A stretch of 30,891 bases of DNA. It comes from PVC group bacterium. GTDB lineage: Bacteria; GCA-001730085; JADFSZ01. Positions within the stretch are counted from its first letter, which is position 1; each line of letters opens with the position of its first letter. A program made the position numbers and the translations under genes. Below the pieces are notes generated by a model. That model had not been told where the DNA came from. It worked only from the letters and a program-made list of their open reading frames with translations, and did not search any database. The stretch lies in contig JADFSZ010000003.1 in assembly GCA_022560555.1 (NCBI GenBank), positions 1 through 30,891 of the forward strand, written 5' to 3'. Shown one piece after another: positions 1 through 30,891 of this stretch.

Positions 1-719
1 TGAGTCATATCAACAGCATGCACCATGGTAACATGGGCACTAGTCCGGATAGACTGAACCATATGATCAGCAATAGTACGACGGATTGAATTCATCGGAA
101 CAACTTTTCCAAGACTGGCTAATTCATCCTGACGAATCTGCCCCGTCTCACTTATCACGTCTATGGAAGAAGGCCCAACAGGGCGCCGCGCGAGGAAATT
201 CAGCACATCGTTTCTTGTAATACGTCCGCCCTTTCCCGTTCCCGATATAGATTCAAGCTCGGCCAAACTCACGTTATTATTCATGGCCAATCTTAATACC
301 GCCGGTGAATAATAGTCCCGCGTGATATTAGGAAGATGCGGTTCTGTCAGCGCGCGAAAATTTTTAGCGCTGACCATAACGGCTTCATCATGCGCGCCGG
401 CATGCGGCTGATGAGCGTTTTTTTGCTCAACAGGATGTTTCATGTCGATTTCTTCCACGTGTTCCTTTGTTTCTAACATTCCTATGATTTCTCCGGCACT
501 TGCAACTTCGCCGGCCTGTTTAAGGCAGCTTGCCAATCGACCCGAGTAGGGGCTTTCCACTTCGACACTGGTTTTGTCCGTTTCAATTTCCAAAAGAATT
601 TCATCGGCATTAATTTCTTCACCGACCTTTTTCCTCCAGGCCAATATCACACCCTCGGCCACACTTTGGCCCATTTGCGGCATAACAATGGGGACCTGTA
701 CAGTTTTTTCCGGGCTCAT
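1..719 (-). CDS. Dihydrolipoamide acyltransferase (E2) of a 2-oxoacid dehydrogenase complex; N-terminal part only, 3' end runs off the window
   Basis: Open minus-strand frame from ATG 719-717 to the window edge. It is absent from the ORF track because there is no stop in the window. My translation starts MSPEKTVQVPIVMPQMGQSVAEGVILAWRKKVGEEINADEILLEIETDKTSVEVESP, a lipoyl domain with the ETDK lipoyl-lysine motif. This is followed by SPAVLRLAMNNNVSLAELESISGTGKGGRITRNDV (peripheral subunit-binding domain) and PMNSIRRTIADHM (start of the catalytic domain). It begins 10 bp after the E1 beta stop. Confidence 0.85.
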   Translation of the reverse strand, partial: MSPEKTVQVPIVMPQMGQSVAEGVILAWRKKVGEEINADEILLEIETDKTSVEVESPYSGRLASCLKQAGEVASAGEIIGMLETKEHVEEIDMKHPVEQKNAHQPHAGAHDEAVMVSAKNFRALTEPHLPNITRDYYSPAVLRLAMNNNVSLAELESISGTGKGGRITRNDVLNFLARRPVGPSSIDVISETGQIRQDELASLGKVVPMNSIRRTIADHMVQSIRTSAHVTMVHAVDMT

Positions 720-729
720 AAATCTGTCC

Positions 730-1710
730 TTAGTAGTTAATCAAATCCAATAACGCTTCAGAAATTTTTTCCACACTGGGTCGATAGACCCGTTCCAGCT
801 CCGGAGAAAACGGGACAGGACAATCCGGGGCTGTGATTCTTACGATCGGGGCATCCAGTAAATGGAACGCGTGTTCCGCAACAAGGGCCGCCAGCTCAGC
901 TCCAAACCCTCCCGTTTTCCATGCTTCGTGCACGACCATCACACGATTTGTCGCGGCAACAGCGGAAAGAATCGCATCTATATCATACGGTTTTAACGTC
1001 CGTAAATCAACCACCATCACTTCAAAACCTTCGGCCGAAATTTGCTCCGCGGCATGAAGAGATTCATGCACCATCGCCCCATACGTTAAAATGACGGCAT
1101 CATTACCGGTTCTCCTGATTTGGGCAACCCCGATGGGAACCGCCTCTCCTTTTGGCAGTATAAATTCTTTAATCCGACGGTACAAAAATTTATTCTCCAA
1201 AAATATGACAGGATTCGGATCAAGAACAGCCGAATAAAGGAGACCTCTCGCGTCCGACGGATAGGCCGGATAGACAACTTTAATGCCGGGAATATGACAA
1301 AAGAAATTTTCCAATTCCTCCGAATGAAACGGCCCGCCGCCAAAACCTCCACCGCATGGCGCGCGCACAGTCATTGGAACGGGAATTTTTGTTCGGTAAT
1401 AAGTGGTTCCCGCGTTATTGAGAATTTGATGAAACGCTGTCGTGATAAAATCGACAAACTGGACTTCGACAATAGGCCTTAATCCTTGCATGGCCATACC
1501 AATGGCAGACCCGAGGATGGCTGACTCCGAAATCGGGGTATCAAAAACACGATCCGTACCGTACTTTTCCTGAAGACCGAGCGTCGCCTTAAACGCGCCT
1601 CCAAACGCCCCCACATCTTGTCCATAAACAACAACATCCTTATGATCTTTGAGTAAATGATCAAGACCGGATCGAATGGCATCAATATAAGTCATTTCAG
1701 TCTTCGGCAT
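730..1710 (-). CDS. 2-oxoacid (pyruvate/branched-chain) dehydrogenase E1 component, beta subunit
   Basis: ORF 730..1731. Start moved to ATG 1710 (MPKTEMTYIDAIRSG), which is preceded by AAGGAG. The transketolase-like E1-beta sequence pattern is present (VVYGQDVGAFGGAFKAT, EVQFVDF, VVDLRTLKPYD). It overlaps the E1 alpha stop by 14 nt. Confidence 0.9.
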   Translation of the reverse strand: MPKTEMTYIDAIRSGLDHLLKDHKDVVVYGQDVGAFGGAFKATLGLQEKYGTDRVFDTPISESAILGSAIGMAMQGLRPIVEVQFVDFITTAFHQILNNAGTTYYRTKIPVPMTVRAPCGGGFGGGPFHSEELENFFCHIPGIKVVYPAYPSDARGLLYSAVLDPNPVIFLENKFLYRRIKEFILPKGEAVPIGVAQIRRTGNDAVILTYGAMVHESLHAAEQISAEGFEVMVVDLRTLKPYDIDAILSAVAATNRVMVVHEAWKTGGFGAELAALVAEHAFHLLDAPIVRITAPDCPVPFSPELERVYRPSVEKISEALLDLINY

Positions 1711-2692
1711 AAACTCCTTCAAGCAGATCATCCGGAGATGGCATCGGCTCTGATAAGGCTTTTTTATAAGATTGATTGATTTCGTCCAAGCACTCTTTTT
1801 CGAGTTTTTTCAAATCTTGTTCACAGGCAAAATCATTATTGAGAAGATGTTTTTTTAAAAGATGAATAGGATCTTTTTCCTTATACTTCAGCAATAATTC
1901 TTTCGGCACATAAGAAGCATCATCATGTTCACCGTGTCCCCGCATCCGCATGGTGTCGCACACAAGTAACACAGGCCGGTTATTTTTACGTATTTTCTCT
2001 AAAATTATTTTGATTTGATCATATAATTTTATCACGTCATTCCCATCTACTTCAAGGCCTTCCATCCCATAACCACAGGCTTTCTCAACAAGTGATTGAC
2101 ATCGATATTGGAATTCCTTTGGAGTCGAATAAGCATAGTGATTGTTTTCAATCATAAAAAGGATTGGCACATCAAAGACAGACGCAAAGTTAAGGGCTTC
2201 ATGAAAATCTCCTGTACTGGATGCTCCGTCTCCTATGTAGGCGAACCCCATGGTAGATTTCCCAAGACGCCTTCTTGCCATTACTCCACCCACTAAAACA
2301 GACAGCATCGCTCCCATATGCGAGACCATGGCAAAAACACCCTTATCCATTTCGCCATAGTGGACATTTCCATCGCGACCTCTCGTCGGCCCTGTCACAC
2401 GGCCAAGATATTGTCGAAAAACATCAAGCACCTTCGTACCGCGACCGAGATGAACCGTCACGTTACGAATCGCCGGAGCATAAAGATCATCCGGCGTACC
2501 GATATGAGCGCTCACAGCTCCGATCGCTTCTTGACCAATCCCTGTATACACCCCTCCAAATATTTTCCCTTGATGATACAGGCGAACCAAGCGCTCTTCA
2601 GTTAGACGCCCCAAGAACATTGTCTTGAGAATCCGAAGCCAAATGTTTACAGACGTGTTTGTTTTTATTTTTTTTGTAGCCTGGGAATTCAT
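1697..2692 (-). CDS. 2-oxoacid dehydrogenase E1 component, alpha subunit (TPP-binding)
   Basis: ORF 1697..2809. The N-terminus as drawn overlaps argB, so the likely start is ATG 2692 (MNSQATKK...), 16 nt after the argB stop. A TPP-binding motif is present: GDGASSTGDFHEALNFASVFDVPILFMIENNHYA. Confidence 0.88.
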   Translation of the reverse strand: MNSQATKKIKTNTSVNIWLRILKTMFLGRLTEERLVRLYHQGKIFGGVYTGIGQEAIGAVSAHIGTPDDLYAPAIRNVTVHLGRGTKVLDVFRQYLGRVTGPTRGRDGNVHYGEMDKGVFAMVSHMGAMLSVLVGGVMARRRLGKSTMGFAYIGDGASSTGDFHEALNFASVFDVPILFMIENNHYAYSTPKEFQYRCQSLVEKACGYGMEGLEVDGNDVIKLYDQIKIILEKIRKNNRPVLLVCDTMRMRGHGEHDDASYVPKELLLKYKEKDPIHLLKKHLLNNDFACEQDLKKLEKECLDEINQSYKKALSEPMPSPDDLLEGVYAED

Positions 2693-2708
2693 ATTGAACC
2701 AAGAAATA

Positions 2709-3608
2709 TCAGTTAACAATTTCCGTACCGACACCACAATCCGTAAATATTTCAAGAAGGATGCCATGAAGAAGCCGGCCGTCAATAATATGAGCTTTGT
2801 TGACTCCACCCATCAAGGCTTTTCTACAAGCATTGACTTTCGGAATCATCCCTTCAATAATAATTTTATTCTCGATCATCTCATCAATTTGGCTCATTTC
2901 AATAGTGGAAATCAGATTCTCCTCATGTTTTTCCGTGTGATGAAAATCTTTAATAATTCCGCGCACGTTTGTCAGGAGAACCAACTTTTCTGCTTTTAGG
3001 GCCGAAGAAATGGCCCCTGCCATGGAATCCCCGTTGACATTATAGATATCCCCTTTTTCGTCGATACCTAAAGGAGAAATAATCGGGATGGTTCCTTCCC
3101 GGCACAGATCCAAAATCGGACGAGCGTCCACATGATCAATTTCACCGACAAAACCGATATCTTTTTTTTCCTCTTTACCTATTGATGATTTTACGATTGG
3201 ATAAAATTTTCGAACAATCAGAAATTTCTCCGTATGAATATTCATTTCCCGGGCTTTGGCCCCTTGGGCGGAAATCCGCCGGACGATGTCCGCGCCGATG
3301 GTATTTATGAGAACATCTTCAACAATTTTAATCGTTTGTTCATCCGTTACACGAAGCCCGGAGATGAATTGAGGTTTGAGCCCCCGGCTTTTCATTTCCT
3401 CCGTGATCGCCTTCCCTCCGCCGTGAATGAGAATTGGATGCAGCCCTACTAAGCGTAAAAACACGATATCCGTTAAGACAGAATTCATCATGTCCTCTTC
3501 GCCCATGGTGCTGCCGCCGTATTTCACAACAATGAGTTTACCCTGAAACCGCTTGATATAAGGCAAAGCTTCAATCAGAACAGCTGCTTTTTCAATGACT
3601 TTTTCCAC
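2709..3608 (-). CDS. argB: Acetylglutamate kinase
   Basis: 299-aa ORF with the amino-acid kinase fold signature (KLIVVKYGGSTM, HGGG, NVNGDSMAG). It lies within an argC-argJ-argB gene order. Confidence 0.92.
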   Translation of the reverse strand: MEKVIEKAAVLIEALPYIKRFQGKLIVVKYGGSTMGEEDMMNSVLTDIVFLRLVGLHPILIHGGGKAITEEMKSRGLKPQFISGLRVTDEQTIKIVEDVLINTIGADIVRRISAQGAKAREMNIHTEKFLIVRKFYPIVKSSIGKEEKKDIGFVGEIDHVDARPILDLCREGTIPIISPLGIDEKGDIYNVNGDSMAGAISSALKAEKLVLLTNVRGIIKDFHHTEKHEENLISTIEMSQIDEMIENKIIIEGMIPKVNACRKALMGGVNKAHIIDGRLLHGILLEIFTDCGVGTEIVN

Positions 3609-3614
3609 GAAATG

Positions 3615-4823
3615 TTAACTCCTATAGTTTGCGTTGATTCGGATATATTCATGAGTTAGATCCGAAGTCCACATTTTGGATTCGGCTTGGCCCTGATTGA
3701 TGACCACACGAATTTGAAATTCTTTCTTGGACATAACCTTTTTGGCCCTGCTTTGGCTCCCCGGCATCTCGACACCTTTTTTGACAACACAGACCTTGTC
3801 AAAATATATAGCCAGTCTGTTTTTATGAAACGGGGTTTTGACAGATCCCATAGCCGCGATAATCCTCCCCCAGTTTGGATCTTCGCCATAGAGGGATGTT
3901 TTGACTAATGCTGACGTAGAAATGGCTTCCGCGTATTTTTTTGCCGTTGATTCGGACTTTGCTTTTTGGAGCAAAACTTCAACGCATTTTGTGGCCCCTT
4001 CGCCGTCCCGGACAATATCCTGCGCGAACTCTTCCATAAGCATGGTCAAAGCACGCTCAAATTTTCGAAAATGCTTGTCTTCGCGCCGAAGGTTCGGATG
4101 TGTCACACAGCCGTTGGCGAGAAGCAGAACCGTATCGTTCGTACTTTCATCTCCATCGACAGTGATAGCATTAAATGATTTTTGATTCGCCCGCTTCAAT
4201 GCTTTATTCAGTAATGGGGTGCTAATGTGGACATCCGTTGTTAAGACCGCAATCATTGTGGCCATATTCGGATGAATCATCCCGGCCCCTTTAGCCATCC
4301 CGCCGATCGTTACGGTTTTGGTCCCGAGAGAAAACCTTACCGCACGCTCTTTATGAACTTTGTCAGTGGTCATGATGGCTTGAGACGCACGTGTGCCGTG
4401 CTTGCGGGATAAGCGAAGTAATTTTAATCCCTGATAAATTTTTTTCATCGGAAGTCGGACTCCGATCACACCGGTGGAACAGACAGCCACGGTTGATGTC
4501 GGAATACCCAACAGCTCTCCCGCAGCACAAGCTGTATCTTTTGGACTTTGCACACCGTGGGATCCGGTGCAGGCATTGGCATTGCCGCTATTGATGATCA
4601 CGGCTCCGAGAGTGCCGTTTTTGATGGCCTTTTTTGTATAATCTACACACGCCGCCCGGCAGAAATTCTTCGTAAAAACTCCGGCCGCATTTGCTTTAGT
4701 GGGTGTATAGACCAAGGCCAGATCCCGTTTGCCTTTTTTCTTAATGCCGCAGGATACCCCATCAGCCAGAAAACCTTTCGGACTTGTAACACCTCCCCGC
4801 ATTAAATGGATTTCTTGATTCAT
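3615..4823 (-). CDS. argJ: Bifunctional ornithine acetyltransferase / N-acetylglutamate synthase
   Basis: 402-aa ORF with the typical ArgJ N-terminus (GVTSPKGF, GIKKKGKRDLALV) and the autoprocessing-site region (HPNMATMIAVLTTD, cleavage before the Thr of ATM). ATGA overlap with the argC stop. Confidence 0.92.
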   Translation of the reverse strand: MNQEIHLMRGGVTSPKGFLADGVSCGIKKKGKRDLALVYTPTKANAAGVFTKNFCRAACVDYTKKAIKNGTLGAVIINSGNANACTGSHGVQSPKDTACAAGELLGIPTSTVAVCSTGVIGVRLPMKKIYQGLKLLRLSRKHGTRASQAIMTTDKVHKERAVRFSLGTKTVTIGGMAKGAGMIHPNMATMIAVLTTDVHISTPLLNKALKRANQKSFNAITVDGDESTNDTVLLLANGCVTHPNLRREDKHFRKFERALTMLMEEFAQDIVRDGEGATKCVEVLLQKAKSESTAKKYAEAISTSALVKTSLYGEDPNWGRIIAAMGSVKTPFHKNRLAIYFDKVCVVKKGVEMPGSQSRAKKVMSKKEFQIRVVINQGQAESKMWTSDLTHEYIRINANYRS

Positions 4824-5848
4824 GGCACCAAGGCTTCTTTTTGATCTATATTATAAAGGAGGTTCATGTTTTGGACGGCCTGACCGGCAGCCCCTTTGAC
4901 AAGATTGTCAATAGCCGAAACAATAACGATCACATTGTCTTCAATGGTAAAACCAATATCGCAAAAATTGGTATGAGCCACATGCCGGACTTCCGGCCAT
5001 GTGTTCCGGGCACACAGACGAACAAACGGAGCCTCCCGGTAGTGTTTCCGGTAGGATGCCAAAAGGGCGTCATAAGAAGTTTTTTTATCGGTAAAAGCAT
5101 AGATGGTGCTCAAGAGACCCCGGTGAATGGGAATTAAATGCGGCACGAATTTGAGTTGGATTGAGGCTTGTGTGAAGGCTTGTGCTGTGTGAACGATTTC
5201 CGGCGCGTGTGGATGTTCGAGCACTTTATAGGCTTTTATGGATTCATTCACTTCCGAAAAGTGAAGGGCTTGCGTAGGATTGCGTCCGGCACCGCTCACC
5301 CCGCTTTTGGAATCGGCCAAGATGGGTTGTTGAAGATCAATGATCCCGTCGGCAAGCAAAGGCAAGATGGCTAAAAGAATGCTTGTCGGATAACAACCCG
5401 GATTCGCGATAAGTTCGGCTTTGGCTATTTTGTCCGCATTCCATTCCGCGAGACCATACACGGCTTTGCCCAGATTGTCCGCATCCAAATGTGCCATACC
5501 GGTCAATGATTGAAAGCGTTTAAGATCAGGCAGACGATAATCCGATGAAAGATCAATAACCTTGATGCCCTTTTTCAAAAACTGTCCTGCATAGCTCATT
5601 GAGATTTTGTGCGGCAGAGCCAAGAACACTAAATCACAGGCCTGGGCCATTTTATCCACATTGATTTCGTTTTGCACAACAAGATCGGTAAGCCCCTTAA
5701 ATTGCCCAAAAAGGTCACTTACTGGTGTCGGAGATGTGATTTTTTTTGCCGTGAGCCATGTCACCTCACATTTCGGATGGCCTAATAAGATGCTTAATAT
5801 TTCACATCCCGTGTAGCCGCTTACTCCTATTATACCTGCACGTATCAT
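4820..5848 (-). CDS. argC: N-acetyl-gamma-glutamyl-phosphate reductase
   Basis: ORF 4820..5890. Start moved to ATG 5848 (MIRAGIIGVSGYTG, a Rossmann GxxGxxG motif) because a strong promoter at 5890-5918 lies inside the longer ORF. The active-site region GCYPTS is present. Confidence 0.9.
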   Translation of the reverse strand: MIRAGIIGVSGYTGCEILSILLGHPKCEVTWLTAKKITSPTPVSDLFGQFKGLTDLVVQNEINVDKMAQACDLVFLALPHKISMSYAGQFLKKGIKVIDLSSDYRLPDLKRFQSLTGMAHLDADNLGKAVYGLAEWNADKIAKAELIANPGCYPTSILLAILPLLADGIIDLQQPILADSKSGVSGAGRNPTQALHFSEVNESIKAYKVLEHPHAPEIVHTAQAFTQASIQLKFVPHLIPIHRGLLSTIYAFTDKKTSYDALLASYRKHYREAPFVRLCARNTWPEVRHVAHTNFCDIGFTIEDNVIVIVSAIDNLVKGAAGQAVQNMNLLYNIDQKEALVP

Positions 5849-5889
5849 ATATATACCTAATTCTAATGGGGTTATAAGATCGAAGGACA

Positions 5890-5918
5890 AGTATAAAATA
5901 GGTCGTAAGAAAAGTCAA
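5890..5918 (-). promoter_or_regulatory. Sigma-70-type promoter of the arg operon (TTGACT-17 nt-TATACT on the minus strand)
   Basis: The minus strand reads TTGACT (5918-5913), a 17-nt spacer, then TATACT (5895-5890). The predicted TSS is near 5882, about 35 nt upstream of the argC ATG at 5848. Confidence 0.6.
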
Positions 5919-5937
5919 TTTAAATACTTGGAGCTAT

Positions 5938-7737
5938 TTAGGAGGTACTGAGAGGCTGATAGAGCTCTTGGAGCTTATGAATAAGCCCCTGAAAATGCGT
6001 CATGGCGCATTCTATAGGAGCCGGGCTCAACAGATCCACCCCAACAGCAAGGAGAATATCCAAAGAATGCTGAGAGGCCCCCAGGCCAAGCATCCTGATA
6101 TAAGCTTCACAGGACGATGTATCATCTTTGATGAGCCGCCCGGAAATGTCGATGGCGGCCGAAATACCTGTCGCGTATTTGTAAACGTAAAAATTGTAGT
6201 AAAAATGAGGAATCCGCGCCCATTCCATCCGGATTTCTTGATCCAAAACAACCCGGGGACCAAAATAATCTTTATTAAGCTGTTCGTAAGAATTTTTGAG
6301 AAATTCAACGTCCAGAGGGCGCCCTTTTTCAACCGCTTCATGAATGAATTGTTCAAATTCAGCAAACATAGTTTGGCGGACAAGCGTTGCGCGCAAATCA
6401 TCCATTTGCTGACTCAACAAATAAATTTTCTCTTCATGTTGATCGGCATGTTTCATAAACCAGTGAGCTAAAAGTTGTTCATTAACGGTGGAGGCGATTT
6501 CGGCTATAAAAATCGAATACTGCGCATACTGGGGAGGTTGATGACGCGTCGAATATAATTTATGCATGGAGTGCCCCAGCTCATGTGCCAGCGTAAAAAC
6601 AGACCGGATTGTTCCGTCCCAATTCATAAGAATGTAGGGATCGCTATCATAACATCCGGACGAATACGCCCCGCTTCTTTTGTTGAGACTTTCATATTTA
6701 TCGACCCATCTCCTCCGGATACCCGCACGCATTTCTTTGACGTACTCATCCCCAAGAGGCCTAAGAGCATCAGCGATACATTCCACGGCCTCATCAAATT
6801 CAAACGTCTTCTGATAGTTGTTTGTCAACGGCACATGGGTGTCGTACACATGAATGTCATCCAGATTGAGAAACTTTTTTTTAAGATCAAAATACTGATG
6901 ATTGATTTCGATGTGATTGCGAACCGAGCGAATAAGATTTGAGTAAACTTCTTGGGGAATATTATCAGAAAATAAAGAACTTTTGAGCGAACTTGAAAAA
7001 TTCCTCGCTTTGGCTAAAGCGCTATGATTCAAAACACATCCTTGTAAAAGAGATGCATATGTCAGTTTTAATTTTTCGAATTGTCCTAAATATGATTGAT
7101 AAGCGCGTTTTCGCACCTCTCTGTTCAGGCTTGTCAGATGAACGTGATAGAGGCCGTGAGAAACTTCTTTTTTTGTCCCATCCGGCATTTCAAGGTCGGG
7201 AAATTTCATATCCCCATCGTGCAAGACGTCAAATGTTTGAGATGCGACTCTGAACGCCGGGCCCAGCAGAGCCAAAAGCTCTTCTTCGGACGAGCCCAAA
7301 ATATGCGGTTTGTATCGGACAATTTCTTCGAGACAAAAACGGTACTCAGCAAGCGTCCGGCTTTCAAGATAACTTTTCAGTCTTTCTGAGTCTAGAGCTT
7401 TTAATTCCGGCGTAATAAATGACGAAAGACGTCCATATTCTTCATAGAGAAAAAGGCCTCGGTCAACCATACCCTTACAAACAGCATCTTCGGTATTTTC
7501 ATCATGCCTCAAATGAGCATATACGTAAATCGTGTTAAGTTTTCTTTCGATCCGGTATTTCTCATCAAACAGCTTTTGAACAATCGAAGAGCCCTCTTTC
7601 AGACGGCCGCGAAATTTTTGGATCGATTGAATTTCCTTTTTCGCGTCCGTTAAATCACGCTCCCATTCCGGGATTCCCGGATACATCCGGTCAATCTGCC
7701 ATCGATCACACGCGGGAATCTCACTTCTTTTTTTCAT
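5938..7737 (-). CDS. pepF: Oligoendopeptidase F (M3B zinc metallopeptidase)
   Basis: 599-aa ORF with the HELGH zinc motif (FTLAHELGHSMH) and a downstream E (IAEIAST). Length and layout are typical of PepF. Confidence 0.85.
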   Translation of the reverse strand: MKKRSEIPACDRWQIDRMYPGIPEWERDLTDAKKEIQSIQKFRGRLKEGSSIVQKLFDEKYRIERKLNTIYVYAHLRHDENTEDAVCKGMVDRGLFLYEEYGRLSSFITPELKALDSERLKSYLESRTLAEYRFCLEEIVRYKPHILGSSEEELLALLGPAFRVASQTFDVLHDGDMKFPDLEMPDGTKKEVSHGLYHVHLTSLNREVRKRAYQSYLGQFEKLKLTYASLLQGCVLNHSALAKARNFSSSLKSSLFSDNIPQEVYSNLIRSVRNHIEINHQYFDLKKKFLNLDDIHVYDTHVPLTNNYQKTFEFDEAVECIADALRPLGDEYVKEMRAGIRRRWVDKYESLNKRSGAYSSGCYDSDPYILMNWDGTIRSVFTLAHELGHSMHKLYSTRHQPPQYAQYSIFIAEIASTVNEQLLAHWFMKHADQHEEKIYLLSQQMDDLRATLVRQTMFAEFEQFIHEAVEKGRPLDVEFLKNSYEQLNKDYFGPRVVLDQEIRMEWARIPHFYYNFYVYKYATGISAAIDISGRLIKDDTSSCEAYIRMLGLGASQHSLDILLAVGVDLLSPAPIECAMTHFQGLIHKLQELYQPLSTS

Positions 7738-7823
7738 TCCAATGCCTTTCTTCTCAAAAATTAAGGACCATTATATTAACAGATGTCTTCGGCCCCTACA
7801 ACAATTGACTTTGAGCACCGGGT

Positions 7824-8543
7824 ATGCTAAAAGTGATCAATTCGTCCCATGCATTAAACATCGTTATGAATAAAAACGACACACAGATTATGACGGTCCC
7901 TAGGAAACTCTTGTTTCGGCAGGGATCATTCGAAGGCTTTTGCCCGGCTCAGGATTTTAACTATCTTGATTTGATTTTAAATCACTACACGTGGAGCCGC
8001 CGCGGAGATGCCGAGAATGATCCTGAACAAAAACAGCCGATCGGATACGCGATCATCGTACAAGAAGAAACAAATAAAATTTTCGTCTACCAACGAGCCC
8101 CTGATCAAGCTTATGATGAAAAAAGGCTCCGCGGAAAATGGTCATGGGGCATTGGCGGACATATTGATTTAACGAAAGAAATCCCGAAAAATCCCGTGCT
8201 CGAAAATCTCATGCGCGAAATTAACGAAGAAATTCATTTACAAGGCCCGATCAAACCGTATCTTTTGGGATATATCAATGAGGATCAAACAGATGTTGGC
8301 CGTGTGCATTTTGGCGTTTTATATATCATGAGGACTTCCTCAACCACCATTTCACCAAAAGACCCTGAGATACACGATGGAAAATTCATGACTCTCGCTG
8401 AGGCTGAGGAGACCTTGGCTAACCCGTCGGTGTGTGTCGAGTCCTGGTCGCAAATAGCCCTAGCGCCCTGCCGGGATTTTCTCACGTCCCAAGGCCCATT
8501 GTCAAAAAAACCTCCCGGAAGGTCTGCCTGCAAATCTCTTTGA
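7824..8543 (+). CDS. Nudix-like hydrolase domain protein (divergent Nudix box); start uncertain
   Basis: GIGGHIDLTKEIPKNPVLENLMREINEEIHL resembles a Nudix box (REUXEE present) with an insertion in the loop. Alternative starts at 7866 and 7890. No clear SD for any of them. Confidence 0.5.
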   Translation: MLKVINSSHALNIVMNKNDTQIMTVPRKLLFRQGSFEGFCPAQDFNYLDLILNHYTWSRRGDAENDPEQKQPIGYAIIVQEETNKIFVYQRAPDQAYDEKRLRGKWSWGIGGHIDLTKEIPKNPVLENLMREINEEIHLQGPIKPYLLGYINEDQTDVGRVHFGVLYIMRTSSTTISPKDPEIHDGKFMTLAEAEETLANPSVCVESWSQIALAPCRDFLTSQGPLSKKPPGRSACKSL

Positions 8544-8646
8544 CATAAAGTCGCTATGTATGATAAAGTTATGTCGATTGACAGACTGAACAGTTTTAAT
8601 CTGTTTTGCCATTTCATCCATGAAACTTTGATAGGAGTTTTGTTGT

Positions 8647-10236
8647 ATGAACATGGGATTACTTGTCAAAAACGGCCCGAACAAGGGCGCTCATTATCCT
8701 CTCAACGACACCCAACCCGTTGCAGGGACCAATTTCGCCATCAACGACGGCATCACAACCATCGGCCGCGGCATTGAAAGTGATATTCAGGTAAATGATG
8801 CCAAGGTTTCCCGTCAACATTGTCAGATCATTAAAGACAAAAATAATTATTTGATCCGCGATCTGAATAGCCGCAACCATATTAAAATCAATGAAAAAGT
8901 CATTACAGAAACGACTCTCCATGTTGGCGACGAAATCACACTTGGGGATACCATTTTAGTGTTCAGCCCCCGCACAAACATTCCTGATGACAAAAAATTT
9001 CAAAAAACCGATGGCAATCTGAATGAAATCCTCCATTCGAGCACAGTTAAAATCGCGCTTAAAGACAGTGACGCCGTCTTTGATACTAAGATTATTAAAG
9101 AAGATTTTGCCAAATATAAGAAGGCCCATGAAAGCCTTTTGACTCTGTACAAAGTCGGCAACATTATTAATTCGATTCGCGATATGAGGGAGCTTTTTTC
9201 TTCAATTCTTGAAGTTTTGTTTGAGGTCGTTAACCCGGATCGCTGCGTACTAATGACCTATGATGAAGAAACGAAGGAAATGGTGCCTCAGGCCGTTAAA
9301 AGGAAGAATGAACCCGTTAAAGAGGACGAAAAACTCCCGATCAGCCGGACATTGATCTCTTACATCACTAAAAATAAAGAAGCCATTCTTTCGAGCGACG
9401 CCATGGATGACACACGATTCCGGGGCAAAGAATCTATCGCAAAATTATCCATTCGCTCCATTATGTGCGCCCCGATTACAAGCAAGGAACGGCTCATCGG
9501 TCTCATCTATGTGGATTGTGATCAGGCCACGCATCAATTTGAAGACCATGACCTTCAATTGCTTCTGGCTATCGCCGGTCAAGCCGGGATCGCGATTGAA
9601 AACTCCAAACTTTTTGAAGATTTACATTCTCTTTTTCTTGATACCATCAAAACACTCGTAGCGATGATTGACGCGAAGGATCAATACACGCGGGGGCATT
9701 CCGAGAGAGTATGCGCGATCAGCCTTCTTATTGCCGATGAGTTGAATATCAACAAAATCGAAAAGGAAACTTTGCGCCTCGCGGCCATCCTCCATGATAT
9801 CGGAAAAATATGGATTCCCGAAGAGATTCTTAATAAGGCCTCGACGTTAACGGCAGAGGAGCTTGAAAATATCCGAAAACACCCTGAAACGGGAGCAAAA
9901 ATCATCGGAAACATTAAAAATCTTGAAGAGGTTGTTTACGGGGTTCGTCATCATCATGAACGCTTCGACGGGAAAGGATATCCGGACGGCTTATCAGGAA
10001 AACAGATCCCGCTTATGGCGCGCATCTTATGTGTCGCGGATTCTTTTGATGCCATGATTTCCAATCGGCCCTATCGAGATGCGCATGGTCGAGAGAAAGC
10101 TATAAGCGAATTAAAAAACGGATCCGGAACCCAATTTGATCCCGAAATTGTCGAAGCTTTTCTAAAAGCCGCTAAAAAAGCCTCGTTTATTTTTTCCGAA
10201 TTTGATATTGGAGAATCGGAATCAAAGAAGTCATGA
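8647..10236 (+). CDS. FHA-GAF-HD-GYP domain protein (predicted c-di-GMP phosphodiesterase)
   Basis: The N-terminal FHA pattern is TIGRGIESDIQVNDAKVSRQHCQI...IRDLNSRNHIKINEKV. The central region is GAF-like. The C-terminal HD-GYP domain has intact motifs (HSERV, ILHDIGK, HHHERFDGKGYPDGL, VADSFDAM). GGAG lies 11 nt upstream of the ATG. Confidence 0.85.
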   Translation: MNMGLLVKNGPNKGAHYPLNDTQPVAGTNFAINDGITTIGRGIESDIQVNDAKVSRQHCQIIKDKNNYLIRDLNSRNHIKINEKVITETTLHVGDEITLGDTILVFSPRTNIPDDKKFQKTDGNLNEILHSSTVKIALKDSDAVFDTKIIKEDFAKYKKAHESLLTLYKVGNIINSIRDMRELFSSILEVLFEVVNPDRCVLMTYDEETKEMVPQAVKRKNEPVKEDEKLPISRTLISYITKNKEAILSSDAMDDTRFRGKESIAKLSIRSIMCAPITSKERLIGLIYVDCDQATHQFEDHDLQLLLAIAGQAGIAIENSKLFEDLHSLFLDTIKTLVAMIDAKDQYTRGHSERVCAISLLIADELNINKIEKETLRLAAILHDIGKIWIPEEILNKASTLTAEELENIRKHPETGAKIIGNIKNLEEVVYGVRHHHERFDGKGYPDGLSGKQIPLMARILCVADSFDAMISNRPYRDAHGREKAISELKNGSGTQFDPEIVEAFLKAAKKASFIFSEFDIGESESKKS

Positions 10237-10583
10237 ACAAGAACAAAAGACAATTTATTCGTCTGAATGCTACCGTTCGAATTGTGATCATCCCCTATGA
10301 AGTTACAGACGAAAGGCTCCTGATCAAAGATGAAAAAGATGTATCAACGAAAAACATCAGCGCCGGCGGAATTTTATTCAGGTCCAACCAAACTCTCCCT
10401 ATCAACAGCCTTGTTGAAGTGAAAATTTTTCTTCCGTCCGAACCCAATCCCATTGACGCCATCGGTGAAATCCGCCACATGAGGCGTTTGAAACAATCCC
10501 CCGAATTCGATGTCGGGATACGCTTTCTCAAGATTGCCCATGCCGATCAGGCAAAACTGCTTCAGCTCAAAAAAATTTCCTAA
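10233..10583 (+). CDS. PilZ domain protein (c-di-GMP receptor)
   Basis: 116 aa. The RxxxR motif (RQFIR) and D/NxSxxG motif (NISAGG) are both present. The start ATG overlaps the HD-GYP stop as ATGA. Confidence 0.8.
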   Translation: MNKNKRQFIRLNATVRIVIIPYEVTDERLLIKDEKDVSTKNISAGGILFRSNQTLPINSLVEVKIFLPSEPNPIDAIGEIRHMRRLKQSPEFDVGIRFLKIAHADQAKLLQLKKIS

Positions 10584-10590
10584 GATGTGT

Positions 10591-12498
10591 TCAAGAGCCG
10601 GAATACCCCATGTGGATTTCTTCAATCACCCATTCAATATCGCTGACAAGGAAAGGTTTTTGAAGAACATACAGGGACCGGTCTTTTGTTTCGTCACGTT
10701 CATTCAGCGGGGAATTACGCTTGGTTAACACAATGATCGTCGGCTTGGTTTTGATGTCCTTGGTGAGATTTCGAATGTATTCAGCATTAACAGAATCGGA
10801 GACATCTTCATCAAGGACAATGATTTTATATTTATTGGCACGTGCCATGTCTCTTGCTTCTTCACAAGACGTCGTATGATGGAGATCCACCCCTTTGTCT
10901 TCAAAGACAAGATTCCAAACCCTCAACAAATTGGAATCCGTCATGAGAAGCAAAACGGACCAGTACGCCCAATTTGGGTTCAGCCCCGAGGAGGGATGCG
11001 GATATTCGCTGACATGCGACTTAAACTTTACGAGGGTGTTTTCCTTAATCATAACCGCGCTTTCTAATTCTTTAAGAACTTTCTTAACAACGGCTTCCCC
11101 TCCCGCCTTTTCTGTTTTGGGCAAGAGAACAGCTATGCGGCCATCGGTAAAATTAAAAACACGGTCATACGTGTGCGTCACATGAAACCGCACAATACGT
11201 GTGATAAACTCCATGAAATCCGATAGGATTTCTTTAGAATATTTTCTGGATATTTCGTCCCATCCTTCACAAATAAAATCGATAACGCAAAATTTCCATC
11301 CGGTCTGAATCGATTCTTCTATTCCCTTTGAAAAACAATCATAAAACAAGATCTCCGTTTTTTGCACACGGGGCAAGCGCATAAAAACGGTCGTTCCTCT
11401 CCCTTGATTCGACTCAAGCCAAACCGTACCCCCATGGACTTCCACAAGTTTTTTAGCCATCATCATGCTTAAAGACGATTCTTTAGCGCCCTCGGATGAC
11501 ACAAGAGAAACCTTCTCGACTGTTTCAAATATGTGTTTCAGTTTTTCTTCGGAAATTCCGGGCCCACCATCACGAATCCACAGCACAACAAACCAGCCAT
11601 CGTTTTTTGCTCCCAATTCAACTTGGCCCTTTTCAGGCGTAAATTTAAGAGCATTTCTGAGAAAAGCCATAAAAATCTGTGTCAACCGTTTCATGTCCGC
11701 CGAAATATTCTCGACGTTCCCTTCAACGCGATTGGAGAGAGAGAGACCTTTCTCCTCGGCAATCAGAGTATAAGACCTCACGAGATCATCGAGAAATAGT
11801 TTTGGAGATATGTCTTCATAATACAAAGGGAAGGCTCCCGACTCGATTTTAGAAATAATGAGCAGATCATTAATCGTGGCTGACATACACTCAACATTTC
11901 GGTTAGCACTGTCCAAAAACTTAAGCTGTTCATGAGTAAGTTCTCCCGCGGTTCCGTCTGCAAGGATATTGATATTCTCACGAATAATCGTGAGGGGGGT
12001 ATGCATCTCGTGCGAAATATTTGAAATAAAATCATCTTTAGTCTCATTCAATCTTTTCAGTTCGCCAATCGATTTTTCCATTTCCATATTACGCAGGGTA
12101 AGTGTGTTTTGCAAGTCTCTTAAATTCAGCAAGGCTTTGATACGCTCAATAAATATTTGCATATTCTGGTTTTTGTTAAAAAAATCATCTACACCGGCTC
12201 TATAGGCTTCCAGGACCAGAACGTCTTCCTCGGCACGTGCCGTTAACATGAGAATAGGAATGGTTTTATATTGAGGAATGGAGCGGATTTGTTTGACAAC
12301 CAGAGGCCCGTTCTCTTTAGGCATATAATAGTCAACAACGATACAATCAACACCTTGGTCATCGAGAAGTTTAAGCGCCTCGGACCCGCTATCGGCTTCA
12401 AGCACACCAAATCCCTCTTCTTTCATCCGAAGAGATAAAAGATGCCGGCTATCTTGGTCATCATCAACAATCAATATCGTATGTTTCTTTTTGTTCAT
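10591..12498 (-). CDS. Hybrid sensor kinase: REC-HisKA-HATPase_c-degenerate GGDEF-like-REC
   Basis: ORF 10591..12567. The likely start is ATG 12498 (MNKKKHTILIVDDD), because TTGCGG-17-TATAAT lies at about 12567-12539 within the longer ORF. The H-box is SHEMHTPLT, the N-box is LRNALKFT and G1 is IRDGGPGI. The G2 region is degenerate (KESSLSMMMAKKLVEVHGG). TDGRIAVLLPKTEKAGGEAV occupies the position of GGDEFAVLLP. The C-terminal receiver-like domain has IIVLDEDV, IIVLTK and LQKPF. Confidence 0.78.
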   Translation of the reverse strand: MNKKKHTILIVDDDQDSRHLLSLRMKEEGFGVLEADSGSEALKLLDDQGVDCIVVDYYMPKENGPLVVKQIRSIPQYKTIPILMLTARAEEDVLVLEAYRAGVDDFFNKNQNMQIFIERIKALLNLRDLQNTLTLRNMEMEKSIGELKRLNETKDDFISNISHEMHTPLTIIRENINILADGTAGELTHEQLKFLDSANRNVECMSATINDLLIISKIESGAFPLYYEDISPKLFLDDLVRSYTLIAEEKGLSLSNRVEGNVENISADMKRLTQIFMAFLRNALKFTPEKGQVELGAKNDGWFVVLWIRDGGPGISEEKLKHIFETVEKVSLVSSEGAKESSLSMMMAKKLVEVHGGTVWLESNQGRGTTVFMRLPRVQKTEILFYDCFSKGIEESIQTGWKFCVIDFICEGWDEISRKYSKEILSDFMEFITRIVRFHVTHTYDRVFNFTDGRIAVLLPKTEKAGGEAVVKKVLKELESAVMIKENTLVKFKSHVSEYPHPSSGLNPNWAYWSVLLLMTDSNLLRVWNLVFEDKGVDLHHTTSCEEARDMARANKYKIIVLDEDVSDSVNAEYIRNLTKDIKTKPTIIVLTKRNSPLNERDETKDRSLYVLQKPFLVSDIEWVIEEIHMGYSGS

Positions 12499-12605
12499 AA
12501 GAAAATCGATTTTCCCATTGAATAACCCCGTCGAAAACATTATACTATTCGAGTGAATATCCCGCAATACATGTTGACAAAAATATGCCGGCCTCTCAAG
12601 GCAAA

Positions 12606-13298
12606 ATGCCTATGATGACCGTCAGCGTGATTATCCCCGTCTACAATGAAGCCCCAACGATCCAAGTGCTTATTGAAAAGGTTAAAGCAACGTCCACGGC
12701 CCATGAAATCCTGATTGTGGATGACGGATCCACCGACAACACTCCGGATATTTTAAGCTCCTATCAAAATGACTCTTTAATCAAAGTTTTTCGATTGGCG
12801 AAAAACTCCGGGAAGGGATCAGCTCTAGCCGAAGCGTTTCGGCACGCGAAGGGGGACATCCTGCTCATCCAGGATGCCGATTTAGAATACGACCCGCAAG
12901 ATTACCCAAAACTTATCGAGCCCATCCTATCAGGTCAAGCGGATGTGGTTTATGGATCCCGTTTTCTCGGAGACCCCCATCGCGTCCTCTACTTTTGGCA
13001 CTATCTCGGGAATAAATTCCTCACAACGTTATCAAACATAATGACAAATCTTAATTTAAACGATATGGAAACAGGCTATAAGGTTTTTAAGAAAGAATGC
13101 GTTCAAAATCTGACTGTGCGGTCAAAACGTTTTGGGATAGAACCTGAACTCACGGCAAAATTTGCCAAAGGCAAGTGGAGAATTTTTGAAACGGGTATTA
13201 GCTACGCCGGACGAACATATAGTGAAGGGAAAAAGGTTACGTGGAGAGACGGATTCGCGGCCGTCTTTACAATTTTATGGTTTCGCTTTTTTGATTAA
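12606..13298 (+). CDS. Family 2 glycosyltransferase (polyprenol-phosphate sugar transferase-like)
   Basis: ORF 12585..13298. The start is probably ATG 12606 (MPMMTVSVIIPVYNE), which has AAGG upstream. GT2 motifs are VSVIIPVYNE, VDDGSTD and QDADLEYDP (DxD). Confidence 0.85.
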   Translation: MPMMTVSVIIPVYNEAPTIQVLIEKVKATSTAHEILIVDDGSTDNTPDILSSYQNDSLIKVFRLAKNSGKGSALAEAFRHAKGDILLIQDADLEYDPQDYPKLIEPILSGQADVVYGSRFLGDPHRVLYFWHYLGNKFLTTLSNIMTNLNLNDMETGYKVFKKECVQNLTVRSKRFGIEPELTAKFAKGKWRIFETGISYAGRTYSEGKKVTWRDGFAAVFTILWFRFFD

Positions 13299-13787
13299 TT
13301 GAACCATTTGTATCACAGCATCCACAGCCTGAATAGGATCTTGAAACTGAGGAATATCGATAAATGTTGCGTCTGGTTTTTGTATACGCCATGTTCCTAA
13401 CCCCACCAAAGGGATTCCGTATAAAAGACAGGTCGATATTTCCGATAAGGTCCCCAATTTTCCGTCAATGGCCAAAACAGCATGGCTTGATTGAACCACA
13501 ACCATGTTTCTCGCGTGCCCCAAACCGGTGACAATCGGAATATCAATATAAGGATTCGCGTCCTCCATTTGAGATCCCGGTAATATTCCGATCGTGAGGG
13601 CCCCTGCGTCTTTCGCGCCCCGTGCGGCTGCCTCCATAACACCTTTCAAGGCCCCGCACACAAGAATCGCGCCTCGGTGTCCAATGGCTTGTCCTACCAT
13701 ATAAGCGGCCTCAAGAACAGACGCCTCGGCTTCGCTCGCGCCAATGACGCCAATCTTTAACTTCGAACGGGTGTTAGACTCATTCAT
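13275..13787 (-). CDS. TIGR00725 / LOG-like (SLOG superfamily) Rossmann-fold protein
   Basis: 170 aa. KIGVIGAS...LVCGALKGVMEAAARGAKDAGALTIGILPG...PIVTGLGHARN...AIDGKLGTLSEI matches the LOG/TIGR00725 pattern as I remember it. Its 3' end overlaps the convergent GT2 gene by 24 nt. Confidence 0.65.
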   Translation of the reverse strand: MNESNTRSKLKIGVIGASEAEASVLEAAYMVGQAIGHRGAILVCGALKGVMEAAARGAKDAGALTIGILPGSQMEDANPYIDIPIVTGLGHARNMVVVQSSHAVLAIDGKLGTLSEISTCLLYGIPLVGLGTWRIQKPDATFIDIPQFQDPIQAVDAVIQMVQLIKKAKP

Positions 13788-13792
13788 TTTTT

Positions 13793-14239
13793 CTAACGAA
13801 TTTTTGCGGAAATGGGCATAAGAATCGTTCCGTTTTGATAGCTTGGACCGCCAACCACCACGATTCCGCCATTAGCAAGTTGAAGAATCATATTAAGTTT
13901 GTACTTGGAAGCTTTTTCCATCCAGATCTTAACCTTTATCATGCTTCCGTCATAAGATTCCGGCTGAATATACATTTTCCCGCCATTAGGAATAGAAATT
14001 TGACTGATATCTTTAAAACCAACCGAGAATTGTTTTCGATCAAGAAGCTCCAAACTGTCAAACGGTAAATCTTGTCCGATAGAATGGATACGCGGATCAC
14101 GCCCCGTGTGGTCATTGGACGCATAAATGATGTCCACATCCAGATGCACTTGCGCGGCCAAAAGAGCGTCCATACAAGCGGCCTCGAGCCCGAGCAATAA
14201 ACAAAATACGAAAAAAAGGTTCCTCAAAACGTTCATCAT
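13793..14239 (-). CDS. Secreted hypothetical protein (signal peptide), third gene of the ECF operon
   Basis: 148 aa. The N-terminal hydrophobic signal is MMNVLRNLFFVFCLLLGLEAA. I recognise no motif. The start abuts or overlaps the stop of the upstream gene. Confidence 0.5.
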   Translation of the reverse strand: MMNVLRNLFFVFCLLLGLEAACMDALLAAQVHLDVDIIYASNDHTGRDPRIHSIGQDLPFDSLELLDRKQFSVGFKDISQISIPNGGKMYIQPESYDGSMIKVKIWMEKASKYKLNMILQLANGGIVVVGGPSYQNGTILMPISAKIR

Positions 14240-14835
14240 ACCCTTCCCGAAAAATCAACATCCCTCAGCGGCTTAACAACAGCTATGTCTCTACTATGAA
14301 AACCAAAAGAATGAATGGGTTTTAGGTTTTTGTCATCTTCTAAGTTTTTATTCATGACAGGATCCGGGTTTTCCTGAAGCCAAATATATGTTAAACCATC
14401 ATCTGTCCCCTTGAAAATCATAACATGATTTGTTCTATTTTCCAAATATTCTACATAACATTCATTTGCTACGTTCACAGAAGCTTTATGTTCAAAAAAA
14501 TTATAGGTCCCCACCACCATGAGACAAAGGACACACATCACAAGACCCGCGCGCCAACTTAAAACCTTTTTTCTGACAAGAGACACGAGACTTTCCTTTT
14601 GCCCTAAATCGGCACGAATGGATTCCCAAAGATACTGTGTCGGACGTTCAGCCATTTCGCGATCAATAGACTCCTTAATCGAAAGACGTACAGACTGAAA
14701 AAAACGGGCTGTTTTATACCGCAAGGGGTTCTCCTCTAGCTCTTTCTCCCCTAGGGATCCCTCAATCGGCGGCATGGTGTCTTCCAAATACCTTTCGAGT
14801 TCACGTCTATCCCATTGTTTTCTTCTAAATTTCAT
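14236..14835 (-). CDS. Putative single-pass membrane anti-sigma factor
   Basis: It lies immediately downstream of, and overlaps, the ECF sigma gene. It has a cytoplasmic N-terminal region, one TM segment (AGLVMCVLCLMVVGTYNFF) and an extracytoplasmic C-terminal domain. The call rests on position and topology only. Confidence 0.5.
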   Translation of the reverse strand: MKFRRKQWDRRELERYLEDTMPPIEGSLGEKELEENPLRYKTARFFQSVRLSIKESIDREMAERPTQYLWESIRADLGQKESLVSLVRKKVLSWRAGLVMCVLCLMVVGTYNFFEHKASVNVANECYVEYLENRTNHVMIFKGTDDGLTYIWLQENPDPVMNKNLEDDKNLKPIHSFGFHSRDIAVVKPLRDVDFSGRV

Positions 14836-15370
14836 AAAAATCATCTCCTAAAACGTTCACAACTTTTCGGCGCGCATAATAAAGGCGGCTCATCACGGTC
14901 CCCATAGAACAGTTGAGAACCTTGGCAATGGAATCATAATCTAGTCCCTGGATCTCCCTCAGGACAAGGATCCGGCTGTGTTTTTTACCAATCTGGGATA
15001 GAGCTTGGTAAAATCTTTCAACAAGTTCTTTATTTTCAATTTGAGATTTTGGGTCAACTTTTGATGCTAGGGGCAATGATTCATCCAAACTCACTTTTTT
15101 TTCCCGGCGGCGTTTTCTATATTGGTCAATGCCCGCGTTGACGGCAACACGATACAACCAGCTTGCCAAGTGAATCCCCGTGTCCATCTTTGGTAGCCGT
15201 TGATAGAGTTTCAGGAAGATATCTTGAGAGATGTCTAAAGCATCCTCTCGACTCCTAAGAACGCCAAACAGCGCGCGATATACCCGATCCTTATGAGCTT
15301 CAACAATCATCCGGAATGCCTCCCTATCCCCCTTTGAGGCACGAAGAAGAAGTTCTTTGTCGTTAAACAC
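14825..15370 (-). CDS. ECF-type RNA polymerase sigma factor (sigma-70 family, group 4)
   Basis: 181 aa with a GTG start and AAGGAG 8 nt upstream. The region 2 pattern is DISQDIFLKLYQRL...WLYRVAVNAGIDQYRKRRR. The region 4 pattern is ILVLREIQGLDYDSIAKVLNCSMGTVMSRLYYARRKV. Confidence 0.88.
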   Translation of the reverse strand: MFNDKELLLRASKGDREAFRMIVEAHKDRVYRALFGVLRSREDALDISQDIFLKLYQRLPKMDTGIHLASWLYRVAVNAGIDQYRKRRREKKVSLDESLPLASKVDPKSQIENKELVERFYQALSQIGKKHSRILVLREIQGLDYDSIAKVLNCSMGTVMSRLYYARRKVVNVLGDDFYEI

Positions 15371-15394
15371 TTTTGAGAACTCCTTTTTATATAA

Positions 15395-15421
15395 GTAACG
15401 TGTATCTTAATATTTTATTCA
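15395..15421 (-). promoter_or_regulatory. Candidate ECF-type promoter (TTGAAT-16 nt-CGTTA) for the ECF operon
   Basis: The minus strand reads TTGAAT (15421-15416), 16 nt, then CGTTA (15399-15395). This is about 25 nt upstream of the GTG start and resembles AAC/CGT-type ECF promoters. The 10-bp palindrome GTTTCGAAAC (15427-15436) sits just upstream. Confidence 0.3.
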
Positions 15422-15502
15422 ACACCGGTTTCGAAACAGGAGGGCTTATCAAGCATAAGTATTTGAAGACATAAGGATTAAGAAGAAATTAATCCCCTCT
15501 TA

Positions 15503-15539
15503 AAAAACAAAAGGAAGGACCGATATTGGGGTCCTTCCC
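15503..15539 (-). terminator. Rho-independent terminator after the small Lys-rich protein gene
   Basis: The minus strand reads GGAAGGACC-CCAATATC-GGTCCTTCC, a perfect 9-bp GC-rich stem, followed by TTTTGTTTTTT. A second hairpin, GGATTAA-N7-TTAATCC, lies at 15474-15494. Confidence 0.8.
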
Positions 15540-15562
15540 TGAGAAAAATCATTTTTCATCCA

Positions 15563-15730
15563 TTATTTCTTTTTACGTGAAGCTTTCTTTTTCTTCTTTG
15601 CTTTGGACTTTTTCTTTTTCTTTTGTCCTCCGCGGGCCATTTTCGCTCTTGAGATATCGCCTTGGGAATCCACAAAATACAGATAACCCGGTTCTTTTTT
15701 AATGCCTACTTTAGCCACTTTCTGCGCCAT
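15563..15730 (-). CDS. Small basic protein with a poly-lysine C-terminal tail (55 aa)
   Basis: ORF 15563..15751. The likely start is ATG 15730 (MAQKVAKVGIKKEPGYLYFVDSQGDISRAKMARGG...), preceded by GAAGGGGGG. The C-terminal 21 residues are QKKKKKSKAKKKKKASRKKK. A strong terminator follows. Confidence 0.6.
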   Translation of the reverse strand: MAQKVAKVGIKKEPGYLYFVDSQGDISRAKMARGGQKKKKKSKAKKKKKASRKKK

Positions 15731-15814
15731 TCTAATCCCCCCTTCCGTCAATAAATTATTGTCTCTTTTCCTTGTAAAAACTTACCAAGCCAATCATAAA
15801 AAACGATGAAATCC

Positions 15815-16159
15815 TTAAAGCTCATTTTGCAAATGAACATAATCATCGATAACAGCCAAATCTTTTTCGGAAATATTCGTAAAAAAAACACCGGTATCAT
15901 AACACTCTAAGGAAGACTCGCGGACACGATCACATCTAACAACAACGCCTTCACACGAAATTTTTGAAGTTTTTTTCCTCGACACAGGTAGCTCTAATTC
16001 TACCATAACTTTTTTCATGTACGTGATGGGCTGATCGACTTGACAATAGATGCCGGATGTGCTGATATTTTTAACATCTGTGATAATCTTTGATGATTGC
16101 CCCGAAAGGTTAATCTTAAAGTCGCCTGATTTACGTTTCTTTTTTCTTCTCTCGGCCAT
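15815..16159 (-). CDS. PilZ domain protein (c-di-GMP receptor)
   Basis: 114 aa. RxxxR lies within RRKKKRK and D/NxSxxG is NISTSG. A purine-only tract of more than 25 nt lies upstream of the ATG. Confidence 0.75.
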   Translation of the reverse strand: MAERRKKKRKSGDFKINLSGQSSKIITDVKNISTSGIYCQVDQPITYMKKVMVELELPVSRKKTSKISCEGVVVRCDRVRESSLECYDTGVFFTNISEKDLAVIDDYVHLQNEL

Positions 16160-16347
16160 TCTTTTCTTTTTCTCTTCTCACCCTCTATTGTTGAATGTGA
16201 ATGTTAACATAGCACCGTCGGAACTGTCAACGACTTTTTAGCTCATTTACGCTGGCCAAAAATGTTAACGGAACCAATATCCAAAAACGATTCACCGGAA
16301 ACATCCTCTTAAAACCCAAATACGGTTTAAAATTATATGACACTTAT

Positions 16348-18204
16348 TTACGAAACTAAATTTTCAACTCCATCCAACGGAGGAACGTTTTCATAGCGCA
16401 GTTGTCTATAAATTTCTTTAGCGCTCTCTAAGAGGCCCTTTTCCTTGTGGGCCCGAGCTAGTTGAAGCAAAATCCATCGCGTAAGCGAAGAATCAGGATG
16501 GATTTTGAGAAATAAATTGTAAACAGAAATGCTTTTATCAAAACGGTTTAGATCAAAGGAGACCTCCCCCATCCTCAAAAGAAGAGTTTTTTTCAAAAAC
16601 GTGTCCTCCTGATCTTGGGCGCCCACCCACGCGAGCTCATAGTGCCGAAGAGCACTCTCGAGCGTTTTCTGGGATTTGTGAATATCTCCACACGCCATGT
16701 GCAATTCTATTTGTTCGCCCCATGTCATAGCCGGATCCTCCAGGAGTGCTTGATACACCTGAAGAGCCCGAGGGGTTTCCCCGCGGAATTGATATATTTG
16801 ACCTAAGGCTTTTTTCACGTCTCCCGGCAAGCTCATAAAAGGGCGCTCTTGGCTATAACGCACAAATTTTTCTATATCTTGCGGCGGAATCGAGGGCAAG
16901 CCTTTATGGAGGATTTCCCCTCCCAAAAGCTTGAGAAGTACCATCGTATCCACCTCGCTATCCCGGATATCTCTTTGCAAGGCCCCCATCACCATCTTCG
17001 CTTGAGAAAAGAGCCTCATATCCGTATAAGCTTCTATGAGCTTACGATATGCACGCCCACGTTCCTCCTCGTCCGTCACGAGCTCATACTCAAGAGAGGC
17101 TTCGATATTCCACAAAGCGAGTAAAGATCGATCCTCTTTTTGCCAAATCCGATTCATCGCTTGAATCACGACCAACGATTGTTCTTGATTCGGGGCTGTC
17201 GAAAGAAATCTCTCAAACATCGTAATCGCCTTCGTCGGCTCACCAAGGGCCGAATAAGCTTGTCCAAGGTAATAGGTAAGTCCTGCAGGATCTGCTTGGT
17301 TTAGCTCGATTTTTGCCAAACACAACTTGATCACATCAGAATATTTCTCACGATTCAGATAAGTTTCGACCAAAAAACCAAATATTTGTTTCAATACAGT
17401 CGCGTTAACATGCTGATTTTTCATGACCTCATAGAGTTTATTCATTTCATCAATGCTCCCCATGAAACAATGATTCTTAGCAATTTGAATGAGGACGTCA
17501 TTCACACGAGGGCTTTTGGGGAATCTATCTATGAGCTCGTAATATGTGTCAATGGCCAATTGATGTTGTCCAAGACGCGTATACCCAAGAGCCAGGCCTC
17601 GTAGTTCAGCCTCAAGACCACCCGAATCCGGAGCATGACTACCTTTAAGATGATGATCGGCCGGAAAAATAATTATCTTTGAATCCTCCCTTTTATAGAA
17701 ACATCCGATCGGATTTAGGATGAGTTGTATAAGGTCTTTTAAAACATAGATGCCCTCGGACAGCTGAATAGGGGTTTTCAAAAAGTCGCTCTCGATCGCG
17801 TCATCGATCATAATATCGAGAGATGTTTTTGTTTTTAAGAGTCCCAAGAACTCTCCTAATGTCGACACATAGGCTTGATAATAAACTTTTTTCTCAAACA
17901 CATCTTGGGCTTTATCCGCGGGATCCAACATATCCCCTTCGGCCCCTAACTCCTCCGGGAGGGAAGGTTCTTTTTTGATTTGGGACGGCTCTTTCTTGGG
18001 TGAATCCGGGACAAGGGAATCCTGGAATTCATAAATCAGAACATTCTGAACTTCCTTTTTTATATTCTTCATTTTTAAATTGAGACGGTCGATGTCTTCC
18101 CTGAGCGTTTGGGCATAAACGTTTTGATGAAAAATTATCAATAGTATTACAAAAAAACTTCGTGAGAAAAAAATTTTGAAACCCGGGTTCATGACATTTT
18201 CCAT
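16348..18204 (-). CDS. Secreted TPR-repeat protein, possibly with an N-terminal STN/secretin-N-like domain
   Basis: 618 aa. The signal peptide is FFVILLIIFHQNVYA-QT. Residues around 100-190 (LGEFLGLLKTKTSLDIMIDD...LKDLIQLILNPIGCFYKREDSKIIIFP) resemble STN-type domains. The remainder consists of repeated TPR-like helical pairs. The alternative start at ATG 18192 forms ATGA with the upstream stop. Confidence 0.75.
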   Translation of the reverse strand: MENVMNPGFKIFFSRSFFVILLIIFHQNVYAQTLREDIDRLNLKMKNIKKEVQNVLIYEFQDSLVPDSPKKEPSQIKKEPSLPEELGAEGDMLDPADKAQDVFEKKVYYQAYVSTLGEFLGLLKTKTSLDIMIDDAIESDFLKTPIQLSEGIYVLKDLIQLILNPIGCFYKREDSKIIIFPADHHLKGSHAPDSGGLEAELRGLALGYTRLGQHQLAIDTYYELIDRFPKSPRVNDVLIQIAKNHCFMGSIDEMNKLYEVMKNQHVNATVLKQIFGFLVETYLNREKYSDVIKLCLAKIELNQADPAGLTYYLGQAYSALGEPTKAITMFERFLSTAPNQEQSLVVIQAMNRIWQKEDRSLLALWNIEASLEYELVTDEEERGRAYRKLIEAYTDMRLFSQAKMVMGALQRDIRDSEVDTMVLLKLLGGEILHKGLPSIPPQDIEKFVRYSQERPFMSLPGDVKKALGQIYQFRGETPRALQVYQALLEDPAMTWGEQIELHMACGDIHKSQKTLESALRHYELAWVGAQDQEDTFLKKTLLLRMGEVSFDLNRFDKSISVYNLFLKIHPDSSLTRWILLQLARAHKEKGLLESAKEIYRQLRYENVPPLDGVENLVS

Positions 18205-18572
18205 AAAAGATGTTTTTCAATATGCCCAACACCGGAGGAAAATTTTTGGATCCCGTCTTCAAGGGAAGCAACTATCTCGATCATTTGAGATAGACCGCAA
18301 ATCCGAAAAACATTGTGAAGTTTTTCCTGGACTCGAATCATTTTAATATCCCCACCGCTCTTTCGAAAAACCTCCGACAAACGCAAAATCACCTTCATTC
18401 CTTTCGTGGACATACCTTCGAGATCTTCGCAATCTAAAATCACACAATACTTACCTTCCTTTTGCAATTGGCCAAGAAAGGTTTCAAGTTCCTGACACTC
18501 CCCTAAAACCACGTCCCCTTTGAGCGTGACAACCATGAGGTGATTTATTTTCTTTTTCTTAATGTTAAACAT
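18189..18572 (-). CDS. STAS domain protein (anti-sigma-factor-antagonist-like), second copy
   Basis: ORF 18189..18593. The start is ATG 18572 (MFNIKKKKINHLMVVTLKGDV), with GGAGAG 5 nt upstream, and it overlaps the upstream stop by 8 nt. It has STAS topology, with GMSTKGMKVIL at the position of DSSGLG. Confidence 0.72.
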   Translation of the reverse strand: MFNIKKKKINHLMVVTLKGDVVLGECQELETFLGQLQKEGKYCVILDCEDLEGMSTKGMKVILRLSEVFRKSGGDIKMIRVQEKLHNVFRICGLSQMIEIVASLEDGIQKFSSGVGHIEKHLLWKMS

Positions 18573-20040
18573 GGACTCTCCGGCTCCAAACAAATGTCAT
18601 CCTTGAAGCGTTGTTCTTCCTATTTTCTATCTGCCAACGATCCGCGAGTTGATCCCACAGAGGCCGCGCGGGATGTTCTATTGACTCGCTCTCTGAGATA
18701 CAGAAATTTCGGCACTCAAACACACATGTCCTATGTTTGGAGCCGGATGACCAGACAAGTGTCACAGAGGAGTCTTTCGAACAACGATCCAAAAGAAAAA
18801 GATAGGCCTCCACACACACAGTTTTGATCAGATAAAAATCCTCCTCGCTTCCAACGGATTCATCTTCCGAAATAAGCTGCAAATATTCTTGTAGATTTTT
18901 AATGTTCTCTTCCGGGTTCACGAAGTTTAAATCTAAGTTATGAGTCGTTTCCTTTGAATCAAGCTGAAGAAAAAGACATTCATAATCGCCCTCAAGGACA
19001 TGGGACACATCCCGAACGTTTTGCCGGGATGAATTCTCTGTTTTACTAAGAACCATTTTACATTTTTTCAGGTATGCGTTTTTGTCAGAGCCTCCCATCG
19101 GCTCCTTGGTCATCACAAGCCCTTCCAATAGAGAGAAACCGAGTTCCTTTTCAACGAATTTCATGGACTCTGAGAGACCGATCAATCCGGATGTCACAGG
19201 AAAATCCAAAAGATCATTCTTTCCGATTCCGATAACAAAATCCCATCCCGCGTTCGCATACGTTATTTTGTTTTTGAGGGGATCCCAAGTGAAAATGAAC
19301 ATGGCCGAGACATCCATGCCGTTCTTCAAAAGCACATCATTCATTTTCGTTAAAATAGGACTTGGGGCAAGACCATCTCGCACGTATTCGCGACACATAT
19401 TCCATACAAGATGTTCATGAAATCCTTTTTGTATTCCTTTTGTTTTTGAACTCATGGCAAAAAACCCATATCGCCCTTTATCGAGTCTCTCACAATGATA
19501 CATCAAGTTTTTATGATCCTGAGAGGATATCTTCACACGCGCTTGGGCCTGCTCTTGACGTCTTAGATTTACTTGAGAAATATATTGAATCATTCCATCT
19601 CTCTCATTAGCTTTAGCTCTCAGATCAGAATTCTCCTTTTCTAAAAATTTAATCTTTTTATATACGTTTGATTTTTTCTGAATATCCTGAACAGCCGTAT
19701 GGATCTCCTCTAAATCATACGGTTTGTTGATAAACGAGTGGACATGTTTTCGGATAGCTTTTTTCGCCAGGTCAAAATCTGATTGTGCCGTTGTAATTAT
19801 GACTTCGATCTCCGGATATTTCTGCTTGGCAAGATCCAAAAGTTCTATCCCCTCTTCTTGATCCGCCAAATTGATGTCCGTAATCAAGACATCCCACGTA
19901 CGCTTGTCCAAGAAACTTACACCATCTTCAAAAGTATGGGCGACCTGCACAACGCATCCCATTTCCTCGCATGAATCTTTGAGAGCCCATGCGAGAACTT
20001 TTTCATCATCAACAACAAGAACGTTTAATGGGGCATCCAT
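18565..20040 (-). CDS. Response-regulator fusion: REC - coiled coil - degenerate PP2C/SpoIIE-like domain - degenerate RsbW-like HATPase domain
   Basis: ORF 18565..20115 begins with TTG. The likely start is ATG 20040 (MDAPLNVLVVDDEK), with AAGGA 8 nt upstream. The REC domain has DVLITDINL and INKPYD. The middle region aligns by eye with the PP2C of ORF 22588..23973 (AMFIFTWDPLKNKITYANAGW versus FVTLFYGCLDLKKRKLHYTNAGH), but the metal-binding Asp motifs are replaced: GRYGFF for GGDYFD, AMSSKTKG for ADVSSKG, and VMTKEP for YTDGVV. The C-terminus is laid out like RsbW (VCVEAYLFLLDR) but lacks the N-box Asn and the G-boxes. Confidence 0.68.
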   Translation of the reverse strand: MDAPLNVLVVDDEKVLAWALKDSCEEMGCVVQVAHTFEDGVSFLDKRTWDVLITDINLADQEEGIELLDLAKQKYPEIEVIITTAQSDFDLAKKAIRKHVHSFINKPYDLEEIHTAVQDIQKKSNVYKKIKFLEKENSDLRAKANERDGMIQYISQVNLRRQEQAQARVKISSQDHKNLMYHCERLDKGRYGFFAMSSKTKGIQKGFHEHLVWNMCREYVRDGLAPSPILTKMNDVLLKNGMDVSAMFIFTWDPLKNKITYANAGWDFVIGIGKNDLLDFPVTSGLIGLSESMKFVEKELGFSLLEGLVMTKEPMGGSDKNAYLKKCKMVLSKTENSSRQNVRDVSHVLEGDYECLFLQLDSKETTHNLDLNFVNPEENIKNLQEYLQLISEDESVGSEEDFYLIKTVCVEAYLFLLDRCSKDSSVTLVWSSGSKHRTCVFECRNFCISESESIEHPARPLWDQLADRWQIENRKNNASRMTFVWSRRVHV

Positions 20041-20213
20041 ACATGATCCTTTTGAACCCGTCCTTTGAAAAACCGCTGACGGTAATACCCTGGTTAAGCC
20101 AAGTTCAGTACCCAAAGATTTTTTCTGAGAAAACCATTACGGGATTTTTGCGCGTTTTGTGTTGGTCTCACTTGCATGATCAAGATCCTTACTAGGGACA
20201 TCCATAATAATTG

Positions 20214-20229
20214 TGCAAGGTACATGCCA
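20214..20229 (-). promoter_or_regulatory. Sigma-54 (-24/-12) promoter: TGGCATGTACCTTGCA on the minus strand
   Basis: The minus strand from 20229 to 20214 reads TGGCAT-GTACC-TTGCA, against the consensus TGGCAC-N5-TTGCW. The GG-N10-GC spacing is exact. It lies 108 bp downstream of the NtrC-family gene stop and faces the REC-PP2C-like operon. The predicted TSS is near 20203. A perfect 16-bp AT palindrome, TTATTTATATAAATAA, lies at 20247-20262. Confidence 0.7.
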
Positions 20230-20336
20230 AATCAAATTTACATTTTTTATTTATATAAATAACTTGGATTACTGTGTTTATGGATATTTTAGTCTCAACG
20301 GCGGGGGCTCTCACAACAGATGCCTAAGTACAATTA

Positions 20337-21722
20337 CTATACATTTTTTTCTAAATTGTACTTATCAATTTTATTATATAGGGTCGTTCGATTGATACTA
20401 AGAATCTTAGCGGATTTATTCCGATTCCACTTTGTATCCCTTAGCACACGTTGAATATGGCGTTTTTCAATCTCATCCAGGCTTAAATCTTCAAGTTGCT
20501 CTTCTTGACTTTGGTTGTCCATTCGGGCCCCTTCGGCAATGATTTCGGGCTGTCTTTGCAGCATCAAATTGTCCAAAGAAAGAAACGCATCTTCACCCAA
20601 TATCATCGCCCGTTCAATAACGTTCTTCAATTCACGCACATTTCCCGGCCAAGCATAAAAAAGAAGTCTTTGTTTTGCTTCGTCGGTCAGGCCTATAAAA
20701 TTGGATTTAAATTCTTTATTGAATTCTTTAATGAAGAATTTAGCCATATCGAGGATATCCTCTTTATGTTCTCTTAATGGAGCCACATAAATAGGCATCA
20801 CTTTTAGGCGATAATACAAATCCTCCCGGAACGTTCCGTCTTTTACGGCCTCTTCAAGATTTTTATTGGTTGCGGCAATAATACGAATATCAACAAAAAT
20901 ATCTTTTATTCCTCCCACACGGCGAAAGGATTTCTCCTCAATAGCGTGCAAAAGCTTCGACTGCATGCCCGGGGTCATATCCCCGATTTCATCCAAAAAC
21001 AAGGTTCCCCCATCGGCCAATTCGAACAATCCCTCCTTGGTCTTTTTCGCATCCGTAAAGGCGCCTTTTTCATGTCCAAACAACTCGCTTTCGAGAAGGG
21101 CTTCCGGCAAAGCCGTGCCATTAACTTCAACAAAGGGTTTATCTGCCCGGCCGGACGCATAATGGATGACTCGCGCAACCAAACTTTTTCCTGTGCCGCT
21201 ATCGCCCTGAATGAGCACCGTCGAGGCTTTACTCTCGGCCACTTTTGCAACAAGCCGATTGAGGTCTTGAATCACGGAACTTTCTCCGATAATGCTCGTC
21301 AGCTTATATTTACGCCGTTCACCCTGGCGAATGTGCCCTATCTCCTTTTTGAGAGTTCGTGTCTCGAGAGCTTTAGCAATATTGATGAGAAGTTCTTCGA
21401 TATTAAACGGCTTATTAATGTAATCGTAAGCTCCCAACTTCATGGCTTGAACGGCGGAGTCGATATCAGCATATCCCGTGATCATCATGACAATCGCCTC
21501 CGGATCATATTGGATAATGGTTTTTAAAAGATCCATCCCGTTTAGGTCCGGCAGCTTCATGTCGAGAAGTATAAGATCCGGGTTTTTCTGACTGATACAA
21601 TCCAGGATATCAATTTCTCCGTCCGAAAGAATGACATCATAACCGGCTAGGGTCAGAGCCTCGTTGAGCGCGAAACGAATGGACTTTTCATCATCTATAA
21701 CGAGAATGGATTGCTTTGACAT
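20337..21722 (-). CDS. Sigma-54-dependent response regulator (NtrC family enhancer-binding protein)
   Basis: ORF 20337..21737 begins with GTG. The likely start is ATG 21722 (MSKQSILVIDDEK), with GGAG 9 nt upstream. The REC domain has LILLDMKLPDLNG. The AAA+ domain has Walker A GDSGTGKS, a GAFTGA-type loop reading GAFTDA, Walker B TLFLDEIG and FREDLYYRL. The C-terminal Fis-type HTH is KSAKILSINRTTLYNKI. Confidence 0.92.
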   Translation of the reverse strand: MSKQSILVIDDEKSIRFALNEALTLAGYDVILSDGEIDILDCISQKNPDLILLDMKLPDLNGMDLLKTIIQYDPEAIVMMITGYADIDSAVQAMKLGAYDYINKPFNIEELLINIAKALETRTLKKEIGHIRQGERRKYKLTSIIGESSVIQDLNRLVAKVAESKASTVLIQGDSGTGKSLVARVIHYASGRADKPFVEVNGTALPEALLESELFGHEKGAFTDAKKTKEGLFELADGGTLFLDEIGDMTPGMQSKLLHAIEEKSFRRVGGIKDIFVDIRIIAATNKNLEEAVKDGTFREDLYYRLKVMPIYVAPLREHKEDILDMAKFFIKEFNKEFKSNFIGLTDEAKQRLLFYAWPGNVRELKNVIERAMILGEDAFLSLDNLMLQRQPEIIAEGARMDNQSQEEQLEDLSLDEIEKRHIQRVLRDTKWNRNKSAKILSINRTTLYNKIDKYNLEKNV

Positions 21723-21761
21723 GGCGGATATCTCCACATGGTGGTTAACAAAAATAAAATT

Positions 21762-22097
21762 TTAGGTAAAACTTTCCAGAGCTTCGTCTTCCGTTGAAAA
21801 TATTGCAAACACTTTCGTCAGCTGACTAATTTCAAAGAGCTCACGAACATACTTTTGGAGATTACAAAATCTCAATTCTCCGTCTTCCTCTCTGATCATT
21901 TTTAATCCTGAAACCAGAATGCCCAGTCCCGAGCTATTAATGAAATCAACATCAGCTAAATTTATCAAAATTTTCTTCCGCTTATCCATTAAAGCCTGAT
22001 TCAGACACTCTTTGAGGCTTAAAGATGAATTAATATCGAGTTTACCCGACAAATCAACTATAGTCACATCACTCACTTTTCTAGTTTTGATGTCCAC
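21762..22097 (-). CDS. Anti-sigma-factor antagonist (STAS; RsbV/SpoIIAA type)
   Basis: 111 aa. It carries the canonical motif DFINSSGLGILV with the phosphorylatable Ser. It overlaps the upstream kinase gene by 17 nt. Confidence 0.88.
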   Translation of the reverse strand: MDIKTRKVSDVTIVDLSGKLDINSSLSLKECLNQALMDKRKKILINLADVDFINSSGLGILVSGLKMIREEDGELRFCNLQKYVRELFEISQLTKVFAIFSTEDEALESFT

Positions 22098-22518
22098 AGA
22101 CGCTTCCCTCCTTATCTAAATATTTAATCAAAGATACACACGTTCCTGAATTTTTTATTCGACGAAACTTGAGTTGATCTAAATAGCTTCTCATAATAAA
22201 AATCCCTCGCCCTGTTTCCATCCCAACATTATTTTCATCTATAACACCATGACGCTTAGGGTCATATCTAAAATCATTCTTTCCCTCATCCGTCACATCA
22301 ATTTGAAGTTGATGGGGCTTTATATCCACATTCACAATGATTGTTCCATCTTGATTTTCTTTGTTTCCGTGAATGATCGCGTTTGTGACAGCTTCACTCA
22401 CGGCAATAGAAAGCCTGATTTTTTGTTGAGGGTCAAATTTCAGCAAAACGCTTAATTCATTCACAAAGCTATGAACCACGTCCAAATAATTAAGCGAACT
22501 TTTAAAAGTTAATTTCAT
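22081..22518 (-). CDS. RsbW/SpoIIAB-type serine kinase / anti-sigma factor (HATPase_c_2)
   Basis: 145 aa. The N-box is SEAVTNAIIHG, followed by DVTDEG and TGRGIFIMRSY. Size and order are typical of partner-switching kinases. Confidence 0.85.
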   Translation of the reverse strand: MKLTFKSSLNYLDVVHSFVNELSVLLKFDPQQKIRLSIAVSEAVTNAIIHGNKENQDGTIIVNVDIKPHQLQIDVTDEGKNDFRYDPKRHGVIDENNVGMETGRGIFIMRSYLDQLKFRRIKNSGTCVSLIKYLDKEGSVCGHQN

Positions 22519-22587
22519 TTTTTAGTGTGCCAAGGTTTGTTCCAAGTGAGTTTCAAACAACCGTATTTTTACACTCTTTAGAATCCA

Positions 22588-23973
22588 TTAAGCAATAAGA
22601 CGTATGGCCACCATCGCAATATCATCATACTGCTCTAAATCACCGCTAAAAGCAACCAGTTCCTTGAACAGCCCATCAATTAAATTTTTGGAACTTTCTT
22701 CTAAATGTTCGCGAATATATTCACAAAGACGGAATTCTCCGAATAAATCTCCTTGAGGCGAAAGAGATTCAACGACACCATCTGTGTAAAAAAACAGTAA
22801 GTCTCCGTCCAAGAGATCCACGGTTTCTTCCTCGTACTCGGCATCATCGAGAATTCCCAAAAAAAGCCCTCCGGCTTTCAAACGCATCGGCTCACGGAGG
22901 TCTTTTCTAAAGATGAGAGGATAACAATGTCCGGCGTTTGTATAATGTAATTTTCTCTTTTTAAGATCCAAACACCCGTAAAACAATGTTACGAACATGT
23001 CGGTATCTCTGTTGATATCCGAACACACAAGCTGATTGGATCGGGTAATAATGTTCTTAGGCGAAGATTCTCGACTTATGTTTCCCCTTAAAATGGCGCG
23101 TGTCGCGGTCATAACAAGCGCCGCGGGAACACCTTTACTGGAGACATCCGCGACAATGACATGGAGGAGCCCGGAATCAGTAAGGAGATCGAAATAATCC
23201 CCGCCGACTTCTTTCGTGGCTGAATATTTGGTCGCGATGTCAAGGCCGGGAATCTGCGGCGGTTTTTGCGGCAAAAGCCCCAATTGTATGTCCCGGCCCA
23301 ACTGCAGTTCCTGCTCGTATTTTTGCTTCACAAGAGACTCATTGTGCAACAATGCATTATCTATGGCAACAGCGGCAAACCCGGCTACGGCCTTAATGAT
23401 TCTTTTGGCAAATTCGTCAATCTCATCAATGCGTTTAGAGTTGACGATGTTCAGTATGCCCACGGCTCGATCCCGTGTCAAAAGAGGGATACATAACACA
23501 GATTCAATAGTATGATCGCCCTCCTTGCACTCCAGATCCGGATGTTCACGCGGATTTGAATACATCAACAGTTGTTGGGTCAACAAGGCTTCATCGCAAA
23601 TAGACAATCCGCTTTTTTTAATTTTTATCGATCGAATAATTTTATCTTCAAGACTCCAGGAAATTCTTGTTACAAGACGGCCTTCTTCAAGAAGCATGAT
23701 AGAGCCGACTTCCGCGTCGGTCATTTTTAAAGGGAAATAAATGAGGTGGAATAAAATGCGCTCAAGATCGAAGCTGGAGTTGACAAGCTGTCCCGCCTCC
23801 TCTAAATCATCAAGATCTTTAACGCGCTGTTCTAATTTTACGCGGGTTTGGGCAAGAAGCGTTCTCAAATTCCGGTTTTCACTTTTCAAATCTTCCGAAG
23901 AGGGCAACTCGCTCGAAGAATCTTTATCACGCATATGATTTACCCCGGTCTGAAAGGCTTTGGCCCCAAGCAT
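22588..23973 (-). CDS. GAF domain-containing PP2C (SpoIIE/RsbU-type) serine phosphatase
   Basis: 461 aa. It has an N-terminal coiled coil and a GAF-like region. The PP2C motifs are intact: GGDYFDLL, VADVSSKGVPAALVM, YTNAGH, FFYTDGVVES and YDDIAMVAIRL. The alternative start is ATG 23934. Confidence 0.88.
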   Translation of the reverse strand: MLGAKAFQTGVNHMRDKDSSSELPSSEDLKSENRNLRTLLAQTRVKLEQRVKDLDDLEEAGQLVNSSFDLERILFHLIYFPLKMTDAEVGSIMLLEEGRLVTRISWSLEDKIIRSIKIKKSGLSICDEALLTQQLLMYSNPREHPDLECKEGDHTIESVLCIPLLTRDRAVGILNIVNSKRIDEIDEFAKRIIKAVAGFAAVAIDNALLHNESLVKQKYEQELQLGRDIQLGLLPQKPPQIPGLDIATKYSATKEVGGDYFDLLTDSGLLHVIVADVSSKGVPAALVMTATRAILRGNISRESSPKNIITRSNQLVCSDINRDTDMFVTLFYGCLDLKKRKLHYTNAGHCYPLIFRKDLREPMRLKAGGLFLGILDDAEYEEETVDLLDGDLLFFYTDGVVESLSPQGDLFGEFRLCEYIREHLEESSKNLIDGLFKELVAFSGDLEQYDDIAMVAIRLIA

Positions 23974-24006
23974 ACCGACCTTTCTTGCCTCAAAATCGAC
24001 ATGTTT

Positions 24007-24459
24007 TTATGTAGTTTTTTCTTGATCCTTTTTATTAAAATACTTATCGAATGCTTCTCCTAATTCCGTTAGTGTCGTGATAAAAACTTTAATATCTCCG
24101 CCCGGAATGAGTTTTTTGACATTTTCCATCGTTTCCTCATCCATATCATCAGCGACAGCAACCGTAATGACATTCCCAATTTTATCCACAGGCAAAACAC
24201 CCAATCCCCGGCATATATCCTCGGTAAATATATCCAAAAGTCCTTGGTCGATATCGTAACATCCCAAAGGAAGATAGGCGTGCCCGCCCTGCTCCATGAG
24301 ATGGTCCGCAACCTGCTCTTCCGTGACAAACCCTAGCTCAACAAGAATCTTTCCTAAAAAGCCCCCTTGCTTTTTCTGAACTTCGAGGGCTTTTTCTAAT
24401 TGCTCATTAGTAAGAAGCCCGTCGGCTATGAGAAGTTCTCCGATTCTCTTTTTGGCCAT
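24007..24459 (-). CDS. Stand-alone MshEN / T2SSE_N domain protein (predicted c-di-GMP receptor)
   Basis: 150 aa. RIGELLIADGLLTNEQLEKALEVQ fits the published 24-residue MshEN motif RLGxx(L/V/I)(L/V/I)xxG(L/V/I)(L/V/I)xxxxLxxxLxxQ at every fixed position apart from Ile at the Leu of RLG. After a 5-residue spacer (KKQGG) comes a second copy, FLGKILVELGFVTEEQVADHLMEQ. No ATPase domain follows. Confidence 0.8.
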   Translation of the reverse strand: MAKKRIGELLIADGLLTNEQLEKALEVQKKQGGFLGKILVELGFVTEEQVADHLMEQGGHAYLPLGCYDIDQGLLDIFTEDICRGLGVLPVDKIGNVITVAVADDMDEETMENVKKLIPGGDIKVFITTLTELGEAFDKYFNKKDQEKTT

Positions 24460-24515
24460 GATTGTAAACCTAAAACCTTATGTTGAAAAAATATACATAT
24501 TTTCGTAACCATCTG

Positions 24516-24544
24516 ATTATATGTTAATTACATAATTCCTGCAA
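24516..24544 (-). promoter_or_regulatory. Sigma-70-type promoter (TTGCAG-17 nt-TATAAT) for the MshEN/partner-switching operon
   Basis: The minus strand reads TTGCAG (24544-24539), a 17-nt spacer, then TATAAT (24521-24516). This is about 55 nt upstream of the ATG at 24459. The palindrome TTTCTCgGAGAAA lies at 24551-24563, just upstream of the -35. Confidence 0.45.
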
Positions 24545-24579
24545 GAACTTTTTCTCGGAGAAATTCTATAAAAAGAACT

Positions 24580-25200
24580 TTAGTTGACCGCGGCGGGAAT
24601 AAAAACGACGGTAGTGAATGTTTTTTCCTTTTCAAGCCCTTTGGCTTCGGTTGTAACACTTACTTTCACGGCCTTCGGCAAAGGGATCACTCCGTCGGGC
24701 CAATTTTTATCCGTATTGCTCCAGGTTGTTCCATCATCCGTCCACTCAAAATTGAGTTTACTAAATGCATATCCCGCTTCTGCCGCTTCGTTCAAAGTTG
24801 TATCCCAAGTCGCGTCCGGTTCATCCGTTGAGTTTATGACACGATATATCACTGATCCGCTCAATTGGTAATAAACTTCTGAAACGCCCCATCCGATGGA
24901 ACCACTATCAAAAATAATCAAACTCAAGGTATCACTATCGGTGGAGTCATTAAATTGCATCGCATTGGCCAGGTCACCATTTTTATAATTTATGGTAGCG
25001 ATCAAATCTTTTTCAACCAACTGCAAGAAAACACGCGCATTCTGAAGGGCTTCTGTCTGTGTTTCGCCCCGTGTCCAGAAATCCGTTGAAGCGTTAAAAA
25101 TCACGTACACCACCCCAAAAACAAGCGTTAAAATAACGGCCGCCACCAAAACCTCAATAATCGTAAACCCTTTTTTGGACCGTTTTATTTTATTCACCAT
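24580..25200 (-). CDS. Type IV pilin-like / T2SS pseudopilin (prepilin N-terminal methylation motif; GspJ/PulJ-like)
   Basis: ORF 24580..25218. The likely start is ATG 25200 (MVNKIKRSKKGFTIIEVLVAAVIL), with GGAG 8 nt upstream. It has the classic G/FTxxE prepilin peptidase site followed by a hydrophobic helix. Confidence 0.8.
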   Translation of the reverse strand: MVNKIKRSKKGFTIIEVLVAAVILTLVFGVVYVIFNASTDFWTRGETQTEALQNARVFLQLVEKDLIATINYKNGDLANAMQFNDSTDSDTLSLIIFDSGSIGWGVSEVYYQLSGSVIYRVINSTDEPDATWDTTLNEAAEAGYAFSKLNFEWTDDGTTWSNTDKNWPDGVIPLPKAVKVSVTTEAKGLEKEKTFTTVVFIPAAVN

Positions 25201-25252
25201 TCTTAGTTCTCCACTCACCGTTTCACTCTTTCATAATAGTTTTTTGCTTCTT

Positions 25253-25437
25253 GTCTTTTATCTGTCCTCTGTTGTCTGTAGTCTGTTTTCTGTCATCTGT
25301 TTTCTGTCATCTGTTGTCTGCAGTCTGTTTTCTGTCATCTGTTTTCTGTCATCTGTTGTCTGTAGTCTGTTTTCTACCATTTACCATTTACGATTTACCA
25401 ATTACTGCTTTTGACCATTTACGATTTCCCATTTACG
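25253..25437. repeat. Array of about 26 tandem 7-bp units in two families, with a 42-bp higher-order repeat
   Basis: The plus strand has about 17 heptads of form nnTCTGT (minus strand ACAGAnn) at 25253-25371. About 8 heptads of ATTTACS (minus strand SGTAAAT) follow at 25372-25437, interrupted by a 10-bp insertion near 25407-25416. The 42-bp units 25274-25315 and 25316-25357 differ at one base (t25279 versus c25321). A third copy starts at 25358 and matches through 25375. Confidence 0.92.
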
Positions 25438-25443
25438 GATTTT

Positions 25444-25863
25444 TCATTCTCCTAAAATCTTAACAAGTACGCGTTTTTTCCTTCGCCCATCAAATTCTCC
25501 GTAAAAAATTTGCTCCCACGGCCCCAAATCCAAACAGTTTTTTGTGATCGCCACAACAACTTCCCGTCCCATGATTTGCCGTTTGAGATGCGCATCCCCA
25601 TTATCCTCTCCGGTCCGGTTATGCTCATAATCGGAAACCGGCTCATGCGGGGCCAGCTTCTCAAGCCATCGGTCATAATCCGACAAAAGACCCGATTCAT
25701 CATCATTAATATAAACACTGGCCGTGATATGCATGGCGTTCACAAGACAAAGACCTTCTTGCACACCGCTTTCTTTGACGTAATTTTCAATTTGGGACGT
25801 AATATTGACATAAGCGCGTCTTGTTTTTGTTTGAAACGACATATATTTCGTTAATGACTTCAA
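25444..25863 (-). CDS. YjbQ/UPF0047 family protein (secondary thiamine-phosphate synthase-like)
   Basis: 139 aa as drawn, with a TTG start. The alternative ATG at 25842 gives [18 protein letters not shown]. The family-typical pattern is present: [19 protein letters not shown]...YEHN...NGDAHLK...[16 protein letters not shown]. Confidence 0.82.
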
Positions 25864-25884
25864 AAGACATACCTTCGGTAATGG

Positions 25885-27114
25885 CTAAGGGTAATATTGT
25901 TCCGAAAAATACCCTTTTTTCACATCTACAAGCTGATTATAGTACTGAAAATTGTCGGGAAAAACAATAGCATTCTCGAAGAATAGAAGGGTACACACAA
26001 GGCCGATTGCAATTTTTTGTACGGCTCCCTTAGCATGAAATAGAGACCTCGAAGGGATACATTTTAGGCCAAAAGCCATGACATACCCCAATAAGGGATA
26101 AATCACAAGAAAGTGTCGAATCCCGTCTCCGGGATACCCCGTATAGAGAGATAGCGCCCCTAATACAACAAATATGTTCAAGAGAGCCAGCACCCCTAAA
26201 AGATCCCGCCTCTGAAACACAAAGAACCCTCCCAAGGCTAAAAGCAAAAGAAGATACACCGGCGTGGTCACCAGAAAAAGCGTCCATGGGTAATGCCACG
26301 GCAACTCGGTATACATGCGCCCGAGATAGAAGGTTTGAATCGTCAGATTTTCATTATAAAAATAATTCACATGCCGGGCGAAAAAACCCCATCCTTCATA
26401 CCAGAGGCTGGGCCAGCTTAAAAAAAAGCTTAAGGCTCCTCCCATACACCAGAGGCCAAGAAAAACAAAAAAATCTTTTTTTTGGACCATGAGAATAAAA
26501 AGACCGGCTATGATGACAAGAAGAATACCTGTGATTTTGGCCGCGCAAATCAGGCCCCATATTATTCCGCATAAAAAATAATGCGCCCGGCCTATTTTTT
26601 TAGTCACGATCAAATAAATCCATAGAAGGAGAATGTTCCAAAGACATGTAAGCTGGATTGTGATTTCCGCTAAATGAAAATATCCGAAAATCCGGGGCAT
26701 GCCTATAAAAAAAATGATAGATAAAAACGCCGTTGTGACTCCGTAAACGCTCTTCAATACGGTAAAACTAAAAAGCGTCAGACCGGCCAAAAACAGGACC
26801 GTCCCGAGTCTTAGGCTCGCAAGATCTCCCAAGCTGTCCTGAAACAGAAACCACGTAATCCCGGATACGATCTTGAGGACAGATGGGTGTTCGTGCCCCG
26901 CATCCCAAAAACGATGAATGACCTCTTTGGCAAAAAAAGATTTTGAGTGGATGCCCCACTGAAGCCATTCAATAAAATTTTTCGAACTTTTCAGATAAAC
27001 AATCTCATCTTTTGTGCCCGAAAAATTTTCCATCGTTAAACAAACAACAGCCACAACCCCAAAAACAATCAGAAGTGTGATAATATGAGATGTTGTTCTT
27101 TTTGAAATGTGCAT
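25885..27114 (-). CDS. Polytopic membrane glycosyltransferase (GT-C fold; ArnT/PMT, GT39/GT83-like)
   Basis: 409 aa with about 10 or more hydrophobic segments. An acidic DE motif sits in the first extracytoplasmic loop (GTKDEIVY), as in ArnT/PMT-type enzymes. Family assignment is by pattern only. Confidence 0.65.
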   Translation of the reverse strand: MHISKRTTSHIITLLIVFGVVAVVCLTMENFSGTKDEIVYLKSSKNFIEWLQWGIHSKSFFAKEVIHRFWDAGHEHPSVLKIVSGITWFLFQDSLGDLASLRLGTVLFLAGLTLFSFTVLKSVYGVTTAFLSIIFFIGMPRIFGYFHLAEITIQLTCLWNILLLWIYLIVTKKIGRAHYFLCGIIWGLICAAKITGILLVIIAGLFILMVQKKDFFVFLGLWCMGGALSFFLSWPSLWYEGWGFFARHVNYFYNENLTIQTFYLGRMYTELPWHYPWTLFLVTTPVYLLLLLALGGFFVFQRRDLLGVLALLNIFVVLGALSLYTGYPGDGIRHFLVIYPLLGYVMAFGLKCIPSRSLFHAKGAVQKIAIGLVCTLLFFENAIVFPDNFQYYNQLVDVKKGYFSEQYYP

Positions 27115-27145
27115 AAGTGTCTTAGTGAAACGCGCGCGATCCGTA

Positions 27146-27174
27146 TTGACAAATACCCTGAGTCTAACTATAGT
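27146..27174 (+). promoter_or_regulatory. Strong sigma-70-type promoter on the plus strand (TTGACA-17 nt-TATAGT), opposite to all neighbouring genes
   Basis: TTGACA is at 27146-27151, the 17-nt spacer follows, and TATAGT is at 27169-27174. The -35 is a perfect consensus, the -10 matches 5 of 6 positions, and the spacing is optimal. It lies in the 257-bp gap between queD and the GT-C gene. Confidence 0.55.
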
Positions 27175-27182
27175 GGATGTAC

Positions 27183-27269
27183 ATGATCCACCTGCGAAGA
27201 AGTGAAGATAAGACCGGTTTCTGGTTTATAGCGTTCGCGGTGGGATATTTGGTTTTGCTTTTCATTTAA
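27183..27269 (+). CDS. Candidate small hydrophobic peptide, 28 aa (MIHLRRSEDKTGFWFIAFAVGYLVLLFI), essentially leaderless
   Basis: The ATG at 27183 is 8 nt after the -10 hexamer, giving a predicted leader of 0-2 nt. The peptide has a charged N-terminus followed by a 16-residue hydrophobic C-terminus. The stop TAA is at 27267-27269 and lies inside a terminator-like hairpin. It is below the 60-aa cutoff of the ORF track. Confidence 0.35.
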   Translation: MIHLRRSEDKTGFWFIAFAVGYLVLLFI

Positions 27270-27283
27270 ACCGTTTTTTCTTT
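27250..27283 (+). terminator. Weak candidate intrinsic terminator of the small plus-strand unit
   Basis: UGGUUU (27250-27255) pairs with AAACCG (27268-27273) around a 12-nt loop. UUUUUUCUUU follows at 27274-27283. The stem is short and AU-rich, so confidence is low. Confidence 0.3.
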
Positions 27284-27371
27284 GAAACAGATTTTTCATT
27301 AGAAACCAAATATGTCTCATCTGCTTTGGTGGAATGGAGCCACATTAATTAAATGTTTTTCATAAACATTT

Positions 27372-27758
27372 TTAATCATTTACCTCTTCCCAATAACTCG
27401 CGGAACAATCCCTTGACTCTCTCACCGTAACCTTCCTTATTTTGACAGATTCTTTGGAAAATTCTTTATCGAGCTCCCGGTAAATAAACTGTGCCAAATT
27501 TTCTGTGGTGGGGTTTTTCTGTCCTTCTCCAAAGGCCGGAAGATCATTGAGATGTTTGTGATCCAGTTCTTGAATGACCCGGTCCAGAAGCTTTTTGACC
27601 TCACGAAAATCCAAAACAAGGCCTAAAGAGTTTGTTTTGTCTGCCGAGATGCTCACAATCACTTCCCAATTATGGCCATGAACATTCTGACAATTTCCTT
27701 CATAGCCCCTTAGAGCATGTGAAGCGGAAAATATTCGTCGAACTTTAACTTCGTACAT
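27372..27758 (-). CDS. queD: 6-carboxy-5,6,7,8-tetrahydropterin synthase (queuosine biosynthesis)
   Basis: ORF 27372..27779 begins with TTG. The likely start is ATG 27758 (MYEVKVRRIFSASHAL), with GAGG 8 nt upstream. The PTPS-family motif SASHAL...C...HGHNW is present. Confidence 0.88.
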   Translation of the reverse strand: MYEVKVRRIFSASHALRGYEGNCQNVHGHNWEVIVSISADKTNSLGLVLDFREVKKLLDRVIQELDHKHLNDLPAFGEGQKNPTTENLAQFIYRELDKEFSKESVKIRKVTVRESRDCSASYWEEVND

Positions 27759-27772
27759 ATCACAAACCTCAT

Positions 27773-28645
27773 TTAGCAAGACACATGTTTTACGAGCGGT
27801 ATTTCTGACTTAAGAAACATCCGGCCTAATTTTTGAAACTTTTCGGGATCATCACTGACAATAAACTGATAATCGGGACTCCCTATTTCTCGTGCTAAAC
27901 GATTTTCAATAAGAAAACTTTTCACACAACGAACTGTCTCATAAGCAGAGTCAATAATGTGGACATTCGCCCCCACTACCTTCTGAATCAGAGGCATCAG
28001 CAGCGGGTAATGCGTGCATCCGAGAATAAGGGTGTCAATATCGTGTTTCATCAATGGCTCGAGATATTCTTCAACAACGCTTCTTGTGAGCTTATGACGG
28101 GCCCACCCTTCCTCAACAAAAGGCACAAATAGGCCTGCGGCTTGACAAAACACTTCAACATCCGTTTTCTTTTTTTTGATAGCTTTACTATAACTCCCGC
28201 TTGCAATCGTTGCCGGAGTCCCAATCACACCGATACGGCAATTTTTTGTCACCCGGCAGGCCTGATCAATACCCGGAGTAATCACGCCGACAATAGGAAC
28301 GCGTGATTCGTTTCTTAAAATGTCTTCTCCGACTGAAGTTGCCGAGTGACAGGCCACTATGATGAGCTTAACCTTATATCGAAGCAAAAGCTCCACATTC
28401 TTTTTCGATAGCGCAAGAATGGTAGCTGCGGATTTCGTGCCATACGGAAGGTGAGCGGTATCCCCAAAGTAAACGACTCTCTCCCTCGGTATTTGGCTAA
28501 CAAGCTCGGAGACAACCGTCAAGCCTCCAACACCCGAATCAAAAACACCAATGGGATTATTCTGTCTTTCACTATCATGTGCCTCATGGGTATGAGGGCC
28601 CATGACCCCTGGATCGGCTTTCAGATTTTTCGTCAATGGATTCAT
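27773..28645 (-). CDS. murI: Glutamate racemase
   Basis: 290 aa. Motifs are GVFDSGVGGLTV, VACHSAT (first catalytic Cys region) and GCTHYPLL (second catalytic Cys). It has an N-terminal extension of about 30 residues that is rich in His. Confidence 0.9.
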   Translation of the reverse strand: MNPLTKNLKADPGVMGPHTHEAHDSERQNNPIGVFDSGVGGLTVVSELVSQIPRERVVYFGDTAHLPYGTKSAATILALSKKNVELLLRYKVKLIIVACHSATSVGEDILRNESRVPIVGVITPGIDQACRVTKNCRIGVIGTPATIASGSYSKAIKKKKTDVEVFCQAAGLFVPFVEEGWARHKLTRSVVEEYLEPLMKHDIDTLILGCTHYPLLMPLIQKVVGANVHIIDSAYETVRCVKSFLIENRLAREIGSPDYQFIVSDDPEKFQKLGRMFLKSEIPLVKHVSC

Positions 28646-28650
28646 GCCTC

Positions 28651-29805
28651 TTATTTAGTAAACCCCTCTGAGCGTTCATACATTTTGTCATAATTCATAA
28701 TCCCGCGATAAATGGCCTGAGCTACGCTTTTTCGGTAACTTTTTGTGGCAAGCTTTCTTTCTTCACCCGGATTTGTCAAAAATCCGACCTCAACCAAAAC
28801 CGAGGGGCTATTGACCTTTCTCAGCACATAAAAATTCGCGCTTTTCACACCACGATTTTTGGTTTTAACAAACCGCGCGAGTTCTTTTTGAATGCTCGCG
28901 GCCATATCGATACTTTCCTTACGAAACTCCGTAAATTTTAACTCTTTGACAATCTGCTCCGTCCCCTTGCTTGATGCCAACAGCCCTTCTTTCTCTTCCT
29001 GTTTTAGATCGAAACTTTGATTTTCCATCGCGGTCACAGCACGGCTATAGTCGTCGGTTTTTTGTGACAAATAAAAGACTTCAACACCGTTCGCACCCCG
29101 ATTCTTACTGGCGTTGGCATGGATACTGACAAAGAAATCTGTTTGAAACTTATTCGCGATCCGGGCCCGTTCAGACAGTTTGACAAAAACATCACGGTTA
29201 CGGGTCATGACAAGTTCTTTCCCTTGACTTCTGAGGAGCTTTTTTAAATGAAGCGCGATATCTAACACAACATTTTTTTCTTTGGTTCCTCTCCTTCCTA
29301 CCGCGCCGAAATTATGATCCCCGTGACCGGGATCCAGAACAATTTTTTTCAATCCGACAGCTTTTTTAACAATAACTCTTTTTTCGGAATAATCCCGTCT
29401 GAATTTTCGTTTACGCTTTTTTGTGATTTTACGATAAAGCGCCAAAAAATCCTTGGGCACGAGCACCTTCCCATCAAACATCCCAAAAGCTTCATCCATC
29501 GAATACAAGCGTCCGTTGATAATAATATCTTCAAACCCCACCAGAGCGCGAATCATAATATCTCCGGATTCAAATCGAACAAGCCCTGTAGAGCTGTCAA
29601 ACATATATGTTAAATTCTCGTTTTTTGCGAATGTCTCAGCCGTCCCGAGACGGCTAACGGAAGAATATGTTTTATGAGACGATTTGTGAGACCGCTGCCT
29701 TAAAGATCTAGCATAAGCGTTTTGAGGGGTGGCAATGAAGAAAATCAGGAACACAGCCAAATAGCAAAAAGGTCTTTTTGCGCGAATCAACATAATTCGG
29801 ATCAA
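28651..29805 (-). CDS. N-acetylmuramoyl-L-alanine amidase (Amidase_3 family), secreted
   Basis: 384 aa with the signal peptide CYLAVFLIFFIATPQNAYA. The C-terminal Amidase_3 pattern is IVLDPGHGDHNFGAVG...FVSIHANA...GVEVFY...PSVLVEVGFLTNP. Confidence 0.85.
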   Translation of the reverse strand: MIRIMLIRAKRPFCYLAVFLIFFIATPQNAYARSLRQRSHKSSHKTYSSVSRLGTAETFAKNENLTYMFDSSTGLVRFESGDIMIRALVGFEDIIINGRLYSMDEAFGMFDGKVLVPKDFLALYRKITKKRKRKFRRDYSEKRVIVKKAVGLKKIVLDPGHGDHNFGAVGRRGTKEKNVVLDIALHLKKLLRSQGKELVMTRNRDVFVKLSERARIANKFQTDFFVSIHANASKNRGANGVEVFYLSQKTDDYSRAVTAMENQSFDLKQEEKEGLLASSKGTEQIVKELKFTEFRKESIDMAASIQKELARFVKTKNRGVKSANFYVLRKVNSPSVLVEVGFLTNPGEERKLATKSYRKSVAQAIYRGIMNYDKMYERSEGFTK

Positions 29806-29806
29806 T

Positions 29807-30622
29807 TCAATTTAATTGCAAGCTCTCATCAAGGATTGTTCTGGTATCTTTCCATATCTTTTGACTGCCCAAGAGGACAAAAGATATGTCGGCTTCTTGA
29901 TCTCTGGCTAATCCGACCAGACAATGCCCGGCGCTTTTGGTATATCCCGTTTTACCTAAAAAGAAATCGTATGAATTTTTTTTGAGAATTTTATTCCGGG
30001 ATTGAACAAGGATTTTTCGACCCTGTTTGGAAACAATCTCCGCATGGGTCGTCGTTAATATACGAACCAATTCCGGATATTGACGAAAGGCGTTCATAAT
30101 CAAGAGCATATCATAAGCCGTGGTGTATTGATCAGGGCCGGGAAGGCCATGCGCATTAATAAAACGCGTATCATATGCCCCAAGGGACAGAGCCTTATCG
30201 TTCATCAACTTCACAAAGTTATCTTCTGTTCCCGCAACCGCAATGGCTATAGCAACACTCGCGTCATTGGCCGATCGGATGAGAGCCGCAACAAGCAAAT
30301 CCCTCATTTTAAAATCCTCATGGGATTTGAGCCCGATACGGACCGGGGATGCTTGGGCCGCTTCAGGACTCACGTTAACATATTCATTTAATGGTGAAAG
30401 TTCATAAGCCAGAAGGGCTGTCATCAGCTTTGTTGTGCTGGCAGGTGCCTGACGCTTTTTCGCCTTATGCGCCAAGAGAATCTCTCCCGACTCCCGGTCG
30501 ATCACAATATAGCTTTTCGCGGTGATCAAATTCTCCGCGGCACATTCTCTCGGGACAGCAAAAAAAAGCCCCGCGAAAACGAGCAAAATCCGGAAATATG
30601 TTTTTCTCACGACTTTCGGCAT
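29807..30622 (-). CDS. D-alanyl-D-alanine carboxypeptidase (S11 serine peptidase, low-MW PBP)
   Basis: 271 aa with a signal peptide. It has the SxxK motif (ASTTK), the SxN motif (SAND) and KTG (GKTGYT). Confidence 0.85.
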   Translation of the reverse strand: MPKVVRKTYFRILLVFAGLFFAVPRECAAENLITAKSYIVIDRESGEILLAHKAKKRQAPASTTKLMTALLAYELSPLNEYVNVSPEAAQASPVRIGLKSHEDFKMRDLLVAALIRSANDASVAIAIAVAGTEDNFVKLMNDKALSLGAYDTRFINAHGLPGPDQYTTAYDMLLIMNAFRQYPELVRILTTTHAEIVSKQGRKILVQSRNKILKKNSYDFFLGKTGYTKSAGHCLVGLARDQEADISFVLLGSQKIWKDTRTILDESLQLN

Positions 30623-30626
30623 AAAC

Positions 30627-30891
30627 TCACATCAGATCGGCTAAAGTTTTTGTCTCTCGCAATCGTGTGTCTTTCAAAATACCCCAGAGCACAATTCCCA
30701 TAAAATAAAAAATGCACATCATGTTTTTTGAAAGTTCCAGAGGCCCTCCCAACCACATAAGGACCATAAGGCCTGCAAACATAATACTGCCGAATACTAA
30801 AAGATCATTTCTAAAATCTTGAATATTGGGTTTAAGAGACCGCATCAATCTTGCGAGATATGAATAAAAAAACCACAGCAAACTCACAATC
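30627..30891 (-). CDS. Small integral membrane protein, possibly 5'-truncated by the window edge
   Basis: ORF 30627..30887 begins with GTG, and the frame stays open to the window end. It has at least 2-3 hydrophobic segments. I recognise no motif. Confidence 0.4.
   Translation of the reverse strand, partial: IVSLLWFFYSYLARLMRSLKPNIQDFRNDLLVFGSIMFAGLMVLMWLGGPLELSKNMMCIFYFMGIVLWGILKDTRLRETKTLADLM

What the first reader, a model, noticed from the sequence alone, without database searches (positions are those of the whole stretch)
15815..24459. Sigma-less partner-switching module with a sigma-54 activator in the sigma-factor slot, feeding a second degenerate partner-switch operon
The minus-strand gene order starts with a stand-alone MshEN protein. 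Next come a GAF-PP2C phosphatase with all catalytic Asp motifs, an RsbW-type kinase, and an RsbV-type STAS protein with a 17-nt overlap. Canonical modules (rsbV-rsbW-sigB, spoIIAA-spoIIAB-sigF) place the target sigma factor next. Here that slot holds an NtrC-family enhancer-binding protein. 108 bp past its stop lies a near-consensus sigma-54 promoter. It faces a second operon encoding a REC-pseudoPP2C-pseudoHATPase fusion, a second STAS protein and a secreted TPR protein. A PilZ protein follows after a 188-bp gap, so its co-transcription is uncertain. No sigma-70-family gene lies in these 8.6 kb. This suggests a two-tier circuit in which a c-di-GMP-informed partner switch is read out through sigma-54-dependent transcription rather than by releasing an alternative sigma factor. 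Sigma-less Rsb modules exist, for example in Chlamydia. I cannot match this composite order to a described system. Its novelty is my inference.
Basis: partly seen in the sequence, partly recalled or inferred. Interest (0 to 1): 0.8.

Follow-up and report, generated by a model that had tools for sequence, protein, structure and literature searches.

The report
Partner-switch genes joined to sigma-54 regulator
In an uncultured PVC-group bacterium, a complete partner-switch signalling trio sits in one operon with a sigma-54 activator whose conserved promoter drives a catalytically dead copy of a second partner-switch; this is a new arrangement of known parts, not a new kind of system.

Summary
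All nine minus-strand genes have the stated domains, overlaps and gaps, and the -24/-12 element sits 108 bp after the activator's stop codon.

The "activator in the sigma slot" reading does not hold. Comparison shows that two separate conserved blocks have been joined.

- **Block B** is the activator, the sigma-54 promoter and the operon it faces (REC-pseudoPP2C-degenerate kinase, tailed STAS, TPR). It recurs in two metagenomic loci, L093 and L094, whose activators are 54% identical and share a distinctive DNA-binding helix. There a histidine kinase precedes the activator, the promoter lies in the same place, and the kinase domain is intact.
- **Block A** is the GAF-PP2C, RsbW and RsbV trio. 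It recurs at 32-40% identity beside flagellar and chemotaxis genes. No sigma factor follows it in any locus. A histidine kinase plus sigma-54 activator follows it in three of about eight lineages.

Only in this window does RsbV abut the activator with no kinase between them. The activator keeps a canonical receiver domain, so an unlinked kinase probably still controls it.

The most likely circuit: the phosphorylated activator switches on the degenerate second module. The intact trio may supply kinase and phosphatase activity in trans; that step is inferred.

The closest precedents are V. fischeri SypG/SypE/SypA, Pseudomonas HsbR/HsbA and RssB/RssC. I rate it a new variant of a known kind, of moderate interest.

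The parts
24007..24459 (-). Stand-alone MshEN-domain protein (150 aa) with two tandem c-di-GMP-binding motifs; first gene of transcription unit 1.
   Evidence: PF05157 at 42.8 bits. NF053729 'c-di-GMP_motif' at 68.4 bits against a cut-off of 38. The sequence RIGELLIADGLLTNEQLEKALEVQ fits RLGxxLLxxGLLxxxxLxxxLxxQ (read; the motif itself is from my own knowledge of MshEN).
22588..23973 (-). GAF-PP2C (SpoIIE/RsbU-type) serine phosphatase, 461 aa, with its catalytic acidic residues intact.
   Evidence: SpoIIE 169 bits and GAF_2 45 bits. D259, D262, D276, D398, D450 and D451 are invariant in alignment A1. More than 5000 homologues exist; the closest outside this species is 40% identical.
22081..22518 (-). 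RsbW/SpoIIAB-type anti-sigma serine kinase, 145 aa. The N-box and G2 box are intact; the G1 box reads DEGKN instead of DxGxG.
   Evidence: HATPase_c_2 80 bits. NCBIfam spIIAB 66 bits and RsbW 61 bits, both below the equivalog cut-offs. Alignment A2.
21762..22097 (-). RsbV/SpoIIAA-type STAS protein (111 aa) with the FINSSGLG phospho-serine motif; overlaps the kinase gene by 17 nt.
   Evidence: STAS 80 bits. TIGR00377 at 86.5 bits against a cut-off of 53. It is 43-47% identical to the STAS proteins of related trios.
20337..21737 (-). NtrC/AtoC-family sigma-54 enhancer-binding protein (REC, AAA+, HTH_8). It starts 24 nt after the STAS stop and has canonical receiver residues and a GAFTDA loop.
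   Evidence: Sigma54_activat 229 bits, Response_reg 93 bits, HTH_8 49 bits. It is 54% identical to P0204 and P0211 and shares the HTH 'AKIL[SK]INRTTLY[NS]KI' only with them.
20325..20364 (-). Perfect 11-nt inverted repeat (TAAGTACAATT, 18 nt, AATTGTACTTA) straddling the activator's stop codon, 96-135 bp upstream of the -24 element. It could be an activator-binding site or an RNA hairpin; this is unresolved.
   Evidence: The RNA fold is -9.3 kcal/mol, z -1.7. L093 has an inverted repeat of similar geometry but different sequence; L094 has none.
20214..20229 (-). Sigma-54 (-24/-12) promoter TGGCAT-N5-TTGCA, 108 bp after the activator's stop and about 175 nt upstream of ATG 20040.
   Evidence: It is the only match with one mismatch or fewer in the window. 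The position is conserved: TGGCACAAAAGTTGCT in L093 and TGGCATAAAAGTTGCT in L094, each directly after the orthologous activator gene.
18565..20040 (-). Response regulator of 491 aa: canonical REC, a long helical linker, a pseudo-PP2C (three of four acidic motifs lost) and a degenerate RsbW-like C-terminal domain (Mg-binding Asn, G1 and G2 lost). It is a decayed member of the HsbR/CrsR architecture.
   Evidence: REC 76 bits and SpoIIE 20.6 bits, sub-threshold. An exhaustive search found only a 98% twin plus three weak PP2C hits. Alignments A3 and A4. 27% identity over residues 6-300 to the REC-SpoIIE-HATPase_c_2 protein of L094. The C-terminal model matches anti-sigma kinases best.
18189..18572 (-). 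Second STAS protein (127 aa) with an atypical MSTKG site and a family-specific C-terminal tail, FSSxxVGxIEKxLLW. Its start overlaps the stop of the preceding gene.
   Evidence: STAS 51 bits. It is 27-30% identical to the STAS proteins of L093 and L094 (E 1e-15 to 1e-17), which share the tail.
16348..18204 (-). TPR protein (618 aa) with a signal-peptide-like N terminus. It overlaps the STAS stop by 16 nt and is the last gene of transcription unit 2.
   Evidence: Multiple TPR families. Weak similarity to PorW, YbgF and BamD. Weak similarity to the TPR of L093 (25% over 180 aa, E 6e-4), which lies in the same position.
15815..16159 (-). PilZ c-di-GMP receptor (114 aa) with RxxxR and NxSxxG motifs. 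It is probably a separate unit.
   Evidence: PilZ 38 bits. A sigma-70-like TTGACA-18-TAACAT with an extended TG lies at 16230-16201, and a strong terminator at 15540-15511. There is no PilZ in L093 or L094.

Best explanation
The locus joins two regulatory blocks that are each conserved elsewhere.

**Block B (21737-16348).** It contains an NtrC-type activator, a -24/-12 promoter directly behind the activator gene, and the operon that promoter drives. The operon encodes an HsbR-like response regulator, a tailed STAS protein and a secreted TPR protein. Once its receiver is phosphorylated by a histidine kinase, the activator opens the sigma-54 promoter and switches the operon on.

In other organisms that kinase is encoded just upstream of the activator. 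Here it is missing, so an unlinked kinase must serve. The hybrid kinase at 12567-10591 is one candidate.

**Block A (24459-21762).** It encodes an MshEN c-di-GMP receptor and an intact partner-switch trio: a GAF-PP2C phosphatase, an RsbW kinase and an RsbV STAS protein. It has taken the kinase's place and is probably co-transcribed with the activator.

**Likely working.** In this lineage the response regulator of block B has lost its phosphatase and kinase catalytic residues. It probably works as a phosphorylation-controlled binding scaffold, as RssB does, with its STAS partner.

I infer, without evidence beyond co-location, that the intact RsbW and GAF-PP2C of block A set the phosphorylation state of one or both STAS proteins in trans.

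**Shown:** domain content, motif decay, positional conservation of the promoter, and orthology of both blocks.

**Inferred:** that the activator acts on this promoter, the identity of the kinase, the trans-acting kinase and phosphatase, and the output. Secreted TPR here and LysM plus BamD-like partners in relatives point to an envelope or surface-related output.
For: **Block B is conserved**
- L093 and L094 carry HK, EBP, sigma-54 promoter, LysM lipoprotein, REC-SpoIIE-HATPase_c_2, STAS and two TPR genes.
- Their activators are 54% identical to the window's and uniquely share its HTH.
- Their STAS proteins share the EKxLLW tail.
- Their promoters lie in the same place.

**Block A is conserved**
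- PP2C-RsbW-STAS trios at 32-40% (PP2C) and 34-47% (STAS) identity occur in about eight lineages.
- None has a sigma gene following it.

**Unit structure**
- Gene spacing in unit 1 is 33 nt, 69 nt, a 17-nt overlap and 24 nt.
- The three genes of unit 2 overlap one another.

**Protein features**
- Receiver residues (DD, D, T, K) are intact in both REC proteins (sequence).
- Catalytic decay is shown.
- The C-terminal domain has an anti-sigma-kinase fold.

**Precedents**
- SypG (a sigma-54 activator) drives the locus that encodes SypA and SypE (PMC4517449).
- REC-PP2C-kinase plus STAS in HsbR/HsbA (PMC6482189).
- REC-pseudoPPM adaptor RssB and RssB/RssC (PMC12143880).
Against: - No transcript data exist, and the presence of rpoN in this genome could not be checked.
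- Window-wide, one promoter match is not more than chance (expected 0.38); the case rests on position and conservation.
- Block B is known from only two other loci, both from one metagenome sample. Two metagenome scans found no more.
- No activator-binding motif shared by the three loci was found.
- The C-terminal domain has no significant sequence match to HATPase_c_2, and the fold-search E-values are marginal (none at or below 1e-3).
- The RsbW G1 box is atypical (DEGKN), so its kinase activity is not assured.
- The phospho-acceptor position of the second STAS family is ambiguous: Cys in L093 and L094, Thr here.
- The trans-complementation step has no direct support.
Confidence: 0.6

Rival explanations
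1. The activator is the direct target of the partner switch. RsbW binds and holds the activator, as an anti-sigma factor holds sigma, and unphosphorylated RsbV releases it. Partner-switch state, informed by c-di-GMP through MshEN, is therefore read out as sigma-54-dependent transcription without any histidine kinase.
For: - RsbV is followed after 24 nt by the activator, with no kinase gene between them.
- The orthologous activators in L093 and L094 have a kinase in exactly that place, so the trio has positionally replaced the kinase.
- An HK-EBP pair follows this trio subfamily in 3 of about 8 lineages, against 0 of 80 generic PP2C loci.
Against: - The activator keeps a fully canonical receiver (DD, D, T, K), which argues for Asp phosphorylation.
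- In the related trio loci a kinase, and often another gene, lies between RsbV and the activator, and those activators are only 40-46% identical to this one.
- No report of an RsbW-type protein binding an enhancer-binding protein was found.
- The genome probably has other kinases; a hybrid kinase lies 8 kb away.
Confidence: 0.12
2. The juxtaposition has no shared pathway. The trio controls an unlinked target, such as a sigma-28/FlgM-type or other sigma factor. This would fit its relatives, which sit in flagellar and chemotaxis clusters. It merely shares a transcript with the activator after a rearrangement that removed the kinase gene.
For: - The closest trios lie next to fliS-fliD-flaG, motAB-flgBC-fliEF or cheR-cheZ-cheA.
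- Partner switches in Gram-negative bacteria commonly act on unlinked targets, for example HsbA on FlgM and HsbD (PMC6482189).
- Block B exists without any trio in L093 and L094.
Against: - Tight operon spacing with the activator implies co-expression.
- The catalytically dead second module sits next to an intact kinase-phosphatase pair.
- The trio recurs with sigma-54 two-component pairs in other lineages.
- There are no flagellar genes in the 30.9-kb window.
Confidence: 0.25

Closest known systems
Vibrio fischeri syp regulators: SypG (sigma-54-dependent response regulator), SypE (kinase-REC-PP2C) and SypA (STAS)
   Same: - A receiver-containing sigma-54 activator turns on a locus that itself encodes a REC-containing partner-switch protein and its STAS partner.
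- No sigma factor is the known output.
- The system is linked to surface or biofilm functions (PMC4517449; PMC8256260).
   Different: - SypE has the domain order kinase-REC-phosphatase and is catalytically active. Here the order is REC-PP2C-kinase and both catalytic sites have decayed.
- syp has no second, stand-alone PP2C-RsbW-RsbV trio in the activator's operon.
- SypG is fed by known hybrid kinases. Here no kinase is adjacent.
HsbR/HsbA (Pseudomonas) and CrsR/CrsA (Shewanella)
   Same: - The same architecture: REC, PP2C and an RsbW-like kinase/anti-sigma domain, with an adjacent STAS gene.
- A link to c-di-GMP signalling, since HsbA binds the diguanylate cyclase HsbD (PMC6482189).
   Different: - HsbR and CrsR are active enzymes that bind RpoS. 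The window protein lacks three of four PP2C acidic motifs and the ATP-binding motifs.
- hsbA is transcribed from RpoS- and FliA-type promoters, not a sigma-54 promoter (bioRxiv 10.1101/2024.11.25.625174).
- Beyond the REC domain, sequence similarity to PP2C and kinase proteins in general is marginal.
- The STAS protein here carries an extra conserved tail.
RssB (E. coli adaptor) and RssB/RssC (P. aeruginosa)
   Same: - A receiver domain joined by a helical linker to a PPM/PP2C-type domain.
- In E. coli that domain is inactive and serves protein binding.
- In P. aeruginosa the gene is paired with an rsbV-like STAS gene, rssC (PMC12143880).
   Different: - RssB has no C-terminal kinase-like domain.
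- Its known role is delivering RpoS to ClpXP, which cannot be inferred here.
- The NCBIfam RssB match covers only the receiver and linker.
Canonical RsbU-RsbV-RsbW-SigB and SpoIIAA-SpoIIAB-SigF modules
   Same: The trio has the same three protein families, a phosphorylatable STAS serine, and overlapping kinase and STAS genes.
   Different: - The gene order is phosphatase-kinase-STAS, not STAS-kinase-sigma.
- No sigma gene follows the trio here or in any related locus examined.
- The scores fall below the NCBIfam equivalog cut-offs for RsbW, SpoIIAB and SpoIIAA.

Membership tests
Partner-switching module (PP2C phosphatase / GHKL Ser kinase / STAS) | All three protein families are encoded together. 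| tested here: met
   SpoIIE 169 bits, HATPase_c_2 80 bits and STAS 80 bits in adjacent genes.
Partner-switching module (PP2C phosphatase / GHKL Ser kinase / STAS) | The STAS protein has a phosphorylatable Ser in the D/N-S-S/T-G motif, and the phosphatase has its metal-binding Asp residues. | tested here: met
   FINSSGLG in the 111-aa STAS protein. D259, D276, D398 and D450/451 are invariant positions in A1.
Partner-switching module (PP2C phosphatase / GHKL Ser kinase / STAS) | The kinase has intact N, G1 and G2 ATP-binding boxes. | tested here: inconclusive
   N-box E42/N46 and G2 GRG are present. G1 reads DEGKN where five homologues have DxGxG.
Partner-switching module (PP2C phosphatase / GHKL Ser kinase / STAS) | The kinase binds and releases a sigma factor or another defined target. 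| not testable with these tools
   No sigma gene is adjacent. The ECF sigma at 15370-14825 has its own putative membrane anti-sigma factor and lies beyond a terminator.
Bacterial enhancer-binding protein (NtrC family) with its sigma-54 promoter | REC, AAA+ Sigma54_activat with a GAFTGA-type loop, and a Fis-type HTH. | tested here: met
   229, 93 and 49 bits. The loop reads GAFTDA, as in all seven aligned homologues.
Bacterial enhancer-binding protein (NtrC family) with its sigma-54 promoter | A -24 GG / -12 GC promoter with correct spacing upstream of a target operon. | tested here: met
   TGGCAT-N5-TTGCA at 20229-20214. An equivalent element follows the orthologous activator in L093 and L094.
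Bacterial enhancer-binding protein (NtrC family) with its sigma-54 promoter | rpoN is present in the genome, and transcription depends on the activator. | not testable with these tools
   Only this 30.9-kb contig of the MAG is available, and there are no expression data.
Bacterial enhancer-binding protein (NtrC family) with its sigma-54 promoter | A cognate histidine kinase is encoded next to the activator. | tested here: not met
   The gene upstream is RsbV, 24 nt away. L093, L094 and 80 further loci have a kinase there.
HsbR/CrsR-type response regulator (REC-PP2C-RsbW-like kinase) with adjacent STAS | Domain order REC, PP2C, GHKL kinase, with a STAS gene next door. | tested here: met
   - REC scores 76 bits.
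- The PP2C match is sub-threshold but aligns to PP2C proteins.
- The C-terminal fold matches anti-sigma kinases best.
- Positional orthologues score for SpoIIE and HATPase_c_2.
- The STAS gene overlaps the stop codon.
HsbR/CrsR-type response regulator (REC-PP2C-RsbW-like kinase) with adjacent STAS | Catalytically competent phosphatase and kinase domains. | tested here: not met
   GGD, DxSGKG and TDG motifs are lost. No HATPase_c_2 signal at E<=10. In the structural register the Mg-binding Asn, G1 and G2 are substituted.
MshEN and PilZ c-di-GMP receptors | Sequence motifs known to bind c-di-GMP. | tested here: met
   NF053729 at 68.4 bits. PilZ at 38 bits with RRKKKR (RxxxR) and NISTSG (sequence). 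Binding itself was not tested.

The most novel reading that the evidence does not exclude
In this lineage a serine-phosphorylation partner switch (GAF-PP2C, RsbW, RsbV, possibly gated by c-di-GMP through MshEN) has functionally replaced the histidine kinase as the controller of a sigma-54 enhancer-binding protein. RsbW or RsbV would act directly on the activator or its receiver. That would be a previously undescribed way of regulating sigma-54 transcription, and a new class of partner-switch output.
Probability: 0.1. Interest if true: 0.8.

Novelty: new variant of a known kind. Interest (0 to 1): 0.5.

Why it matters
Partner switches outside the Firmicutes often have no known output, and how they connect to other signalling systems is an open question. 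This locus offers three testable leads.

- **A natural experiment.** The kinase gene of a sigma-54 two-component unit has been replaced by a partner-switch trio.
- **A small new family.** It is a sigma-54-driven HsbR-like/STAS/TPR operon whose phosphatase domain is already dead. In this lineage the kinase domain is dead as well. This suggests enzymes evolving into pure binding scaffolds, as happened with RssB.
- **A recurrent association.** One GAF-PP2C/RsbW/RsbV subfamily is repeatedly found next to flagellar or chemotaxis genes and sigma-54 two-component pairs in several uncultured phyla.

If the trio does act on the activator or on the second STAS protein, that would be a new wiring between Ser/Thr and His-Asp signalling. 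If it does not, the locus is an ordinary mosaic of known regulators.

Tried and rejected
**Sequence evidence for the C-terminal domain as HATPase_c_2.** All attempts were negative:
- Pfam at E<=10;
- hhalign against two RsbW profiles;
- PDB sequence search.

Only synteny and a moderate-confidence fold match support the assignment.

**Full-length AlphaFold model.** The model of the 491-aa protein had pLDDT 41 and was unusable.

**Genome scan with a PP2C alignment.** I used it only as a background set.

**Metagenome scans.**
- The STAS-tail alignment found nothing.
- The activator-HTH alignment returned 80 HK-EBP loci. None had the HsbR-like operon or an upstream trio, and many were HK-EBP-Peptidase_M54 triads.

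**Shared activator-binding motif.** A search upstream of the three promoters found only k-mers that encode the conserved HTH.

**The inverted repeat as a terminator.** It has no U-tract and modest stability, so I left it unresolved.

**Riboswitch in the roughly 175-nt leader.** There was no Rfam hit.

**The ECF sigma at 15370-14825 as the RsbW target.** I rejected this because:
- it has its own overlapping putative membrane anti-sigma gene;
- it lies beyond a strong terminator.

**P0208 (52% identical activator).** Its context is a generic HK-EBP-REC arrangement, so it is not an orthologous locus.

Full report
**Source.** The window is the whole of a 30,891-bp contig from an NCBI metagenome-assembled genome labelled 'PVC group bacterium'. 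Several of its proteins match entries MCH7504085-104 exactly. The lineage is poorly sampled. Apart from contigs about 97-98% identical to it, the nearest relatives of its proteins are 40-54% identical.

**Checking the observation.**
- The MshEN protein carries two tandem copies of the c-di-GMP-binding motif (NF053729, 68 bits).
- The GAF-PP2C protein keeps all the acidic residues that are invariant across 35 homologues.
- The RsbW-like kinase has an intact N-box and G2 box. Its G1 box reads DEGKN where five homologues have DxGxG.
- The first STAS protein has the NSSG phospho-serine motif and overlaps the kinase gene by 17 nt.
- The activator has REC, AAA+ and HTH_8 domains and all the receiver residues.
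- The promoter-like element TGGCATGTACCTTGCA lies at 20229-20214, 108 bp after the activator's stop.
- PilZ follows after 188 nt.

I make two corrections. First, the next gene starts at ATG 20040, which has an AGGA ribosome-binding site, giving a 491-aa protein. Second, an ECF sigma gene lies just outside the stated bounds at 15370-14825. It has its own overlapping putative membrane anti-sigma gene and sits beyond a strong terminator at 15540-15511.

**Is the promoter real?** Counted across the window it is not significant: one match against 0.38 expected. Its position and conservation are what count. The two loci that carry the closest homologues of the activator (L093 and L094, 54% identity) each have a -24/-12 element directly after the activator gene and on the same strand. 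L093 has TGGCACAAAAGTTGCT 144 bp after the stop, and L094 has TGGCATAAAAGTTGCT 54 bp after it.

**The second operon and the activator form a conserved unit, block B.**
- L093 and L094 read: small HisKA-HATPase kinase; activator; sigma-54 promoter; LysM lipoprotein; REC-SpoIIE-HATPase_c_2 protein (528 aa); STAS (129-130 aa); small TPR; large TPR with BamD/YfiO-like matches.
- The window's 491-aa protein aligns to the L094 protein over residues 6-300 (27% identity, E 3e-21).
- Its STAS partner is 27-30% identical to theirs and shares a distinctive C-terminal tail, FSSxxVGxIEKxLLW.
- The three activators share an HTH sequence, AKIL[SK]INRTTLY[NS]KI[DR]KY. Five other activators of 52-53% identity lack it.

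The activator therefore belongs with the downstream operon, and in its orthologues it is preceded by a histidine kinase.

**Degeneracy of the second module.**
- An exhaustive HMMER search with the non-REC part found only a 98% twin and three weak hits, all to SpoIIE/PP2C proteins.
- Alignment shows GGD replaced by NLM, DVSxKG by AMSSKTKG and TDG by TKE. One Asp of the final DD pair remains.
- The L093 and L094 proteins have also lost the first, second and fourth acidic motifs, although they still score for SpoIIE. The dead phosphatase therefore appears ancestral to this small family.
- Their kinase domains are intact (N-box, DSGDG, GRG).
- The window's C-terminal 147 residues give no sequence signal for HATPase_c_2.
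- A single-sequence AlphaFold model of that segment (pLDDT 56.5, pTM 0.56, core 65-87) has the strand-helix-helix-strand-strand-helix order. I recall that order from SpoIIAB-type kinases.
- The model's eight best Foldseek matches in the PDB are all anti-sigma Ser kinases: UsfX and SpoIIAB, TM 0.40-0.59 (TM up to 0.59), E 6e-3 to 0.13.

The support is indirect.

**The trio is a second conserved unit, block A.**
- The closest homologues of the GAF-PP2C protein (32-40% identity) are almost always followed by an RsbW-like and a STAS gene. In L003, L004 and L090 these two are fused into one 266-aa protein.
- What comes next varies. In L001 it is REC, a hypothetical gene, PAS-kinase and activator. 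In L002 it is a hypothetical gene, kinase and activator.
- In L003, L004, L089 and L090 it is REC, PAS-kinase and activator, followed by motAB, flgBC and fliEF.
- In a Zixibacteria group it is a HEAT-repeat protein, REC genes and cheR-cheZ-cheA.
- In L088 and L091 fliS-fliD-flaG and an HDOD gene lie upstream and a HEAT-repeat protein downstream.
- In L092 the PP2C stands alone.
- No sigma-70-family gene follows the STAS gene in any of these loci.
- A co-directional kinase-activator pair within 3 kb occurs in 3 of about 8 lineages, against 0 of 80 generic PP2C loci from a genome scan. If the lineages are independent, the hypergeometric probability is 5e-4.
- The activators in these loci are only 40-46% identical to the window's, so they are not its orthologues.

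**Synthesis.** The window joins block A to block B at the point where block B normally has its kinase. There is no 'sigma slot' in this trio subfamily, and the activator was not recruited into one.

The junction still deserves attention, for four reasons:
- the 24-nt spacing implies co-transcription;
- this trio subfamily repeatedly keeps company with sigma-54 two-component pairs;
- the module downstream has lost both enzymatic activities, while an intact kinase and phosphatase are encoded just upstream;
- no other example of RsbV directly abutting an activator was found in about 170 loci examined.

**Most likely working.** The activator, phosphorylated by an unlinked kinase, activates the conserved sigma-54 promoter. 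Its product is a receiver-controlled, catalytically dead scaffold with its STAS partner and a secreted TPR protein. That the upstream RsbW and GAF-PP2C act in trans on the STAS proteins is my inference. c-di-GMP input is suggested only by the co-operonic MshEN gene, the nearby PilZ gene and an FHA-GAF-HD-GYP gene at 8647-10236. PilZ has its own sigma-70-like promoter and is probably a separate unit.

**Comparison with known systems.**
- The nearest precedent for the second tier is the V. fischeri syp locus. There the sigma-54 activator SypG drives genes that include the STAS protein SypA and the REC-containing kinase-phosphatase SypE (PMC4517449; PMC8256260).
- The architecture of the 491-aa protein is that of HsbR and CrsR (PMC6482189), but hsbA is not sigma-54-dependent.
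- The receiver plus dead-PPM idea has a precedent in E. coli RssB, and the pairing of a REC-PPM gene with an rsbV-like gene in P. aeruginosa RssB/RssC (PMC12143880).
- Full-text searches combining partner-switch, STAS and sigma-54 activator terms returned no description of this composite. The library holds open-access papers only.

**Verdict.** The locus is a new variant of known kinds of system. The most novel reading still open, direct control of a sigma-54 activator by a partner switch in place of a histidine kinase, I put at about 10%.

Noticed in passing
window 13793-15370 (-): An ECF sigma factor (Sigma70_r2 plus r4_2) lies here. It is followed by a 202-aa protein that overlaps it by 20 nt and has one hydrophobic segment, likely its anti-sigma factor. 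A 148-aa secreted-looking protein comes next. The group lies 445 bp past PilZ and beyond a strong terminator.
   Followed up: partly
window 15563-15730 (-): An unannotated 55-aa ORF with a strong GGAAGGGGGG ribosome-binding site and a lysine-rich tail (MAQKVAKVGIKKEPGYLYFVDSQGDISRAKMARGG followed by a K-rich stretch). It lies between PilZ and the terminator at 15540-15511. It has no Pfam match.
   Followed up: partly
window 8647-10236 (+): An FHA-GAF-HD_5 (HD-GYP-type) protein, a candidate c-di-GMP phosphodiesterase. It adds to the c-di-GMP theme of the neighbourhood (MshEN, PilZ).
   Followed up: no
window 10591-12567 (-): A hybrid kinase with REC, HisKA, HATPase_c and a weak C-terminal REC-like region (24 bits, sub-threshold). 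It is the only histidine kinase in the window and a candidate phosphodonor for the two orphan receiver proteins.
   Followed up: partly
window 20325-20364; L093 8401-8443: Perfect inverted repeats of similar geometry (11-13-nt arms, 17-18-nt spacer) but unrelated sequence sit at the end of the activator gene in the window and in L093. L094 has none. I could not decide between a binding site and an RNA hairpin.
   Followed up: partly
L003 9350-10150, L004 9224-10024, L090 6655-7455: In one lineage the RsbW-like kinase and its STAS substrate are called as a single 266-aa fusion protein. The sister locus L089 has them as two genes.
   Followed up: no
L002, L088, L091 (gene directly upstream of the GAF-PP2C): An HDOD-domain protein precedes the trio in three lineages, in the position held by the MshEN protein in the window. 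This suggests interchangeable accessory input proteins.
   Followed up: no
L100, L101, L105, L106, L108, L114, L117, L120, L127: A recurrent kinase / sigma-54 activator / Peptidase_M54 (archaemetzincin-like, about 180 aa) three-gene arrangement in JGI metagenome contigs. It turned up through similarity to the activator's HTH. The Pfam match was checked in five of these loci.
   Followed up: partly
window 24580-25218 (-): A 212-aa protein with an N-terminal methylation (type IV pilin-like) motif lies directly upstream of the MshEN gene. The 30.9-kb window contains no flagellar genes, unlike the relatives of the trio.
   Followed up: no
window 22081-22518 (-): NCBI annotates the RsbW-like gene as 127 aa (MCH7504102.1), which implies a later start. 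The 145-aa form is the one found in 12 of the 15 listed cluster members.
   Followed up: no

Follow-up and report, generated by a model that had tools for sequence, protein, structure and literature searches.

The 491-aa protein described here is a fusion of a receiver (REC) domain, a PP2C-fold domain and an RsbW-fold domain, both of whose enzyme domains are without catalytic residues, so that the protein probably acts through binding alone. By analogy with known response regulators, the operon that encodes it is read as a partner switch that derives from the HsbR/CrsR type but does without enzymes, an interpretation that we hold with moderate confidence. The original prediction had proposed that both enzymatic halves of such a switch are fused and catalytically dead, and this agrees with the Asp losses in the PP2C domain and with the lack of an N-box Asn and of a glycine-rich ATP lid in the RsbW-fold domain. 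The window, i.e., the whole stretch of DNA that was analysed, comprises 30,891 nucleotides from a PVC group bacterium. The predicted features of the operon are:

20214..20229, minus strand: sigma-54 (-24/-12) promoter-like site TGGCATGTACCTTGCA (consensus match)
19666..20040, minus strand: REC domain, residues 1-125 of the 491-aa protein (Pfam, AF2, Foldseek)
19516..19665, minus strand: linker, residues 126-175 (AF2 secondary structure)
18958..19515, minus strand: degenerate PP2C/SpoIIE-fold domain (pseudophosphatase), residues 176-361 (hhalign, Pfam, BLASTP, phmmer, Foldseek)
18568..18957, minus strand: RsbW/SpoIIAB-fold domain without ATP-binding site (pseudokinase, anti-sigma-like scaffold), residues 362-491 (AF2, Foldseek)
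18189..18572, minus strand: STAS/anti-sigma-factor-antagonist protein, 127 aa (Pfam, TIGR00377, alignment)
16348..18204, minus strand: third gene of the apparent operon, encoding a TPR-repeat protein whose N-terminus resembles a signal peptide (Pfam TPR families)

Gene structure and receiver domain

The open reading frame (18565-20040, minus strand) starts with an ATG at 20040, preceded at 7 nt by an AAGGA ribosome-binding site, and a gene call made independently on another contig chose the same start. Pfam Response_reg spans residues 7-118 (E 2.9e-21), and the residues of the phospho-acceptor pocket (D11, D12, D55, T83/T84 and K106) are all present, as expected from the claim that the receiver is functional. 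The domain is modelled by AlphaFold2 (AF2) with a pLDDT of 85-98 and matches REC structures in Foldseek with a TM of about 0.9. In the linker, a long helix (residues 110-146) extends REC helix 5 and leads into a low-confidence segment, pLDDT being below 50 for residues 143-175. A comparable helical linker is also found in P. aeruginosa RssB (PMC6546054).

The PP2C/SpoIIE-fold middle domain

The middle domain is a genuine homologue of PP2C/SpoIIE, although a degenerate one. In hhalign, residues 180-311 match a set of 123 SpoIIE domains, from which the near-identical P0001 was left out, with Prob 97.3 and E 2.4e-11. The Pfam SpoIIE match (residues 201-299, E 1e-4 to 4e-4) reaches 20.7 bits and thus falls under the cut-off of 25 bits. 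BLASTP against the neighbouring GAF-PP2C phosphatase (E 2e-4) recovers both motif pairs that had been aligned by eye, KITYANAGW with LHYTNAGH and SGLIGL with GLFLGI. An exhaustive phmmer search with residues 140-491 in 1.84 billion representatives returned the protein's own cluster and three weak matches outside it, all three of which are bona fide SpoIIE-domain proteins. Profile and structure comparisons (hhalign and Foldseek for this domain, Foldseek for the C-terminal one) assign the two folds that had been expected.

The metal-binding motifs are largely lost. GGDFYD pairs with K177-N178-L179-M180-Y181-H182, which puts L179 in the place of the first Asp; gDVSGKG pairs with M196-S197-S198-K199-T200-K201-G202, with S197 in the place of the bridging Asp; and YTDG pairs with T311-K312-E313, so that the third Asp is replaced by K312 or E313, in a register uncertain by one residue. 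The earlier claim that every alignable Asp motif is substituted is borne out at these three positions, whereas DDxT pairs with D352-Y353 and one Asp (D352) may be kept. One of the three motif alignments originally given was mis-registered, since GRYGFF, equated with GGDYFD, is the strand after the motif; the loss of the Asp itself still holds (L179). By these pairings, the PP2C half lacks at least the first and the bridging Asp, and with them the PP2C-fold domain has lost its bimetal site.

The C-terminal RsbW-fold domain

Residues 362-491 have no Pfam or PDB sequence match, show no sequence similarity to the neighbouring RsbW and give no significant hhalign match to 101 HATPase_c_2 domains (P 0.44). 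Because the sequence signal is nil, the fold assignment rests on predicted structures. The single-sequence (MSA-free) AF2 model (pLDDT 75.5, pTM 0.71) has a beta-alpha-alpha-beta-beta-loop-alpha-beta-beta topology, and Foldseek against the PDB gives 17 matches with E<1e-3, all of them anti-sigma serine kinases. The best are UsfX, SpoIIAB and RsbW (TM 0.72-0.76, E down to 3e-7), with UsfX at the top (TM 0.76), and the RsbW layout proposed for the C-terminus was thereby recovered. The N-box Asn and the G-boxes are missing, as had been noticed: helix 399-419 contains no Asn, and G397 and G433 are the only glycines within residues 376-491, so that no register can accommodate an N-box, a G1 box or a G2 box, and the ATP site is gone with them. 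The models thus indicate an RsbW/SpoIIAB fold that has lost its ATP site.

STAS partner, operon and promoter

The 491-aa gene is translationally coupled to the STAS gene, with which it shares the 8-nt overlap ATGTTTAA that had already been described. The STAS protein is matched by Pfam STAS (E 9e-14) and by TIGR00377 (54.9 bits, against a cut-off of 53.45 bits). The sequence MSTKG, read earlier as replacing the usual Ser, is indeed present, but a gap-free alignment with the neighbouring STAS protein pairs STKG with NSSG and places Thr56 at the canonical phospho-Ser position, so that a potential acceptor is retained. In RsbR paralogues, Thr serves at STAS phospho-sites.

Several TPR Pfam families match the product of the third gene (E down to 7e-22), whose start overlaps the STAS stop codon (ATGA at 18188-18191) if the protein begins with MNPGFKIFF. 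The gene order target-STAS-TPR recurs on five other contigs, where independent gene calls have the 4-nt overlap. The operon is preceded by a predicted sigma-54-type promoter, beside a sigma-54 activator gene: the site lies in the 300-nt gap between this gene and the 491-aa gene and is the sole exact TGGCAY-N5-TTGCW match in the window, with 0.05 expected by chance per window.

Neighbouring genes

Further upstream on the same strand are:

20337..21737, minus strand: NtrC-type sigma-54 enhancer-binding response regulator (REC, AAA+, HTH_8; Pfam)
21762..23973, minus strand: canonical partner-switch module (Pfam and motifs), comprising the following three genes
21762-22097, minus strand: STAS protein with NSSG motif (Pfam STAS, E 1.5e-22)
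22081-22518, minus strand: RsbW-type kinase (Pfam HATPase_c_2, E 1.6e-22)
22588-23973, minus strand: GAF-PP2C phosphatase (Pfam SpoIIE, E 1.3e-49)

The NtrC-type gene (Sigma54_activat E 2.5e-68, Response_reg E 1.8e-26, HTH_8 E 6e-13) lies directly upstream of the target gene, and its position makes the product a candidate activator of the sigma-54 site. In the module, the catalytic motifs of the GAF-PP2C (GGDYFD, ADVSSKG, YTDGVV, DDIA) are intact, and RsbW has its N-box (SEAVTNAIIHG) and GRGIF. It is possible that this module, 2-4 kb upstream, provides the kinase and phosphatase for STAS Thr56 in trans and is also a binding partner. The switch had been proposed to be phosphorylation-independent; this is unproven, because the STAS protein keeps Thr56 at the acceptor position and a genuine, apparently competent GAF-PP2C/RsbW/STAS module that could act in trans lies upstream. 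The neighbourhood also holds PilZ, MshEN, HD-GYP-type and pilin-like genes. No sigma factor gene of the SigB/SigF/RpoS type is found in the window.

Distribution and selection

The family of the 491-aa protein is known only from one tiny metagenomic lineage at species level, so that it offers no argument from cross-taxon conservation. The 491-codon frame is unbroken on six contigs, without frameshifts or stops. On five contigs from five samples the STAS protein is 100% identical, each differing from the window copy by 4-9 synonymous and 0 nonsynonymous substitutions. For the target gene, omega is about 0.4-0.55 (synonymous versus nonsynonymous, Fisher p 0.037 alone and 0.0005 together with the STAS gene), a value which shows that the pseudo-enzyme domains are under fairly relaxed constraint.

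Related systems

The architecture has a precedent in the partner-switch response regulators HsbR (with HsbA; Pseudomonas aeruginosa PA3346/PA3347) and CrsR (with CrsA; Shewanella oneidensis), which likewise consist of a receiver as input, a PP2C domain and an RsbW-type anti-sigma/kinase domain, in this order, next to a gene for a STAS anti-sigma antagonist (PMC6482189). HsbR and CrsR use two active enzyme domains to set the phospho-state of the STAS Ser, whereas in the target both active sites are gone and the acceptor position of the partner is a Thr. Sequence resemblance between the target and this family extends only over REC and a portion of the PP2C domain. The REC-SpoIIE-HATPase_c_2 order is abundant in metagenomes and frequent in active relatives (about 20 proteins of about 536 aa).

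RssB proteins head the Foldseek matches of the whole-protein model (E 3e-16 to 2e-12), with Rv1364c (E 9e-11, about 350 columns aligned) also among the best. E. coli RssB combines REC with a pseudo-PP2C domain without catalytic aspartates and acts by binding, as an adaptor for sigma-S degradation that is inhibited by small anti-adaptor proteins (PMC6546054). It shares with the target the path from receiver through helical linker to PP2C-fold domain, but has no C-terminal RsbW-fold domain; in P. aeruginosa RssB, unlike the target, the PP2C domain is active. On the target, the RssB equivalog of NCBIfam reaches 35 bits, in REC and linker only, against a cut-off of 329 bits. Rv1364c of M. tuberculosis, a fused RsbU-RsbW-(RsbV) protein (PDB 3KE6), also has an RsbW fold directly behind PP2C in one chain. 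It carries a PAS sensor and a STAS domain in cis, whereas the target has a receiver and a separately encoded STAS protein. Rv1364c is described as enzymatically active.

The kinase-negative RsbW-type anti-sigma factors UsfX (M. tuberculosis) and RsbW1 and RsbW3 (M. smegmatis) share the RsbW/SpoIIAB fold of the C-terminal domain and bind without kinase activity (PMC7693655). They stand alone, whereas the domain of the target is fused behind REC and pseudo-PP2C and has lost all sequence signal. UsfX, RsbW1 and RsbW3 are recognisable by sequence as HATPase_c_2. Single dead halves are already known, from E. coli RssB (PMC6546054) and RsbW1/RsbW3 (PMC7693655); both halves dead within one receiver-gated fusion appears to be new.

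Alternative interpretations

The alternative that survives best, though still unlikely, is a decoy or antagonist, in which the pseudo-RsbW heterodimerises with the genuine RsbW (22081-22518) or titrates the genuine STAS protein (21762-22097), gated by receiver phosphorylation and with its own STAS protein as keeper. In its favour, anti-sigma factors of the RsbW type form dimers, and the same strand carries a complete active module 2 kb upstream. Kinase-negative RsbW3 of M. smegmatis binds and antagonises RsbW1 directly and raises SigF activity (PMC7693655), and HsbR and CrsR interact with one another through their anti-sigma domains, each of which also binds the STAS partner of the other (PMC6482189). 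However, the lack of sequence similarity to the neighbouring RsbW leaves no conserved dimer interface evident, and the tight coupling and extreme conservation of the target's own STAS protein suggest a self-contained pair.

An RssB-like proteolytic adaptor, whose phosphorylated receiver and pseudo-PP2C domain would deliver a sigma factor or other client to ClpXP with the STAS protein as anti-adaptor, is improbable. The structural matches to RssB proteins and the precedent of E. coli RssB, a REC-pseudophosphatase adaptor with small inhibitors (PMC6546054), speak for it, but any REC-PP2C protein is expected to give such matches. In Pseudomonas, moreover, a STAS-type gene, rssC, follows rssB, which we counted in its favour. 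Against it, the RssB equivalog score is far under its cut-off, RssB is without an RsbW-fold domain, and neither clpX/clpP nor rpoS occurs near the target gene.

Decay of an HsbR-like gene after loss of function, with only the STAS and TPR genes still in use, seems more doubtful still: it would fit the loss of all catalytic motifs, the fast substitution relative to the STAS gene (omega 0.4-0.55 versus 0) and the absence of homologues beyond one lineage, but the frame is intact on 6/6 contigs, omega is below 1, the receiver pocket and the translational coupling are kept, and the single-sequence pTM implies a well-packed, foldable domain. Enzymatic activity through non-canonical residues, e.g., a single-metal phosphatase (two of the four PP2C motif positions may still have an acidic residue, E313 and D352) or altered nucleotide binding by the kinase (E411 may pair with the GHKL catalytic Glu, in a non-significant alignment path), is very improbable, given Leu179 at the first Asp, Ser197 in place of the bridging Asp, the ligand of both metals, and a GHKL domain without Asn for Mg-ATP or any glycine-rich lid; we know of no precedent for either chemistry.

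Proposed mechanism and output

For the preferred reading, an enzyme-free partner switch, we infer the mechanism from the architecture. The RsbW-fold domain would retain its ancestral binding role, with the co-encoded STAS protein as its partner and/or a sigma factor or a further RsbW/STAS protein. For the dead PP2C domain, a role as allosteric relay is proposed, comparable to RssB and SpoIIE-family phosphatases: it would convey to the C-terminal binding surface whether Asp55 is phosphorylated, so that receiver phosphorylation, rather than a kinase/phosphatase balance of its own, would set the choice of partner. STAS Thr56, if phosphorylated at all, would depend on enzymes that act in trans, the most plausible being the genuine RsbW kinase and the GAF-PP2C phosphatase upstream; this, if true, would tie both modules together. 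Given the PilZ, MshEN, HD-GYP-type and pilin-like genes nearby, the output of the switch may be a c-di-GMP or surface-lifestyle decision, as for HsbR/HsbA.

Gene Order and Gene Model

The minus strand of the window carries, at 16348-24459, a dense series of signalling genes in which the 491-residue fusion protein (the target) and its STAS partner stand downstream of a canonical GAF-PP2C/RsbW/STAS module. In gene order, these are:

24007-24459, minus strand: 150-residue protein consisting of an MshEN domain only, upstream of the GAF-PP2C gene and first in the series
22588-23973, minus strand: GAF-PP2C phosphatase
22081-22518, minus strand: RsbW-type kinase
21762-22097, minus strand: canonical STAS protein
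20337-21737, minus strand: NtrC-type σ54 activator, followed by a 300-nt gap before the target
18565-20040, minus strand: target, 491 residues
18189-18572, minus strand: STAS protein, 127 residues
16348-18204, minus strand: TPR protein, 618 residues

The gene pair and the coordinates of the original prediction are real: ATGTTTAA is common to the stop of the target gene and the start of the STAS gene, giving an 8-nt overlap, and an ATG of the TPR gene overlaps the STAS stop. A longer target ORF of 516 residues, starting from a TTG at 20115, was ruled out because the receiver domain begins at the ATG at 20040, which has a good ribosome-binding site and agrees with an independent gene call. The TPR protein has a signal-peptide-like N-terminus (FKIFFSRSFFVILLIIFHQNVYAQ) and is probably exported; its gene is translationally coupled to that of the cytoplasmic STAS protein, and the order of TPR after STAS is kept on all related contigs.

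Receiver and PP2C-Like Domains

The receiver is covered by Response_reg (PF00072) at residues 7-118 (Pfam, E 2.9e-21; 76.2 bits against a cut-off of 30.2 bits), its pocket is complete (D11, D12, the phospho-acceptor D55, T83/T84, and K106), and AF2 confidence over this region is 85-98. By profile match and pocket residues the receiver looks functional, as had been proposed.

The middle domain stays below the Pfam threshold for SpoIIE (PF07228), with 20.7-22.4 bits against a gathering score of 25 bits (E 4e-4 for the full target, 1.3e-4 for the excised region). A BLASTP comparison with the neighbouring genuine PP2C (E 2e-4) recovered the two motif pairs that had been aligned by eye, KITYANAGW/LHYTNAGH and SGLIGL/GLFLGI. 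An exhaustive phmmer search of 1.84 billion representative proteins (50% identity), with residues 140-491 as the query, returned three matches outside the target's own cluster (E 1.6e-5 to 2e-4), all of them bona fide SpoIIE-domain proteins and one a HAMP-SpoIIE-HATPase_c_2 protein. Finally, hhalign aligned residues 180-311 with 123 SpoIIE domains (Prob 97.3%, E 2.4e-11), P0001, a 97%-identical orthologue of the target, having been left out of the template alignment. On these four sequence tests, each independent of the others, the domain is best read as a diverged member of SpoIIE/PP2C.

A PP2C fold is also predicted by AF2 (pLDDT 75-92 over residues 180-360, in a model built with a PP2C-rich MSA) and retrieved by Foldseek. 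For the full-length model (mean pLDDT 76), the best match in the PDB was P. aeruginosa RssB (E 3e-16), together with E. coli RssB (E 2e-14 to 2e-12) and the fused RsbU-RsbW protein Rv1364c of M. tuberculosis (3ke6; E 9e-11, about 350 aligned columns); the RssB entries were 3f7a, 3eq2, 8twd, and 6od1, and RssB and Rv1364c matches spanned E 3e-16 to 2e-10. One rival reading, that the target is an RssB-like proteolytic adaptor, would share these structural matches, and it is poorly served by the NCBIfam equivalogs for RssB (NF007969/NF045505), which reach 35.1 bits against a cut-off of 329 bits and cover residues 6-168 only.

In PP2C/SpoIIE phosphatases, the binuclear centre of two Mn2+/Mg2+ ions is bound by four Asp residues (in GGDFYD, DVSGKG, TDG, and DDxT); as is established for their catalysis, this centre depends on the first Asp and on the bridging one. 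The target lacks this set. For motifs one and two, hhalign and MAFFT are concordant: GGDFYD aligns with K177-N178-L179-M180-Y181-H182, which puts Leu179 in place of the first metal-binding Asp, and gDVSGKG aligns with M196-S197-S198-K199-T200-K201-G202, which puts Ser197 in place of the bridging Asp. YTDG falls on T311-K312-E313 in a register that is ambiguous by one residue, the third Asp being K312 or E313. DDxT probably corresponds to D352-Y353, and one Asp, D352, may be retained. As the first and the bridging Asp are lost, the binuclear metal centre of the target cannot form. The earlier reading of AMSSKTKG for ADVSSKG was correct, while that of GRYGFF for GGDYFD was right about the missing Asp (Leu179) and wrong in register, GRYGFF being the strand after that motif.

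A Predicted RsbW Fold at the C-Terminus

Pfam gave no match of any kind, HATPase_c_2 (PF13581) included, in the C-terminal 112 or 152 residues up to E 10, and a PDB sequence search with residues 140-491 gave no true match. Ankyrin/DARPin matches to VLLKNGMDV in this search were spurious and were dropped. Against 101 HATPase_c_2 domains, the hhalign result was non-significant (P 0.44); its best path puts VCVEAYLFLL on the N-box helix, which is a hint only. A recent duplication of the neighbouring RsbW is rejected because BLASTP shows no similarity between it and the C-terminus.

To keep out the bias of an imposed alignment, residues 362-491 were folded without an MSA. The resulting AF2 model (pLDDT 75.5, pTM 0.71) has the topology beta, alpha, alpha, beta, beta, loop, alpha, beta, beta, and the MSA-based full-length model has an identical order of secondary structure in this domain. 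All 17 Foldseek matches of the MSA-free model in the PDB at E<1e-3 were anti-sigma serine kinases (TM 0.62-0.76), among them M. tuberculosis UsfX (8jzt, 8ih8; TM 0.72-0.76, E 3e-7 to 3e-6), SpoIIAB (1tid, 1th8, 1l0o, 1til, 1thn), and B. subtilis RsbW (6m36, 6m37); histidine-kinase catalytic domains came next, with far weaker scores. The model is a Bergerat-type alpha/beta sandwich with RsbW topology, an assignment that is still a prediction and is supported by an unbiased one. Foldseek assigned neither region a differing fold, the middle domain going to RssB/Rv1364c and the C-terminus to UsfX/SpoIIAB/RsbW. A sequence-orphan domain can thus be given a fold by single-sequence structure prediction, which matters for fast-evolving pseudoenzymes from metagenomes.

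The N-box helix (399-419) contains not a single Asn, residues 376-491 have Gly at G397 and G433 only, and a loop of about 14 residues without Gly links strand 3 to helix 3 in place of the ATP lid. Whatever the alignment, the N-box Asn and the glycine-rich G1/G2 boxes are missing, and since the Mg-ATP ligand and both boxes are absent, kinase activity of this domain is very unlikely. The MSA-free fold and the reading of residues agree on an RsbW layout without N-box Asn and G-boxes, and the proposal of two dead halves holds: a PP2C domain without its first and bridging Asp, and an RsbW fold without N-box Asn and G1/G2. The rival reading that the target keeps residual, non-canonical catalysis would have to dispense with all of these residues.

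The STAS Partner and Selection

The STAS protein matches PF01740 above cut-off (E 9e-14; 51.5 against 22.6 bits) and TIGR00377 barely so (54.9 against 53.45 bits). In a gap-free BLASTP alignment with the neighbouring STAS protein, NSSG pairs with S55-T56-K57-G58, so that Thr56 corresponds to the neighbour's Ser55, and our own alignment places Thr56 at the position of SpoIIAA Ser58 (DSSG). Because of this position, the acceptor site should still be phosphorylatable in principle. The usual Ser position had been read as MSTKG; this context is right, and the acceptor site within it is filled by Thr56. That the switch is independent of phosphorylation is consequently not established.

The order target-STAS-TPR recurs on five further contigs (L001, L082, L083, L084, and L085) from five metagenome samples. 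Samples with the locus are ERZ23499094, ERZ23499476, ERZ23486734, ERZ27267425, and SRR24269689. All five contigs encode the STAS protein at 100% identity, each differing from the window copy by 4-9 synonymous and 0 nonsynonymous changes, and the target ORF is unbroken on all contigs. For the target, omega is about 0.4 in the full-length comparison and 0.42-0.55 in partial copies spanning both pseudo-enzyme domains; Fisher's test of synonymous versus nonsynonymous changes gives p 0.037 for the target alone and p 0.0005 for target plus STAS. A rival reading, in which the target is a decaying relic, has to be set against these values, which fit a binding scaffold under relaxed yet real constraint and not a pseudogene. 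Between the two overlapping genes the contrast in constraint is sharp, with an invariant STAS protein on one side and fast-changing pseudo-enzyme domains on the other.

Regulatory Context and Neighbourhood

A σ54 -24/-12 consensus, TGGCATGTACCTTGCA, is located at 20214-20229 on the minus strand, in the stretch that separates the NtrC-type activator gene from the target operon, and is the sole exact match to TGGCAY-N5-TTGCW in the window (chance expectation 0.05 per window). From the position of this lone match, the operon is therefore plausibly σ54-dependent and driven by the adjacent activator. The activator gene itself lies 24 nt after the canonical GAF-PP2C/RsbW/STAS module, which suggests one operon (20337-23973, minus strand) joining a partner switch to σ54-dependent transcription. 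No gene for a SigB/SigF-type sigma factor was found nearby, and no rpoS-type gene in the window. The surroundings comprise:

24580-25218, minus strand: type IV pilin-like protein/pseudopilin (N_methyl, E 2e-7, N-terminal methylation motif), adjoining the signalling cluster
15815-16159, minus strand: second stand-alone PilZ protein, downstream of the TPR gene
14825-15370, minus strand: ECF sigma factor, within 13793-15370
10591-12567, minus strand: soluble hybrid histidine kinase, 658 residues (Response_reg, HisKA, HATPase_c)
8647-10583, plus strand: FHA-GAF-HD_5 (HD-GYP-type) protein, its gene overlapping a PilZ gene by 4 nt
730-5890, minus strand: housekeeping block (argC-like 4820-5890, argJ 3615-4823, argB-like 2709-3608)

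The FHA-GAF-HD_5, two PilZ, and MshEN proteins form a cluster of c-di-GMP-related parts, and together with the pilin-like protein, the hybrid histidine kinase, and the ECF sigma factor they point to c-di-GMP or surface-behaviour signalling. In the hybrid kinase, Response_reg is matched in two stretches (best at residues 31-143) and no sensor domain is recognisable; this kinase may be the phosphodonor of the local receivers. The ECF sigma gene overlaps an ORF of 202 residues without a Pfam match, which may encode its anti-sigma factor, and is followed after that by an ORF of 148 residues with a signal-peptide-like start (13793-15370, minus strand). In the housekeeping block, the argB-like gene is followed by genes for the 2-oxoacid dehydrogenase E1 alpha and beta subunits; this arginine-biosynthesis/E1 block argues that the window is chromosomal and not a mobile element.

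Distribution

Among 5.8 billion clusters at 90% identity, the target has no relative other than its own cluster, among 1.84 billion representatives at 50% identity none beyond that cluster and the three SpoIIE-domain matches, and in the contigs of 185,579 species genomes none. A search for STAS homologues returned its own 90% cluster alone, and looking up the window's copy of the target by exact match came back empty. For the adjacent σ54 activator, no match in a scan of genome contigs exceeded 51% identity, and synteny is lacking at the best locus (L002). The scans with target and activator therefore revealed no orthologous operon in which the ancestor is still active, and by these sequence searches the module is restricted to a single uncultured lineage.

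Comparison With Known Systems and Proposed Mechanism

The usual account of a partner switch is a kinase/phosphatase cycle directed at a STAS protein. The closest system to the target/STAS pair is that of HsbR/HsbA in P. aeruginosa and CrsR/CrsA in S. oneidensis, in which a response regulator with receiver, PP2C, and kinase/anti-sigma domains is paired with a STAS antagonist (PMC6482189). The target resembles HsbR/CrsR in the order of receiver, PP2C, and RsbW-like domains (the fold of the last being predicted) and in the adjacent STAS gene. However, the kinase and phosphatase activities that set the phosphorylation state of the STAS protein are predicted to be absent, the catalytic residues of both domains being lost, and unlike the HsbR/CrsR family the target is not recognised by the sequence profiles of either catalytic domain. 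A further mark of that family is that its C-terminal domain binds the STAS partner and a sigma factor (RpoS). REC-SpoIIE-HATPase_c_2 proteins of about 536 residues whose motifs are intact occur in large numbers in metagenomes. An HMM made from 20 such REC-SpoIIE-HATPase proteins was too narrow and gave only a weak match, to the receiver and part of the PP2C domain of the target. Singly, dead halves have precedent: E. coli RssB is a pseudophosphatase, named so on the same grounds as the loss in the target's PP2C domain (PMC6546054), and RsbW1 and RsbW3 are kinase-negative (PMC7693655). For a receiver-gated fusion in which both halves are dead, we found no description in the open-access literature.

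With this architecture, with its catalytic residues lost and its gene coupled to that of a strongly conserved STAS protein, the target would most likely use receiver phosphorylation as the switch in place of a kinase/phosphatase balance of its own. The dead PP2C domain and the helical linker would relay the phosphorylation state of D55, as in RssB and SpoIIE-family phosphatases (PMC6546054), and the RsbW-fold domain would keep its ancestral binding of the STAS protein and/or an output protein. Phosphorylation of Thr56, if any, would be provided in trans by the neighbouring genuine kinase/phosphatase pair. A stricter version, which we regard as possible but rather doubtful, dispenses entirely with phosphoryl transfer to the antagonist: phospho-D55 would act through the fossil PP2C domain to toggle the fossil RsbW domain directly between STAS and output protein, with allostery replacing the kinase/phosphatase cycle and Thr56 never being phosphorylated. 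As a rival to such a receiver-driven binding switch, the target might bind the neighbouring RsbW or STAS protein as a gated decoy, by analogy with M. smegmatis, where kinase-negative RsbW3 antagonises RsbW1 (PMC7693655). The original prediction is thus confirmed as an observation with two corrections (the register of one motif and Thr56 of the STAS protein), and its interpretation is partly supported.

The target is a clean natural example of a double pseudoenzyme in partner switching, from one lineage and with a mechanism that we infer. Its practical impact is limited by the restriction to one uncultured lineage and by the single-domain precedents. If the reading is true, this would be a natural case of an entire HsbR/CrsR-type module that has kept scaffold, receiver input, and STAS partner and has lost both enzymes. 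The PP2C "switch" domain and the RsbW fold would then be usable as purely allosteric or binding parts, and the binding logic of the switch would be separable from its chemistry.
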